Positions 1-64,000 are shown, counted from the stretch's first letter. The stretch: DNA of 64,000 nucleotides from an uncultured Actinomycetes bacterium (GCA_963725665.1 CAVRZA010000001.1:128001-192000); one strand, 5' to 3'. Notes: generated by a model from the sequence alone, not told the origin. Numbers and translations are program-made.

Positions 1-588
1 CTTGCTCCAGATGTGCTTCGGCAGGATGGGTATCCAGAGGCGGAGGATGTTCGCCTTGGGCTTGTCTGTGATCATCTTGACCGTGTAGTCGTCGACTTTG
101 ACCGCTTTGACGATGCCTTTCGCCGGCCCCGAGTAGGCGGGCATCTCGTTGTCGATGATGTAGTTGTAGGTGAAGACCACGTCGTCGGCTGTTAGAGGCA
201 CGCCGTCCTGCCACTTGATGTTCTTGTGAAGGTGAAAGGTCCAGGTCTTGCCGTCGGCCGAGGACTCCCAGCTCTCGGCGATGCCGTCGGGTCCGGGACC
301 ACAGTCCTGCGGGCGGTGCTCCACCAGGAAGTCGTAGTTCTGCACGAACACCTCGTAGACCGGCAGCGCGTAGCCGATGAACGGATTGAGGTTGTCTACG
401 TCTTCGAACGCATACCCGATGCGAAGGACGACCTTGTTGCCGCTCGCAGGCGAAGCGCTCGGGCTGGCTGCGAAGATGACGTGAGTCCCCGCAAGCACGA
501 GCAGGGCCACGACGATGAAGGCCAAGCCGATCCAGGCTAGCCGTCGCTTCCCGGGCGACGGCTTGGTGCTGTCGAACGACGTTTCCAT
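1..588 (-). CDS. ABC transporter substrate-binding protein, family 5 (N-terminal part; runs off window edge)
   Basis: Manually translated from ATG at 588 with GGGGG RBS: METSFDSTKPSPGKRRLAWIGLAFIVVALLV...DNLNPFIGY...AESWESSADGKTWTFHLHKNIKWQDGVPLTADDVVFTY, a classic SBP_bac_5 motif. Not in the ORF track. Confidence 0.88.
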   Translation of the reverse strand, partial: METSFDSTKPSPGKRRLAWIGLAFIVVALLVLAGTHVIFAASPSASPASGNKVVLRIGYAFEDVDNLNPFIGYALPVYEVFVQNYDFLVEHRPQDCGPGPDGIAESWESSADGKTWTFHLHKNIKWQDGVPLTADDVVFTYNYIIDNEMPAYSGPAKGIVKAVKVDDYTVKMITDKPKANILRLWIPILPKHIWSK

Positions 589-599
589 GAGCGAACCCC

Positions 600-2369
600 C
601 TAACAGATGACAGGCAGAGTGATGCACGACGCCCTTGTTGCGTCGTGGCAGACGGTCTGTCGCGCCGGCCGGAGCTGGGCGTCCATTCCGAAGTCGTGCC
701 CGGTGTTGGGGTTGCGATCGTAGCGGTCGAAGTTGCTGCTCGAGATCTCCAACCGCAGGCGGTGTCCGGCCTTGAAGAGATAGCCCGTCGCCGTGAGGTC
801 TACCGCGAACTCGTAGATGCGGCCGGGATCGATCAGCGTCGGTGAGGTGTCCGATTCGCGGAAACGCGCCCGTCTGATGCCCTCCTGGACGAGCTGCGAG
901 TAGCCATCGGGCCAGACGTCGACCAGGGCGGCGGTGAAGTCCGTGTCGGGGGCGCTCGAGGACGCCCACAGGGTCACCGACAGCGGCCCCACCACCTCGA
1001 GATCTGAGGAGAGGGGTGGTGAGGTGTAGACGAGGACATCTGGTCGATCTTCGACGGGGCGGCGGTCTTGCATGTGGCGCGCGACCTCCCACGGATTCTT
1101 GCCGGCCCAGTAGTCGACTGGCCTGGCGGGGTCGTAGACGAAACCATCCGCCGGCTCGTCGCCGGGCGGTTCCGGCGAGAGCTCTCCGTCACCACGAAGG
1201 CTCATCGCGTTGCCGGCGCTGTGGAGGTAGTACTGGACGAACACGGTGCCCGGCAGGGGGAATACGTCGCCTTCGCGCCACCGGTTGGCTCCCACGACGA
1301 AGAGGCGCACGCGCTTCGTGTCGGCGAAGCCGGTCTCCGCCCCGCGCAGCCAGTGGTCGAAGAACTCCTGTACGCGGTCGTAGGTGAATCCATGCCCCTC
1401 TACCTTGATCCTGCCAATGCGGCCGGTACGGTCTGGTGTCGTCTCGTGGTCGTTGGGGCTGATGACGAGCCACTGGTTGGCGCGGGCCTCTTCGTTTCGG
1501 CAGCGTTGCTGAACGTCCCGCCATCCCCAGAGCACGCCGCGCAGCAGGACGTCGTACCAGCCACTCCAGTGCAGAACGGGGATATCGAGCGTCTCGCTCG
1601 CGTCCGTCAAGTCGAGGGCATCCCAGAATCCTCCTCTGGTGGGGTTGCGAATCGCGTCGGCGAACAGCTTGCCCGGCAACCCGGCAGCTTCGGCCAGCGA
1701 GACCAGCGGGAGATGCGATGTGTCAATGCGGTACTTGTTCGAGGTGCGGCGACCGGCTTCTTCGGCGAACCACACTCCCTCGGATGAGAGACAGAAGGCA
1801 CCGCCCTCGTAGACGTTGTCGTACTCGTCCAAGGCTATGTCGCCGGGAGCGATGCACGTCAGCCCAGGGTGGTGAGATCTCGCTGCAGCCCACGAAGTAT
1901 GGCCGTAGTATGACTCCCCTGTCACGCCGATCTTGCCGTCACACCAAGGCTGGTGCGTGATCCACTCAATGGTGTCGTAGCCATCGTCCGTCTCGCGGCG
2001 GAAGGCCTCGAACTCGCCTTCCGAAAGGAACTTGCCACGTACATCTTGGACAATGCACACGTAGCCCTTGCGTGCCCAGAACCTGCCGTGCGCGGGCATT
2101 CTGCAGTACGGCTCACCCTTTCCGTACGGCAGACGGACGACCACGACCGGTAGGGCCGCGGGACGGTTTTCCGCCTCGGGCTGATAGATGTCGGCGAACA
2201 GCCTCACGCCGTCCCGCATCGGAACCGCGACGTTCTTGGAGACGCTCACGCGAGAGTAGACATCCGGGGTCTCGGTCGGCAACTCGTCGAACGGCAAGGC
2301 GATGTGCTTCCTGAGGCCGGTGCGCCCCCGCGCCATCAGCCACTTGAGGTCAGCTCTCACGTGGCTCAT
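600..2369 (-). CDS. CocE/NonD family hydrolase (S15 alpha/beta hydrolase with C-terminal jelly-roll)
   Basis: VPMRDGVRL, RLPYGK, QDVRGKFLSEG, nucleophile GESYYG, C-terminal GHRLRLEISSSNFDRYDRNPNTG. Confidence 0.93.
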   Translation of the reverse strand: MSHVRADLKWLMARGRTGLRKHIALPFDELPTETPDVYSRVSVSKNVAVPMRDGVRLFADIYQPEAENRPAALPVVVVRLPYGKGEPYCRMPAHGRFWARKGYVCIVQDVRGKFLSEGEFEAFRRETDDGYDTIEWITHQPWCDGKIGVTGESYYGHTSWAAARSHHPGLTCIAPGDIALDEYDNVYEGGAFCLSSEGVWFAEEAGRRTSNKYRIDTSHLPLVSLAEAAGLPGKLFADAIRNPTRGGFWDALDLTDASETLDIPVLHWSGWYDVLLRGVLWGWRDVQQRCRNEEARANQWLVISPNDHETTPDRTGRIGRIKVEGHGFTYDRVQEFFDHWLRGAETGFADTKRVRLFVVGANRWREGDVFPLPGTVFVQYYLHSAGNAMSLRGDGELSPEPPGDEPADGFVYDPARPVDYWAGKNPWEVARHMQDRRPVEDRPDVLVYTSPPLSSDLEVVGPLSVTLWASSSAPDTDFTAALVDVWPDGYSQLVQEGIRRARFRESDTSPTLIDPGRIYEFAVDLTATGYLFKAGHRLRLEISSSNFDRYDRNPNTGHDFGMDAQLRPARQTVCHDATRASCITLPVIC

Positions 2370-2455
2370 GCGCCCTCCCTCCGGCTCCTCTTCGCTTCTC
2401 TGGTTCCATGCCAGCCCCCGCCCCCAGCAAGGCTGGCCGTGGAGAAACTCGCTCC

Positions 2456-3358
2456 CTAGGACGACCTGACAGTGTCCTCAAACCAATCGAGCACGCGAAG
2501 GAACTGCGCGCACGAGCAATCATCCGCGAGCACGTTCAGTGGCACGGACGGGCGTAGATCGATAACGGAGTCGGGGAGGGCAAAGTGCCTCACCCCGTTC
2601 AGACGCTCGAGCGCTTCGAGCCTACGGGACCTCTCGTAGAAGAGCGGCGAGTTGCTCAGCTGACGGAAGAGAAGGACCACGGTTCCATCGGTTCGGACGC
2701 TGGCCAGCTGGTGGGAGAAGCCGCCATTGGGGATCGTTGGAGAGAACGAGCCACACTGCCGCCCCGTACCCCAGCTCACGGTGGCACCGCGAGCCAGAGC
2801 CCAGTCAAGAATCGCCTTGGCTGGCGCTAGTGATGTTGGGTTCCACGTGCACAACTCGCGTAGGAATGATTCCTGATCCCAGTGTCGCCTCTCACCGCCG
2901 GGCGGCACCCGACCGACCAGCGACCACAAGGCGATCTGGAACGTCTCGAGCTGTCGTCGAAACCAGCTGAAGTGCTCGGACCAGGCCGCCAAATCAAGGA
3001 GATCCCCCCGCCTCCGAATCTCGATCACATGGGAGTTCGTCCCGCCCGGTCGCCAGGTGGGCGCCTGCTCGAAGCCAGCCTCCACCTCTTCCCGATGCGC
3101 CAGAAGAAAGGAGAACACAGTGTCGGCATCAGCGTCGTTGAGCGTGTACTTGACGCCGATCTCGCCGAGACGAACGCGGATCATCGACAGCAGGTTGCCG
3201 GTCGTGAGATCGGCGTTGTGCCACATCCAGCCGTCCATGGTGGCGCGGGCGCAGTGAACGCTGCTGGAGTCCTCCATGTAGCGCTTGAAGCTGCTCCAGA
3301 AGTCATGGCGCAGCTGCGGAACGCTGACACCGCCGACCCGCAGCGCCTGCACTGGCAT
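2456..3358 (-). CDS. DUF4268-like domain plus a second domain resembling the C-termini of endonuclease-associated proteins
   Basis: LRHDFWSSF...FSFLLAHREEVEAGF...W...AWSEHFSWF resembles DUF4268. Second half reads WDQESFL...SWGTG..GSF...RPSVPL..L. Start codon uncertain (ATG 3358 chosen). Confidence 0.6.
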   Translation of the reverse strand: MPVQALRVGGVSVPQLRHDFWSSFKRYMEDSSSVHCARATMDGWMWHNADLTTGNLLSMIRVRLGEIGVKYTLNDADADTVFSFLLAHREEVEAGFEQAPTWRPGGTNSHVIEIRRRGDLLDLAAWSEHFSWFRRQLETFQIALWSLVGRVPPGGERRHWDQESFLRELCTWNPTSLAPAKAILDWALARGATVSWGTGRQCGSFSPTIPNGGFSHQLASVRTDGTVVLLFRQLSNSPLFYERSRRLEALERLNGVRHFALPDSVIDLRPSVPLNVLADDCSCAQFLRVLDWFEDTVRSS

Positions 3359-3615
3359 GCTTCCTTGCACTGATGTCCCCCTCGGACGTCGACCGACGCA
3401 CGACGTCCAGCGCCGGAGGTAGGGCCACGTGGCGCTCGGCCCCCGTTCGACCCTCGACACTCCGATAATGCACAAATTCGCTCGGAACGCAACGGCGGCT
3501 GCCGCGTGAGGCTTGAGCGCACTCCCAAGCTTCTTCCAGAGGTGTTGCGTTCCGAGCGGTCTCGTGCATAGTCGGGCGCGAGGCGTACCTGCGGCAGAAC
3601 GAAGGGGGTAGTCGG

Positions 3616-5037
3616 GTGACCGGAATGTTCTTCAGCGTCTGGGATCAAAGGGCCTGCCAGCGGGTTCACGACGCCACTCTCGAGGTCCTCGCCGAGACTG
3701 GCGTCGACGTGCTGCACGAAGAGGCCCGCAAGTTGCTGGCTTCGGCGGGGGCAAGGGTCGAGGGCACCCGCGTGTTCATCGACGCCGGGCTAGTGGACGA
3801 GGCACTTGCCAGTGCCCCTCGCGCCTTCACGTTGAGCTCGCGCGGAGGGAACGCACCGCTCGCGGTCCGCGATGGAGAGTGCTACTTCGGGACCGGGTCG
3901 GACTGCCTGTTCCACCGCGATCTGGCCACCGGCGAGCGTCGCCGTGTGCTCAATGCCGACATCGAGGGCATGGCGGCACTCTGCGAGAAGCTGCCGAACA
4001 TCGACTTCGTCATGTCCATGGGCCTACCCGACGATGTACCCCTGGCCCTTGATGATGTCGTTCCCTTTGCCGCCATGCTCGCCGGGACCACGAAGCCGTT
4101 CATCATCACCCCACGGGACGGCGCGGTGTTGCCCACAATGCTCGAAATGGCAGCGCTCTGTGGCGAGGCAAACAGCTTTGTTGTCTACAGCATGCCGGCG
4201 CCGCCGCTGCGGCACGACTACGTGGCGGTCGACAAGCTTGTCGCCAGTGCGCGTCTTGGCATCCCGGCCTTGTATGGTCCGGCTCCGCATGCCGGAGCAA
4301 GCGCGCCGAGCTCGGTGGCCGCCGTTACCGTCGTCGGCAACGCTGAGGTCCTAAGCGGACTGGTCATCAATCAGCTTGCGAACCCTGGGGCGCCGTTCAT
4401 CTACGGGGCATATGTCTATGCCCTGAGCATGCGCACCAGCTCCGAGGTCTACTGCTCGCCGGAGGCCTATGCGGGCCAGTTCGCGCAGTGCGATCTCGCC
4501 AGGTTCTACGGGCTGCCGAGCTTCGGCTACGGAGGAGTCACCGACTCCAAGACGCTCGATGAGCAGTGGAGCGCCGAGTCCGCCATCACGGTCATTCTCG
4601 GCGCTCTTTCGCGGGCGACTCTGATCCATGACGTCGGCTACATGGAAGCTGGGATGCAGAGCTCCTATGAGTCGATCGTCCTCGGCGAGGAGTTGATCGC
4701 CTATGCGCGTGCACTGCTGCGCGAGGTTCGTGTCGACGATGAGGCCTTGGCGCTCGACGAGATCAAGGCAGTCGGGCCGGGCGGCAACCATCTGGCACGG
4801 CCCTACACTCGCAAACACCACCGGGAGTTCTTCGACCCCCAGCTGCTCGACAAGCGCGTCTACGATAGGTGGTTGAATTCGGGCGGTCATACGCTGGGCA
4901 ACCGTGTACACGAGAGAACCCTGGCGCTGACTCAGGAACCGCGAGCCTTCGAGTTGGAGCCAAGCGTACGTCGGCAGCTCGACGAGATGGCGGCGAGGAT
5001 ACGGCCTGAGGAGCGCACGGTTGTATCTGCCGGCTGA
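3616..5037 (+). CDS. mttB: Trimethylamine methyltransferase (MttB) family corrinoid methyltransferase, non-pyrrolysine
   Basis: VHDATLEVLAETGV, NAEVLSGLVINQLANPGAPFIYG, GLPSFGYGGVTDSK, IKAVGPGGNHL; no in-frame TAG. Confidence 0.92.
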   Translation: MTGMFFSVWDQRACQRVHDATLEVLAETGVDVLHEEARKLLASAGARVEGTRVFIDAGLVDEALASAPRAFTLSSRGGNAPLAVRDGECYFGTGSDCLFHRDLATGERRRVLNADIEGMAALCEKLPNIDFVMSMGLPDDVPLALDDVVPFAAMLAGTTKPFIITPRDGAVLPTMLEMAALCGEANSFVVYSMPAPPLRHDYVAVDKLVASARLGIPALYGPAPHAGASAPSSVAAVTVVGNAEVLSGLVINQLANPGAPFIYGAYVYALSMRTSSEVYCSPEAYAGQFAQCDLARFYGLPSFGYGGVTDSKTLDEQWSAESAITVILGALSRATLIHDVGYMEAGMQSSYESIVLGEELIAYARALLREVRVDDEALALDEIKAVGPGGNHLARPYTRKHHREFFDPQLLDKRVYDRWLNSGGHTLGNRVHERTLALTQEPRAFELEPSVRRQLDEMAARIRPEERTVVSAG

Positions 5038-5087
5038 CGTCGTCGTGCGTGTCTGTGCACCCTGTAGCCAATAGTCGGGAGGTTGAC

Positions 5088-5738
5088 GTGAGCGACGAGT
5101 TGTTCGCGAAGATGAAGCAGACCGTGATCGACGGCGAGGTCGAGGAAGCGGCCGCCCTGGCGCAGCAAGGCCTCGACGCCGGCCTCTCGCCCACCGACAT
5201 CCTCGACTCCGGTTTCGTCAAGGGCATCGAGGAGGTCGGTGACCTCTTCGGCAAGGGCGAGTTCTTCCTCCCCGAGCTGGTGCAGGGTGCCGAGGCCATG
5301 AAGGCCGCCGTGGGTGTCCTGCAACCCGAGTTCGACAGAAGCAAGGTGGGCCGCAAGGTCACCGGCGTGGCCGTCGCCGGCACGGTGGCCGGCGACATCC
5401 ACGAGATCGGCAAGACGATCGTCTGCTCGATGCTCTCGGCGGCCGGCTTCGAGGTCTACGACGCCGGCTGCGACGTGCCCGTGGAGACCTTCATCACGCA
5501 GGTGCGCGAGAAGCAGCCCGACCTGCTGCTGCTCTCCGCTCTTCTAACGACCACCATGCCCAACCAGCAGAAGACCATCCAGGCCTTAAAGGACGCCGGT
5601 CTGCGCGCGGGCGTCAAGGTGATGATCGGCGGCGCCCCCACGACGCGCGCCTGGGCCGACGAGATCGGCGCCGACGGCTACGCCGAGGACGCCATCGAGG
5701 CCGTGGTTGCCGCCAAGAAGCTGGTCGGCGCCGCCTAG
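5088..5738 (+). CDS. Methyltransferase cognate corrinoid (B12-binding) protein, MttC/MtaC-like
   Basis: GEFFLPEL, GTVAGDIHEIGK, SALLTTTM, KVMIGGAP, GADGYAEDA; GGGAGG RBS before GTG 5088. Confidence 0.95.
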   Translation: MSDELFAKMKQTVIDGEVEEAAALAQQGLDAGLSPTDILDSGFVKGIEEVGDLFGKGEFFLPELVQGAEAMKAAVGVLQPEFDRSKVGRKVTGVAVAGTVAGDIHEIGKTIVCSMLSAAGFEVYDAGCDVPVETFITQVREKQPDLLLLSALLTTTMPNQQKTIQALKDAGLRAGVKVMIGGAPTTRAWADEIGADGYAEDAIEAVVAAKKLVGAA

Positions 5739-5996
5739 CCTACCCGACTGATCTCGAAAGGGAGAGTGGCTAGAGCAGACGAACCACCAGCGGTCTGCCC
5801 CGCACCATCCGGGCCTCTGGCTCACGCATTCGGCGCGATTGCTGCCACAGGAGAGTCGCATGTTAGGCTTTGCCAAACAGGGCGAGCGGTTGCCGGGGGA
5901 TGGCCAGCCGAGCCAGCTTGGACGGGGGAGGCCTATGGGCTAGAGCCGCTCTCCGCAGGTGAGCCGAAGAAGCAGCGGACACTCTAGGGGGAAACC

Positions 5997-7604
5997 ATGG
6001 AAGACCATGAGTACGGTGTTCCCGGGGATGCAGAAGGCTTCGAAGGGAAGTACACGCGGGCGCAGGTGCTGAAGGGAGCTGCCGGCCTGGGAGCGGCGGT
6101 GACTCTCGGCTCGCTCCTTGCCGCCTGTGGCTCATCGTCAAGCAGCACGACATCGGCTTCGCCGAGCGCGGGCGCCAAGAAGGGCGGCGACCTGCTTGTG
6201 GGAGTTTCCGCCGGTTCAGCCAAGGACACCCTCGATGCTCAGATGTCCATCAACGAGCCGGACATCGCGCGGCAGTTCGAGCTCTACGATACTCTCATCG
6301 GGCGTGATCGGAACTTCCAGATGGTCAATCTCCTGGCCGAGGAGGTCACTCCGTCGCCCGACGCGCTGTCGTGGACGGTGAGGCTGAAAGACGGACTCGA
6401 GTTCCACAATGGAAAGACCGTCACGGCCGACGATGTGGTCTTCAGCTTCAGACGCATCCTGGACCCCAAGGACCTCAAGGCCGGCGCTGAGTTTCTGCAG
6501 GGATTGAAGCCGTCCGGGATCAAGAAGCTTGATGACCGCACCGTACAGTTCAACCTCGAAAAGCCAAATGCCGTCTTCGACAGTGGCCTGTCGTACTACC
6601 AGAACTCGATCATCCCTATTGGCTACGATCCCAAGAAGCCTATCGGGACGGGGGCGTTCAAGTTCACGAGCTGGCGTCCTGGCATCGACAGCGACTTCGC
6701 TCGCTTCGACAACTACTGGGGCGAGGTGGCCAACGTCGACTCTGTGAAGACCATCGAGTTCAGCGAAGAAACCGCTCGAGTGAACGCGCTGCTAAGCGGC
6801 GATGTACACATGATTTCGAATCTGCCAGGGTCGCAGATCAAGGTGGTTCAGGCGGATTCCGGCCTCCGCGTTCTCAACGCGCGTGGCGGCGGTTGGATTC
6901 CTTTCACCATGCGGGTCGACATACCGCCGTTCAACGACGTACGCGTCCGCCAGGCCATGAGGCTCATCGTCGATCGGCCTCAGATGCTCCAGCTTGCCTT
7001 GAGCAACCAGGGCTGGCTCGGCAACGACATGTACGCGCCCTTCGACCCCGTGTATGCATCCGACCTGCCTCAAAGAGTCCAGGACCTCGAGCAGGCTAAG
7101 TCCCTCCTCCAGCAGGCCGGTCAGAGCGACCTCAGGGTGGAGCTGCCGACGACGACGGACTACATTGGCTTCCCGGAGTCGGCTCAGGTGATCAGCGAGC
7201 AGGCGAAGGCGGCCGGCGTGACGATCAGCGTGAAGAAGCTGGATTCGGGCACCTACTGGGATGGCTACCTCAAGTTCCCCTTCGCCCAGGACTGGTGGTA
7301 CACACGCGACTATCTGCTGCAGACTGCAGCGGGCACCTTGCCGAACGCCCCCTACAACGAGACTCACTGGAATGACAAGGAGTGGCTGAGCCTCGTCAGA
7401 GAGGCCTTTCGGACGGTCGACGTCGACAAGCGCAAGGAGCTGTGCCACGCGGCGCAGGTCATCGAGTATGAGCGCGGTGGCTACATCGTCTGGAGCTTCA
7501 ACAACCAGGTCGACGCGTACAACACGAAGGTGCAAGGCGTCTATCAGGACAAGTCCGGCATCCCTCTGATGAGCTGGCATTTCAACACCGTGTGGCTGGC
7601 GTGA
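5997..7604 (+). CDS. ABC transporter substrate-binding lipoprotein, family 5, with Tat-like signal
   Basis: YTRAQVLKG...LLAAC lipobox; FHNGKTVTADDVVFS; PFNDVRVRQAM. Confidence 0.93.
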   Translation: MEDHEYGVPGDAEGFEGKYTRAQVLKGAAGLGAAVTLGSLLAACGSSSSSTTSASPSAGAKKGGDLLVGVSAGSAKDTLDAQMSINEPDIARQFELYDTLIGRDRNFQMVNLLAEEVTPSPDALSWTVRLKDGLEFHNGKTVTADDVVFSFRRILDPKDLKAGAEFLQGLKPSGIKKLDDRTVQFNLEKPNAVFDSGLSYYQNSIIPIGYDPKKPIGTGAFKFTSWRPGIDSDFARFDNYWGEVANVDSVKTIEFSEETARVNALLSGDVHMISNLPGSQIKVVQADSGLRVLNARGGGWIPFTMRVDIPPFNDVRVRQAMRLIVDRPQMLQLALSNQGWLGNDMYAPFDPVYASDLPQRVQDLEQAKSLLQQAGQSDLRVELPTTTDYIGFPESAQVISEQAKAAGVTISVKKLDSGTYWDGYLKFPFAQDWWYTRDYLLQTAAGTLPNAPYNETHWNDKEWLSLVREAFRTVDVDKRKELCHAAQVIEYERGGYIVWSFNNQVDAYNTKVQGVYQDKSGIPLMSWHFNTVWLA

Positions 7605-7688
7605 CGAGGCTTGGTCAAAGCGCATCGTGAGTCTCTCAACGGCCGGGCGGTCAGACCGGCGCGCGACCAGGATTCAGCGGAGGACTAG

Positions 7689-8648
7689 GTGGGATTTGCC
7701 AAGCTAGTCCTCCGCCGCGTGGCGCTGGGAGTGCTCACTCTCTTTCTGGTCTCTGTACTCGTGTTCGCCGCGACACAAGCTCTGCCCGGTGACGCCGCCA
7801 AGGCCATCTTGGGCAAGTCGGGGACGCCGGACCGAGTCGCCGCACTTCGGGAGAGACTGGGACTCGACCGGCCCAAGACGACTCAGTACTTTGTGTGGCT
7901 GAAAGGCACTGTGAGAGGCGACTTCGGCACGTCCCTTGCGCAAGGCACCAGCGTCGCCAGTCTGCTCAGTTTCCGTCTCAAGAACTCCGCCGTGCTCGTT
8001 CTCCTAGCAGGTCTGATCAGCGTGCCGATCTCGATACTGGTCGGTGCTTGGACGGCGTACCGGCGAGACGGCCCCTTTGACACCACTCACTCGATTGTCA
8101 GCCTCATCCTGGCCTCGCTGCCAGAGTTCGTCATCGGCATCCTGCTGATCATGCTGCTCTCGACGCAGGTCTTTCACATCTACCCAGCGATATCGAGGAT
8201 TCCGTCGGGTTCATCCGTCTGGAGCGAGCCGGACCGACTTGTGCTGCCGATACTGGCCCTTGTCCTCTCGGTGCAGCCCTACATCAGCCGCATCCTGCGG
8301 GCTTCTATGATTGACGTGCTGGAGAGCGACTACGTGCAGATGGCGCGGCTGAAGGGCCTCAGGGAATGGACGGTAGTAGCGCGATACGCTCTGCCCAACG
8401 GCCTTGCGCCCACCATCCAGGCCACGGCTCTCTCTCTTGCCTGGCTGGCCGGTGGCATTGTCGTCATCGAGTATCTGTTCGCCTTTCCAGGGATAGGCTC
8501 GCTCTACGTCGACGCTGTGGGCAGTCGGGACCTGCCTGTCATCCAAGCCATCACGCTGCTCATTGCAGCCATCTACATCGTTCTCAACCTCACCGCGGAC
8601 ATCATCACGATCTTGATCACCCCCCGCCTCAGGACGGGTCTCCAGTGA
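7689..8648 (+). CDS. ABC permease, DppB/OppB-like
   Basis: Hydrophobic TMs; SMIDVLESDYVQMARLKGL loop; RDLPVIQ. Confidence 0.93.
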   Translation: MGFAKLVLRRVALGVLTLFLVSVLVFAATQALPGDAAKAILGKSGTPDRVAALRERLGLDRPKTTQYFVWLKGTVRGDFGTSLAQGTSVASLLSFRLKNSAVLVLLAGLISVPISILVGAWTAYRRDGPFDTTHSIVSLILASLPEFVIGILLIMLLSTQVFHIYPAISRIPSGSSVWSEPDRLVLPILALVLSVQPYISRILRASMIDVLESDYVQMARLKGLREWTVVARYALPNGLAPTIQATALSLAWLAGGIVVIEYLFAFPGIGSLYVDAVGSRDLPVIQAITLLIAAIYIVLNLTADIITILITPRLRTGLQ

Positions 8649-9580
8649 GCGGGAGCGGCCTCGAGCTAGGCGAAGGGATCATCGGCCCCGGCTTCGAGGA
8701 GGTGCCGGCGCCGAGCGCCCGGGGCGTCCGCCGCCGCCGGGAGTGGGTGCAGCTGCTGCGCGACGCCCTCCACTACCGGCGCACGCAGGTCGGTCTGGCG
8801 CTGTTCCTCTTCATCGCCGCCCTAGCCGCATTTGGCCCTCTTGTGGCGCCGCACTCGCCGTATGAGTTCATCACGGCGCCCTTCGCTGCCCCTTCGGCCG
8901 TTGCCCGCTTGGGCGGCGACAACCTCGGCCGTGACGTGCTTTCCCGCGTGCTCTACGGTGGCCGCTCGGTGCTCATTCTCTCAATCATCGCCACCGCCGT
9001 GGGCATGATTATCGGCGTCTCTCTGGGCCTCATCGCCGGCTACGCCCGGGAGGCCGTCGACGACGTCATCATGCGCCTGCTCGACGTGCTGCTCGCCTTC
9101 CCGCAGATCGTCTTCGTGCTCTTGCTGGTCTCGGTGCTCGGGCCGCGCCTGTGGCTCATCGTGCTCACTGTGGGCCTCTCGCACGCGCCCCGCATTGCGC
9201 GCGTGATACGCGGCGCTGCGCTGGACGTCAGGGAGCGCGACTTCGTCAAGGCGGCCGAGTCGCTGGGGGTCTCGCGATTGAAGATTCTTCTTGGGGAGAT
9301 CCTGCCCATGATCACAAGCCCCCTGCTGGTGGAGTTCGGCCTGCGCCTGACCTACTCCGTCGGGATCATCGCCGCCCTCTCCTTCCTGGGCTTCGGCCTG
9401 CAGCCGCCCTCGGCCGACTGGGGCTTAATGATCAATGAGAACCGCATGGGTCTGGCCATCCAGCCGTACTCCGTCTTCGTGCCCGTCGCCCTGATCGCCG
9501 TGCTTACCATCGGCGTCAACCTGGCCACCGACGGCTTGACGCGGGCCATGATCGGCATCGAGCGAGACACGGGGGCATGA
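8645..9580 (+). CDS. ABC permease, DppC/OppC-like
   Basis: GTG overlaps upstream TGA; LGGDNLGRDVLSRVLYG, DFVKAAESLG, LGFGLQPPSADWG. Confidence 0.92.
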   Translation: MSGSGLELGEGIIGPGFEEVPAPSARGVRRRREWVQLLRDALHYRRTQVGLALFLFIAALAAFGPLVAPHSPYEFITAPFAAPSAVARLGGDNLGRDVLSRVLYGGRSVLILSIIATAVGMIIGVSLGLIAGYAREAVDDVIMRLLDVLLAFPQIVFVLLLVSVLGPRLWLIVLTVGLSHAPRIARVIRGAALDVRERDFVKAAESLGVSRLKILLGEILPMITSPLLVEFGLRLTYSVGIIAALSFLGFGLQPPSADWGLMINENRMGLAIQPYSVFVPVALIAVLTIGVNLATDGLTRAMIGIERDTGA

Positions 9581-11388
9581 TGAACGACGGCCTGCCAGAC
9601 GGCATTGTGATGACCGTCAGAGACCTGCGCGTCGAGCTCGATCCGTCCGGCACCGAGATCGACGACGGGGTCTGCTTCGAGCTCCGCCAGGGCGAGGTCC
9701 TCGGGTTGGTGGGAGAGTCGGCCTCCGGCAAGACGACGGCGGCGACCTCGCTGCTTGCGTTCCAGCGTCGCGGTGCCCGTATCGCCGCCGGCGACATCGA
9801 CATCGACGGCAAGGACGTGCTCAAGGTGGGCGGCGGCGGCCTGCGTCAGCTCCGCGGCGGGACCATCTCGTACGTCCCTCAGGACCCCGGGTCCGCTTTG
9901 AACCCGGCGCTGCGCATCGGCACCCAGCTCAAGGATATCCTCGAGGCGCACTCGTTCGGTGCCTCCGAGGAAGAGCGTCGCGGGCGCATCAAGGAGATGA
10001 TGGCCGAGGTGCTGCTGCCGAGTGACCGCGAGTTCCTGCGGCGCTACCCGCATCAGCTGTCGGGAGGACAGCAGCAGCGGGTAGCGCTCGCCATGGCCTT
10101 CGCCTGCCGTCCCAAGGTGATCGTCCTCGACGAGCCCACGACCGGTCTCGACGTCACCACGCAGGCGCACGTGCTAGACACCATCCGCGATATGACGAAA
10201 GCGCACCGCGTGGCCGCCGTGTACGTCACACATGACCTGGCGGTCGTGGCGAACCTCGCCGAACGCATCGCTGTCATGTACGCCGGCCGCATCGTGGAGA
10301 TCGGACCCAAGGAGCGCCTCTTCGGCGGCGCCAGCCACCCGTACACCCGGCGTCTGCTGGCCTCCATCCCGACCATCAGCGGGAGCCGCGCGCTGCGCGG
10401 CATCCCCGGCTTCGCCCCGCGACCGGGCCGCCGTCCGCGCGGCTGCCCCTTCGCACCACGATGCGATCAGGTGGTCGACAAGTGCCGCGCCGAGATGCCA
10501 CCCGAGACGCTGGTATCTGCGAACCACAACGTGCGCTGCTGGCGTGCCGAGGAGGTCGCGCTTCTGCCTCCCACCGGCAAGGACGCTAGCCCGGACGAGG
10601 CGCGCGACGTCATCGGCGTGGAAGAGATCATCGCCGTGCGCGGGGTGACTGTGTGGTACGGCGCGCGCGAGGTGCTGCACGACGTCACCATCAGCGTGCG
10701 CCCGCGCCAGTGCCTCGCTTTGGTCGGCGAGTCGGGCAGCGGCAAGACGACCCTGGCGCGCTGCATCGCCGGACTGCACCCATTCAAGATCGTCGGCGAC
10801 ATCGCCTTTCGGGGCAAGGCTCTGCCGCGCAGCGCGCGGCAGCGCCCGATAGCCATCCGTCACGCCATCCAGTACGTCTTCCAAAACCCCTACAGCTCGC
10901 TGAACCCGCGCAAGACCGTCGGGCAGATCCTTACGCAGCCGCTCTCTATCTTCTTTGACTTGAGCCGCGACGAACGCGAGCAGCGCCTCTCGCACATCCT
11001 CGGCCTGGTGTCGCTCGACGAGACACTCCTCGGCCGCTACCCGGACCAGCTCTCCGGCGGCGAGCGCCAGCGCGTCGCAATCGCCCGGGCCCTCGCCGCC
11101 GAGCCCACTGTACTCGTCTGTGACGAAGTGACCTCGTGGCTCGACGTTTCGGTGCAGGCGACGATCGTCGAGCTGCTCGTCAAGCTGCAGAGCGAGATCG
11201 GCCTCTCGATGCTCTTCGTGACCCACAACCTGGCGCTCATCAGGAGCGTAGCCCAGGAGGTCGCGGTGATGAGCGAGGGGCGCATCGTTGAATATGGCGA
11301 GGTCGACGAGGTGCTGGCCGACCCGCAGGCCGACTACACGAAGAAGCTGCTCTCGGACACGCCGACCATCGAGGCCGTCTCCGCCTGA
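9577..11388 (+). CDS. Fused double-domain ABC ATPase, DppD/DppF-like
   Basis: Two Walker A motifs (GESASGKT, GESGSGKT), two LSGG signatures, GCPFAPRC oligopeptide C-terminal motif. Confidence 0.93.
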   Translation: MMNDGLPDGIVMTVRDLRVELDPSGTEIDDGVCFELRQGEVLGLVGESASGKTTAATSLLAFQRRGARIAAGDIDIDGKDVLKVGGGGLRQLRGGTISYVPQDPGSALNPALRIGTQLKDILEAHSFGASEEERRGRIKEMMAEVLLPSDREFLRRYPHQLSGGQQQRVALAMAFACRPKVIVLDEPTTGLDVTTQAHVLDTIRDMTKAHRVAAVYVTHDLAVVANLAERIAVMYAGRIVEIGPKERLFGGASHPYTRRLLASIPTISGSRALRGIPGFAPRPGRRPRGCPFAPRCDQVVDKCRAEMPPETLVSANHNVRCWRAEEVALLPPTGKDASPDEARDVIGVEEIIAVRGVTVWYGAREVLHDVTISVRPRQCLALVGESGSGKTTLARCIAGLHPFKIVGDIAFRGKALPRSARQRPIAIRHAIQYVFQNPYSSLNPRKTVGQILTQPLSIFFDLSRDEREQRLSHILGLVSLDETLLGRYPDQLSGGERQRVAIARALAAEPTVLVCDEVTSWLDVSVQATIVELLVKLQSEIGLSMLFVTHNLALIRSVAQEVAVMSEGRIVEYGEVDEVLADPQADYTKKLLSDTPTIEAVSA

Positions 11389-11498
11389 GGCGAATGCGCA
11401 ACGCTCGCTGTCGCGGCCACCGGGCGCCCGGCTGTTGGCCGGGAGCGGAGCGCGCTGTCGGCGAGGTCGACCGTGAGTGACAGGACCAGAGGAGGGTC

Positions 11499-11633
11499 AT
11501 GTTGACGCAGACCAAGTCGCTCTCGACGGCCGAGAAGCAGCTCATCTACGAGGAGCCTCTGGGCCCGCTCGAGCGCGTGTGGGTGCGAATGGCCGGGTCA
11601 ACCTGGCCACCGACGACCTGGCGTGGGCGATAA
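11499..11633 (+). pseudogene. N-terminal remnant of an additional MttB-family gene fused to unrelated sequence
   Basis: GGAGG RBS + MLTQTKSLSTAEKQLIYEEPLGPLERVWVRMA aligns with the MttB starts at 13217 (TTAEQRALICEQALGLLERTGMRF) and 14773. Stops after 44 codons. Confidence 0.6.
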
Positions 11634-11675
11634 GGGCCGTGGTCGGCATCGTGCGCGACAAGGGGGCGTGATGAA
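11597..11675 (+). repeat. Degenerate direct copy of the dppC end/dppD start junction (9515-9584)
   Basis: gtcaacctggccaccgacg...gggccgtggtcggcatcgtgcgcgacaagggggcgtgatgaa vs gtcaacctggccaccgacg...gggccatgatcggcatcgagcgagacacgggggcatgatgaa. Confidence 0.8.
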
Positions 11676-13203
11676 TCGAGGGGTGTACTGGATGGGGGGC
11701 GACAGCCGGTGGGATCCAGCGCCGCCGATGACGCCCCTGACACGACGCCTTCGCGCGGACATTTGCATCGTCGGTGGAGGCTTCACGGGTCTCTGGTCGG
11801 CCCTGGATCTGAAGCGTCTGGCGCCCGAGGTCGAGGTGGTGGTCGTCGAGCAGCAGTTCTGCGGCTCAGGAGCGTCAGGACGAAACGGCGGCTGGGTGAA
11901 CGGCTGGGAAGACGCGCTGCCCAAGCTCACGGGACTGTTCGGACGCGACGAGGGGCTCGGCGTGCTGGAGCTTTCACGCCAGAGCCTCGGGCGCCTGAGA
12001 GAGGTCGTGGAAGAAGGAGAGATCGAATGCGACCTGGCTTTTGGAGGAGGCCTCGTCGTGGCGGCTTCGGAGGCGCAGCTGCGGGAGCTCGAGGGGACGA
12101 TCACCTCGTTGGCGGCCGCCGGAAAGGATGATCTGATCCAGCCGCTGTCCAAAGAGGAAGCTGTGTCGATGTCGGGCGTGCAGCGGGCTGTGGGTGGGTT
12201 CGTGCTCAAGAACGCCGGGAGCGTGCAACCGGCCCTCCTTGCGCTGGGATTGCGCCGTCTCGTCATCGAGGCCGGCGTGAAGGTCTTCGAGGCCACTCCC
12301 ATGGTGGACCTGCGACGGGGGCTGCCGGCCGTCGTCGAGACCCCGGCAGGTTCGGTCGTGGCTGACAAGGTCATCCTCGCCTGCGGGTCGTGGCTGGCGC
12401 GCGTAGCGGAACTGCGCCGCACGCTGTTTCTGATCCCCGCACACATCGTGGCCACGGAACCCTCGGCGCAGCGCCTCGACGAGATCGGCTGGCTGCGCGG
12501 CAGGCCGTTTGCCGACGCGCGCACGGCGGTTCACTACGGACAGCGGACGGCCGACGATCGAATGGTTTTCGGTCGAGGGGGTGGCCGGTTGGGGTTTGCC
12601 GGGCGCATCATCCCGAGGCACTATCACGACCCGCATGAGACGGCGGAGATCGTCGACGATCTCCGCCGTCTCATGCCGACGATGGCAGCTGCGCAGATCG
12701 AGTGGGCCTGGGGCGGCCCCGTCGACCGCAGTCAGCACGGCATGCCATGGGTGGGGTCTCTGGGGCGACAGCGCAACATCCACTACGGTGTGGGGTACTG
12801 CGGCAACGGCGTCGCCTCGGCGCCGGTCATCGGCCGCACGCTGGCATCGTTGACCTTGGGCCTCGACGACGAGTACTCGAGATCCCCTCTCGTCTCCGAC
12901 CCGCCGACGTACCTGCCCGCCGAACCGGTGAGATACGTGGGCGCTCGAGCGGTCCGTAGCGCCGTGAACCGTTGCGAGGACAAGGAGGACGCAGGTCTCA
13001 AGCCGGACCCCGTCTCCGGCCTGCTGCGGCGAGCCCTGACCCTCTCGATGCCGAAGGGGGTTCAGGTGCTACCGCTGGCGGCACAGCTCGCGGCATCGAA
13101 GGGCGCGAGGGACGTCGTCGACGACGAGCTCGCGGATGGGGTGAGCGCCGAGGGGGCTCGCAGCGGATCCGACGAGTCACCGAGCAGCGAGGGGTCGAGC
13201 TAA
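11671..13203 (+). CDS. FAD-dependent oxidoreductase (DAO / PuuB-like amine oxidase family)
   Basis: ADICIVGGGFTGLWSA, GSGASGRNGGW, GYCGNGVA. Confidence 0.9.
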   Translation: MNRGVYWMGGDSRWDPAPPMTPLTRRLRADICIVGGGFTGLWSALDLKRLAPEVEVVVVEQQFCGSGASGRNGGWVNGWEDALPKLTGLFGRDEGLGVLELSRQSLGRLREVVEEGEIECDLAFGGGLVVAASEAQLRELEGTITSLAAAGKDDLIQPLSKEEAVSMSGVQRAVGGFVLKNAGSVQPALLALGLRRLVIEAGVKVFEATPMVDLRRGLPAVVETPAGSVVADKVILACGSWLARVAELRRTLFLIPAHIVATEPSAQRLDEIGWLRGRPFADARTAVHYGQRTADDRMVFGRGGGRLGFAGRIIPRHYHDPHETAEIVDDLRRLMPTMAAAQIEWAWGGPVDRSQHGMPWVGSLGRQRNIHYGVGYCGNGVASAPVIGRTLASLTLGLDDEYSRSPLVSDPPTYLPAEPVRYVGARAVRSAVNRCEDKEDAGLKPDPVSGLLRRALTLSMPKGVQVLPLAAQLAASKGARDVVDDELADGVSAEGARSGSDESPSSEGSS

Positions 13204-13216
13204 CCAGGGGGTGGAG

Positions 13217-14668
13217 ATGGCCGTCAAGGTCGAGTGGACGACAGCCGAGCAGCGCGCGCTGATCTGCGAGCAGGCGCTCGGGTTGCTTGAGCGCACGGGC
13301 ATGCGCTTCGGACCCGGGCGGGCGCTCGACGTGCTGGCGGGGTCCGGGGCGCAGGTGGACGTGGAGTCGGGCGTGGCACGGATCACGCCCGATCTCGTCG
13401 AGCGCGCTCTTTCAGCGCTGCCCGAGGTGGTCGTGCTCGGTGGCCGGACGCCCGAAGACGACTGCGTCCTTGACGGCGCGATCCACTTCCTCGACTCCGG
13501 CACCCCGACGCGCACGGTCGACTTCGAGACCGGAGTCTACAGGGCGACGACGGCCGACGACTTGCGCAAAGCGACGATCCTTCTCGAGGCGATGCCCTCG
13601 GTCGACATCATGTGGCCCATCGTGGCGGCCACCGACGTTCCAGGTGAACGGCGCATCCTCACCGAGATCGCGGTCACCCTGACGCAGACGCGCAAGCACG
13701 TGCAGCACGAGCTGGAGGCCATGTGGCAGGTCGAGCCGATCTTGCACATGATGGAGGTCTGCGGGGGCGACCTGAAGGAGCAGCGGTCGCGCCCACGCTT
13801 CAGCCTCGTCTGCTGCACGGCCTCGCCGCTCCAGGCTCACGGACCCATGCTGGACGCCTGCATGGCGATGGCCGACCGGGGGGTCCCGATCGCCGTGCTC
13901 TCGATGCCGGTGTCGGGCGGAACGGCCCCCGTGACGGTCGCGGGCGCCGTCACCATGAACATCGCCGAGTTCCTCGGCGTCGCCACGGCGATCGAGCTCG
14001 CCTGCCCCGGGGCGCCACTCATCCTTGGAGCCGCCCCAGGCACGCTCGACATGAGGGCCACGACGTTCTCCTTCGGCGCCCTCGAGGGCGCCCAGATGAC
14101 GGCCATCGGCGTCGAGGTCGGCCACCACCTCGGCGTGCCGGTGATCGGTCCCGCCGTGGCCACCGACGCGAAACACGCCGGCATCCAGGCAGGCTTCGAG
14201 AAGGCCCTCAGGGGCCTCGTCGTGGCCTCGAGCGGGGCTGACCTGATGACGGGGGGGATTGGCCTGCTCGCGGGCGCCGGCATCCTGTCGCTGCCCCAGA
14301 TCGTGATCGACGACGAGATTGCGCAGATGATCAAGCGCATCCTGGGCGAGGTCGAGATCTCGCCCGAGACGATCATGGCCGACATGATCGAGCGGGTCGG
14401 CTTCAGCGGCGACTACCTGCGCGAGAAGGAAACAAGGAGGCGGGTGCGCGCCGGAGAGCACTTCATGCCCACGATCGCCTCCCGGCTCTCCTACGAGATG
14501 TGGGAGGCCAGCGGGCGTCACGAGTACGACGTCGCCTGCGAGAAGGTGCGGCAGCTCCTAGCCGAGGAGGAGACACGCGAGCCGCTGCTGTCGCACGACC
14601 AGATGCGTGAGCTGGACAAAGTGATCGCATCCGCCGCGTCGCTCGCTTGTCAGCACGGAACCAAGTGA
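13217..14668 (+). CDS. mttB: MttB-family corrinoid methyltransferase, non-pyrrolysine
   Basis: GGTAPVTVAGAV...AEFLG...PGAPLILG, TDAKHAGIQAGFEKA, QIVIDDEI. Confidence 0.92.
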   Translation: MAVKVEWTTAEQRALICEQALGLLERTGMRFGPGRALDVLAGSGAQVDVESGVARITPDLVERALSALPEVVVLGGRTPEDDCVLDGAIHFLDSGTPTRTVDFETGVYRATTADDLRKATILLEAMPSVDIMWPIVAATDVPGERRILTEIAVTLTQTRKHVQHELEAMWQVEPILHMMEVCGGDLKEQRSRPRFSLVCCTASPLQAHGPMLDACMAMADRGVPIAVLSMPVSGGTAPVTVAGAVTMNIAEFLGVATAIELACPGAPLILGAAPGTLDMRATTFSFGALEGAQMTAIGVEVGHHLGVPVIGPAVATDAKHAGIQAGFEKALRGLVVASSGADLMTGGIGLLAGAGILSLPQIVIDDEIAQMIKRILGEVEISPETIMADMIERVGFSGDYLREKETRRRVRAGEHFMPTIASRLSYEMWEASGRHEYDVACEKVRQLLAEEETREPLLSHDQMRELDKVIASAASLACQHGTK

Positions 14669-14772
14669 ACGTGTCACATCCACCGACCGCTGGGGTTGAC
14701 AAGACGCCGCGGCGCCTGAGACAGGCGATGGGAAACTGAATGTGAATCAGGCCGATCAACGGAGGTTGACCT

Positions 14773-16227
14773 ATGCGCGCACGCGTCGAGTGGCTCAGCG
14801 GTCCGGAATGCAGCTGCATTATTGACGAGGCCCTCGGGGTCCTTGAGCAGACCGGCATGCGGCTTGGTGCCTGCCAAGCGCTCAAAGAGCTTGAGACGAC
14901 GGGAGCACAGGTCGATCGGCAAACGGGCGTCGCACGTCTGCCGCGTGATCTCGTGGAAAGCACACTGGCCCACCTCCCGCGCCGCGTCCTTCTGGCGGGG
15001 GCCACTCCGGCCGACGACTGCCTGCTGGACGGCGCGATTCACTTCGTGCCCTCCGGCGCTCCTACCATGACACTCGACTTCGAGACGGGGGAGTACCGGC
15101 CCAGCACACTCGAGGACGTGCGGCGTTCGACTATCGTCGCCGACGCCATGCCCGCAGTCGATATTCTCTGGTCGCTCGTCAGTGCGACCGATCTCCCCGA
15201 GGGCAGCGAGGACTTCATGGGTCTCCTCACCGAACTCGCCTGGAGCAACAAACACGTGCAGGATGGAGTAACGCAGCCTTGGCAGGTGGAGCCCATGCTT
15301 GCCGTGCTGGAGACCCTTTGCGGGGGCCTCGAGGCCTTTCGCGCTCGTCCGCGACTCAGCTTCATCTGTTGTACCACATCCCCGCTGGGGATCGACGGTT
15401 CGCTTCTCGATGCCACCATCGGTGTCGCCCGCCACGGCGCACCCATCCTCATCTACCCGATGCCAATTGCCGGTGCCACCTCTCCGGTGACCGTGGCCGG
15501 CACGGTGGTCATGAACGTGGCCGAGTTCCTCGGCATCGCCACCATCATCGAGCTGGCCGCTCCGGGGGCGCCACTGATCATGGGCGCCGGCACGAGCGTC
15601 CTCGACATGAAGGCAACGACCTTCTCGTTCGGCGCCCTCGAAACGGCACTTATGTGCGTCGCCTGCGTCGAGGTCGCGCACCACCTCGGCGTGCCCGTGC
15701 TTGCTCCAGGACTGGCGAGCGATGCCAAGTATGGGGGCATCCAGGCTGGGTACGAGAAGGCACTCAAGGGGCTCGCGGTCGCGTCGGCTGGCGCGGACTT
15801 GATCACCGGAGGCATCGGGCTGCTCTCGGGCGCCGGCATCATGAGCTTGCCGCAGATTGTCATCGACGCCGAGATCGCCGTCATGATCCGTCGCCTGCTC
15901 GGCGAGACCGAGATCTCACCTGAGACAATGATGGCCGACGCCATCGCACGAGTGGGCTTCAAAGGTGACTACCTGAAGGAGAGGGAGACGGCGCGGCGTT
16001 TGCGCTGCGGCGAGCAGTTCATGCCCGTGATTGCCACGCGGCTCTCACTAGAGGCGTGGCAAGCCGGTGGCAAAGACGAGGCCAGTGTCGCCAGCGAGCG
16101 CGTACGCGAGATCGTCGTTGCCGCCGAGGAACGAGGGCCAGTTCTGCCTCCTGACACCATGGCCCGCCTCAATAGCATCGTTGACGAGGCGGTGACAGCC
16201 ACTCGTCGGGTTCGCGGCCGAGGGTGA
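14773..16227 (+). CDS. mttB: MttB-family corrinoid methyltransferase, non-pyrrolysine (close paralog of 13217-14668)
   Basis: GATSPVTVAGTV...AEFLG, SDAKYGGIQAGYEKA; GGAGG RBS. Confidence 0.92.
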   Translation: MRARVEWLSGPECSCIIDEALGVLEQTGMRLGACQALKELETTGAQVDRQTGVARLPRDLVESTLAHLPRRVLLAGATPADDCLLDGAIHFVPSGAPTMTLDFETGEYRPSTLEDVRRSTIVADAMPAVDILWSLVSATDLPEGSEDFMGLLTELAWSNKHVQDGVTQPWQVEPMLAVLETLCGGLEAFRARPRLSFICCTTSPLGIDGSLLDATIGVARHGAPILIYPMPIAGATSPVTVAGTVVMNVAEFLGIATIIELAAPGAPLIMGAGTSVLDMKATTFSFGALETALMCVACVEVAHHLGVPVLAPGLASDAKYGGIQAGYEKALKGLAVASAGADLITGGIGLLSGAGIMSLPQIVIDAEIAVMIRRLLGETEISPETMMADAIARVGFKGDYLKERETARRLRCGEQFMPVIATRLSLEAWQAGGKDEASVASERVREIVVAAEERGPVLPPDTMARLNSIVDEAVTATRRVRGRG

Positions 16228-16360
16228 AGGATGAGAGGCGATCACGGGGGAGAGAAGGGAGGAAGTCGAAGGCTACGGCATCCCTGCGGATGAGAACTTG
16301 GTCTCGAGTCAGTTCTCACACCAGCTCGCAGTCCCAGCCGGTCCTGCGGCCTCACAGCCT

Positions 16361-16541
16361 GCTAACCTCCGGCAAACGAACGCAATGCGACCAGGTGACG
16401 CCCAGTATCACTCCACACCACTCGATGCCGGTTCCCCACGCTCGTGACCGCACTTCATGACACTCAGCGGCACCTACTAGCACGATACTCGACGCCTTTG
16501 CACGGCGGAGGTCAGGGGTTCGACTCCCCTGCGGTCCACCA
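16361..16541 (+). mobile_element. att-like site 1: element arm plus 3' half of tRNA-Ala(TGC) at 16493-16541
   Basis: cgcc-TTTGCAC-ggcgg anticodon arm, T-arm agggg-TTCGACT-cccct, acceptor strand gcggtcc-A-CCA with U70. The 5' half of the tRNA is absent. Upstream ~130 bp is homologous to 28116-28247. Confidence 0.85.
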
Positions 16542-16702
16542 CCTCGTTTACGCCCGTTTGCAGGCATTCTTACATGCTCGCAGAATGCCCCTCGACCCCC
16601 CAGAACCCCCTCGTGCAGACTTCCGGCAAACGAACGGACCAGGACCAGGAAGTCCCGCAGACCGAGTACTCCATTCTGGGGTTGATGAGTTCGAGTGCGA
16701 GG

Positions 16703-18034
16703 TCACCCACGGGGAGCGGAACGTGTCGTGGCCCTCGCACTGAGCAGTCGGGGGTGGGGTACAACCGCCTTCCCGCCCAGGAAGACGCCTGTGACCGCAT
16801 CGGGAGAGAGGAAGCACGAGAGGTCGCCTGGGTCGGTGTCGAGCATGATCGCGTCAAAGATGCAGCCAGGCGCGATACGACCCTGGTTGTGGTCCACGCC
16901 GCACAGCTGGGCACCGCGCAAGGTCGCTGCCAGTAGCGCCTCTTCGACTGATAGGCCCGCTTGGTGAAGGTAGGCGATCTCAGCGAGGTTCGTACCGTGG
17001 TCCTCCGCGTTGGCGAAATCGCTACCCAGAGCAATCGGGACGCCGACGTCGTGCGCGAGTTGCACGCATTGTCCGAGACGGGGAGCAACGTCAGCGACCC
17101 CCTCACGGACCGCGGGGGGGAATGATTCTGGCTGCGCCTGCACCATCTCAACAATCCTGTGGTAGGTAACGAGTGAAGGAACCAAGCAGATGTTGTCGGT
17201 GGCCATGCAGGCTGCCTGGCGCTCGTTGAGGTGGATACCGTGCTCGATCGAACGCACCCCGGCTTCGAGCGCGACGTCGATTCCAGCGCTTCCTACCGCG
17301 TGCGCCATCACCCCACGGTTTCGCTTGGCTGCCTCGCGCACGGCAACGGCAACCTCTTCGACGCTCAGCTGTGCTTCACTTGACGCCTGCGCCCCTGCGA
17401 ATACGCCGCCGCTTGTGCACACCTTGATCCAGTCCGCCCCGGCACGCAGAACCTCGCGCACGGCGCGGCGCATCTCGTCCTCGCCGTCGACGATGAAGGG
17501 TGGACGCCCCGGGGCGGCGGGCAGGAAGTCCTCGACCGAGATTGGCATCCCTGGACCGACCAGGAAGCCGTCGGCGTGGCCTCCGGTCTGGCTGAGCATG
17601 ACGATCGAGATCTCGAGATGAGGTCCCTCGATTAGGCCGTCCTCGACCCCTGCGCGCAGGCCCGCATCGGCACCCCCCGCATCGCGGACGTGGGTAACGC
17701 CGGCTGCTAGAGTGGCGCGAAGATTGCGGGCTGCTTGGAGAGCGCGCAGCGATAGCGGCGTCTGCAGGTTCTCAAGGGTGTTCGTCGACGACATCCCAAT
17801 GTGGACGTGACAGTCGAAAACGCCCGGCATCAGCCACAGGCCGCCTCCATCGACCTGGACAGCTCCTTCGGGAGCCTTGCTCTTGGGTGCGACGGCGACG
17901 ATGATGCCGTCTTCGACGACCACATCTAGTGGGTCGCTGAAGCTCCCGCTCGCGTCGAGGGCGCGCACCCCGCGCAAGACAAGTGCCTGCTCTTTGGGAG
18001 GGCCGCTGCCGCTCCTTGTGTTCGTTCCTGTCAC
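16703..18034 (-). CDS. Metal-dependent amidohydrolase (prolidase/Xaa-Pro dipeptidase-like)
   Basis: LMPGVFDCHVH, GADWIKVCTSGG, VMAHAVG, SIEHG, IALGSD. Confidence 0.9.
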   Translation of the reverse strand: MTGTNTRSGSGPPKEQALVLRGVRALDASGSFSDPLDVVVEDGIIVAVAPKSKAPEGAVQVDGGGLWLMPGVFDCHVHIGMSSTNTLENLQTPLSLRALQAARNLRATLAAGVTHVRDAGGADAGLRAGVEDGLIEGPHLEISIVMLSQTGGHADGFLVGPGMPISVEDFLPAAPGRPPFIVDGEDEMRRAVREVLRAGADWIKVCTSGGVFAGAQASSEAQLSVEEVAVAVREAAKRNRGVMAHAVGSAGIDVALEAGVRSIEHGIHLNERQAACMATDNICLVPSLVTYHRIVEMVQAQPESFPPAVREGVADVAPRLGQCVQLAHDVGVPIALGSDFANAEDHGTNLAEIAYLHQAGLSVEEALLAATLRGAQLCGVDHNQGRIAPGCIFDAIMLDTDPGDLSCFLSPDAVTGVFLGGKAVVPHPRLLSARATTRSAPRG

Positions 18035-18264
18035 GGCGAACTCGGGTAGGGATTGTCAGTCACCAGCCTGGCTCCCACCAGTCACTGCTCGCGCCAGTCC
18101 TCAGTGACCGCTCTCAGCGTCGCGAATCATACGCCTGGACACCCTGCCAACAGTTTCACAGGACTCTTCTGCTTGTCACCGTGATGGCCAAAGTCGTCGT
18201 TCCCAGGCGGTGTTCTGGCACCTTCCTCAGCCGCGCCTCGCGCACTGGTGCTGGCGACGCTGCC

Positions 18265-19278
18265 TCAGTCTGCGCGGACGGTGGCGTGGGTACGCTCGCT
18301 GCGGAAGTGGCAGGCGGCTAGATGCGCCTGGGTGTGGTAGGCAGCCGGCGACGTCTCCGTCCCGGAGCCGTCCACCGGCAGAAGCCGCGGCTCATCCACG
18401 GCGCACACCGCCTCCGCCCGCGGGCAGCGCGTGTGAAAACGGCATCCGGAGGGGACGTCGATCGCGCTCGGCGGGTCGCCCTTGAGCGGCGCCTCCGGCG
18501 TACGTCCGACTTGACTGAGGCGTGGCGCCGACTTGAGCAGCACCTGGGTGTACGGCGCCCGCGGATCGCCGAAGAGAGCGTCCCTCGGCGCCGCTTCGGC
18601 GATCCGCCCCAGGTACATCACCGTCACTCTGTCGGAGAGATGGCGCACCACCGCCAGGTTGTGCGAGATGAGCAGGATGGCGAGGCCCAGCCGCTCGCGC
18701 AGCTCGGCGAACAGAGCCAGGATCGTAGCCTGCACCGAGACGTCCAGAGCGGACACCGGCTCATCGGCGACCAGCATGCGCGGCTCCACGGCCAGCGCCC
18801 GTGCGATGGCGATACGCTGACGCTGCCCCCCCGAAAACTGGTGCGGGTAGCCGTCCAAGGCCCGAGGCGGCAGACCGACGTATGCCAACAGCTCCCGGCA
18901 GCGTCCCTCGACCTGATCGCGCGGCACAAGGTGGTGTACGCGCAGCAGCTCCGTCAGCACCTGACGGACGGGCAGGCGAGGGTTCAAGGAGGTGGCGGGG
19001 TCTTGGTACACCATCTGGATCGAACGGCGCACCGCGGCCCGACGCTGCCGGCCGACAACGTTGCCGTCGAGCACGACCTCACCCTGTGTCGCCGCGAGCT
19101 CACCCGTGATGCAGCGCCCGATCGTGGTCTTGCCGCAGCCGGATTCGCCGACCAGGCCGACGATCTCGGCCGGCGCCAGGCGGAGGGAAACGCCGTCGAC
19201 GGCGCGGACCACGCCGTAACCCTTGACCGGGAAATGGACGTGAAGGTCGCGGACCTCGATCAGGGGCTCAGGGGACAC
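18265..19278 (-). CDS. ABC ATPase, OppF-like
   Basis: GESGCGKTT, FSGGQRQR, DEPVSALD, SGCRFHTRCP. Confidence 0.93.
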   Translation of the reverse strand: MSPEPLIEVRDLHVHFPVKGYGVVRAVDGVSLRLAPAEIVGLVGESGCGKTTIGRCITGELAATQGEVVLDGNVVGRQRRAAVRRSIQMVYQDPATSLNPRLPVRQVLTELLRVHHLVPRDQVEGRCRELLAYVGLPPRALDGYPHQFSGGQRQRIAIARALAVEPRMLVADEPVSALDVSVQATILALFAELRERLGLAILLISHNLAVVRHLSDRVTVMYLGRIAEAAPRDALFGDPRAPYTQVLLKSAPRLSQVGRTPEAPLKGDPPSAIDVPSGCRFHTRCPRAEAVCAVDEPRLLPVDGSGTETSPAAYHTQAHLAACHFRSERTHATVRAD

Positions 19279-20266
19279 CTGCCTCCAGTCCCTCCTTCAT
19301 GAGCTCGTCCACATACAGACAGGCGCTGGCTCGACCCGGCCCCGCCGGAGCCAGCGCCACGTCGCTGGTCTCGCACGGCGACCGCGCCAGGAAGCAACGC
19401 GGGTGGAACGCGCACCCCGTGGGCCGGTTCAGCGGATCGGGCAGGCTGCCGGGGATGGGGACGGGCGCGCTCACCTCGATGTCGAGATCCACCGCCGAGC
19501 GCAGCAACCCGATGGTGTACGGGTGCAGCGGCCGCGCGAGCAGGTCGGCCGCGCGGCCCGTCTCCACCAGGCGGCCGGCGTACATCACACAGACGTCTTC
19601 GCAGAGCTCGCCGACGAGCGCCAGCTCGTGCGTGACGAACACGATGGACAGGCCCATGCTCTCCTGAAGGTCGACGAGCAGGCGCAGGATCTGCGCCTGG
19701 ATGGTCACGTCGAGAGCGGTCGTCGGCTCGTCGCAGAGCAGCACCTTGGGCTCCGACGAGAGCGCGATGGCGATCATCACCCGCTGGCGGGTGCCGCCGG
19801 AGAGCTCGTGCGGGTAGCTGCGCATGCGGCGCTCGGCGTCGGGGATGCCGACCAGACGGAGCAGCTCGAGAGCCCTCGCATCGGCCTGGGCGCGCGACAT
19901 CCCCAGCACGCGCCGAGGCGCCTCGGCGATCTGGTAACCGCACGTCATCACCGGATCGAGCGACGTGCCGGGGTCCTGGAAGATCATCCCCAGCCGGCCG
20001 CGACGGGCGGCGGGCACGCCCTTGCCGCGGAGCGGCAACTCCACGCCCGCCGCCGTCACGCGGCCGGCCGTGGCGGCGGCGCGATCCGGCAGCAGCCCCA
20101 TGGTCGCGCGCAAGGTCAGGCTCTTGCCACACCCGGATTCGCCGACAAGCCCGACGGATTTGCCGCGCTCGACCGCGAGCGAGACGCCGTCGACGGCGCG
20201 GAACCGCTCCCGGTCGCGGGTGACCTCGACCACCAGCCCGTCGACCTGCAGTGCCGGATCGCTCAT
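19268..20266 (-). CDS. ABC ATPase, OppD-like
   Basis: Start MSDPALQV overlaps the upstream stop; [32 protein letters not shown]. Confidence 0.93.
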
Positions 20267-21159
20267 TCGGGACGCAGCACGTCGGCCAATCCGTCGCCGA
20301 GCAGGGAGAGGCCGATGCCGGTGATGACGACGCACAGACCGGGGATGGTCGACAGCCACCACCGCGTGGTCATGAACGGCTGGCCGTCGAAGATCATCGA
20401 TCCCCAGTCGGGGTTCGGCGCCTGGATGCCCAGGCCCAGGTACCCCAGGGTGACCACGGCGAGGATGACGAAGACGATGTCCGATGTCGCGTAGACGATG
20501 GCCTGGGTGATCGTGTTGGGCAGGATGTGCCGGCTGAGGATGCGAGGATCCGACAGGCCCCCTCCCTTGGCCGCCGATGACCAGCCAAGGCGGCCGACGA
20601 CGAGTGTGGAGCTGCGCACCGTGCGCGCGTAGGTCACCCAATCGGTCAGCGCGAAGGCGATGAAGATGCCGCGGATGCCTTTGCCTACCACGAACACCAG
20701 GGTGATGATGAGTACGTAGTAGGGGAAGGCCATGACCACGTCGATGATGCGGCTGAGCACCGTGTCGGGCCAGCCCTTGTAGTAGCCGGCCAGCGTACCT
20801 ATGGTCGTCCCGATAGTGAACGGGATGAGCACCACCAGGAAGCCCGTGGCGAGGTCGAAACGGCCTGCCCACAGCAGGCGCGACCAGACATCCCGCCCGA
20901 GCTGGTCAGTCCCCAGCCAGTGGGCCCACGAAGGGGATGCCAGGATGTCGGTGAGATTCTGCTGCAGCGGCGGGTAGCGGTCGATCCACGGTGCGAGAGC
21001 GGCGAGAAGGATGAGGACGCCGAGGATGGTCGCGCCGGCGATGAGCGAGCGGTTGCGCGCCGCTTTGCGCAACAGAGGGTGCGAGCGGACGACGAGACCC
21101 TCAAGCGCGACGGCCTGGTCGCCACCGGCGCTCGGGCTACTCACGGGACTAGCGCTCAC
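20263..21159 (-). CDS. ABC permease, OppC-like
   Basis: HWLGTDQLGRDVWSRL, HILPN, LGLGIQAPNPDWG. Confidence 0.93.
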   Translation of the reverse strand: MSASPVSSPSAGGDQAVALEGLVVRSHPLLRKAARNRSLIAGATILGVLILLAALAPWIDRYPPLQQNLTDILASPSWAHWLGTDQLGRDVWSRLLWAGRFDLATGFLVVLIPFTIGTTIGTLAGYYKGWPDTVLSRIIDVVMAFPYYVLIITLVFVVGKGIRGIFIAFALTDWVTYARTVRSSTLVVGRLGWSSAAKGGGLSDPRILSRHILPNTITQAIVYATSDIVFVILAVVTLGYLGLGIQAPNPDWGSMIFDGQPFMTTRWWLSTIPGLCVVITGIGLSLLGDGLADVLRPE

Positions 21160-22085
21160 GACAGCCGGATTCGCGGGTCGAGTCTCGCCGCCGTGAGATC
21201 GGTGACGAGATTGATGATGACCACCGACAGCGCGAGGACGAAGGTCACGCCCTGCACGACGGGGAAGTCACGGTTGCTGATCGAGGTGAGCATCAGGGTC
21301 CCGAGACCGTTGAGCTGGAACACCCTTTCGACGATCACCGTCGCGCCGATGAGGAAGGCCACATTGATCCCCAAGAGGGTGAGCGTCGGAATGATGGCGT
21401 TGCGCGCGACGTGGACGAGCAGCACGCGGTGCTCACGCAGTCCCTTTGCCCGCACGGTGGCGATGTAGTCGGCCTGGAGGACCTCGAGCATGCCGACGCG
21501 CAGGCTGCGCACCAGGAGCGGCACGATCGCCAGGGCCGACGTGAGGGCCGGCAGGATGAGCGCCTGGATGTGCTCGGGGACCGTGTCGCCCCAACCGCCC
21601 ACCGGGAACCAGCCCAGGTTCACGGCGAAGATCAGGATCAGGACCAGACCGACCCAGAACGACGGCATGCCGAGCCCGACTATGGGGACGGCGCGGATGA
21701 TGTGGTCTTCGGGTCGGTCTTTGCGGATGGCCGCGATGGTCGCCAGGGGTACGGTGATCAGGACGGCGAAGAGCGTGGCGAGGGCGACCAGCGCCATCGT
21801 CACGCCTATGCGGCTGGCGATGAGCGTGCGGGTGGGCACTTCATAGAAGAGTGAGGCGCCGGTGTCGCCGTGTGCCAGCTGCTTGAGGAAGAGCCAGAAC
21901 TGGATCCAGATCGGCTCGTCCAGCCCCCAGCGCGCGCGCAGTGCGGCGATCTGTTCCGGCGTGCCGCGGTTGCCGAGCAACGTCATCGCCGGATCGCCCG
22001 GTATCAGGCGCAGCAGGAAGAAGGTGACGATGGTGATGCCGAGGACCACCGGGATGGCCTGAGCCAGGCGGCGGACGATGTACAT
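21156..22085 (-). CDS. ABC permease, OppB-like
   Basis: LIPGDPA, MLEVLQADYIATVRAKGL, RDFPVVQG. Confidence 0.93.
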   Translation of the reverse strand: MYIVRRLAQAIPVVLGITIVTFFLLRLIPGDPAMTLLGNRGTPEQIAALRARWGLDEPIWIQFWLFLKQLAHGDTGASLFYEVPTRTLIASRIGVTMALVALATLFAVLITVPLATIAAIRKDRPEDHIIRAVPIVGLGMPSFWVGLVLILIFAVNLGWFPVGGWGDTVPEHIQALILPALTSALAIVPLLVRSLRVGMLEVLQADYIATVRAKGLREHRVLLVHVARNAIIPTLTLLGINVAFLIGATVIVERVFQLNGLGTLMLTSISNRDFPVVQGVTFVLALSVVIINLVTDLTAARLDPRIRLS

Positions 22086-22123
22086 CCGCCGCCCTCAGGC
22101 CATCCCGGTGTCAGTGGAACGCG

Positions 22124-23746
22124 TCACGCCAGCCAGACACTCTCCAGCATGTAGGCGCCAGCCGGGTTGACCGCGAAGCCGTTCACCGCGTTGCCCCAGG
22201 CGTAGATCGACGGCGGATAGGTCAGCGCCACATACGGTGCGTCCTGCGCCACCATGGCCTGGATCTGCTTGTACATCTCGCCGCGTTTCGCAGAGTCCAT
22301 CTCCCCCGCCGCCTCGCGCACCAGCTTCACGACGTCGGGGTTGTTGTAGCCGGTCCAGAACGAGTCAGAGCCGCCGTTCTCCGCATCGCACTGGAACGAG
22401 GCCATCTCGTCGGGGTCACTGATGTCGTTGATGGCGTTGTTGATCATCTGGTCGTAGTTGAACTTGCGGAAGTCGTCCTCGTAGGCCGCGTGGTCCTTCT
22501 GGTCGATGGTCGCGTTGATGCCGATCTTCTTCATGCCGTCCTGCAGGATCTGCGCCGTCTGCGCCCACACCTGGTTGCCCGTCGGGATGAGGATCTTGGT
22601 GTCAAAGCCGTTGGGATACCCGGACTTGGCGAGCTCTGCCTTGGCGGCCTCGATGTCGTAGGAGAGCAGCGGTGTGTTGGCATCGTAGTACTGCAGGCTG
22701 GGCGGGAAGAAGGATCCCCCTGCCGGTGCAGTGTTGAAGGTGGTCGCCGAGGCGATCGCCTTGGTATCGATGGTGTAGGCGATGGCGCGACGGACGTTGC
22801 GGTCGGCGTAGTACTTGACCTTCTCGTTGAAGAACACAAGGTCGACCGACCACGCCGGAAAGATGCCTACCGCGACCTTGCTGTCACCCTTCAGGGACTG
22901 CACCTGCGCCGGCGGCACGAGGTCGATGACCTGCACCCCCCCGCTCTGCACCTGCAACACGCGCTGGTTGTCGTCGAGGATGACGCGGAACACGACCTCG
23001 TCGAGGTACGGCTTGCCCGCCTGCCAGTAGTTGGTGTTGCGTTCAAGCGTGATCTCGGCTCCCTGCTGCGCCCAGGACTTGAGCTTGAACGGTCCCGTGG
23101 CGACGGGATTGGCGAAGAACTCCTTCTCCGAGAGGCCGTTGAGATCCTTGGGCAGGATCGCGTCAGAGTAGATCGAGAGGTCGGAGAGCAGCGGTGCCCA
23201 AGGCTGCGAGAGCAGGATCTTGACCGTGGACTGGTCGACCGACGTCACATCCTTGATGGCGAAGTTGAGGAAGCTCATCGACCCCGTCTTGCTCGTCCGC
23301 GCGCGGTTCAGCGACCACGCCACGTCGTCGGCCGTCATGGGCTTCCCGTCGCTGAAGGTGACATCCGGCTTGAGGGCGAGCGTGTAGGTCATGCCGTCCG
23401 CGCTGACCTCATGAGAGTCGACCAACCACGGCTGCAACACCCCCTTGGCGTCTGTGACGTACAGCGTCTCGTAGATCTTGTCGAGCGTGTACACGTTGCC
23501 GCTGCTGACCGCGACGTTGTGGGGATCCAGACCGACGGCCTGGACGGTGGGCTGGACGGCGCGACCGATGATCAGCTGGCCACCCGTCTTGGGCGAGCCG
23601 CTGGCGCTGGGGCTGGCCGACGACGATGTGGATGTGCCCCCGCAGGCCGCGGCCAGTCGCCCGAGAGCCAGCAGTCCGACCCCCGCGGCTCCGACCTTGA
23701 GTACGTCCCTGCGCGTGTACTCTTCCTTACTCCAAGACATGACCAT
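22124..23746 (-). CDS. ABC substrate-binding Tat-lipoprotein, family 5
   Basis: TRRDVLK twin-arginine motif, LAAAC lipobox, FSDGKPMTADDVAWS. Confidence 0.93.
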   Translation of the reverse strand: MVMSWSKEEYTRRDVLKVGAAGVGLLALGRLAAACGGTSTSSSASPSASGSPKTGGQLIIGRAVQPTVQAVGLDPHNVAVSSGNVYTLDKIYETLYVTDAKGVLQPWLVDSHEVSADGMTYTLALKPDVTFSDGKPMTADDVAWSLNRARTSKTGSMSFLNFAIKDVTSVDQSTVKILLSQPWAPLLSDLSIYSDAILPKDLNGLSEKEFFANPVATGPFKLKSWAQQGAEITLERNTNYWQAGKPYLDEVVFRVILDDNQRVLQVQSGGVQVIDLVPPAQVQSLKGDSKVAVGIFPAWSVDLVFFNEKVKYYADRNVRRAIAYTIDTKAIASATTFNTAPAGGSFFPPSLQYYDANTPLLSYDIEAAKAELAKSGYPNGFDTKILIPTGNQVWAQTAQILQDGMKKIGINATIDQKDHAAYEDDFRKFNYDQMINNAINDISDPDEMASFQCDAENGGSDSFWTGYNNPDVVKLVREAAGEMDSAKRGEMYKQIQAMVAQDAPYVALTYPPSIYAWGNAVNGFAVNPAGAYMLESVWLA

Positions 23747-23884
23747 CCCCTAGCGTCGCTTGTGACTCCCCAATTAAGAACTCATCGAGCACGGTCCGCT
23801 CACCGGTCTCGCCACGAGGTCTACCATCCGCGCGTGGCAAGGTCAATGGGCTTGCCCCCACCCCGTCTGTCGGCCGCACGCTAT

Positions 23885-24021
23885 CCCTAATGCATCAATG
23901 AGTCAGCATTGAGAGCGCAAAATAGACAGATTGGTATCTTACTAATGGCTTGTGCGAACGTGCAAGGGCCATACAATGGTGTCATTAGGCATTGACGGAG
24001 ATTTCACAGAACCTTTAGATT
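23885..24021. promoter_or_regulatory. AT-rich divergent promoter region with AATG/CATT inverted repeats (candidate GntR operators)
   Basis: TCAATG-N6-CATTGA at 23895-23912; CAATG-N4-CATTAG at 23974-23988; TTGACG(23992)-18 bp-TAGATT(24016). Confidence 0.5.
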
Positions 24022-24061
24022 ATGAACGGATCGACCCAACAGAATCGGGAACGGAGGACTT

Positions 24062-24856
24062 GTGATCCGAGACGCTGAGTCGTCTGTCAGCAGCGTTTCA
24101 AACGGCGGCGATTCATCATCGCGCCGTGCCTATGAGGTTCTGAGGAGAGCGTTCGTACTGTGCGAGGTCATGCCGGGGAGCCAAGTGACGGAGTCATTTC
24201 TGGCGGAGCGATATGGTCTGACTCGTGCGGCGGTGCGTGCGGCCCTCGGGAGACTGCGCCAACAGCACTGGATCGAAGCGAGCCCTAGAAAGGGTTATGT
24301 CGTTCGCCCGCTGACGCTCAAGGACATCCGGGATCTGTACGCAGTCCGTTCACTCTTAGAACCGGCGGCTGCGGAGATGGCGGCGCGCAATGCCAGTGAG
24401 TCCCAATTGGCCGAGATTGGAGAGCTGGCACGTGTGAACGCCGATGACGGTGCTGGCTATGAGGCCATCAGAGACTTCCTGGAGGTGAACACTCGATTCC
24501 ACGTGGCGGTTGCGACCGCTTCTGGGAACGAACGGATTGCGCAGATGCTCGAAGAAGTGCTCGTCGAGATGGAGAGGATGTTCCATTTCGGTCTGGCGTC
24601 CGCGAGTCGAAGCTTCGAGATGTCGCATGAGCACGGCAAGCTCGTAGATGCTCTCATGGCGGGGGATTCAGCTGCAGCCAGCGCAGCCGTGCGGGAGCAG
24701 CTAAGGACGTCGGAGAAGATGGTTGTCGACGTGGTGTTGTTGCAGAATCCCATGCTACAAAACGTGAACCTTGCGCAGGAGGCCCACATGAAGGGCTACG
24801 CCCCTGCTCGCATCGACACGGAGTACAGCCGCGAAACGGACAAGGATCGGCTGTGA
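24062..24856 (+). CDS. GntR family regulator (FCD domain)
   Basis: AYEVLRRA...PGSQVTESFLAERYGLTRAAVRAAL; NTRFHVAVATASGN; EHGKLVDAL; GGAGG RBS. Confidence 0.92.
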   Translation: MIRDAESSVSSVSNGGDSSSRRAYEVLRRAFVLCEVMPGSQVTESFLAERYGLTRAAVRAALGRLRQQHWIEASPRKGYVVRPLTLKDIRDLYAVRSLLEPAAAEMAARNASESQLAEIGELARVNADDGAGYEAIRDFLEVNTRFHVAVATASGNERIAQMLEEVLVEMERMFHFGLASASRSFEMSHEHGKLVDALMAGDSAAASAAVREQLRTSEKMVVDVVLLQNPMLQNVNLAQEAHMKGYAPARIDTEYSRETDKDRL

Positions 24857-25123
24857 CCCGGAATCGCTTCCACCCAGTCCGGCGGCCCTGGAGCGCTCAT
24901 GTGAGACAGTGCCACGGGGTCCGACCTACGAATGAGGGCATCGATCGGAGCTACACAGGCATGACCGCTTGACCCAATACGCTCGTCCCGACCATCGGTA
25001 TTCAGGTCGGGCACGGCTCTCCTCATGCTGCGGGGCCGCCGCCCAATGCGCAGCCGGAAGGGAGCTGGGGATAGGAGGCGAGCAGCAGCGAGCGAGTACT
25101 CTGCGAGACCGTCAGACCTGAAG

Positions 25124-26569
25124 GTGCATGATCGGCGCCCGGCGTACGAGGAGTTCCTCGACCGCTTTCCCGAGTATGCGGAGACGGCCAAGCTCGACGA
25201 ACTACGCATCACCGAATACGAACGCTTGGACCGCCTGGGTCACGTCTACCTCGACTACACGGGCGGAGGGCTGTTCGCGCAACGGCAGCTCCGCGAGCAT
25301 TGCCAGCTCCTCGGAGCGCATGTGCTCGGCAACCCGCATTCGCATAACCCAGCGTCGCGTGCCGCCACGGAGCTCGTCGAGGAGGCGCGCGAGGACGTTC
25401 ACCGCTTCTTCAACGCCGACCCGCGCGAGTACGAAGTCATCTTCGTATCCAATGCCAGCGGAGCACTGAAGCTTGTGGGCGAGGCGTACCCGTTCGACCG
25501 GCAGGCTGGCCTGCTACTGACCTTCGATAACCACAACTCAGTCAACGGCATGCGTGAGTTCGCCCACACGAGGGGTGCTACCACCACATACGTCCCAGTG
25601 TGCAACCCCGACTTGCGTGTCGACGGAGAGCTTCTGCAGCAGGCGCTGCGCGAGTCGCGGTCGCCCGATCCCACATCCCCTCCAACAGGGGGCCTTTTCG
25701 CCTACCCAGCGCAGTCGAACTTCAGCGGGGTGCAACACCCCCTGTCCTGGGTGAGGGACGCGCGCGCACACGGCTGGGACGTGATCCTCGACTGCGCTGC
25801 ATACGTGCCCACGAATCGCCTCGACATGCGGCGTGTGGGAGCCGACTTCGTGCCAATCTCGTTCTACAAGATGTTCGGCTACCCGACGGGTATCGGCGCC
25901 TTGATAGCCCGGCGCAAAGCGCTGTCCCGGCTGCGGCGACCGTGGTTCGCTGGCGGCACCATCACGATCGCCTCTGTGCAGAACGAGGATTGGCACCGTC
26001 TGGCGCCGGCACCTGCTGGCTTCGAGGACGGCACCCTCGATTACCTTGGCTTGCCAGCGGTGAGCATGGGGCTGCGCTACCTGGAGTCGATCGGGATGGA
26101 TACTATCCACACGCGGGTCTCGTGTCTGACCGCTTGGCTGATCGACGAGTTGTTGCGGCTGCGGCACAGCAACGGGCATCCGCTGGTACGCATCTTCGGT
26201 CCGCGGGACATGGAGGGGCGCGGCGCCACGATCGCTCTGCACCTGCTCGATCCCCGTGGCCGTCCGTACGACGTTTACGACATCGAGACAGCCGCAGGAC
26301 GCGAGCTCATCTCCATCCGCACCGGGTGCTTCTGTAACCCGGGTGACGGGGAGGTCGCCCATGAGATCACGAGTGGTGATATGGAGCCCTGCTTCCGCGA
26401 CAGCACGGCGATTGTCTCCCTGACCCAATGTCAACGGTCAATCGAGGACGCCACCGGCAAGGTGCCAAACACTATTCGTATATCGCTCGGCCTGGTCTCG
26501 AACTTCGAAGACGTCTGCCGCTTCGTGGCATTCACGGGGCGTTATCGCGACAGGCTTGAGGGTCGATGA
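25124..26569 (+). CDS. Class V PLP enzyme resembling the NifS-like domain of molybdenum cofactor sulfurase
   Basis: YLDYTGGG, GNPHS, FAYPAQSNFSG, ISFYKMFGYPTGIGAL, IRTGCFCNPG. Start uncertain (GTG 25124 chosen). Confidence 0.85.
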   Translation: MHDRRPAYEEFLDRFPEYAETAKLDELRITEYERLDRLGHVYLDYTGGGLFAQRQLREHCQLLGAHVLGNPHSHNPASRAATELVEEAREDVHRFFNADPREYEVIFVSNASGALKLVGEAYPFDRQAGLLLTFDNHNSVNGMREFAHTRGATTTYVPVCNPDLRVDGELLQQALRESRSPDPTSPPTGGLFAYPAQSNFSGVQHPLSWVRDARAHGWDVILDCAAYVPTNRLDMRRVGADFVPISFYKMFGYPTGIGALIARRKALSRLRRPWFAGGTITIASVQNEDWHRLAPAPAGFEDGTLDYLGLPAVSMGLRYLESIGMDTIHTRVSCLTAWLIDELLRLRHSNGHPLVRIFGPRDMEGRGATIALHLLDPRGRPYDVYDIETAAGRELISIRTGCFCNPGDGEVAHEITSGDMEPCFRDSTAIVSLTQCQRSIEDATGKVPNTIRISLGLVSNFEDVCRFVAFTGRYRDRLEGR

Positions 26570-26581
26570 GACCTCTCCGCG

Positions 26582-26751
26582 CGTCGGAGCCCAAGGTGGT
26601 GCTCTGCGAGAGCCGAGACCGCTCTCGACGTGACGATCCAGGCTCAGATTCAGCGCCTGCTCGTCGACCTTCAGGAGGAGGTGGGTCTGTTTCCATCGTG
26701 TTCGTCACGCACGAACTGACGTTCGTCGGCGAGCTTCTGCGAAGACGTCTG
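26582..26751 (+). pseudogene. Frameshifted, inverted copy of the Walker B-to-H-loop segment of the ATPase at 19590-19757
   Basis: cgtcggagcccaaggtg(g/c)tgctctgcga...ccgctctcgacgtgac...cgcctgctcgtcgaccttcaggag...tccatcgtgttcgtcacgcacga...ctgcgaagacgtctg matches the reverse complement of 19590-19757 with several indels. Confidence 0.85.
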
Positions 26752-26784
26752 AGCGGCATCCACTCGGAAAGCAGGTGTAGGCAG

Positions 26785-27954
26785 ATGGTACGCTCAATTG
26801 AGTTCATCATGACGGCAGGACCCGTCGAGTTGTCTGACAGGGTCCGCTCCGCTCTCGGTAGCCAGCTCCTGTTCGACTACTCGCAGCCGTTTCTCGATCT
26901 CTTCCGAGACACCGAGCAGAAGTTCAAGCAGTTCCTTAAGACCGGCAACGACATCGTCATGATGCAGGGAGAAGCGCTGCTCGGGCTTGAGGCGATATCT
27001 CTCTGCGGTCTCGACGAGGGCGATGTCGTCATCAACGTCGAGAGCGGCCACTACGGCGAGGGCAACCGCTACTTCATAGAGAAGTACGGCGGCAAGGTAG
27101 TCCCGGTCGAGACGCCGTGGAACACGGTCGCGGAGCCCGAGCAGCTCGAGGCTGTGCTCAAAGCTCACCCGGAGGCGAAGATCCTCTGGCTCGTCCACTG
27201 TGAGACGCCCTGCGGGACGCAAGCCGACCTGGAGTCTCTGGCCAAGCTGGGCAAGCAGTACGGCAAGCTGGTGTTCGTCGACTCGGTGAGCTGTGCCGGT
27301 AGCTCCCCTGTGGAGGTCGATGCCTGGGGCATCGATATTGTCTCGGTGGGGTCTCAGAAGGTACTGGGGGCGCCCCCCGGCCTGAGCGCAATGTCTATCT
27401 CGGAGGCCGCCTGGGACGTCTTCCGCGGCGTCAAGCAGCCGAATCGCTATTCGTACTTCAGCATCCTTGACTGGAAGGAGCTCTGGCTCGAGAAAGGGAT
27501 ATGGCCCTACACCGCGTCGACCACGGAAGTGGCGGCGCTGAACGCAGCGGTGAGCGAGTACCTCGAAGTCGGGCACGAGGAGCATTTCCGCAGGTACGCG
27601 GAGATTGGCCGTGCCGCTCGGGCTGGGGTCGAGGCGATGGGCCTGAAGCTGTGGCCTGATAATGCACAGCACGCCTGCAACGTCGCCACTGCGATCTCTG
27701 TGCCCGACGGTATCGACGACGAGCATCTGCGGCGGCGCATGATTGAGAAGTTCGGCGTATTGATCTCCGGCAGCCTCTTCAACACGCCTATCTACGGCAA
27801 GTTGGTGCGCTTGGGCCACATGGGCAGAACGTGCAGTCCCGCATATGGCAGCGTCGCGCTCACCGCGCTCGGCCACTGCCTCAACGAGATGGGCTGTCGC
27901 GTGGACGTAGGCGCCGGAATCGACGCCTTCCTCGCTCAACTCGATCCGGTGTGA
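26785..27954 (+). CDS. Class V aminotransferase, pyridoxamine-pyruvate / alanine-glyoxylate transaminase-like
   Basis: MTAGPV, LFDYSQPF, GEALLGLEA, HCETPCGT, GSQKVLGAPPGL, SILDWKELW, RLGHMG; closely parallels remembered PPAT motifs. Confidence 0.85.
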   Translation: MVRSIEFIMTAGPVELSDRVRSALGSQLLFDYSQPFLDLFRDTEQKFKQFLKTGNDIVMMQGEALLGLEAISLCGLDEGDVVINVESGHYGEGNRYFIEKYGGKVVPVETPWNTVAEPEQLEAVLKAHPEAKILWLVHCETPCGTQADLESLAKLGKQYGKLVFVDSVSCAGSSPVEVDAWGIDIVSVGSQKVLGAPPGLSAMSISEAAWDVFRGVKQPNRYSYFSILDWKELWLEKGIWPYTASTTEVAALNAAVSEYLEVGHEEHFRRYAEIGRAARAGVEAMGLKLWPDNAQHACNVATAISVPDGIDDEHLRRRMIEKFGVLISGSLFNTPIYGKLVRLGHMGRTCSPAYGSVALTALGHCLNEMGCRVDVGAGIDAFLAQLDPV

Positions 27955-28115
27955 GGCTAGGCGTCTACCGAGACCGCCGCGAACGAAATGCATCGAGTTC
28001 GAAGAATGGAGGGAGAATCTCGGGCACGTCCGGAGTGTGACAGTAGCCGTGCCGTCGGGCACGATCGACGTGCTGCGGAGTATCTCCTCGCTCGTGCGCC
28101 AAGCCGTTCACTCGG

Positions 28116-28296
28116 GCTAACGTCCGGCTAACGAACTGCTCGATTCAACCTGACTCTCGCTGGCACTCAGTGTCAGACCACGCCTGCTCTTCACGCTCGT
28201 GGGCGCACTCAGTGGCACTCACCGGCACGCACTAGCACGATACTCGACGCCTTTGCACGGCGGAGGCCAGGGATTCGACTCCCCTGCGGTACACCA
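28116..28296 (+). mobile_element. att-like site 2: element arm plus 3' half of tRNA-Ala(TGC) at 28248-28296
   Basis: actagcacgatactcgacgcctttgcacggcggagg is identical to 16476-16511; the remainder of the core differs at 3 positions. Confidence 0.85.
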
Positions 28297-28407
28297 CTCA
28301 TTTGCAGGGAACTCGTGCTCCGTACGGCGCAAAGAACCGTCCTGGACACCCCCTCCTACAACCCGATGACAAACAGACTGAGTGCGGCTCGGTGCGCCTC
28401 GGTGGGT

Positions 28408-28447
28408 ACGGCGGAGGTCAGACGTTCGATTGTCCTGCCGTCGATCC
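28408..28447 (+). repeat. Third, more decayed copy of the tRNA-Ala 3' core
   Basis: acggcggaggtcagacgttcgattgtcctgccgtcgatcc vs acggcggaggtcaggggttcgactcccctgcggtccacca. Confidence 0.65.
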
Positions 28448-28559
28448 CACATGTGCCCCGGGGATGGGGCTGCGTGCCCGGTCGACGGGTTCTGAGCTGC
28501 CTGCAAGACCGCGGTTCTGGCACGTCCACGACCGCGATGACCTCTCGCGCATAAAGGCG

Positions 28560-28696
28560 TAGGCTGGGTCAGAGATCCCGCAGTCCTCTGGCTTCGGTGA
28601 TCCCGCGCAGTTGGCGACAGCGTGACCGGCCTCGTGATAGGCGATGGCCATCAGGCGCAGCGCAGGACACTCGCTGTCGTCGTCCGTCGCGCTCAT
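28560..28696 (-). pseudogene. Remnant with HEAGH (M41-like zincin) motif
   Basis: MSATDDDSECPALRLMAIAYHEAGHAVA; ATG overlaps the integrase-remnant stop, then the sequence degenerates. Left boundary approximate. Confidence 0.4.
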
Positions 28697-28800
28697 CCCA
28701 CGACCGCCAACTGCCCCACAGCCAGTCGAAGCCCGGCGTCGATCTTCTGCGCGGCCTCCTCCTGCATGCCCGGCACCACATGGCCGTACGTGCCTAAGTC
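28693..28800 (-). pseudogene. C-terminal remnant of a tyrosine integrase
   Basis: Manual translation DLGTYGHVVPGMQEEAAQKIDAGLRLAVGQLAVVG* matches the TYxHVxPGMQxEAA tail of phage/ICE integrases containing the catalytic Tyr; about 400 bp from the att core. Confidence 0.75.
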
Positions 28801-28805
28801 CGCGA

Positions 28806-28866
28806 TGTAAAGCATGCTTGACACCACGGCCTCTCGTTGCTAGAGTCATGTCAAGCCAACTTTACA
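28806..28866 (+). promoter_or_regulatory. Sigma70-type promoter flanked by two palindromic operators
   Basis: TTGACA(28818)-17 bp-TAGAGT(28841); operators TGTAAAG-N4-CTTGACA (28806-28823) and TGTCAAG-N4-CTTTACA (28849-28866). Confidence 0.8.
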
Positions 28867-28888
28867 CGAGGAAGGCAGAGGAGCTGTG

Positions 28889-29089
28889 ATGGTCAATCGG
28901 GTCAAGGATCTGCGCGTGGCGGCGGGTCTGCGCCAGGAGGATCTCGCCGAGAGCACCGGGGTCAGCCGCCAGACGATCATCTCCATCGAGCGCGGCCGCT
29001 ACAACCCGTCGCTCGAGCTCGCCTGGAAGCTGTCCAGGATGCTGGGCGTGACCATCGAGGAGCTCTTCTGTTTCACGGAGGGAGACTGA
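28889..29089 (+). CDS. XRE-family HTH regulator
   Basis: NRVKDLR...LRQEDLAESTGVSRQTIISIERGRYNPSLELAWKL...IEELF. Confidence 0.93.
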   Translation: MVNRVKDLRVAAGLRQEDLAESTGVSRQTIISIERGRYNPSLELAWKLSRMLGVTIEELFCFTEGD

Positions 29090-29090
29090 C

Positions 29091-29470
29091 ATGCGGACTG
29101 CACGCACGACCATCCTCATCGCGGTGGTGCTCGCGCTGCCGTATCTCGTCATCGGCCTGTGGTCTGACGGCCCGCTACGCCGCGACGACTCATCGGCGGC
29201 GGCATCGTCCTGCTCGTCGTCAGCGGACTCGCGGCCGCCTGGATGGCATGGCGCGGCAAGCGCATCGACGAGGCCCAGGACGAGCGCCAGACGTTCATCG
29301 TCGGCAACGCGATGCGCTTCTCGTTCTGCGTCATGGCCGTCGCCGTGCAGGCGTACTGGGCCTGGCAGTTCGCGAGCCAGGGCAACGCCGGCGACAGCTC
29401 GTTCTGGCTGCTCGTGGCCCTCTGGGGCTCGTTCCTCGGCGGCATCGTCTACAACCAGGCCAGACACTGA
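29091..29470 (+). CDS. Small membrane protein with DER motif (DUF2178-like), split by a frameshift near 29176
   Basis: MRTARTTILIAVVLALPYLVIGLWSDGPL | PRRLIGGGIVLLVVSGLAAAWMAWRGKRIDEAQDERQ...YNQARH*; one base missing. Confidence 0.65.
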
Positions 29471-29491
29471 CCAGCACCGAAGGAGGACGTC

Positions 29492-29716
29492 ATGGCGAAG
29501 AGCAAGACGACACCGGGAACCGGGGCGAAGAAGAAGGTGGACACACTGGGAGAATGGATCGCCATCGGCGTCGGGGTCGGGGTCGCGTTCGGCGTGCTCT
29601 TCGGGCAGATCGGGCTCGGCATCGCGCTCGGCGCCGGCGTCGGCATCGTCATCGGCTCGGCCCTGGCGAGCCGCGGCGATGGGCGGCGCGCGGATCGCCA
29701 CGACTCTGACGCGTAG
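29492..29716 (+). CDS. Small Gly-rich membrane protein
   Basis: AAGGAGG RBS; WIAIGVGVGVAFGVLFGQIGLGIALGAGVGIVIG. Confidence 0.75.
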   Translation: MAKSKTTPGTGAKKKVDTLGEWIAIGVGVGVAFGVLFGQIGLGIALGAGVGIVIGSALASRGDGRRADRHDSDA

Positions 29717-29814
29717 CTCAGGCGGCGGGGCGCGACTCCCGGACGCAGTCGGGCAGCCTTCCCGCCGGCTGCGCCTCGCGCGAGTGCGGAGCGTCAACCC
29801 GCCAGCTGGGCGGA

Positions 29815-30546
29815 CTAGCCGCGGCCGAAGAGCTCCCTCAGGATGCTGCCGAACTCGAGGAGAGCATGTCGTCCTTCGCCTACGTAGACGGAGCCATGCA
29901 TCGTGGCGACGGTGGTGGGCTCCAGATCGGCGAGCTCGGCGAGCATCGGCTCGGTGGTCGGCGTATACGGCATGTAGTTCACGAGCGGCGTCCCCTCGAA
30001 GCTCTTCAGCGAGGCTCGGGTCCTCTCCAAGACATCCTCGCGAGCGATCGCTTCGGCCTTGCCGCTCTGGTGCAGGATATCGGAGGAGAAGAGCGTCTTC
30101 GTGGTTTCATCGAACAGGTGCCCAGCGTCCCAGCCGTGGGGGAGGTGGGGTGTCTGCAGGTACCGGACTCGATGCGCACCCGTCTCGATCACGTCGCCGC
30201 TCTTCAGGCCCTTGACCGGCCGCGAGGCGTAGTCCCACATGTTGATGAGGACGCCGGTCATGCTGCATATGGCCTCCGCCTGAGGAGCGGCCGCCAGCCA
30301 CTCGTTCAGGGCGCCACACTCGTCTATCTCGAAGTGACTGAAGCCGATCCATCTGATCGTCGCGGGGTCGATGACACGAGCGACCGCGTCGCGCACGCCG
30401 GGGAAGAGCGCACGCATGCCGGTGTGGTAGAGCAAGGGCTGCTCGTCTCGCACCAGGAACTGGCTGAACTCGAGGTCGGTTGGGGGTTCGAGATACGTCG
30501 AGATGCGAAAGACATCGGGGCCGATCTCGGCGACGTTGGTCTCCAT
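29815..30546 (-). CDS. Metallo-beta-lactamase fold protein (flavodiiron/ODP-like domain, no flavodoxin)
   Basis: AAGGAG RBS; FSHFEIDECG, TPHLPHGWD, LFSSD, ATMHG. Confidence 0.85.
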   Translation of the reverse strand: METNVAEIGPDVFRISTYLEPPTDLEFSQFLVRDEQPLLYHTGMRALFPGVRDAVARVIDPATIRWIGFSHFEIDECGALNEWLAAAPQAEAICSMTGVLINMWDYASRPVKGLKSGDVIETGAHRVRYLQTPHLPHGWDAGHLFDETTKTLFSSDILHQSGKAEAIAREDVLERTRASLKSFEGTPLVNYMPYTPTTEPMLAELADLEPTTVATMHGSVYVGEGRHALLEFGSILRELFGRG

Positions 30547-30772
30547 CCCTGGCTCCTTTCGGAAGTTCCCTGCCGAACGAGACGAGCTTGTGCGGTTCGT
30601 CGCCGCACCAAGGCACGCCTGGAAGATGCCCGCACAGGCGGCCGATGTGCCGCATTCCATCCTACCGCTGGTGGCCGTCGTTGTATGCGCTTGTTCGGGG
30701 AGCAAGCCGACGCCCGTGCGGTCTTGAGACCTCCCGCCCGTGGGTGCAGACTCCTCGGTGAAGGAGTGGTTC

Positions 30773-31027
30773 ATGCGTCGGCACGCACTCGGGGTCGTCG
30801 CGGTGTGTCTGAGCGCGCTGACGACGGGGACCGCCATCAAGGCGCCCGACGTCACCTACGGCGCACTCATCGGGGACGGCTTCACAGACGCGACCAGTCG
30901 AAAAGCCATCCGCGACGGCCTTGACGAGAGCGGCAAGCGACTGGACGAGGCCATGCCTCGCTGGCAGATGAGCGACGCGGACCTCGATGCTACGATCGCC
31001 TACCTCAAAGAGCTGGGCGCGCGTTGA
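30773..31027 (+). pseudogene. Cytochrome c-like gene lacking CXXCH (internally deleted)
   Basis: AAGGAG RBS; signal-like MRRHALGVVAVCLSALT joined directly to AIKAPDVTY...AIRDGLDESGKRLDEAMPRWQMSDADLDATIAYLK. Confidence 0.65.
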
Positions 31028-31059
31028 GGACCGGCTGACGCAACCCATAGGAGGGCAGG

Positions 31060-32019
31060 ATGACGGCCCGCACCATCCTCATCACCGGCGCCGCAGGCAA
31101 CCTAGGTGGCCTCCTTGCCGACCGACTGGCCGGCAGCGAGCACGATCTTCGCCTGATGGTGCATCGCACCGACGTCCGCGACGACCTCAAGCGCCGGCCC
31201 CGTACGCAGGTGGTGCGCGCCGATCTCGCCGACCCGGCGTCGCTCGGTCCCGCGGTCGCGGGCGTCGACACGGTCGTGCATTTCGCCGGGGTGCTGTTCG
31301 CACCGCGCCCCGAGCGGTTCCTTCCGGTGACCAACACGGCCTGGTTCGCCAACCTGCTGGAGGCCTGCCTTGCGGCGCGGGTGGACCGCTTGGTCCTCAT
31401 CTCGTTCCCTCACGTAGAGGGACCCACCACACCCGAGAGCCCCGCGAGCGGACGCCTTGACGGTGCGCCGGTCTCGGTGCACGCACGCACTCGGCTCGAG
31501 GAGGAGCGGCTGCTGTTCTCGCGCACCGCGGGGACGGCCACGACCCCGGTCTCCCTGCGGCTGGGCATGGTCTACGGCCGCGGTATCCTCATGATCGAGG
31601 CGGCGCGCTGGCTGGCGCGTCACCATCTGCTCGCCGTGTGGCGGCAGCCGATCTGGATCCACCTGATCTCGACTGCCGACTTCCTCGCGGGGACGGTGGT
31701 GGCCGCCACCGCCGATGGTGTGTCCGGCATCTACCACGCGGGGGACGACGAACCACTGCCGCTGCAGCGCTTCCTCGACGAGGCCTGCGCTGTCTGGGGC
31801 CTCCGCCGCCCCTGGCGGCTGCCGGTGTGGATGATCGTGGCCGGGGCCGCTGCCTGCGAGTTGGGCGCCGCGGTCCTGCGCACGAAGTCGCCGTTGACCC
31901 GCGACTTCATCACGATCGGGCGTGTGTCGTACTGCGGCGACACGCGGCGCTTCCGCTCGGAGCTGCTCTCGACGCTCGTCTATCCGACTCTCGAAACGGG
32001 CAAGGCGACGCTGGTCTGA
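31060..32019 (+). CDS. NAD-dependent epimerase/dehydratase (extended SDR)
   Basis: ILITGAAGNLG, VVHFAG, LRLGMVYG. Confidence 0.88.
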   Translation: MTARTILITGAAGNLGGLLADRLAGSEHDLRLMVHRTDVRDDLKRRPRTQVVRADLADPASLGPAVAGVDTVVHFAGVLFAPRPERFLPVTNTAWFANLLEACLAARVDRLVLISFPHVEGPTTPESPASGRLDGAPVSVHARTRLEEERLLFSRTAGTATTPVSLRLGMVYGRGILMIEAARWLARHHLLAVWRQPIWIHLISTADFLAGTVVAATADGVSGIYHAGDDEPLPLQRFLDEACAVWGLRRPWRLPVWMIVAGAAACELGAAVLRTKSPLTRDFITIGRVSYCGDTRRFRSELLSTLVYPTLETGKATLV

Positions 32020-32052
32020 CGGGGGTTTGGGGGCCGACGGCCATGCCAACCG

Positions 32053-33246
32053 TCAGAATCTGGGCAGGATCTTGTAGACGGTGCCGCCGAGCGTCACCAC
32101 GTAGAGCTCACCGCCGGCGTCCTGCCCGAACGACGATATGCCCGTGACCTTCTGGCTGATGGCCGTGCTCGTGGGCCTGCCGTCGGGGCCACGCATCTTC
32201 CAGATGCGGCCCGTCGCGTAGTCGCCGTACAGGTAATAGCCGCGCAGGTAAGGGATGAGCGAGCCGCGGTACACGTAGCCGCCGGTCACCGCCTCACCGA
32301 AGGTGTGGGAGTACTCGGCGACAGGGAACCTGAGCCGCGATCGGTCGATGGGCTGAGGCTTGTACACGTGCGAGCCCTCGTAGTAGCTCCAGCCGAAGTT
32401 CACCCCCGGCGTGGCACCCGCGCGCAGGTAGTCGATCTCCTCCCAGCGATTCTGGCCGACGTCGCCGATCCACAGGTTGCCCTTGGTGCGGTCGAACGAG
32501 AAGCGCCAGGGATTGCGCACACCGTACGCGTACATGATGGTGCGTACGGGGCTCACGTCGACGTTCATGCGCAGGATCTTGCCGAGCCTGCTCTTCCTGT
32601 TCTGGGCACGTAGCTGCGGGTCGCCGGCGCTGCCCCCGTCGCCAAGGCCGATGTAGAGACGGCCGTTGGGTCCGAACTGCAACTGGCCGCCGTTGTGGTT
32701 GGCGTACGGCTGCGCGACCTTGAGCAGCACGCGGCGAGTGCTCGGGTCGGCGCGGTCGGGATCGGTGGCGCTGACCTTGTACTCCACGACCCTGGTGTCG
32801 CCCGCCAGGTTGGTGTAGTCGACGAAGAAGCGGCCGTTGGCGGCGTAGTCCGGATGGAACGCCATGGAGAGCAGCCCCTGCTCGCCGCCGGTCGAGACTT
32901 GGCCGCCCAGGTCGAGGAAGGGTGTGGCGAGCAGTGCGCCGTCCTTGAAGATGAGGATACGACCGCCCTTCTCGACGATGAACAGACGCAGGGCGTCACC
33001 CGGCGGTGCGGTCACGTAGACGGGCTGGCTGAGGCCGGTGACCAGGGCGTGCAGCCTGATGCTGGTCGGCGTCGGAGAGGGAGACGGGCTGGGCGAGGGG
33101 GCAAGCGATGGAACCGCCGGCGAGGGCGACGGGCTCGCGGTGATACCATCGGCGCCCGCCGGGAAGGTCTCGAGGACGACGAGTGCGAGCACCGTCCCCA
33201 GCACCGCTGTGACGACGACTGCGAGCAGTGCCGGCCGTGCGCCCAT
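32053..33246 (-). CDS. PQQ-dependent sugar dehydrogenase family (GSDH beta-propeller), secreted
   Basis: Signal peptide; EQGLLSMAFHPD, NHNGGQLQFGPNGRLYIGLGDGG, GVRNPWRFSFD, SSFGQDAGGELY. Confidence 0.92.
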   Translation of the reverse strand: MGARPALLAVVVTAVLGTVLALVVLETFPAGADGITASPSPSPAVPSLAPSPSPSPSPTPTSIRLHALVTGLSQPVYVTAPPGDALRLFIVEKGGRILIFKDGALLATPFLDLGGQVSTGGEQGLLSMAFHPDYAANGRFFVDYTNLAGDTRVVEYKVSATDPDRADPSTRRVLLKVAQPYANHNGGQLQFGPNGRLYIGLGDGGSAGDPQLRAQNRKSRLGKILRMNVDVSPVRTIMYAYGVRNPWRFSFDRTKGNLWIGDVGQNRWEEIDYLRAGATPGVNFGWSYYEGSHVYKPQPIDRSRLRFPVAEYSHTFGEAVTGGYVYRGSLIPYLRGYYLYGDYATGRIWKMRGPDGRPTSTAISQKVTGISSFGQDAGGELYVVTLGGTVYKILPRF

Positions 33247-33344
33247 GCCCGCGTCTTGCCCCGCCGAGCGCGCGGCCTAACGTCCCGGGCCAGGAAAGGA
33301 GGCTGCCGGCAGACCGACTGGGAAGCCGTCGCGGTGGCCCAACC

Positions 33345-34237
33345 AGTGCCTCGACCAGATCAAGTCGCGCGGCGTGTGCGACGAAGCGTGCTTCCCGCAC
33401 GCCACGGCGTTTCCGAACAACGACATCTGGTCCGGTCCGCCGGTGTGCAAGCTGTGTCCGAACCGCAACGCGCGGGCGGTCAAGATCACCAACCGGGTCC
33501 AGCTCGCTGATCCCACCGCCGCGAAGAACCACCTCAGCTCGATTGGACCCGTCGCGGGCTGCATCGATGTCTACCAGGACTTCTTCAGCTACGGCGGCGG
33601 CGTCTACCATCACGTCAGCGGCGGACTTGCCGGCGGGCACTGCATGGAGGTCATCGGCTACTCGGAGGCCGAGCAGTGCTGGATCGTGGAGAACTCCTGG
33701 GACACGACCTGGGGCGCGGGCGGCTTCGCGAAGATCGCCTACGACGACTTCAAGTTCAACGGTCAGTTCTATCCCATGAACGGCGCCACTGGGGTCGTGC
33801 TGCCGGCCACCGGCTTCCAGTCGCTCGGCGGCAAGCTCGGGTCCCGAGTCGCCGCAGGACGGAACAAGGACGGCCGCCTGGAGGTCTTCGCCCTCGGCAT
33901 GGACAACGCTCTGTGGCACATGTGGCAGGTCGCACCGAATGGCGGGTGGTCGGGCTGGGCCTCCCTCGGCGGAGCCCTCGCCGGCGACCCCTCCGTCGTC
34001 TCAAACGCGGACGGCCGTCTCGAGGTCTTCGCACGCGGGGCGAACAACGCGCTGCTTCACATCTGGCAGACGGCCCCCAACAACGGTTGGTCCACCTGGG
34101 CGTCGCTCGGTGGCGTCATCACGAGCAACCCGGGCTGTGGCCGCAACAAGGACGGTCGTGTCGAGGTCTTCGCGCGCGGTGCTGCGCTCAACCTCATCCA
34201 CACGTGGCAGACTGCTCCCAACAACGGCTGGAACTGA
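33345..34237 (+). pseudogene. 5'-truncated papain-like (C1) cysteine protease fused to PLL-type lectin repeats
   Basis: [47 protein letters not shown]; three GR(L/V)EVFA.G..WQ.APN.GW repeats; no catalytic-Cys QxxCGSCW region or credible start. Confidence 0.8.
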
Positions 34238-34252
34238 ACATGACGGAGTCCA

Positions 34253-34288
34253 GGCGCCCCCTCCGGCCCACGCGTCGGAGGGGGCGCC
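34253..34288. terminator. 13-bp GC stem-loop after the protease-lectin gene
   Basis: ggcgccccctccg-N10-cggagggggcgcc. Confidence 0.55.
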
Positions 34289-34388
34289 CCGGGCGGAACG
34301 GGGATCGGTGCGGCCGAGGCTCGACTCTCGCTGGCGCGACGAGCGAGCGGGTGTCGCGCCACTCCCTGGATAAGATAGGAGGGCGAGA

Positions 34389-34693
34389 TTGCCGACAGCG
34401 AACGAAGATCGACTGACGGGCCGTGTGGGTTTGCCCATCCGCATCCTCCTCGAGTCCACGCCCGGCACGGGCGCGATCTGGTACCCCTCGTTGGCGCCAC
34501 CCGGGACTACGATCGACAGCCTCGACTCGATCCCCATCAGCCCGGGAATAGCGGCTCAGTGCACCAGGTCTTCCTGTTCCAGGCGGACGTGCCCGGCACC
34601 TACACGCTCGACTTCCAGTTGAAGCGCGAGTGGGAACCCGTCGTTCGGGGGGAACGACACGTTGTCATCCGGATTGACCCCGCGACCCCGTGA
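34389..34693 (+). CDS. Chagasin-family (I42) cysteine protease inhibitor, frameshifted near 34550
   Basis: AGGAGG RBS; ILLESTPGTGAIW (NPTTGYxW-like loop). Restoring one base gives PGIGGSVHQVFLFQADVPGTYTLDFQLKREWEP (GxGG and RPW-like loops). Confidence 0.75.
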
Positions 34694-35087
34694 CGCGGTG
34701 AGCAAGAGTGGTCGCAGCCAGGTCCGCGCCTTGCATGAGGCCCGTTTGCTGGCCCCGCTCGGTGGGCGGAGAAGAGATGCGCCGACCCGTCGCTGTCAAC
34801 TAGGTTTAGATGCTTGGGAACACTAGGCAATAGCTTGCACCTTGCGGGGCAGAGTCAGAGCGGGCAGCCAGATGTCGATGAGGACTAGGTTTCTTTGCGG
34901 TCGCCAGCCGACTGACGGGCGGTGCCGGCTGGCGGCGAGGAGGCGCCGCACCCTTGAGCCGTCAGACGGGCACAGCGTCAGAAGCAGCGCACGAAGTTGC
35001 GCACGATGGTCGTGCAGAGAGGTACTGAGCCAGTCACGATCTCCACTCTCATCCGGCGCAGATACTGCTCGAAGCCGGGATTCTCGC
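34556..35087 (+). repeat. Direct repeat copy A (chagasin 3' end + GATase 3' end), paired with 44682-45025
   Basis: Long identical runs such as tgcccggcacctacacgctcgacttccagttgaagcgcgagtgggaacccgtcgttcgg and gcagcgcacgaagttgcgcacgatggtcgtgcag; ~34693-34872 is absent from copy B. Confidence 0.9.
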
Positions 35088-35700
35088 GACGCGCGTAGGC
35101 GAACCACTCCTCAATCAGCTCGTCGTCGACCTCGGGATGGAACTGCACCCCCCAGGCGCGCCGTCCGACCCTGAAGGCCTGCTGATCGCCGTTACGCCGG
35201 GCGAACAGCACGGCCTCCGAGGGAGCCTCGAAGGAGTCCGCATGCGACTGCAGCGTCGAGAAACGCCGCGGCAGCCCGGCGAAAAGCTCGTCATCGTCGG
35301 TGACGTCGATCGGCATCCAGCCCCGCTCGGGAGACTCGCGGTGGTACACGCGGCCCCCGGTGGCCGCAGCGAGCTGTTGCGCGCCGAGGCAGATGCCCAG
35401 CACCGGCACGTCGCGCTCGACCGCCTCATGCAGTATCCGGTGCTCGTCTGCAAGCCACGGGTACTTGTCATCGTCGTCGGTGTTCATGCCGCCACCCAGC
35501 AGCACGAGCCCGGACGACGACAGAAGCTCGGCGGACGTCGGCACAGGCTCACCCGCGCGGACGCGACGGACGACGTAACGAATCCCCTCGGCCTGTAGCA
35601 CCCTGCCGACGGTCCCGGGCAGGCCTTCGACCTCGTGTTGGAGGATGATGACCGGCCCGGAGTGGGTGGCGTCGCTTCGATCCACAGACATGCTAGTCAC
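34978..35700 (-). CDS. Type 1 glutamine amidotransferase (GMP-synthase-like/peptidase C26)
   Basis: LVLLGGGM, PVLGICLGAQ, GVQFHPE. Confidence 0.9.
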   Translation of the reverse strand: MTSMSVDRSDATHSGPVIILQHEVEGLPGTVGRVLQAEGIRYVVRRVRAGEPVPTSAELLSSSGLVLLGGGMNTDDDDKYPWLADEHRILHEAVERDVPVLGICLGAQQLAAATGGRVYHRESPERGWMPIDVTDDDELFAGLPRRFSTLQSHADSFEAPSEAVLFARRNGDQQAFRVGRRAWGVQFHPEVDDELIEEWFAYARRENPGFEQYLRRMRVEIVTGSVPLCTTIVRNFVRCF

Positions 35701-35757
35701 TATTCATGTACTGACGGAGGCTTTCGCCTCCTGTCGGGAAGAACCCTAGGCAGAACC

Positions 35758-36681
35758 TTACGAAATAGATAGGAATCGCCTGGGATTGTCGATCGTCATG
35801 ATGTCGACCACGTCTTGGGACAGACCGGAAGCGAGAAGCTTCGGCACAAAGACTTCTGTCAGGTACGTGAAGCCACGCCCGCCGAAGTAGCGAAGTTCAG
35901 GCATCTGGCCTACATCGTGAGATAGCAGCACCTGTCGCTCAAGGCCCTGCCCCGCAAGCTCCATGATGAGGTGCACGAGGCGGTCTTCGAGCTGCCCCAT
36001 CTGGAGCCCTATGTTGTCGAAAGCCACGTAGGCGCCGCGCCGCGCAATCGCCGTGCAGTACTCAAGATACGGCTGACTGTCGCAATGACCCACGCAGACC
36101 CGCTTAAGATCTACGCCTTCTTCCTCGAAGAGACCTAGCTGCTCTAGGCCGGCATCTGCAGACGTGGTATGCGTGGTGATCGGCAGGCCCGTGCGCACGT
36201 GAGCACGGGCGACTGCGCGATGGACGCGCTCTTCGAGGGGCGAAAGCCAGCCCTGGGCTGCTCCGATTTCGCCGATCACTCCTGGCCTGACCTCAGTCCC
36301 GTCCAAGCCGTGATCGATCTCCTCCACCAATTGCGCAGCGATTGAGGCGACAGAGCGTCTCGCTAGAACATCCTCGGGCGGATAGAAGGGCTCCATGTAC
36401 CAGCCACAGCCCATCACAATGAAGACTTCAGTTCTCTCAGCCAGCTGTCGCACGCGCAGCGGCTCTCGTCCGCAACCTCGCGGTGTCTGGTCCACCACGC
36501 AGCTGCCCCCGGCAGCCCGAAATGCTTGCAGTTCGCCCGCGAGTACTTCGTCGTCTGCCAGTTGCTGAAGAGAGCCATACCCATCGTTCTCCCACGCCGT
36601 GAGGAAGAGATGCTCGTGGGGGAGGGTGAATCCGATTTCCCGCGTATCGACCGGTCCCGTGACCGTCTGGACCTGACTCAT
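35758..36681 (-). CDS. Phosphotriesterase homology protein (PHP-like, Glu-bridged)
   Basis: VQTVTGP, TLPHEHL, VIGEIG, ITTHT, GHCD, LLSHD, DNPRRFL. Confidence 0.9.
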   Translation of the reverse strand: MSQVQTVTGPVDTREIGFTLPHEHLFLTAWENDGYGSLQQLADDEVLAGELQAFRAAGGSCVVDQTPRGCGREPLRVRQLAERTEVFIVMGCGWYMEPFYPPEDVLARRSVASIAAQLVEEIDHGLDGTEVRPGVIGEIGAAQGWLSPLEERVHRAVARAHVRTGLPITTHTTSADAGLEQLGLFEEEGVDLKRVCVGHCDSQPYLEYCTAIARRGAYVAFDNIGLQMGQLEDRLVHLIMELAGQGLERQVLLSHDVGQMPELRYFGGRGFTYLTEVFVPKLLASGLSQDVVDIMTIDNPRRFLSIS

Positions 36682-37008
36682 TCTCTACGGGTCTCCGTCT
36701 GGGGCTCTTCGCTCACCAGAATGTTGTAAGGGGGCTAGTCCTCGTGGGAGAGTCTACATACTTTGACGGTCTTCGGTACGGGGCGGGTTCCGCCTCCGAT
36801 GTGCCAAGGACGCTTCCACAGGGCGGTCGGCAGGGGGTTACTCGCCGGATCGATTGATTTGTCCAAGAGCGCGAACGCCGCGGGCGCCATCGTTGTCACT
36901 CGCATCTCTTTTAGTGCGGCAATGCCGTCGGCTGAGGAGCTGAACTCCTTCCTGAGACGCGGCATCGTGATAGAACAGCCCAAGGGTAAGCCACAAAGGG
37001 AGTGAACC

Positions 37009-38667
37009 ATGTCAGAGAACGAGCACGATTTCCCGTTCGACTATCTCGGGAGGCCCTACACTCGTCGGCAAGTGCTCAAAGGGGCGCTGGTAGCCGGCGC
37101 AGGTGTAAGTCTGGGATCGCTTCTTGCGGCTTGTGGAGGCGGCACGACGACCACCACATCCGCCTCCTCCAGCGCCAGCCCCGGCTTCACCTCGGCGACT
37201 CCCAAGAAGGGCGGCACTCTCGTCTACGCCCGTCGTGCCGCCACTTTGACGCTCGACCCCCTGCAGAACCGCAACGGCAACGGCGACATCTTCGCGGCTG
37301 AGATCGTCTACAACGCTCTCGTCCGCCCCGACCCCAAGGGCTCCACCGCCCTCGTCGCCGGCCTTTCCGATCAGTGGACACTCTCCGCCGATCGCCTGGA
37401 CTACACCTTCCACATTCGGGACAACGCCCGCTTCTCCAACGGAGATCCCGTCACTGGCGACGACGTCAAGTTCTCTCTGGACCGTTTTGGCGACCCGAAG
37501 CTCAATGCCATCTACGGGGTGCTGGCCGTGGGCTACAAAGGCACCGAGGTGGTGGACAAGTCCACCGTCATCGTGCACCTAAGCAAGCCCGTATCGGCCT
37601 TCCTCTACAACATCAGCATCCTGCCGGCCTTCATCCTTCCTAAGAAGCTGGTCGAAGCGCAGGGCGAGAAGTTCTTCAAGAAGCCAGTCGGGACGGGGCC
37701 ATACGTCGTCAGCGAGTGGCTATCCGGTTCGCACATCACCTTCGTTCCCAACCAGTACTACTGGGAGTCCGGGAAGCCCTACCTCGACCAGATTCGTTTC
37801 GACTTCACCACCGACGACAACGCGCGGATGCTGGCGCTGCAGAGCGGGCAAGCGCAGGCAGCCGACGGGGTTCCCTTCTCGGAGATCAGCAGTCTGAAGA
37901 GCGACACCGCGGTCTACCTGCAGTTCACCACCGTGCCCTACTTCCAGGGGCTCTGGCTCAATCACAAACGGCCCCAGTTGGCCGACCTCAACGTGCGCCA
38001 GGCATTGCAGTATGCGGTTGACAAGGAGGCCATCAACAAGACGGTGTACGCCGGCACGGGGACCATCCCGAACAGTGTCTTGCCGGCGCTGCGTTATGAC
38101 GCCTCGCCGCAGCAGGTGCAGCCTTACCCCTACGATCTCACGAAGGCGAAGCAGTTGATGGCGCAGTCGGGGTACCCCAACGGCTTCAAGACGACGCTGC
38201 AGTACCCGTCTGGATTTGCCTACTACAATCGCTTGGCGCTCATCCTTCAGGCCGCGTGGCAGCAGATTGGCGTCAACGTCAAACTGATCCAGCAGGACCA
38301 GGGGACGACCTCGCAGCGCTTCTACCAGATGGACTACGACCTGACGTTCCCTTACGCCCAGTTCACAAGTGACGTGGTCGTACCGGACGAGTACATCTCC
38401 TTCATCTGTGATCCCACGAGTGGCACGAACGGCTTCTTCACTGGCTGGCACGACGATGCCATCTGGAAGAAGGTCCAGGAGTTCGAGAGTGCCGATGAGG
38501 CGGCGAGGGCGACTCTTTGGCCGCAGATACAGAAGGCCATGATGGAACAGACGCCTGTGGTCAACATCATGAATCTGCCTTTCATCCAGGCCTACGGGTC
38601 TAACGTCCGAGACCCGTACATCAATGCGCTCGGTGCTAACCGGCTCGAGGACACCTGGCTCGCTTAA
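37009..38667 (+). CDS. ABC substrate-binding Tat-lipoprotein, family 5
   Basis: YTRRQVLKG, LLAAC, FSNGDPVTGDDVKFS. Confidence 0.93.
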   Translation: MSENEHDFPFDYLGRPYTRRQVLKGALVAGAGVSLGSLLAACGGGTTTTTSASSSASPGFTSATPKKGGTLVYARRAATLTLDPLQNRNGNGDIFAAEIVYNALVRPDPKGSTALVAGLSDQWTLSADRLDYTFHIRDNARFSNGDPVTGDDVKFSLDRFGDPKLNAIYGVLAVGYKGTEVVDKSTVIVHLSKPVSAFLYNISILPAFILPKKLVEAQGEKFFKKPVGTGPYVVSEWLSGSHITFVPNQYYWESGKPYLDQIRFDFTTDDNARMLALQSGQAQAADGVPFSEISSLKSDTAVYLQFTTVPYFQGLWLNHKRPQLADLNVRQALQYAVDKEAINKTVYAGTGTIPNSVLPALRYDASPQQVQPYPYDLTKAKQLMAQSGYPNGFKTTLQYPSGFAYYNRLALILQAAWQQIGVNVKLIQQDQGTTSQRFYQMDYDLTFPYAQFTSDVVVPDEYISFICDPTSGTNGFFTGWHDDAIWKKVQEFESADEAARATLWPQIQKAMMEQTPVVNIMNLPFIQAYGSNVRDPYINALGANRLEDTWLA

Positions 38668-38704
38668 GGACTGAGAGGCTTCGCCCGCTGGCTTCGGAGA
38701 ACAC

Positions 38705-39644
38705 GTGGCCTGGTATTTTCTGCGTCGGCTGATCGCGGCCGTGCCGGTCCTCATCGGCCTGTCGATCGCGGCCTTCCTGATCATCCATCTCGTGCCGGGT
38801 GATCCTGTGCAGCAGATGTTGGGCGCCCACGCCACTCCGGAAACGGTCGCTGTGGTGCGTCAGCAGCTCGGCCTCGATCGCCCCCTGCCGGAGCAGTACG
38901 CCAAGTTCGTGTCAGGCGCGGTCGTGGGCAACTTCGGTGAGTCGATCACCATGAGCCAGCCCGTCAGCACACTCATTGGGCAACGATCGTTCGCGACGTT
39001 CTGGTTGCTCCTCTATGGAGTGTTCGTCGCGCTGGTCATAGCCGTCCCCCTCGCCGTCTGGTCGGCGGTGCGGCGCGACAGGTGGGCAGACCAGGCAATT
39101 CGTCTCTTCAGCACCACCGCCTTCGGCATGCCCACCTTCTGGCTGGGGCTCGTTCTCGCCCTCATCTTCGGGCTCGAGTTGGACTGGCTGCCGGTGGGCG
39201 GCTACACCAATTCGTTTCCGGGGCTCTTCTACAGTCTCACCCTCCCGGCCATCACGCTGGGACTGTCCTTGACCGCCATCATCATCCGGACCTTGCGCTC
39301 AAGCCTGCTCGAATCACTGTCCAGCGATTACGTGGAAGCCGCTCGCGCTCGCGGTCTTTCGGAGCGGCGTGTTGTGCTGCGCTACGGGCTTCGGAACTCG
39401 TTGGGCGCGATGGTGACCGTCGTCGCCGTCAACATCGGCTACTTGATCGGCGGCACTGTCGTCATCGAGACCGTCTTCCAGATTCCGGGCCTCGGCTCCC
39501 TCCTGGTCCAGTCGGCGCTACAACGCGACTACACGCTCGTCACCGCCCTGACTCTTGTCGCGGGTGTCGCAGTCGTTGCGATCAGCCTTCGTTACCGATC
39601 TCATCTACGCCTTCCTCGACCCCAGAGTAAGGCTCAGCGGATGA
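38705..39644 (+). CDS. ABC permease DppB-like; a +1 frameshift near 39588 creates an apparent fusion to DppC
   Basis: The expected C-terminus VTDLIYAFLDPRVRLSG* lies in the shifted frame and ends in an ATGA overlap at 39641-39644. Confidence 0.85.
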
Positions 39645-40510
39645 CTGAGGTGCAAACGACAGTCAGGGCGCTTCCCGGCAGCTTTCGCATGGGCCGACTC
39701 GTTCAATCGACGGGTCTTTCGGCAACCATCGGCGGCCTTCTGCTGGTCATCATCGTGGCGGCTGCCCTCCTGGCGCCGGTGATCGCACCCTACCCACCGA
39801 ACAAACTGGACGTCCTGCACACACTGCAGGCCCCTTCCTGGGCCCATCTCATGGGCACCGACGACGTGGGCCGAGACGTCTTCTCGCGCGTCCTCTACGG
39901 GGTCCGTTTGGACCTGCTGGTGGTGCTCCTGGTGACGTATCTGCCGCTGCCGATCGGTGTGCTGCTTGGCGCGATTGCTGGCTATTTCCGCGGCCCTACC
40001 GACACCGTCATCAGCCGTCTGGTCGACGTTGTCATCGCATTCCCGTTCCTCGTCCTGGTGATAGCGGTCGTAGCAATCACGGGGCCCGGCCTTTGGGGTG
40101 CGGCAGTAGGTATCATCGTGGGTGGCTGGGCGATGTACGCGCGGCTGGCTCGCGGCGAGATGCTGGTCCTGCGAGAACAGCAATTCATGCTCGCGGCACG
40201 GTCGCTGGGCTACTCTCACACCCGGTCTATCGTGCGCCACGCCCTGCCCAACCTGCTTCGCTCAAGCATCGTCTTCTCCGCCGCTGACATTGTCATCAAT
40301 CTGCTGCTACTCGCCGGGCTCTCGTTCCTTGGCCTCGGTGTGCAGCCCCCGACGGCTGAGCTGGGGGCCATCGTCGCGTCGGGGCAGCCCTATCTGCTCA
40401 CCGCGTGGTGGATCGCGACTCTGCCTGGCCTTGTGCTGGTCCTCATTGGGCTTGCTGTCAGCATGGTGGGCGACGCGATCGGCGATCGCTGGGGTATGGG
40501 TAATGGCTGA
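39641..40510 (+). CDS. ABC permease DppC-like
   Basis: HLMGTDDVGRDVFSRVLYG, RHALPN, LGLGVQPPTAELG. Confidence 0.9.
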   Translation: MTEVQTTVRALPGSFRMGRLVQSTGLSATIGGLLLVIIVAAALLAPVIAPYPPNKLDVLHTLQAPSWAHLMGTDDVGRDVFSRVLYGVRLDLLVVLLVTYLPLPIGVLLGAIAGYFRGPTDTVISRLVDVVIAFPFLVLVIAVVAITGPGLWGAAVGIIVGGWAMYARLARGEMLVLREQQFMLAARSLGYSHTRSIVRHALPNLLRSSIVFSAADIVINLLLLAGLSFLGLGVQPPTAELGAIVASGQPYLLTAWWIATLPGLVLVLIGLAVSMVGDAIGDRWGMGNG

Positions 40511-41519
40511 GCCTCTCCAGTCGCCTTCAGAGGCCGTACTTCTCGAGATCCGTGGCCTGCGCGTCTCCTTCAACCCCGGCGAGAGCCGCGTTGTCGCAGT
40601 CCACGACGTCGATCTGACCGTTGCTGCCGGCAAGACCTTGGGTCTTGTCGGGGAGTCCGGGTCGGGCAAGACAATGACTCTGCGCTCCGTCATCCGTCTC
40701 CTGCCGCGCGCGGCTGTCGTTGAGAGCGGTGAAGTGCTGTTCGAGGGGGTGGATGTCTTCGGTCTGCGCAGGGAGGATTTGCGGGAGCTTCGGGCGCGGG
40801 GGATCGGAACCGTATTTCAGGATCCGTACAGTTCGCTAAACCCAGTGGCGCGCATCGGAGAGCAGCTGGCAGAAGCGCTTCGCGTCAACCTTGGGCTGAC
40901 GCAACGAGAGGCCGAGCTACGAGCTATCGAGGCTTTGCGTCACGTGGGCATCCCTCAGGCAGAAAAGCGCTTCCGCTCCTACCCTCATGAACTGAGCGGA
41001 GGGATGCGTCAGAGGGTGATGTTTGCCATCGCCACGGCCGCTCGCCCTCGTCTGCTGCTTGCGGACGAACCAACGACTGCTCTCGATGTGACTACCCAGG
41101 CACAGATCCTCGCGCTTCTGGCCCGCCTGCGTGAGGAGACCGGCATGGCGACTGTGCTTGTGTCGCACGATTTCGGGGTTATTGCCCAAGCGTGCGACAC
41201 GGTCGCGGTCATGTACGCAGGCTACATAGTCGAGCGTGCACCCATTCGCGAGGCCTACCGGCGTCCCCATCATCCCTACACCCGGGGACTACTAGATTCG
41301 ATCCCGAGCATCATCCCGCCCTCCGGAGCTGAAGACGCTCGCCTCAGCACCATTCCGGGACAGCCCCCTGACCTGGCAGCCCTGCCTTCAGGCTGTCCCT
41401 TCCAGCCCCGTTGCCCTCATGCTCGTCCCGAATGCGAGGGAGTGGACATGAGACTCGAGCGCGTCGACGGCGACCACTTCACCGCCTGCCCCTTTGTCAG
41501 GAGTTGGGATGCCACCTGA
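40503..41519 (+). CDS. ABC ATPase DppD-like
   Basis: [32 protein letters not shown]. Confidence 0.92.
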   Translation: MAEPLQSPSEAVLLEIRGLRVSFNPGESRVVAVHDVDLTVAAGKTLGLVGESGSGKTMTLRSVIRLLPRAAVVESGEVLFEGVDVFGLRREDLRELRARGIGTVFQDPYSSLNPVARIGEQLAEALRVNLGLTQREAELRAIEALRHVGIPQAEKRFRSYPHELSGGMRQRVMFAIATAARPRLLLADEPTTALDVTTQAQILALLARLREETGMATVLVSHDFGVIAQACDTVAVMYAGYIVERAPIREAYRRPHHPYTRGLLDSIPSIIPPSGAEDARLSTIPGQPPDLAALPSGCPFQPRCPHARPECEGVDMRLERVDGDHFTACPFVRSWDAT

Positions 41520-42456
41520 AGGCAGCGCAGAACCTCGTTTCGACGGGCCACGCGAAGAGCGGGGACCGTTGCTCGTGGTCAAGGGTCTGCGCAAGGAGTT
41601 CCTGCTGCGGCGGTCGGTAGGCGACTGGATCAAGCGAGCGCAGGCCGAGCGAGTGGCGGCAGTGCAGGATTTCTCGTTTGCCCTGCGGCGGGGTGAGACC
41701 CTGGGCATCGCCGGGGAGTCGGGCAGCGGCAAGACAACCGCAGTCCGCTGCCTCATCCGCCTGGTGGAACCCGATGCCGGCGAGATCTCTTTTGACGGCA
41801 TCGATGTGCGCACCGCCTCGGGCAGCGCATTGCGAGACGTGAGGCGCAGGATGCAGATGGTCTTTCAGGATCCCTACGCCTCCCTGAACCCACGTATGCG
41901 CGTCGGTGATGCGATAGTGGAAGCGGGGCGAGTGCACCATCGCCCTGGGAGCGAGGACACAAAGGCATTCCAGACAAGCCTGCTCGAGCTGGTCAACCTA
42001 CCATCGAGTGTCGCACAGAAACGTCCGCGCGAGCTGAGCGGCGGGCAGCGGCAGCGCATAGCCATAGCGCGAGCGCTTGCCGTCGGACCCGAGATACTGA
42101 TCGCGGACGAGGCTCTGAGCGCGCTCGACGTATCGGTCCAGGCGCAGTTGCTGAACCTCTTCCAGGACCTCAAGTCCGAGCTCGGCCTGACCATGATCTT
42201 CGTTGCGCACCAGCTCTCGATAATCGCCCAGACTGCTGATCAAGTGGCGATCATGTACCGGGGGGAAGTGGTCGAGCAGGGATCGGTCGGCGACATCTTC
42301 CGCGACCCTCAGCATCCCTACACGAGGTCGCTTCTGGCAGCCCACCCCCAGCCCGATCCCGACAAGCGACTTGCCGTTCGATTCGAGGACGACTGGACGA
42401 GACCGGCTTGGAAATTAGAGAAGACAAACGGCGCGAATGGCGGAGGCCTGCAGTGA
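41509..42456 (+). CDS. ABC ATPase DppF-like
   Basis: GESGSGKTT, LSGGQRQR, DEALSALD, PQHPYTR. Confidence 0.92.
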   Translation: MPPEGSAEPRFDGPREERGPLLVVKGLRKEFLLRRSVGDWIKRAQAERVAAVQDFSFALRRGETLGIAGESGSGKTTAVRCLIRLVEPDAGEISFDGIDVRTASGSALRDVRRRMQMVFQDPYASLNPRMRVGDAIVEAGRVHHRPGSEDTKAFQTSLLELVNLPSSVAQKRPRELSGGQRQRIAIARALAVGPEILIADEALSALDVSVQAQLLNLFQDLKSELGLTMIFVAHQLSIIAQTADQVAIMYRGEVVEQGSVGDIFRDPQHPYTRSLLAAHPQPDPDKRLAVRFEDDWTRPAWKLEKTNGANGGGLQ

Positions 42457-43769
42457 GCGAAGACGTGAATCTCGACCAGGGTGTGTCAGAGCAACTGTAT
42501 GCTCGGGCTCTCAAGGTCATCCCCGCAGGTGTAAGCACCGACTACCGGCACGGAACCACCCCCACCTACTGGGCGGCGGCCAGCGGCTCCCACATGCGCG
42601 ACGTGGACGGCAATGACTACATCGACTACCTCTTGGGTCTCGGGCCTCACATTCTGGGGCACGCCCCGGATCCCGTTGTCCGCGCCGTGGCTGAATCCCT
42701 GGCTGACGGTCAGCTCTTCGCGGGCCAGCATCCCCGTGAGCTCGAGTTGGCCGAGCTGATCTGCAGCATAATCCCGAGCGCCGAACGCGTTCGCTTCTTG
42801 ATGACCGGAACCGAAGCTGTCGCGTTGGCGCTTCGCTTGGCTAGAGCGGCCACCGGTCGGCCCCTGATCGTCAAGTTCGAGGGCCACTACCACGGCTGGC
42901 AGGACGGCATCTTCGTCGGCTCCCATCCTGGTTACTACGGTCGAGGCTTCCCCGAGCAGAACGCAAAGTGGCCCGAATCAGGAGGCCAGCTCCCGAGCGC
43001 CTACGAGAATGTTGTCCTGCTTCCATGGAACGACGCTGCCGCGCTTGAGGCGTTCCTTGGCGCCCGCCTCGATGAAGTGGCCGGCGTCATCATGGAACCC
43101 GCCATGTGTAACTCCGCGGTGATCGAACCCAAGGACGGATATCTGGCCTCTGTTCGTAAGGCCTGCAATCGCTTCGGTTGCATCCTGATCTTTGACGAGA
43201 TCATCACTGGCTTCCGCGTGGGGCTCACGGGCGCCCAAGGGCACTACGGAGTCAGGCCGGACTTGACGACGTTCGGAAAGGCGATCGGGGGTGGATTCCC
43301 CATCTCATGTGTCGCCGGGCAGGCCGAAGTCATGGACCTTCTGGGGGATCCTCGGGTGACGAGAGATCATCCCTTGCCCATGCATGGGGGCACCTTCAAC
43401 AGCAACCTCCAGGCCGTGGTTGCGAGTCTCACCGCATTGCAGATCCTTCAGCGTCCCGAGACTTATCTACACCTGGACCACTTGGGCGCAACGCTTATGG
43501 AGGGGATGGATGAGCTCCTGACTGAGTCTGGAGTGCCACACGTCGTCCAGGGGTTCCCAACGGCCTTCTACGTCGACTTCAGCGACAGTGCTCCCCAGTC
43601 TCTTCGTGACATCGTGAGCCACGACCACCGCGCCTATCATGAGTTCGTGCGGAAGCTGAAGACGCGCGGTATCCTCACCCATCCGCGCGGCGTCTGGTAT
43701 CTGTCCACCGCGCATACCGAGGACGACATCGAGAGAACCCTGGATGCGTGTCGCGCTTCTCTCGCATGA
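42453..43769 (+). CDS. Class III aminotransferase, glutamate-1-semialdehyde aminomutase-like
   Basis: DVDGNDYIDY, KFEGHYHG, FDEIITGFR, TFGKAIGGGFP, HGGTFNSN. Confidence 0.9.
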   Translation: MSEDVNLDQGVSEQLYARALKVIPAGVSTDYRHGTTPTYWAAASGSHMRDVDGNDYIDYLLGLGPHILGHAPDPVVRAVAESLADGQLFAGQHPRELELAELICSIIPSAERVRFLMTGTEAVALALRLARAATGRPLIVKFEGHYHGWQDGIFVGSHPGYYGRGFPEQNAKWPESGGQLPSAYENVVLLPWNDAAALEAFLGARLDEVAGVIMEPAMCNSAVIEPKDGYLASVRKACNRFGCILIFDEIITGFRVGLTGAQGHYGVRPDLTTFGKAIGGGFPISCVAGQAEVMDLLGDPRVTRDHPLPMHGGTFNSNLQAVVASLTALQILQRPETYLHLDHLGATLMEGMDELLTESGVPHVVQGFPTAFYVDFSDSAPQSLRDIVSHDHRAYHEFVRKLKTRGILTHPRGVWYLSTAHTEDDIERTLDACRASLA

Positions 43770-44645
43770 GCGCCGAGGCCTCCGGTCTTGGCTCCTCCTT
43801 TGGAGCTCACGTATACCTTTGGGCCTCCGGTTCAAGCACCACGGAGCTTGACAGGGCGATTGGAGCAGCGGCGAGACTTGGCCTCGACTTCGTCCAGGTT
43901 TCGTTGTCGTCGCTTGACCTGGACCTGTCGGCTGTCAGGGCGTCGCTGGAGAGACACGGCATCGCATGTCTGAGCGGGCTGGCTGTTCCTCCTGGGGTGT
44001 GGTCGCTCCGCCGCGAGGGAGCCTTGCGCCGCTACCTCAAGGAGGCGCTAGAGGCCACGGCCAGACTCGACTGTGGAATCCTCAGCGGCGCACTCTATAC
44101 GCCAATGGGCGAGAAGAGCGACCCGAGCGAGCGACGAGGGGAGCTGAAGCTGCATCCGTGACGAACTGAAGCAGGCTGCTCAGTATGCTTCGACACTCGG
44201 TGTCAGGCTCGGGCTCGAACCCCTCAACCGCTATGAGACATCGCTGCTCAACACCTGTGAGCAGGTGTTGGACTTGATTGCCGAAGTAGACGAACCGAAC
44301 CTATTCGTCCACTTGGACACGTTCCACATGAACATCGAGGAGACGGACATCTACTCTGCCATCAGCCTCTCAAAAGGAAGACTCGGCTATGTGCAGCTTT
44401 CGGAATCGGATCGGGGCGTCCCCGGCGACGGTCATATCCACTGGGAGACCGTGTTCGAAGGGCTGCGTGATGCTGACTACCGGGGCCCACTTGCCTTTGA
44501 GTCATTCACCATCGACAACGCCGTTCTGGCAAAAGCGGCCTGTCTCTGGCGAGACGTCGTTGGCGACCCGGACTCGTTCGTCATACGCGGTCGTGCAAAG
44601 ATGCGTGCCATTGCCGAGAAGGTCGGGTACGAATTCCCGGAGTGA
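43766..44645 (+). CDS. D-psicose/D-tagatose 3-epimerase family (xylose isomerase-like TIM barrel), frameshifted near 44150
   Basis: ATGA overlap start; the shifted frame continues CIRDELKQAA...LGLEPLNRYE, HLDTFHMNIEE, SESDRGVPGDG, AFESF. Confidence 0.85.
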
Positions 44646-44681
44646 CTCTCTCCGGCTAGGTGGCTGTCTTGGTTCAGATAG

Positions 44682-45025
44682 TCAGTGCACCAGGTCTTCC
44701 TGTTCCAGCGGATCTGCCCGGCACCTACACGCTCGACTTCCAGTTGAAGCGCGAGTGGGAACCCGTCGTTCGGAGGAACGACACGTGGTCATCCAGATCG
44801 ACCCCGCGACGCCGTCGATGAGGACGAGGCGTCTTCGCGGTCGCCAGCCGACTTACGGGCGGTGCCGGTAGGCCCGAGGGGGCGCCGGACCCTTGAGCCG
44901 TCAGGCGGGCAGAGCGCCAGAGGCAGCGCACGAAGTTGCGCACGATGGTCGTGCAGGAGAGACACTGAGCCGCCAACGATCCGCACTCTATCCGGCGCAG
45001 ATCGTGCTCGAAGCGGGATTCTCGC
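44682..45025 (+). repeat. Direct repeat copy B (degenerate chagasin and GATase 3' ends)
   Basis: Collinear with 34556-34692 plus 34873-35087, with multiple substitutions and indels. Confidence 0.9.
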
Positions 45026-45106
45026 CCCTCCAAGGGCCGGGGAACGCCTCGCTGAGGTGTAGGGTTCGGAGCGAGACCTACAACGTGGACTGCCGTGTAG
45101 GGGGGA

Positions 45107-46384
45107 ATGGCCAGCCCTTTTGCGGCGAGTAGCGGAGGTAAGGGCACGGGCGAGCAGGTGGACGTTGTTGTGATCGGCGCCGGGCAGGCGGGGCTGGCCA
45201 CAAGCCACGAGCTGACCCGGGCCGGCGTCGAGCACCTGGTTCTTGAGCGTAGGCGCATTGGCGAGACGTGGCGAGGCCGCTGGGAGAGCTTCTGCCTGGT
45301 CACACCCAACTGGAGCGTGCAGCTCCCAGGGCGCGGCTACGACGGTGACGACCCAGACGGCTACATGCCCCGGGACGAGATCGTCGCCTACCTCGAGCGC
45401 TATGCGGCCACCTTCACGGCGCCGGTCCGCGAGGGGGTCGAGGTGAAGTCGCTCAGACGGCTCGCGGGCGAGGACGGCTATCTCCTCGATGCCTCAGGCG
45501 GTCCGCTTGAGGCACGGACCGTTGTCGTGGCTACCGGCGCTTATCAGAAGCCCCATCGCCCGGTTGGGGCCTCGTCCCTTCCTGCGGGACTCCTCCAGAT
45601 CGACGTCGAGGAGTACCGCTCGCCCACGTCGCTGCCGGAGGGCAAGGTGCTCGTCGTGGGCAGCGGGCAGTCGGGCTGCCAGCTTGCTGAGGAACTGCAC
45701 GAGTCTGGGCGCGAGGTGTACCTGTCCTGCGGTCGTGCGCCCTGGGTCCCGCGACGGCTGGGCGGTCGCGATATCGTGTGGTGGCTCGTCGAGTCGGGGA
45801 TCTTCGACCAGCCCGTTGATTCCCTGCAGTCGCCGACCGCGAGACTCATCTCAAACCCGCTCGCAACTGGCCACGGCGGCGGCCACGATCTGCACCTGCG
45901 CACACTTCAGGCGATGGGGGTCACGCTCACCGGACACTTCCTAGACGCGACGGGGCGCGAGGCGAGGTTCGCGCCGGATCTGGCGGAGAGCCTCGCCTGG
46001 GGGGACGCGCGCTACCGCGAGTTCATGGACGTCTTCCGCAAGCTCGCGGCGGAGCGCGGTCTCGAGCCGCCGGAGGTCAGCGAGCCCGGTCCCTTCGACG
46101 CTCGAGCGCCCGAACGACTCGACCTCTCCGGCCTCGGCGCCGTGATCTTCGCCGGCGGCTTCCGCCCCGACTACCGCTCCTGGCTCCCGTGGACAGACGC
46201 GTTCGACGACCTCGGCTTTCCCCTGCAGCGAGACGGCGTGAGCACCAACATCCCCGGGCTGTACTTTGTCGGCGTCCACTTCCTGCGAAAGCGCAAATCA
46301 TCGCTGCTGTACGGCGTAGGAGAAGATGCCCATATCGTCGCGGACACGATTGCCGACCGCATGAGGAGGGCTCACACGGCCTAG
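45107..46384 (+). CDS. Flavin-dependent oxidoreductase (FMO/TrkA-like)
   Basis: VVIGAGQAGL, VVATGAYQ, VVGSGQSGCQLAEEL, GLYFVG. Confidence 0.9.
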   Translation: MASPFAASSGGKGTGEQVDVVVIGAGQAGLATSHELTRAGVEHLVLERRRIGETWRGRWESFCLVTPNWSVQLPGRGYDGDDPDGYMPRDEIVAYLERYAATFTAPVREGVEVKSLRRLAGEDGYLLDASGGPLEARTVVVATGAYQKPHRPVGASSLPAGLLQIDVEEYRSPTSLPEGKVLVVGSGQSGCQLAEELHESGREVYLSCGRAPWVPRRLGGRDIVWWLVESGIFDQPVDSLQSPTARLISNPLATGHGGGHDLHLRTLQAMGVTLTGHFLDATGREARFAPDLAESLAWGDARYREFMDVFRKLAAERGLEPPEVSEPGPFDARAPERLDLSGLGAVIFAGGFRPDYRSWLPWTDAFDDLGFPLQRDGVSTNIPGLYFVGVHFLRKRKSSLLYGVGEDAHIVADTIADRMRRAHTA

Positions 46385-46461
46385 TCCAAGGCCGTGCAAA
46401 GCGCGTCCATTCACTTTCCTGCCGGACGCTTCACCCCAAGGGAGAATCCTGCTGCCCAGGT

Positions 46462-46491
46462 CGTTGCCGGCCCTAACGTTGCCGGCCCTAA
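46462..46491 (+). repeat. 15-bp perfect tandem duplication
   Basis: cgttgccggccctaa x2. Confidence 0.8.
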
Positions 46492-46514
46492 CGAAGGCCC
46501 GCCCGACAGCCCGC

Positions 46515-48491
46515 CTAGTGATCGGTGCTGCTGACCCCCGCCGGCGCGGCTCGCTTCGACGCCTTCTTGCGCCCCTCTGCGCTCAAGACAGCCTTGCGCA
46601 TGCGGATCGACGCCGGCGTGACCTCGACGAGCTCGTCGGCGGCGATCCACTCCAAGGCCGACTCAAGCGTGACGGGACGCGGGACCTTGAGGCCGGCGTC
46701 GATCTCCTTGGTCGACTGCCGGTAGTTGCCCATCTGCTTCTTCTTGGTCGGGTTGCAGAGCATGTCGTCCCCGCGTGAGTTCTCGCCCACGATCATGCCC
46801 TCGTAGACGCGGTCCATGGGCGAGATGAAGAGACTGGCCCGGTTCTGCAGGTTCTCGAGCGAGTACGAGGCCGCCTCCCCCGCCGCCTGGCTCACCAGTG
46901 AACCACGGCTGCGGGCTGGCAGCTCGCCGCGCCAGGGACCGTAGCCGACGAAGCGCGCCGCCATCACGCCGAGACCCCTCGTTTCGGTGAGGAAGTCGGA
47001 GCGGTAGCCGATGAGGCCGCGCGTCGATATGCGGAACTCGAGGCGCATGATGCCGGTGCCAGTGGCCTGCGCCCCCACGAGCTCGCCCTTGCGCAGCGAG
47101 AGCTCCTGGATGACCGTGCCCTGGTACTCTTCGGGCACGTCGATGACGAGCTGCTCCATCGGCTCGAGCAGCCTGTCGTGCGCATCGCGGTGGGTGATCA
47201 CCTCTGGGCGCGAGACGCAGAGCTCGATGCCCTCGCGGCGCATCTCCTCGATGAGGATCGCCAGGTGCAGCTCGCCGCGGCCCGACACCTTGACGCCGTC
47301 GGGGCGCCCCAGGTCTTCGACGCGGAGGGCGACGTTGACGCGCACTTCTCGCGCGAGCCGCTCCTTGATCTGGCGCAACGTCACGGCGCGGCCGTCCTCA
47401 CCCGCGAAGGGGCCGTTGTTGACGAGGAAGAGCATGGCCACCGTGGGCTCCTCGATCTCGAGCGGCGGCAGGGCAGCGTGTTCGAGATCGATGGCCGAGA
47501 GCGTGTCGCCGATCGTGATCTCGTGGGGGCCGGCGAGCCAGACGACGTCGCCGGCCGCGACCTCCTCGACCTCGCGACGCTCGAGACCACGCGTCACCCA
47601 CAGGTGGGACGAGCGCGCCGGCTCGCTGCCGGCGACCTCCCAACCCGCCTCGGGGTCGCCGAGGTCGAGCCGGCGCGTCGTCGTGCGCCGCAGCTCGTCG
47701 CCCACCCGGTGTGTGCCCTGCAGCACGCGGCCGCAGCCGATGCGCCCGATGTAGTCGCTCCAGGCGAGCGTCGAGACCTGCATGAGGAAGGGCGCGTCGC
47801 GCTCGACCTCAGGCGCCGGCACCTTGGCGACGATCGTTTCGAAGAGGTCCTTCATGCCGGCGCCGGCGAGCTCGGCGAGCACCTCCGGTGAGAGCGCGCC
47901 GAGCTCGCCGGCGCGCTCGTGCTCGGCGCGGTCGATCTCCTCGCGCCGGTACTCGTCGAGGTCGGCGACGATCCACCCCTCGAGGCCCGAGCCGTAGAGC
48001 ACGGGGAAGTCGAGCTGCTCGTCGTCGGCGCCCAGCTCGACGAAGAGGTCGAAGGTCTTGTCGAGGGCGCCCGACGGGTCGGCATTGGGCCGGTCGGCCT
48101 TGTTGACGACCACGATCGGCCGCAAGCCGAGGCGCAGCGCGCGCATGAGCACGTAGCGCGTCTGCGGCATCGGCCCTTCGTTGGCGTCGACGAGCAGCAG
48201 CACCGAGTCGACCATGCTCAGCACGCGCTCGACCTCGCCTGAGAAGTCGGCGTGGCCGGGCGTGTCGATGATATTGATGAGGTAGTCCTGCCACTCGACC
48301 GTGCAGTGCTTGGAGCGGATCGTGATGCCGCGCTCGCGCTCGAGATCGGCCGTGTCCATGACGCGCTCCTCGACGAGGGCGTTCTCGCGGAAGACGCGCG
48401 TGGCGCGGAAGATCGCGTCGATGAGCGTCGTCTTGCCGTGATCGATGTGGGCGATGATGGCCAGGTTGCGGATCTTCTCGCTGGGGTGCAC
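46515..48491 (-). CDS. typA: Translational GTPase TypA/BipA
   Basis: [54 protein letters not shown]. Confidence 0.96.
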
Positions 48492-48615
48492 GGGGTTCGC
48501 AGCCTCTCTGGGTCGGCGATGGAGGCCTGATGCACGGGGGAGGCCTTGCGTCCAGTGTACACGGCGCGCAGCGGCGACTCCCACGTCACTGGCTCCGAAT
48601 CCGGTGAGCCAGCGG

Positions 48616-49536
48616 CTAGTGCGCGAAGGTCAGGGGGACGACGATGACGTTGATGCGCGATCCGTCGGCCATGGAGGTCTCGTAGGCCACCAGCCGGCCG
48701 CGCTCCCCCCTGCGGCGTGAACGACAGGCGCAGGCGGAACGTGCCTCGCGTTCCGCTCCCCGAAGTCGCCATCACCCGCTGCTTGACCAGCTTCGTGCCG
48801 CCTGGCGTCTGCACCTGAAGCCAGAAGACGGCCTCGAACGTGTTGGCGGTGCCCCAGACGAGCAAGGGACTCTTCACCGTCTCGCCGACGGTCGGCGACT
48901 CGACGAAGATGGCCGGCGTGAACTCCTCGAAGGAGGCGCGGCTCACCGGCTTCGTGAAGTCGATGCCGCTGCCCTCTACGGCCAGCGGGTCGCCGTTCTG
49001 CAGGAAGCGCACGCGGCTCGCCAGTTGCTTTCCTATAGTGAGACAGCGAGTGGTCTGCTTTGGCTGACAGAGATTGACATCTACCATGCTGAACTGGGTG
49101 GCCGTGTAGGTGAGCTGCGCGAGGCGCTGCAGGGTGCGTTGCACGCCGCCGGCCACCAAGCCCCCGCCCACATCGACCACAGCGGTGCCGCCGTTCATGC
49201 TGACGCCGAGAATGCCAAGGTCGCCGGGGACGGCCGAAGAGAGGCCCGCCGCCTGCTCGACGGCGGTCGGTCCCGCCAGGAGCTGCCTGAGAGCCGCGAC
49301 CGCCACCCCTTGCGTCTGCGGCACGCTGCGGTGAGCGGCCGCCACCTTGCCGTCGCGCAGGAAGTACACGGAGAGCTGCGTGGTCGGCGTGGACGTGACG
49401 CGGTCGTCGGTGAGCCGGAGGGGGTGATGGTGGCGCTCGGCGACGGCGAGGCGGTGCCGCCACAGGCGGCCGCGATCGCCATCAGCATCGCGGCCGCAGC
49501 CACGAGTGCACAGGCCCGGAGCCGACTGCCATTCAC
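48616..49536 (-). CDS. GerMN + Gmad2 (Ig-like) lipoprotein with two frameshifts (~49398, ~48707) and an in-frame insert
   Basis: Lipobox IAAAC; VYFLRDGK, LLAGPT, RLAQLTYTATQF; PAIFVESP, GTANTFEA, SGSGTRGTF; true C-terminus GRLVAYETSMADGSRINVIVVPLTFAH*. Confidence 0.8.
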
Positions 49537-49710
49537 GGTGCACCTTCCCCAGTCTCGAGGGCATGCCCGACAATCTCAAGCATACCCAGTGGGACGTCCT
49601 GGCATGATGGTGCGACCGTGCCGTGCCCGCAGATTCGGGCAAGGCTAGCGGCGAGCCGTCGGTCTGAGTACAAGCGCGGCCGTGTGGCCGCCTGTGCTAC
49701 AGTGCTGAGC

Positions 49711-50616
49711 GTGGATCGTCGTCTCCTACCGCTCGTCCTCGCCGCCCCGCTGGCGCTGGCGCTGCTCGCTACGGCCTGCGCCGCGCCGGCGCCGGGGACG
49801 TTCGGACCCTCCGCGGTGGGGGCGGCGACGGTGCAGAGCGACTGGCAGCACACGCTGCAGGTGGTGGCCAATGTCAGGGCGAAGCCGCCGAGCCTTCCCG
49901 TCGTGTACCTGCTCGGCGGGTCCGTGGCCCGGGAGTGCATCATCAGCGAGGCCAGCTGGGCGGCGGCGGTGCGGGAGGCAGGCGGGCCCGCCGCCCTCAC
50001 CTACGATCTGGCGTCCGGCGACCGCAGCGCCGCCGAGGACCTGACGCTGGTGCGGGAGTTGCCCCGCGTGCCCGCCATCGTCCTCATCAGCGTGAACGTG
50101 GGCCGCTTCACGCGAGCGCCGTCCGCGCCGAGCATCAGGCTGCCGGCGCCGTCCTCGCGGTTGCCCGCCTGGCGGCAGCACCGCTACTCCAACCCGCTCA
50201 GCCCATCGGCGAAGAAGGCGCAGGTCACGACATGGATGCAGCGCCGCTACCCGCTGTTCGTGCGCTACTACTCGTTCAACCTCGGCAGGCTCGAGCAGCT
50301 CATTAAGGCCTGCCAGGCGAAGGGTCTCCGACCGGTGCTGCTCGACCTGCCACGCAACCGCGAGATCATCGGCGCGGCGATGGATGCTCCCGTGACCCGC
50401 TACCACCGTAGCTGCCAAGCCCTGGCCGACAAGTACGGTATCCCGTGGGTCAACCTCGTAGCGGCCGCCAAGCTCGCCAACCGCGACTTCCGCGATCTCT
50501 GGCATCTCATCGGGACGGGCCGCGCGAAGTGGCAGTCGCTGCTCGCTGCGAAGACCGCTGCCCTCCTCGACAAGTACGGGATGGGCTCCTCGCCCACGCG
50601 CACGGCGTCGCCGTAG
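49711..50616 (+). CDS. Secreted SGNH/DltD-like protein
   Basis: Signal peptide; YLLGGSVARE, FRDLWHL (DxxH). Confidence 0.65.
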   Translation: MDRRLLPLVLAAPLALALLATACAAPAPGTFGPSAVGAATVQSDWQHTLQVVANVRAKPPSLPVVYLLGGSVARECIISEASWAAAVREAGGPAALTYDLASGDRSAAEDLTLVRELPRVPAIVLISVNVGRFTRAPSAPSIRLPAPSSRLPAWRQHRYSNPLSPSAKKAQVTTWMQRRYPLFVRYYSFNLGRLEQLIKACQAKGLRPVLLDLPRNREIIGAAMDAPVTRYHRSCQALADKYGIPWVNLVAAAKLANRDFRDLWHLIGTGRAKWQSLLAAKTAALLDKYGMGSSPTRTASP

Positions 50617-50655
50617 TCCCCGACCGTCACGCCGCGCACCGCTGCACCGGGATCC

Positions 50656-51135
50656 TCAAGCCGCAGCAGCCGTCGCCAGTGATCCACTCGATTCCAGGGA
50701 CTTCTTCAGGGCTCTTACGGTCCTTCTTCGCTCCCCCCGGCCGATGATGATGACCATCGGCCTCATCACCCGGAAGATGCCGTGCAACTCCGACTCTGCG
50801 ACGTGATGCACCGCGGTGCCCTCAGGGACCGGCACGAACTCGTACCGCAGACGCGCCTCGACGACTGGGCTGCGAAACCAGCGCAGCGTCTCCTCGAAGA
50901 CAACCCGTGATGGCCTCTCAAACTCGACGATCTGGCCGCGAAAGGTCCCCATTCTGCCTTGATCGATGAACGTTGTGCCCAAACCCACGGGCCCATTGGA
51001 TGTCTGGCTGCTCCTCTTGAACACACCGGTGCGGGGCATCCAGTCCGAATAGTGCGACAGGTCGATCGCTCGCTCGAACACCTGCTCGACTGGACGCTCG
51101 ATGACTTCATCGACCTCTACTCTCACTGCGCTCAT
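50656..51135 (-). CDS. SRPBCC (polyketide cyclase-like) protein
   Basis: AAGGAG RBS; IERPVEQVF...WMP...GPVGLGTTF...LKKSLE. Confidence 0.85.
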   Translation of the reverse strand: MSAVRVEVDEVIERPVEQVFERAIDLSHYSDWMPRTGVFKRSSQTSNGPVGLGTTFIDQGRMGTFRGQIVEFERPSRVVFEETLRWFRSPVVEARLRYEFVPVPEGTAVHHVAESELHGIFRVMRPMVIIIGRGERRRTVRALKKSLESSGSLATAAAA

Positions 51136-51451
51136 CGTTGACTCCTTGCTTGGTTCACGTCCATTGACAATCTCCCCGTATGCCCCTGCACTCGTCATTC
51201 AACGCTGTTTCAGCGACTCGCGGACGACCCATGCGGCAATGATTCGATCCGCCCCAGGACTTGGCTGAGACGCAGCAGATGAGCCGCGAGGGCGGGGCAA
51301 CAGCTGAGGCGACGAGCCCCTGGGGGCGAGCTCAGGCAACCCTTCAGCCTATCGAGACAGGCTCACGGGTTCACCGCTCCCACACAACTGACAAGGGAAT
51401 GCGACCGGGCGGGTATCGCATGCAAGGCGCTTCGGTCAGAATAGAGCCAGG

Positions 51452-52006
51452 ATGAGTCGCAGCAGGTCGAACAAGCGGCAGCCGTCCGGGCAGGCTCCCG
51501 GCCGGACATCGCGTCCTCAGCCGGGCGCCCGCGCGATCCGCACCATCAGCTTGCTGGTGCTCGTGTGCGTGGTCTCCGTTGTGGCTTTGCTGATGGTCAT
51601 CTCGCTCGTCGGGTTCGTGGTCAGGCCCGACCCAGCGGTGAGGGCGGGTCCCATGTACGTGACGCTCACGCTTACCACGGGCGCCGCGCTGCTCATGCTG
51701 GTCCTGGCGCTCAACGCCTCGTTCCTGCCCTTCATGTCCCGCCAACGGGTGTCCGACCTGCAGCTCGTCATGCTGGCGATGGCCGTCACTGGTGTCGTGA
51801 CCGGCCTGTTGACCGTCGGAGGAGAGGCCAACGCCTTCGTCAAGCGCCTCATCCTCGGCGGCATCGCGTTCATATTCATCACGATGCAGAACGCCCGTCT
51901 GGCTCGGGCCCGCGAGGCGGGCCCTGCGGGGCAAGCAGGGCAACCTACTCCGCAGGTGCAGCCGCACCCCCGGAGCCGACAGCGGCGCGGAGGGCGGAAG
52001 CAGTGA
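51452..52006 (+). CDS. Hypothetical four-TM membrane protein
   Basis: Four hydrophobic segments, basic termini, high-GC3 codons. Confidence 0.7.
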   Translation: MSRSRSNKRQPSGQAPGRTSRPQPGARAIRTISLLVLVCVVSVVALLMVISLVGFVVRPDPAVRAGPMYVTLTLTTGAALLMLVLALNASFLPFMSRQRVSDLQLVMLAMAVTGVVTGLLTVGGEANAFVKRLILGGIAFIFITMQNARLARAREAGPAGQAGQPTPQVQPHPRSRQRRGGRKQ

Positions 52007-52037
52007 CCGGGCATGCGACGTCACCGGGCTGCAAGAC

Positions 52038-52416
52038 TTGAGCGAACCTGGCTCTCCGAACCCGATGGATCACTCCGCCTCGGCCCGCAAGCTGATCTCG
52101 ACGGCGCCGTGGACGTTCTTCGGGGTGCCGGGCTGCAGTGCCTTGGACGACCTCGACGCGCAGGTGGCGTTCCTGGGCGTGCCCTTTGACGCCGGGACTC
52201 CCCAGCCCGGTATCCCCACCGGCCAGGCGGCCGGGCCCAGCGCCGCACGTCTCGCTTCCCGGGACCAGTTCTCCTATGGCGACAGCGGATCGCTGGGGTG
52301 GTACGACGTCGAGACCGACCGCGATCGCCTCGTCGGGGTGACGATGGCCGACGTCGGCGATGTCACGATCCAGGGGGCCCAGCTCGAGTCCAACTTCAGC
52401 CGCATGACCGCGGTGA
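52038..52416 (+). pseudogene. Agmatinase/arginase-family gene, 3'-truncated
   Basis: TFFGVP, VAFLGVPFDAG, GPSAAR, ADVGDV; ends before the GGDH and DAH metal motifs. Confidence 0.8.
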
Positions 52417-53041
52417 CATTGGCGTTCTGCTCGACGAGCAGGATGGTCGTTCCCTGAGCGTTGATCTCCCTGACGATGTCGAAGATCCTCTCGACCAACA
52501 TCGGGGCGAGCCCCATCGAGGGTTCGTCGAGCATGAGGAGCCGGGGCCCTGCCATGAGTGCGCGACCCATGGCAAGCATCTGCTGCTCGCCGCCCGAGAG
52601 CGTTCCGCCGGCCTGGGACACGCGCTCGTGGAGGGCCGGGAAGAGGTCGTAGACGCGGTCGAAATCTGCCCTCAGATCCTGGCGCCGACGCGCGAAAGCA
52701 CCCATCTCGAGGTTCTCCCTCACGGTCATCCGCGGGAAGATCTTGCGCCCTTCGGGAGCCTGGGAGAGCCCGAGCGTGACGACCTCACAGGGCGGCACGG
52801 TGGTGAGATCGCGGCCCAAGTACACGACTCTGCCGGACCGCGGCCGTTGCAGTCCGGAGATCGCGTTGAGCATGGTGCTCTTGCCGGCGCCGTTCGCGCC
52901 GATCAGGGTGACGATCTCGCCGCTCCTGATCTGCAGGGAGACGCCCTTCAGCGCCTCGATGTTGCCGTAGAACACATGGATATCTTGCACGTCGAGCATG
53001 AGCTCGGCGGTCGTGGGCGCCTGTGCCGCGGTGGCCTCCAT
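52417..53041 (-). pseudogene. livF: LivF ABC ATPase, 3'-truncated after the H-loop region
   Basis: GANGAGKS, LSGGEQQMLAMGRAL, LDEPSMGLAP, LLVEQNAN; then reads into antisense agmatinase and lacks the AL...RGYVLETG tail. Confidence 0.85.
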
Positions 53042-53866
53042 CTACGCGCCCTTCCCCAGGTAGGCCTCGATCACTTTGGGGTCGCTGCGCACCTTGGCGG
53101 GTGAGCCTTCGGCGATCTTCTCACCGTGGTCTAACACGACGATGCGGTCAGAGGTGCCCATGACCACCTTCATGTCGTGCTCGATGAGAATGATGGTCAT
53201 GCCTTCGTCTCGTATCCGCCGGATGAGGCGCATGAGGTCGGCCGTCTCCTGGGGGTTCATGCCCGCCGCCGGCTCGTCGAGGAAGAGCAGCGTCGGCTCG
53301 GTGGCCAGAGCGCGCGCGATCTCCAGGCGGCGCTGCGACCCGTAGGGCAGGTTCTTGGCCAGTTCGCCGGTGCGGTCTCCAAGGCCCACGTACGCGAGGA
53401 GAGCCCGACTCTTGTCGCGCACGTCTTTCTCCTCACGAACCGCGCGGCGTGTGCGCAAGATGACGCTGAGCACGTTGCCATGCGTGCGGCAATGCTGTCC
53501 GACCATGACGTTCTCCAGCGCCGTCATCTCGTTGAAGAGGCGGATGTTCTGGAAGGTGCGCGCCACGCCCAGTCTGGTCACCTTGGACGGGAGCAATCCG
53601 GCTATGTCGCGATCCATGAAACGGATCGATCCCGAGGTGGGTGGATAGACGCCCGTGATCGCGTTGAAGAGGGTGGTCTTGCCGGCGCCGTTGGGGCCGA
53701 TCAGCCCCACGATCTCGTTCTGGTCGGCGTGGAAGTCGACGTTGCTCACGGCCACCAGGCCGCCGAACGCCTTGACGAGCTGCCTGGTCTCGACCACGCG
53801 CCTGGCGGGCGGCATCGCCTGTGCGCGCGGGAGTGGACTGCCGCCGGTCACGTCAGTGGGCGGCAT
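53042..53866 (-). CDS. livG: LivG ABC ATPase
   Basis: [38 protein letters not shown]. Confidence 0.93.
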
Positions 53867-55001
53867 CTGACCACTCCTGTCGTTCGTGGTCGGCCTCGGC
53901 TCTGCTGCTGGGGCGCATCTCGAGCGCCACGCGCATGGAGCCCAGCAGACCCTGCGGGCGGAACACCATGAGCAGCACGAGGACCAGTCCGAGGGCGATG
54001 CCGCGCAACTCCGGGTGCACCTGAACGAAGGGGAAGTCGCGCAGCCACTCCTGGAGAGCGATCCAGATGGTCGCACCCAGGACCGGACCCGCGATGTTGC
54101 CCATGCCGCCGAGGACCACCAGGCTCAAGATGAGGAACGACTCCATGAGGATGAAGCTGCTCGGCGAGATGTAGTTGAGGTAGTGGCCGAAGAAGACGCC
54201 CATCATTCCGGCGAAGAAAGCGCCGGTCGCGTAGGACAGCAGCTTGTAGCGGGAAGTGTGGATGCCCATGGCCTCGGCCGCCACCTCGTCCTCGCGGATG
54301 GCCGTCCACGCTCGGCCGATGCGGGAGCGGACGATGCGCGAGATCGTCCAGAGCGATATCACGGCCAGCCCGAGGCCGAGGAAGTACAGACTCGTCTGCG
54401 CCTGGAACTGGAAGCCGAAGAAGGCAGGCTTGGGGATCCCGGGGATCCCCGAGGGACCGCGCGTGAGCCCGACCCAGTTGCTGGCGACGATGCGGATGAT
54501 CTCCCCGAAGCCCAGCGTCATGATGGCCAGATAGTCTCCGCGGACGCGGAGTGTCGGGTACCCGAGGATGGCGCCCGCAGCCGCAGCCAACAGGCCGCCC
54601 ACCAGGAGGTTCACCCACATCAGCCACCAGTACTGGTCGATGTCGACCCCGTACTTCACCAGCAAGACGTTGTGGAAGATGATGGCCGTGTAGTAGGCGC
54701 CGATGGCGTAGAAGGCCACATAGCCGAGGTCCAGAAGTCCGGTGAACCCGACGACGATGTTAAGGCCCGAGGCGAGCACCACGTAGATCACCACTACAGT
54801 CATGAGGGTGATCCAGCGGTCGGATTCGACCACGAACGGCAGGACGATCGCAAGAGCGAGGAGCCCCACGATGAAGGCCCGCTGCCTGCGGGTCGGTCCC
54901 CCGATCAGGGCGGACGCGATGGGGTTGAGCTTGGTCGTGAACAGGCCGCCCGCGTCGGTCTCCTCGTCGAGGGCGCTCGACCTGTGCCTCCGGCCGAACA
55001 T
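53853..55001 (-). CDS. livM: LivM permease
   Basis: [44 protein letters not shown]. Confidence 0.93.
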
Positions 55002-55002
55002 C

Positions 55003-55941
55003 CTACGCCTTTTGGGCGATCGTGGACCCGAGCAGACCCGAGGGCCGGAACGAGAGGATGAAGATCAGGATGACGAACGCGAACGCATCGCGGTACTGCG
55101 ACCCCAGCGGAAGGTAGGCCGAGCCGAGCGCCTCGATGACGCCCAGGGTCAGCCCGCCCAGAAAGGCCCCCGGGATGTTGCCGATGCCACCCAAGACGGC
55201 GGCGATGAACGCCTTGAGGCCGGGATTGAAGCCCATCAGCGGCCAGGCCGCGTTGTAGACCCCGCCGTAGAGGCCACCGGCGAGCGCGCCCAGCGCCGAT
55301 CCGATGAGGAACGTGATGGCGATCACCCTATTGACGTTGACCCCCATGAGGGCGGAGGTGCGCTTGTCCTGGGCGGAGGCGCGCATCGCGCGCCCCACGC
55401 GGGTCCGGCGGACGAACATCGTGAGCAGGAGCATGACCACGACCGTGACGCCGACCACGAAGAGCTGGAAGTGAGTGATCTGGATGCCCCCGAGCACGAT
55501 GGAATTGGGCTCACCGGCAGCATTTGAGAACAGCGGGATCGTGGGGAACGCGACCTGCTGCGATCCGAAGATCGCCTGAGCCACGTTCTGTAGCAGCACT
55601 GAGACGCCGATCGCGGAGATGAGCGCCGCCAGTCTGGGAGCGTTGCGCAGCGGACGGTAGGCGAGGCGCTCGATGACCACGCCCATGAGCCCCACGGCCG
55701 CCATGGCGATCAGGATGGCCAGGAAGAAGTTGAGGTGAGGCATGTTCACCGTGTGGCCGAACAGGGCGATGTCGGGGGACATCATCATGATGGTGATGAA
55801 CGCCCCGAACATGAAGAGCTCGCCGAAGGCGAAGTTGATGAGCTCGATGATGCCGTACACCATCGTGTAGGCCACCGCGATGAGCGCGTAGAGACAGCCG
55901 ATCATGAGGCCGTTGACGAGCTGTTGGCCGATTGAACTCAT
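55003..55941 (-). CDS. livH: LivH permease
   Basis: YALIAVAYTMVYGI, KAFIAAVLGGIGNIPGA, RPSGLLG. Confidence 0.94.
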   Translation of the reverse strand: MSSIGQQLVNGLMIGCLYALIAVAYTMVYGIIELINFAFGELFMFGAFITIMMMSPDIALFGHTVNMPHLNFFLAILIAMAAVGLMGVVIERLAYRPLRNAPRLAALISAIGVSVLLQNVAQAIFGSQQVAFPTIPLFSNAAGEPNSIVLGGIQITHFQLFVVGVTVVVMLLLTMFVRRTRVGRAMRASAQDKRTSALMGVNVNRVIAITFLIGSALGALAGGLYGGVYNAAWPLMGFNPGLKAFIAAVLGGIGNIPGAFLGGLTLGVIEALGSAYLPLGSQYRDAFAFVILIFILSFRPSGLLGSTIAQKA

Positions 55942-55981
55942 GGCGACTCGAGGTCCCTCGCCTGCTCCAGTGAAGAAGGTC

Positions 55982-56017
55982 AGGGAGGGGCGAGAGCAGT
56001 CGCTCTCGCCCCTCCCT
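55982..56017. terminator. Perfect 16-bp intercistronic stem-loop between livK and livH
   Basis: agggaggggcgagagc-agtc-gctctcgcccctccct. Confidence 0.75.
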
Positions 56018-56040
56018 CAACGACGGTGCAGGACGGCCTG

Positions 56041-57222
56041 CTACTGCGCAGGTTGCTGCGGCGCCGTGACGAGATGGCCGCCCTGCACGACGACGAGGGC
56101 CAGTGGCTTGACCACGTCGCCGTTCTCATCGAACGTGATGGGGCCAGAGATGCCCTGGTAGGTGCCGATGGTGCCGAGCGCGTCGTTGATCGCGGTGCGG
56201 TCGTTCTTGCCCGCGTTCTTGGCTGCCGTGGCGGCAAGCATGACGACGTCGTACGAGTTGGCCGCGAACCAGTCTGGATTCGCGCCGTTGTACTTGGCCT
56301 TGTAGGCGGCGACGAACTTCTGCACGGCCGGATCGTTCTTCGAGTAGTCGAAGAAGGTCGAGACGAGCATGCCCTCGACGGCGGCGCCGCCGAGCTTGGG
56401 CAGCACGTCGGAGGCGTAGCCGTCAGAGCCGAGGAGCTGCACGTCGAGGCCCAGCTCTCTCGCCTGGCGCGCGATCTTGGAGCCTTCCGGATAGTACCCG
56501 GACATGAAGAGCAGCTCGGGAGAGGCGGCCTTGATCTTGGTGAGCTGGGCCTTGAAGTCGGTATCCCCGCCGGCGTACTGCTGCTTTGCCACGACCTTGC
56601 CGCCGGCGGCTGTGAGCCCGGACGCATAGGCATCGGCCAGGCCGCGCCCGTAGTCGGAGTTGTCGTAGATGATGGCCACGTTCTTCTTGCTCAGGGTCTC
56701 CACGCTGTACTTGGCGAGACCCTGGCCCTGAAAGGAGTCGGTCATACAGATGCGCCAGACGAAGTTGCCGAGCGTGGAGATGTCGGGGTTGGTGGCCGAC
56801 GGCGAGATCATCGGCAGGCCGGCGGCCTGATACTTGGCGCCGGCCGCGATCGTCGCGCCCGAGAACATGTGGCCGTCGACCACGACAATGCTCGTGTCGT
56901 CAATGAACTTCTGCGCCACGAGAACGGCTTGCTGGGGGTCGGCCAGATCGTCACCGATGACGTAGGAGGCCTGGCCACCGTTCACGCCGCCGGCTGCGTT
57001 CAGCTCTTCGACGGCGATCTCGGCACCCTGCTTGTGCGAGGTGCCGTAGGCGGCGTACTGACCTGTCATAGGGCCGGCCGCGCCGAACTTGAACGCGGTG
57101 GCACTGGGGCTGCTGGACGAGCTGCTGCTGCCGCCGCCGCAGCCCGCGACGGTGAGAAGCGCGAGCGCCGCCGCCAAAAGGGTGGCAAGAACGAGTGCCG
57201 GCTTGGAGTGGGTCCTGTTCAA
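56041..57222 (-). CDS. livK: Branched-chain amino acid ABC binding lipoprotein
   Basis: TTG start after GGAGG; lipobox VAGC; GPMTGQYAAYG, DYGRGLA, GISGPITFDENGD. Confidence 0.92.
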   Translation of the reverse strand: MNRTHSKPALVLATLLAAALALLTVAGCGGGSSSSSSSPSATAFKFGAAGPMTGQYAAYGTSHKQGAEIAVEELNAAGGVNGGQASYVIGDDLADPQQAVLVAQKFIDDTSIVVVDGHMFSGATIAAGAKYQAAGLPMISPSATNPDISTLGNFVWRICMTDSFQGQGLAKYSVETLSKKNVAIIYDNSDYGRGLADAYASGLTAAGGKVVAKQQYAGGDTDFKAQLTKIKAASPELLFMSGYYPEGSKIARQARELGLDVQLLGSDGYASDVLPKLGGAAVEGMLVSTFFDYSKNDPAVQKFVAAYKAKYNGANPDWFAANSYDVVMLAATAAKNAGKNDRTAINDALGTIGTYQGISGPITFDENGDVVKPLALVVVQGGHLVTAPQQPAQ

Positions 57223-57388
57223 TGTACCTCCCCTGGATGCTTGACGAGCCGTAATGACGCCGCTGCGCAGGCAAGATGCGCGTAGCCCCGGAGTTGTTCG
57301 GCAGTCTAAGAGGCGCGTGTGACAGCGTCAAGGAGGCGCGCCAGCGCGAGGCGCCGTGCGCACCGCCGCGTCACGAACCGAGCGGCAC

Positions 57389-57838
57389 TCACCGAAGGCC
57401 GCGAACCGTCATGACCGGCACCTTGCTGGTGCGCTTCAGGCGTCGGGCGGTCGAGCCCGCGACGAGGTCGTGCAGGCGACCTCCGCCATCATCGGGCATG
57501 ACGATGCACTCGGCCTCTATCTCGGCCGCGACTTCCTCGAGCAACCGGACCGGGTCCTCGGGACTGCATCTCGCGTCGGCATCCACGCCGGCAAGCCGGA
57601 TGCGCATGACCTCGTGCCTCAGGTCCTGCGCTGTCTGCTCTTCCCACTCCCTCAGCCAGCGTCTTTCGTCGATCCAGCCGAGGAGGAACGGCGCCTTGCT
57701 GAGGTCCGGCGGCCGCTCGTGCGTGCACACGACGGCGACGTCGCAGTCGCCTTGCCCTTTCGCGAGGGCGATCGCTTTTGCGGAGGCCGCCCTGGCTCTT
57801 GGAGATCCGTCGTAGCCGACGACCACGTGGCGTGACAC
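57389..57838 (-). CDS. Universal stress protein
   Basis: VVVGYDGSPRA...GSTARRL...VPVMTV. Confidence 0.85.
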   Translation of the reverse strand: MSRHVVVGYDGSPRARAASAKAIALAKGQGDCDVAVVCTHERPPDLSKAPFLLGWIDERRWLREWEEQTAQDLRHEVMRIRLAGVDADARCSPEDPVRLLEEVAAEIEAECIVMPDDGGGRLHDLVAGSTARRLKRTSKVPVMTVRGLR

Positions 57839-57933
57839 TAGGCACTGCCGTCCGTGTCCCTGCTTCTCATAGTCGAGCCGTCCGTGGGTACGCAGCCTGG
57901 ATCGCCGACTGCCACCCACGAGTGGGTTTCCCC

Positions 57934-57960
57934 GCCGCGCGGGGTTCGACACCGCGCGGC
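57934..57960. terminator. GC stem-loop immediately downstream of the HOT gene
   Basis: gccgcgcgg-N9-ccgcgcggc. Confidence 0.5.
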
Positions 57961-57965
57961 AGTGT

Positions 57966-59279
57966 CTACCAGAGGGTCATCGATTCCAGGAACAGCCGGC
58001 GCAGATCGTCGGCGCTGGCGGGGCGCGGCGAGAGCTTGGTGACGGTGTGCTGGGGTAGGGTGCCGGCCACGAGCTGGTCGAGGTGCTGAGGGCCGTAGCC
58101 CACGGCCGCCAGGCCGTTCGGCAGGCCGGCCCTCCTCATCAGCGCGATGAGGGCGTCTGCCAGCAGGTCGCCGACCTCGCCCGCGGTGGCCTCGGCTGCG
58201 TTGAGACCCATGAGGCCGGCCGCGTTGCGGTGGCGCTCCGGATCGGCCGTCGCCGTGAAGCGGAAGACGGCCGGAGCGTTGAGCGCCACCGACATCCCGT
58301 GCGGGATGAGGGGATGCGACGGCGGATACCCTTCGGCGACGAAGTCGTACGCCATGCCGGAGACCGGGTACGACATGGCGTGCGCCAGATGGGTGCCGGC
58401 GTTGCCGAAACCGATGCCGGCGAAGGTCGCGGCCAGCAACATGGCGCCGCGAGCTTCCTCGTCAGCGCCGTCGTCGAGCACCCGGCCGAGATTGCCGGCA
58501 GCCATCTGGACGGCGCGCGAGGCCCAGATGTCGCTGATGGGGTTCGCGCCCTGGTACGCCGGCCGCTCTCCCGGGTCTCCCGGTGCCGGCCGGCGAGTGT
58601 ACGGCAACGCAGTGAGCGACTCGAGCGCGTGGCAGAGTACGTCGAGGCCGCTGCACGCCGCCACCATCTTCGGCAAGCCGCGCGTGTTGAAGGGGTCGAT
58701 GATGCCCAGCGCCGGGCGCGCGGCGCGCTGCCGTATGGCGGTCTTGGCGTGCAGCGCCGGCAGATCGAAGACGATCACCCCCGTCGTCTCGCTCCCTGTC
58801 CCGGCCGTGGTGGGGATGGCGATCAGGGGAGCCATTCTGCCGGGCACTGGGCGCCCCTCGCCTATCGGCGGGTTCACGTAGGCGAGGAAGTCCGCCGGGC
58901 AGGAGGCGTACAGGTCGGCCGCCTTGGCGGTATCGATGCTCGACCCGCCGCCGACGGCCACGTAACCGTCGAAGTGGCCGTCGACGGCGAACCGAACGGC
59001 CTCCTTCAGGGAGGAGTCGGTCGGCTCGACGCGCGCCCGGTCGAACAAGACGGCGTCGACGCCGGACTGCCGCAAGGCGTCGAGGGTCACGACGACGGGC
59101 TCGCTGTCCGCCAGGTATGGGTCGGTCACGACCATGACGCGGCGTCCGCCCATCTGGCGCATGTCGTGCCCCACCTCACGGGTCACGCCCGGCCCGAACT
59201 TGATGCTGGAGGTGTCCATGGAGAACGCTGTCTCGAACGCCAAGCCCGACCCTTCCCCACGCCTATCGATAACGTTCAT
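57966..59279 (-). CDS. Hydroxyacid-oxoacid transhydrogenase (Fe-ADH family)
   Basis: VEPTDSS, GGGSSIDTAK, PTTAGTGSETT, RPAYQGANPISD, GTHLAHAMSYPV, PHGMSV. Confidence 0.92.
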   Translation of the reverse strand: MNVIDRRGEGSGLAFETAFSMDTSSIKFGPGVTREVGHDMRQMGGRRVMVVTDPYLADSEPVVVTLDALRQSGVDAVLFDRARVEPTDSSLKEAVRFAVDGHFDGYVAVGGGSSIDTAKAADLYASCPADFLAYVNPPIGEGRPVPGRMAPLIAIPTTAGTGSETTGVIVFDLPALHAKTAIRQRAARPALGIIDPFNTRGLPKMVAACSGLDVLCHALESLTALPYTRRPAPGDPGERPAYQGANPISDIWASRAVQMAAGNLGRVLDDGADEEARGAMLLAATFAGIGFGNAGTHLAHAMSYPVSGMAYDFVAEGYPPSHPLIPHGMSVALNAPAVFRFTATADPERHRNAAGLMGLNAAEATAGEVGDLLADALIALMRRAGLPNGLAAVGYGPQHLDQLVAGTLPQHTVTKLSPRPASADDLRRLFLESMTLW

Positions 59280-59713
59280 CCGCAGACTAGCACCTCGCGA
59301 CGCGTCTGCGGTCTTCGAACACGCTGGGCCGCGATGGGGGAATGGCGTGCGCAGGGCATGCGGCACAACGAGGCGGCGATGTGAGCTCGGCGTCGCGGGG
59401 AACGGCCGAGCTCAGCTCGAGACTTGTCACGCGGCCCGGCGGGGATCAGGGGTTCGGCTTCCCCGGTCACGTGGCAACGCGCGGCGAGTGTTGTTTCCTG
59501 CACGTTTGGCGGCTAAAGTGTGCAGAAGCGGGCAGGTCGACGAACGGCGAGATCGACCGGGGCGGCGTTTCACGGGGGAATCGTGGGTTCCCAGACGCTC
59601 CATCGCTCATCGTCGGTGGCCGGAGCCACGCCGGTGGTGGCTTCCCGAACAAGCGCGCAGAGGGTGCGCGACTCACCGCCGGCTCGAGACGATCGCGATG
59701 ACGAAGTGAGCGG

Positions 59714-60733
59714 GTGATGAACAGGGCGGTCAGCCTGGTACGGCGCGCGACGGTCGTCGCGGTGATCGCAGTCGCGCTTGTGGCGGCGGGCTGCGCGGGC
59801 TCGAACGAGCCCGCGCAGCCCGCCTCGGCTTCGCCCGCCGCCTCGGTCTCGCCCGCCGCCACGTCCGCCTGGGACCAGGTCGACGACTTCCTCTACCAGC
59901 TCCAGAACATCGACCTGGCCAAGGTCGGGCGCACCAAGTTCGACCTGGTCATCACCGACTACTCCGAGAACGGGCACGAGAAGACACGCTTCACCGCCCA
60001 GCAGATCGACGCCCTCAAGCACAGCCCGGGCGGCCCCAAGTTGGTCCTCGCCTACATGAGCATCGGCGAGGCCGAGACATACCGCTGGTACTGGAAGAAG
60101 AGCTGGGACGCGAACCTCGACGGCAAGCCCGACGCAGGGGCTCCCTCCTGGCTCGGGACCAGCAACCCGGACTGGCTCGACAACTACAAGGTGCGCTTCT
60201 GGGACCCGCGTTGGCAGCGCATCATCTACGGCTCGCCGAACAGCTACCTCGACAAGATCCTGGCCGACGGCTACGACGGCGTCTACCTCGACATCATCGA
60301 CGCCTACTGGTACTGGAGCCCGCAGGGCGAGGGCAAGCCGGTGCGCAAGACCGCCGCGCGCGACATGGTGGAGTTCGTCAAGGCTCTCGCCCACTACGCC
60401 CGTGTCGTAAAGGGTCGGCCCGACTTCGGCATCTTCCCCCAGAACGCCGCCGAGCTCGGCAAGTACCCGGATTACATGGCGGTGGTGACGGGCCTCGGCC
60501 AGGAGGACACCTGGTACAACGACAACGCTAAGTCGCCGTGGACGGCCGAGACGGTGCCGTGGCTCGAGCGCTTCGTGAGCGCCGGCAAGCTGGTGCTCTG
60601 CACCGACTATTGCCGGCGCCCGGAGCTGATCGACGACTTCTACGCCAAGGCGCAGGCGATCGGCGCCGTGCCCTACGCCGCCCGCCGCGACCTCGACAAG
60701 ATGACGATCAACCCCGGGCACCAGCCGGACTAA
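59714..60733 (+). CDS. MJ1477/TM1410 (GH114-like) glycoside hydrolase lipoprotein
   Basis: Lipobox AAGC; YQLQN, AYMSIGEAETYRWYW, GYDGVYLDIIDAY, PQNAAEL. Confidence 0.88.
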   Translation: MMNRAVSLVRRATVVAVIAVALVAAGCAGSNEPAQPASASPAASVSPAATSAWDQVDDFLYQLQNIDLAKVGRTKFDLVITDYSENGHEKTRFTAQQIDALKHSPGGPKLVLAYMSIGEAETYRWYWKKSWDANLDGKPDAGAPSWLGTSNPDWLDNYKVRFWDPRWQRIIYGSPNSYLDKILADGYDGVYLDIIDAYWYWSPQGEGKPVRKTAARDMVEFVKALAHYARVVKGRPDFGIFPQNAAELGKYPDYMAVVTGLGQEDTWYNDNAKSPWTAETVPWLERFVSAGKLVLCTDYCRRPELIDDFYAKAQAIGAVPYAARRDLDKMTINPGHQPD

Positions 60734-61014
60734 GGCGGGAGATAGTTCGGGCCTGGGCAGCTTGCTCAACGCGCATGGCGCGCGCGACGTGTCGCGCGAG
60801 ACGCCCCCGCATATCGGTGCGCGGACATCGGTCGAGTGAAGCTACTGCCACGAAGCGACGACGGTGTCGACGCGAGCGAAGACCGTTGCCACCTGCGAGA
60901 ATGACGGTCATGGTCTTGCTGAGGCGGCCGCAAGCGGTCAAGGTGATGGGGACGCCGGTGCGCCTGCGATGGACCAGCAGCCATGGGCGAACCCGCTGAG
61001 GAGACGAGGCAGAC

Positions 61015-62700
<1,686 letters not shown>

Positions 62701-62772
62701 CGACGACGGCAGGCTGAGCTAGCGCCCACTTGACCAGACTGACGGCGCGGCAACAAAGATCGCCGCGTGGTC

Positions 62773-63435
62773 CTACGCGCTGCGCTGCGCTCTGACCTTG
62801 GTGACGAGGTCCTCGACCAGGCGTACAGCGCCGACCGCGTCCGGCGAGTAGCCGTCCGCTCCATACTCCGTGGCGAGCTTCTCTCTCACCGGAGCGCCGC
62901 CGACGATGACCGCCGCGGGGACTCCGGCCTGCTGGGCCAGCTCCACCAGGTCCTTGAGCAACGGCATGGTGCTCGAGAGCAAGGCAGAGGCGGCGATGAT
63001 CTCGGCCTGCGTCTCGCGCTGCTTGTCGACGAACGCCTGCAGCGGCACGTCGATGCCCAGGTCGATCACCTCGAACCCGGCCACCTCGAGCATCAGCTTC
63101 ACGACGTTCTTGCCGATCTCGTGGATGTCGCCCTTGACGGTGCCGAGGACCACCAGGCCGCGCGTCGTGCTCTGCTCGCGGGTCAGGTAGGGTCTCACGA
63201 CCTCGATCGCCTTGGTGAAGATGTCGGCGGAGACGAGCAGCTCGGGCAGGAAGAACTCGCCGCGCTCGAAGCGCTCGCCGGCCTCGGTGATCGCCGGTGT
63301 GAGGCCCGCCTCGATCACCTCCGGTGGCGGCGTGCCGCCGTCGAGCGCCTTTTGCGTGATATCGAGGACCGTCGCCTCGTCGAGATCGAGGAGGGCGGCC
63401 CTAAGCTGACTGTAGCTCTCGGTGCTGCTAGACAT
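62773..63435 (-). CDS. Corrinoid (B12-binding) protein
   Basis: GEFFLPEL, GTVKGDIHEIGKN, SALLSSTM, GADGYSPDA. Confidence 0.94.
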   Translation of the reverse strand: MSSSTESYSQLRAALLDLDEATVLDITQKALDGGTPPPEVIEAGLTPAITEAGERFERGEFFLPELLVSADIFTKAIEVVRPYLTREQSTTRGLVVLGTVKGDIHEIGKNVVKLMLEVAGFEVIDLGIDVPLQAFVDKQRETQAEIIAASALLSSTMPLLKDLVELAQQAGVPAAVIVGGAPVREKLATEYGADGYSPDAVGAVRLVEDLVTKVRAQRSA

Positions 63436-63454
63436 ACCTGTCCCTTCCTGGTCT

Positions 63455-64000
63455 TCAGCGGGCGAGGCTGCGCGTTGACGAAAGTCGCCGCGGCTCGGTC
63501 TTCATGCCGGCGGCCTCCTTGGAGGCGTCGACCATCGCGACGGCGTTGATGAACGAACCGTTCTGCGGGAACTCACAGCCGGGGCCGAGGATGAACCCGG
63601 TGGGGCCCAAGTCGGCGATCATCTGCTTGCTCTCGGCGACCACCTGGTCGTAGGTGCGCTGCGTCCCCAGCGGCGTGGGCTCCCAGACGCCGTTCAGGCA
63701 GACGCTGCCGTACTTGGCCTTGAACTCGCGCCAATCCGTCGTGCCCTTGGGGAGGCTCCAGAGGCAGTACGCGTCGAAGTCCCCCAGCGCGAAGGCGGCG
63801 TCCACGTAGGGGTTGGGGTCGCAGTCGTGCACCAACAGGTAGGCGCCCTTCTCGCGGATCGCGCGGTGCAGCCGCCGCAGGCAGTCGCCCTCGAGGTCGA
63901 GCCACATCTTCTCACTCATCAGGGAGGCGTTGCCGTAATCGTGGCAGAGCATGATCCAGCGCACGCCGTGGTCGATGACCTGGCGGCAGAACTCGATCTC
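63455..64000 (-). CDS. Uroporphyrinogen decarboxylase / MtaA-like methyltransferase (C-terminal part; start outside window)
   Basis: LLVHDC (HxC Zn motif), GFILGPGCEFP, N.VAMVDA; lies directly upstream of a corrinoid protein gene. Confidence 0.8.
   Translation of the reverse strand, partial: EIEFCRQVIDHGVRWIMLCHDYGNASLMSEKMWLDLEGDCLRRLHRAIREKGAYLLVHDCDPNPYVDAAFALGDFDAYCLWSLPKGTTDWREFKAKYGSVCLNGVWEPTPLGTQRTYDQVVAESKQMIADLGPTGFILGPGCEFPQNGSFINAVAMVDASKEAAGMKTEPRRLSSTRSLAR

Follow-up and report, generated by a model that had tools for sequence, protein, structure and literature searches.

Actinomycete integrative and conjugative elements (AICEs) such as pSAM2 carry a tyrosine integrase and have an att identity segment that spans a tRNA gene from its anticodon loop to its 3′ end. 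CIMEs and the tandem accretion of ICEs and IMEs are described for the ICESt1/ICESt3 group of Streptococcus thermophilus, where cis-mobilisation of a CIME by a neighbouring functional ICE was demonstrated experimentally (PMC5704250). In Dehalococcoides, multiple tandem islands with catabolic cargo are situated downstream of a single small-RNA gene, ssrA, and direct repeats of the ssrA 3′ end delimit them (PMC3146451). There, the integration module adjoins attL on the reverse strand, and 15 islands without an integration module were proposed to be cis-mobilizable or fixed (PMC3146451).

The locus analyzed here is located in a 64-kb stretch (referred to as the window) of the genome of an uncultured Thermoleophilia bacterium from a soil lineage. 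It contains three same-strand tRNA-Ala(UGC)-like 3′ parts (16495-16542, 28250-28297, and 28408-28456), none of which has a 5′ half, and the first two are preceded by a common upstream arm of 134 nt that is not tRNA. The features of this group are as follows:

16361..16494, plus strand: P-type arm of att1, 93/134 identical to 28116-28249, with the motif TCCGGCAAACGAAC at its distal end
16495..16542, plus strand: att1 core, from the anticodon stem to the CCA, all stems intact, the best-preserved copy, with an Rfam tRNA-clan match
16614..16649, plus strand: arm-start motif repeated rightward of the att1 core, 78% over 36 nt
28116..28249, plus strand: P-type arm of att2, with GCACTCA at 28163, 28205, and 28215 and GCACGCA at 28225
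28250..28297, plus strand: att2 core, with 3/48 changes relative to att1, one breaking a T-stem pair and one altering the acceptor strand
28386..28456, plus strand: att3, the most decayed copy, with the last arm bases kept, 6 nt inserted into the anticodon loop, and a broken T stem

The analysis supports these copies as att relics of tRNA-targeted site-specific integration in tandem. We read the locus, with a probability of roughly 0.65, as a fossil tandem att array left by repeated tyrosine-integrase elements at the 3′ end of tRNA-Ala(UGC), with the element backbones deleted.

Direct reading of the tRNA-like part shows an anticodon stem of 4 bp, a loop of 7 nt in which UGC is in register, and a 5-nt variable loop, followed by the T arm and the 3′ strand of the acceptor with U70, the discriminator A, and CCA. 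The repeat search revealed a direct repeat of 147 nt (16396-16542 and 28151-28297, 79% identical, spacing 11,755) and a 49-nt family of three copies at 16502, 28257, and 28408, with 82%, 100%, and 71% identity to the reference copy. At the fixed offset of 11,755, the two sites agreed at 25/100 positions before the arm, at 93/134 within it (49/58 in the portion adjoining the core), at 45/48 in the tRNA part, and at 26/100 to the right; the similarity is thus at random level on both sides and ends exactly at the CCA end of the tRNA. When the 48-nt core was scanned along both strands, it scored 48 with itself, 45 at 28250, and 34 at 28401, the next best value being 28; att3 agreed with att1 at 32 of 41 positions, compared to 25 of 41 at the highest-scoring unrelated site of the window. 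Two oligomers from the tRNA-like part, a 25-mer and a 21-mer, were found only at the att1 and att2 sites (0/2 and 0/1 mismatches, respectively), with a chance expectation of zero in 100 shuffles. The direct repeats of a tRNA 3′ part that bound a tRNA-targeted island are present in three copies. ARAGORN identified no tRNA or tmRNA gene in the whole window; the intact target tRNA at the proximal end of the array is absent from it, and the gene could be situated more than 16 kb leftward, beyond the window. The three direct tRNA-Ala 3′ halves without a 5′ half, and the upstream sequence common to the first two, had been proposed in the original prediction and were confirmed by the repeats, by direct reading, and by the ARAGORN result. 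The 48-nt core scan found no right-hand att for a third unit in the 35 kb rightward, which, like the absence of an intact tRNA-Ala, counts against our reading. The att unit gave only three short tRNA-like matches to plasmids in distant mode. Two other candidates were set aside, namely a possible fourth fragment (59434-59464; 28/48, blastn E 0.06), judged to be a T-arm-like hairpin that arose by chance, and the 13-mer CCGGCAAACGAAC, which is non-significant alone (4 matches vs. 1.76 expected; 9/100 shuffles reach 4).

Regarding the arms, the last three heptamers of the att2 arm are spaced 10 nt apart, and the window-wide density of such motifs is 0.18 per 140 nt. The second copy of the arm-start motif lies 72 nt beyond the CCA end of the att1 core, with a local alignment score of 32 (shuffle maximum 30; 0/500 shuffles reach 32), and may possibly represent an arm-type integrase-binding site on the P′ arm. 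The right flanks of the three cores showed no homology above shuffles (69/500, 189/500, and 228/500). A tandem array of related elements predicts homologous P′ arms unless they were deleted, and the lack of detectable ones counts against our reading.

To the right of att3, the remains of an integrase were identified:

28693..28833, minus strand: tyrosine-integrase relic of about 45 codons, including the catalytic-tyrosine box TYGHV (tblastn 61-88%)

Its ORF extends from stop to stop over 28693-28839 and is transcribed towards att3, stopping 237 nt from the att3 core; no integrase was found beside att1. The initial searches were negative or weak: a word-indexed search for longer proteins with the tail gave none at E ≤ 0.01, Pfam returned no integrase match for the 48-aa and 143-aa ORFs, and plasmid tblastn yielded matches at E 0.4-8 only, some to recombinase genes and others to unannotated DNA or to genes of unrelated function. 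The homology was settled by the exhaustive phmmer search against 1.84 billion representatives, which returned 38 matches at E ≤ 0.001. PF00589 was present in 8 of the 14 matches scanned, and the alignment was situated at their C-terminus with about 75% identity over 28 residues; additionally, all 15 matches of the phage tblastn were inside annotated integrase genes. The tyrosine-integrase tail of the original prediction is thus a minus-strand homologue of the C-termini of PF00589 proteins. Two public protein clusters, P0005 (88%) and P0008 (68%), show the same degenerate junction upstream of the tyrosine box, and since the truncated stump occurs in these two other public sequences, the truncation is shared and old, which points to the stump being an inherited fossil.

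The segment 16543-28297 between att1 and att2 is formally an att-flanked, integrase-less interval of 11.7 kb. Its contents are as follows:

16703..28115, mixed strands: interval content of 11.4 kb (Pfam and NCBIfam)
within 16703..28115, minus strand: amidohydrolase, DppF, DppD, DppC, DppB, and SBP (Pfam/NCBIfam)
within 16703..28115, plus strand: GntR/FCD regulator and class-V aminotransferase (Pfam/NCBIfam)
26582..26751, plus strand: DppD gene scrap of 170 nt, frame-broken and in opposite orientation to the intact DppD (19605-19758)
26785-27954, plus strand: pyridoxamine-pyruvate-type transaminase (Pfam/NCBIfam)

All scanned ORFs of 16.7-28.0 kb matched metabolic, transport, or regulator families only, and neither Pfam nor NCBIfam found integrase, Xis, Rep, Tra, or transposase families in the interval. 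Integrase, transposase, Rep, and Tra families were also absent from 22 ORFs scanned with Pfam and from 46 of the 57 ORFs, those at 0.2-53 kb, scanned with NCBIfam. The tetranucleotide correlation of the interval was 0.94 with both flanks as well as with the core-gene segment (0.94-0.96 among all segments), its GC content was 0.648 vs. 0.645-0.679, and the deviating composition expected of an island was not observed. Transaminase homologues at 84-92% are numerous, and orthologues at 87-89% are present in the data of the nearest relative. The DppD scrap, 88-96% complementary to the intact DppD and 78-87% identical to the DppD of four relatives, is a rearrangement scar inside the interval.

In these relatives (L001-L004), the four closest genomes available, the SBP is 89, 74, 71, and 62% identical, and collinearity was limited to the ABC operon. 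The class-V aminotransferase is located directly downstream of DppF in L002-L004 and not beyond GntR as in the window, and no GntR, pyridoxamine-pyruvate-type transaminase, or MttB gene was found within 10 kb of the operon in any of the four. Within the same distance, none of the four carried a tRNA or att-like sequence; Pfam scans of the operon flanks, covering L001 and L002, found no integrase or mobile-element families, and no tRNA was detected in the 32 loci examined. These relatives belong to different species or genera and hence say little on recent presence or absence at the att boundaries. The metabolic genes between the att copies look like ordinary genes of the host bacterial lineage, and the interval is probably a mosaic, produced by rearrangement, of catabolic and transport genes that are typical for the Thermoleophilia lineage, and no conserved cassette.

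The claims of the original prediction fared unequally. The tandem-array reading is supported for the att relics and for the integrase stump, found in the expected place and orientation, and unsupported for a discrete catabolic cassette. Similarly, the single integrase-less unit of about 11.7 kb is indeed att-flanked and free of integrase, but its native composition, its internal scar, and the occurrence of the operon elsewhere without att speak against a unit. No support was found for the proposed family of catabolic cassettes that are bounded by att and moved in trans: the four relatives carry the ABC operon without att and in another gene order; the tetranucleotide correlation of 0.94, the unlike right flanks, and the old inherited stump also count against it. 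Relatives with the same gene order and no att fragments had been named as evidence to the contrary; the operon without att or tRNA was found in all four, but the same gene order was not kept.

In the history that we propose, related elements with a tyrosine integrase would have inserted at least two or three times in the 3′ end of tRNA-Ala(UGC), whose gene is expected on the plus strand left of the window. Each insertion would produce a junction of the distal P-type arm of the element and a 48-bp copy of the tRNA 3′ end, and insertion at the tRNA-proximal site would shift older junctions rightward. The decay gradient, with att1 intact, three changes in att2, and att3 badly eroded, fits such a displacement. 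The backbones would later have been deleted, leaving the stump to the right of att3 as the presumed sole remnant, its orientation toward the att site being that of lambda-type attP-int layouts. The att scars now look dead, and probably nothing in the window is able to move the interval.

The locus resembles pSAM2-type AICEs in its host phylum, its tyrosine integrase, and the att segment from the anticodon loop to the tRNA 3′ end. It differs from them in that rep, FtsK-like tra, xis, and kor were not found in the window, where only the att copies and the integrase stump remain; the int, xis, rep, and FtsK-like tra module of an AICE was not recovered by the Pfam and NCBIfam scans, and the integrase gene expected beside att is represented by its C-terminal relic. 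Like a CIME, the interval is without integration and transfer genes. As for functional attL and attR, att1 is intact, att2 is altered as listed, and, judged from sequence only, there is no recognisable common P′ arm; in place of a functional mobilising element, the sole neighbour is the integrase stump, with no other recombinase in the 46 ORFs at 0.2-53 kb. In contrast to the CIMEs of PMC5704250, no functional neighbour, transfer genes, or evidence of movement is found here, the att copies are eroded, and the host is an uncultured Thermoleophilia bacterium. The Dehalococcoides ssrA islands of PMC3146451 share with this locus the tandem 3′-end repeats, the catabolic cargo, the integrase-less units, and the reverse-strand integration module at att. 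They have, however, a tmRNA target, a 20-bp repeat, and the serine recombinase DsiB, whereas our locus has a 48-bp tRNA-Ala-like repeat with a 134-nt arm and a tyrosine recombinase relic; instead of tmRNA and DsiB, an anticodon hairpin in the core and PF00589 relatives of the relic were found. The array is an ordinary fossil of an already described type (tandem accretion, integrase-less att-flanked units), and the concept is not new because CIMEs with accretion and the Dehalococcoides ssrA islands with catabolic cargo have already been described.

The nature of the target was considered together with the Rfam results, obtained in truncated mode with the stretch started at each fragment, as a search over 15.5-29.5 kb in one piece is blind to internal half-tRNAs and gave chance matches only. 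For att1, the 3′ end of tmRNA (positions 326-374 of 374) ranked over tRNA and was the best clan match (15.9 bits, E 2e-5), and tmRNA has an alanine-type acceptor stem; the copies could therefore be the 3′ ends of an ssrA gene, as in many ssrA-targeting islands. This is the least probable of the readings weighed here, as the tmRNA alignment scores on the T arm and acceptor only, with the upstream 20 nt at low posterior probability, and tmRNA has no equivalent of the hairpin whose 7-nt loop carries UGC at positions 34-36. Moreover, att2 was assigned to tRNA over model positions 27-71 of 71 (21.2 bits, E 0.009, 5′-truncated), with its anticodon stem-loop in register; att3 had no Rfam match.

The remaining alternatives concern the interval. 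The att copies may once have been close, and the 11.4 kb of catabolic genes would then have entered a plastic region later by ordinary recombination or inversion without ever being element cargo, a scenario that differs from the fossil array only in the order of events. The att2-att3 pair, 160 bp apart, shows that near-empty units exist, the arm-start motif to the right of att1 looks as if another unit started there, and the DppD scrap and a gene order unlike that of L002-L004 show rearrangements; the native composition and the orthologues in the nearest relative also agree with later entry. We nevertheless regard it as unlikely, given that neither 16650 nor 28115 bears the mark of an insertion (target duplication, IS, or transposase) and that, by direct reading, the motif copies at 16614 and 28116 are alike over merely about 22 nt. 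Less probable again is a cis-mobilizable, CIME-like cassette at 16543-28297 with working att sites and a cognate integrase elsewhere, one of a family at tRNA-Ala. Such units are documented in other systems, direct att copies with homologous arms do flank an integrase-less interval, the att1 core is fully intact with conserved phased motifs surviving in the arms, and public data include PF00589 proteins of full-length type whose tail is closely similar. Against this stand the lack of a second example (within 10 kb, 0/4 operon-bearing relatives have att, a tRNA, or this set of genes), the lack of an integrase near the operon in the two relatives scanned, the native composition, the changes in att2 with their broken stem, the P′ arm not common to the cores, and the internal scar; the only integrase in the window is a stump, itself inherited in other lineages. 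That the cassette is live, with a full-length integrase elsewhere in the genome still recombining att1 with att2, is very improbable; if true, Thermoleophilia would trade modules of peptide and amine catabolism as integrase-less, att-bounded units stacked at tRNA-Ala.

On the preferred reading as a fossil array, the scars open no new question, and they mark a plastic, island-seeded region in an uncultured soil Thermoleophilia genome. A candidate attB/attP core with its arm can be taken from them, together with a C-terminal signature for the corresponding integrase family, and these could help to find intact elements or integration tools among Thermoleophilia.

The surroundings of the integrase relic comprise two further features:

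28797..29089, plus strand: integrase cut-off point, with a palindrome and a TTGACA-17-TAGAGT promoter, then an XRE-type HTH gene
28886-29089, plus strand: XRE-type HTH gene (NCBIfam HTH families)

The promoter is predicted from a scan that found one such site vs. 0.1 expected. Overlapping the integrase stop is a 92-aa ORF, without a homologue among near-length proteins of the protein set or in phages, which contains an AYHEAGHAV motif and matches Pfam M41 at merely E 0.065.

A tRNA-like gene is represented by three copies of its 3′ part, all on one strand of the window, in whose 64 kb ARAGORN identified no tRNA or tmRNA gene. These copies, the genes between the first two (assigned with Pfam and NCBIfam) and an integrase remnant next to the third are as follows.

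Features of the array
16396–16542 and 28151–28297, + strand, direct repeat of 147 nt, 79% identical, spacing 11,755
16495–16542, + strand, core of copy 1 (att1)
28250–28297, + strand, core of copy 2 (att2)
28386–28456, + strand, copy 3 (att3)
16502, 28257 and 28408, + strand, 49-nt repeat family, three copies
16706–18034, − strand, amidohydrolase
18268–23746, − strand, DppF, DppD, DppC, DppB and a family-5 binding protein
24062–24853, + strand, GntR/FCD regulator
25025–26566, + strand, class-V aminotransferase
26785–27954, + strand, pyridoxamine-pyruvate-type transaminase
28693–28839, − strand, tyrosine-integrase stump, a 48-codon stop-to-stop frame containing TYGHVVPGMQEEAA

A scan of both strands of the window with the 48-nt core matched 48/48 positions at 16495, 45/48 at 28250 and 34/48 at 28401, with a runner-up of 28/48, and a 25-mer and a 21-mer of the tRNA-like part occurred at sites 1 and 2 only (0 in 100 shuffles). 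Read directly, 16495–16542 comprises on its 5′ side a 4-bp stem, a 7-nt loop carrying UGC as the anticodon and a 5-nt variable loop, and on its 3′ side a perfect T arm and an acceptor 3′ strand with U70, discriminator A and CCA; we read the target of the insertions as tRNA-Ala(UGC). When Rfam was run on stretches whose first base was the fragment start, copy 2 was identified as a 5′-truncated tRNA (21.2 bits, E 0.009, model positions 27–71 of 71) and copy 3 had no match. Copy 1 was named the 3′ end of a tmRNA (E 2e-5), which would make tmRNA the target gene, but its alignment draws its score from the T arm and the acceptor end alone, and we regard this as a minor alternative. The repeats, the core scan and the sequence reading bear out the original prediction of three direct tRNA-Ala 3′ fragments, none with a 5′ half.

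Identity between the att1 and att2 regions at the fixed offset of 11,755
100 nt left of the arm, 25/100
134-nt arm (non-tRNA sequence) upstream of the tRNA part, 93/134
core-proximal part of the arm, 49/58
tRNA part, 45/48
100 nt right of the core, 26/100

Since identity drops from 45/48 in the tRNA part to 26/100 in the right flank, the likeness of att1 and att2 stops at the tRNA 3′ end; by their sequence, the repeats are att junctions and not simple duplications, with a boundary as at a site-specific crossover. The non-tRNA sequence said to be common to the first two fragments was recovered as the arm, in contrast to the 100 nt to its left. All three copies consist of element arm plus core, the third retaining the final bases of the arm in the alignment, and the tRNA 5′ half is present in none of the three. 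The att2 arm carries GCACTCA at 28163, 28205 and 28215 and GCACGCA at 28225, with a spacing of 10 nt from 28205 onwards, against a density of 0.18 such motifs per 140 nt over the window. The start of the arm, with TCCGGCAAACGAAC, is repeated 72 nt right of the att1 core with an alignment score reached by 0/500 shuffles, although the 13-mer TCCGGCAAACGAAC by itself is not significant (4 matches versus 1.76 expected in the window). These arm motifs look like putative arm-type protein-binding sites. Regarding decay, att1 is intact, att2 has three changes, and in att3 the T stem is broken and bases are inserted, a gradient that would fit insertions made one after another at a tRNA situated to the left, the rightmost junction being the oldest.

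Neither a word-indexed protein search nor Pfam gave a match for the stump. An exhaustive phmmer search over 1.84 billion representatives retrieved 38 proteins at E ≤ 0.001, 14 of which were covered by the Pfam scan: eight contained PF00589 (phage integrase family), with the window matching their extreme C-terminus, three were repetitive proteins with scattered noise matches, and three were short and without a family. By tblastn, 15/15 phage matches lay inside annotated integrase genes (E 0.06), plasmid matches were mixed (E 0.4–8), and the public proteins P0017 and P0035 aligned on 28717–28827 at 61–63% over 41 residues. Because the PF00589 proteins match at their C-termini, the stump corresponds to the last ~45 codons of a tyrosine integrase, confirming the integrase tail proposed earlier. 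It is transcribed towards att3, and its stop lies 237 nt from the att3 core; in lambda, int likewise adjoins attP. In place of the 5′ nine-tenths of the integrase stand a palindrome, a TTGACA-17-TAGAGT promoter and a regulator gene of XRE type. Two further public sequences, P0005 (40 aa, 88%) and P0008 (39 aa, 68%), share the stump's degenerate residues ahead of the Tyr box, so the truncation is old and common to other lineages. The 10-nt perfect palindrome AAGCATGCTT and the near-consensus promoter (28797–28846) are situated exactly at the integrase cut-off, upstream of the XRE-type gene, for which they could be a candidate autoregulated operator. On the other side, a 92-codon ORF (28421–28696, − strand) overlaps the integrase stop by ATGA at its start and extends to the att3 core. 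Its product has the zinc-protease-like HExxH motif AYHEAGHAV (Pfam M41, E 0.065), and protein-set and phage searches found no homologues.

The ORF scans covered 46 of the 57 called ORFs, those at 0.2–53 kb, and detected no integrase, excisionase, replication, transfer or transposase family in 22 ORFs (Pfam) or 46 ORFs (NCBIfam). Tetranucleotide usage between att1 and att2 correlated at r 0.94 with each of three other segments, namely the left unit, the right flank and the core segment that holds TypA, and GC content was 0.648 versus 0.645–0.679. A frame-broken 170-nt DppD scrap (26582–26751, + strand) lies in the gap that separates the end of the class-V aminotransferase gene from the start of the transaminase gene. 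Its orientation is opposite to that of the intact DppD (19605–19758, − strand), to which it is ~90% complementary, and it is 78–87% identical to the DppD of the four closest relatives. The scrap marks a local rearrangement and suggests that a second copy of the ABC operon was once present and then lost. Between the binding-protein gene and DppB, an inverted repeat with 25-nt arms (22047–22110), also present in L004, had only chance miRNA-like matches in Rfam and is probably an intercistronic stem-loop.

A genome scan with the binding protein as query and 10-kb flanks yielded 32 loci, of which four were close, all from uncultured Thermoleophilia (L001, 89%; L002, 74%; L003, 71%; L004, 62%). All four were collinear with window 18293–23762 only. 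In L002–L004, the class-V aminotransferase directly follows DppF on the same strand and an amidohydrolase is convergent to it, L001 has an amidohydrolase only, and the genes flanking the operon in L001 and L002 are all ordinary. GntR, transaminase, MttB and right-flank genes were absent within 10 kb in 4/4, as were tRNA and att-like sequences at these loci. Homologues of the transaminase at 84–92% are many (161 at E ≤ 1e-20, 120 listed); among the matches listed, one showed 87% and another 88% over 66% of the query, and if these belong to L001 and L003, the gap between operon and transaminase would exceed 10 kb there versus 3 kb here. A transaminase paralogue, P0076 (81% identical), lies outside the window, probably as a second copy elsewhere on the source contig. 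In L004, every ABC operon gene aligns as several shifted pieces, which suggests many frameshifts, from assembly errors or a decaying operon. The interval is therefore no conserved cassette but is made up of genes typical of the lineage, all about equally diverged. The proposed family of att-bounded catabolic cassettes is therefore not upheld, the relatives carrying the operon in another gene order without att or tRNA within 10 kb.

In the best reading, elements integrated repeatedly at a tRNA-Ala gene, and the att copies and the stump are the fossils of these events. Afterwards the element backbones would have been deleted and a plastic catabolic region reshuffled. Against this reading stand the missing intact tRNA in the 64 kb, the right flanks of the three cores, among which no likeness was found, the third unit, for which the core scan detected no right-hand att within 35 kb to the right, and the relatives, too distant to bear on recent gain or loss at this locus. 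The present catabolic genes may have come in as element cargo or may have arrived later; we give the later arrival a low probability, and a cassette that is still mobile a lower one.

Passages of a review on integrative mobilizable elements describe cis-mobilizable elements (CIMEs), which have lost integration and transfer genes and kept attL and attR, as well as accretion in tandem, in which most partners have decayed (PMC5704250). Similarly, parts of a report on Dehalococcoides describe islands arrayed in tandem on the downstream side of ssrA, with ssrA 3′-end repeats at their boundaries and catabolic rdhA cargo; for 15 of these islands, which have no integration module, a cis-mobilizable or fixed state was proposed (PMC3146451). 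Going by these passages, the original idea thus belongs to an existing category. The window locus resembles a CIME in anatomy but, as far as the window shows, not in function, and is an ordinary example of the described category in a little-studied lineage.

Left of att1, three MttB-family methyltransferase paralogues (3616–5034, 13211–14665 and 14773–16224) are accompanied within 3616–16224 by a cognate corrinoid protein (5049–5735), an FAD oxidoreductase and an ABC system of Dpp type; the MttB scores of 311–345 bits are all under the trimethylamine equivalog cut-off of 525. Right of the array, further gene debris was noted at three places.

33374–34234, papain-like peptidase, partial
40500–41500, DppD-like stretch without a clean ORF, part of the second ABC system
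44265–44642, sugar epimerase, C-terminal third

GC3 over 0–45 kb is lower and patchier than on the TypA side.
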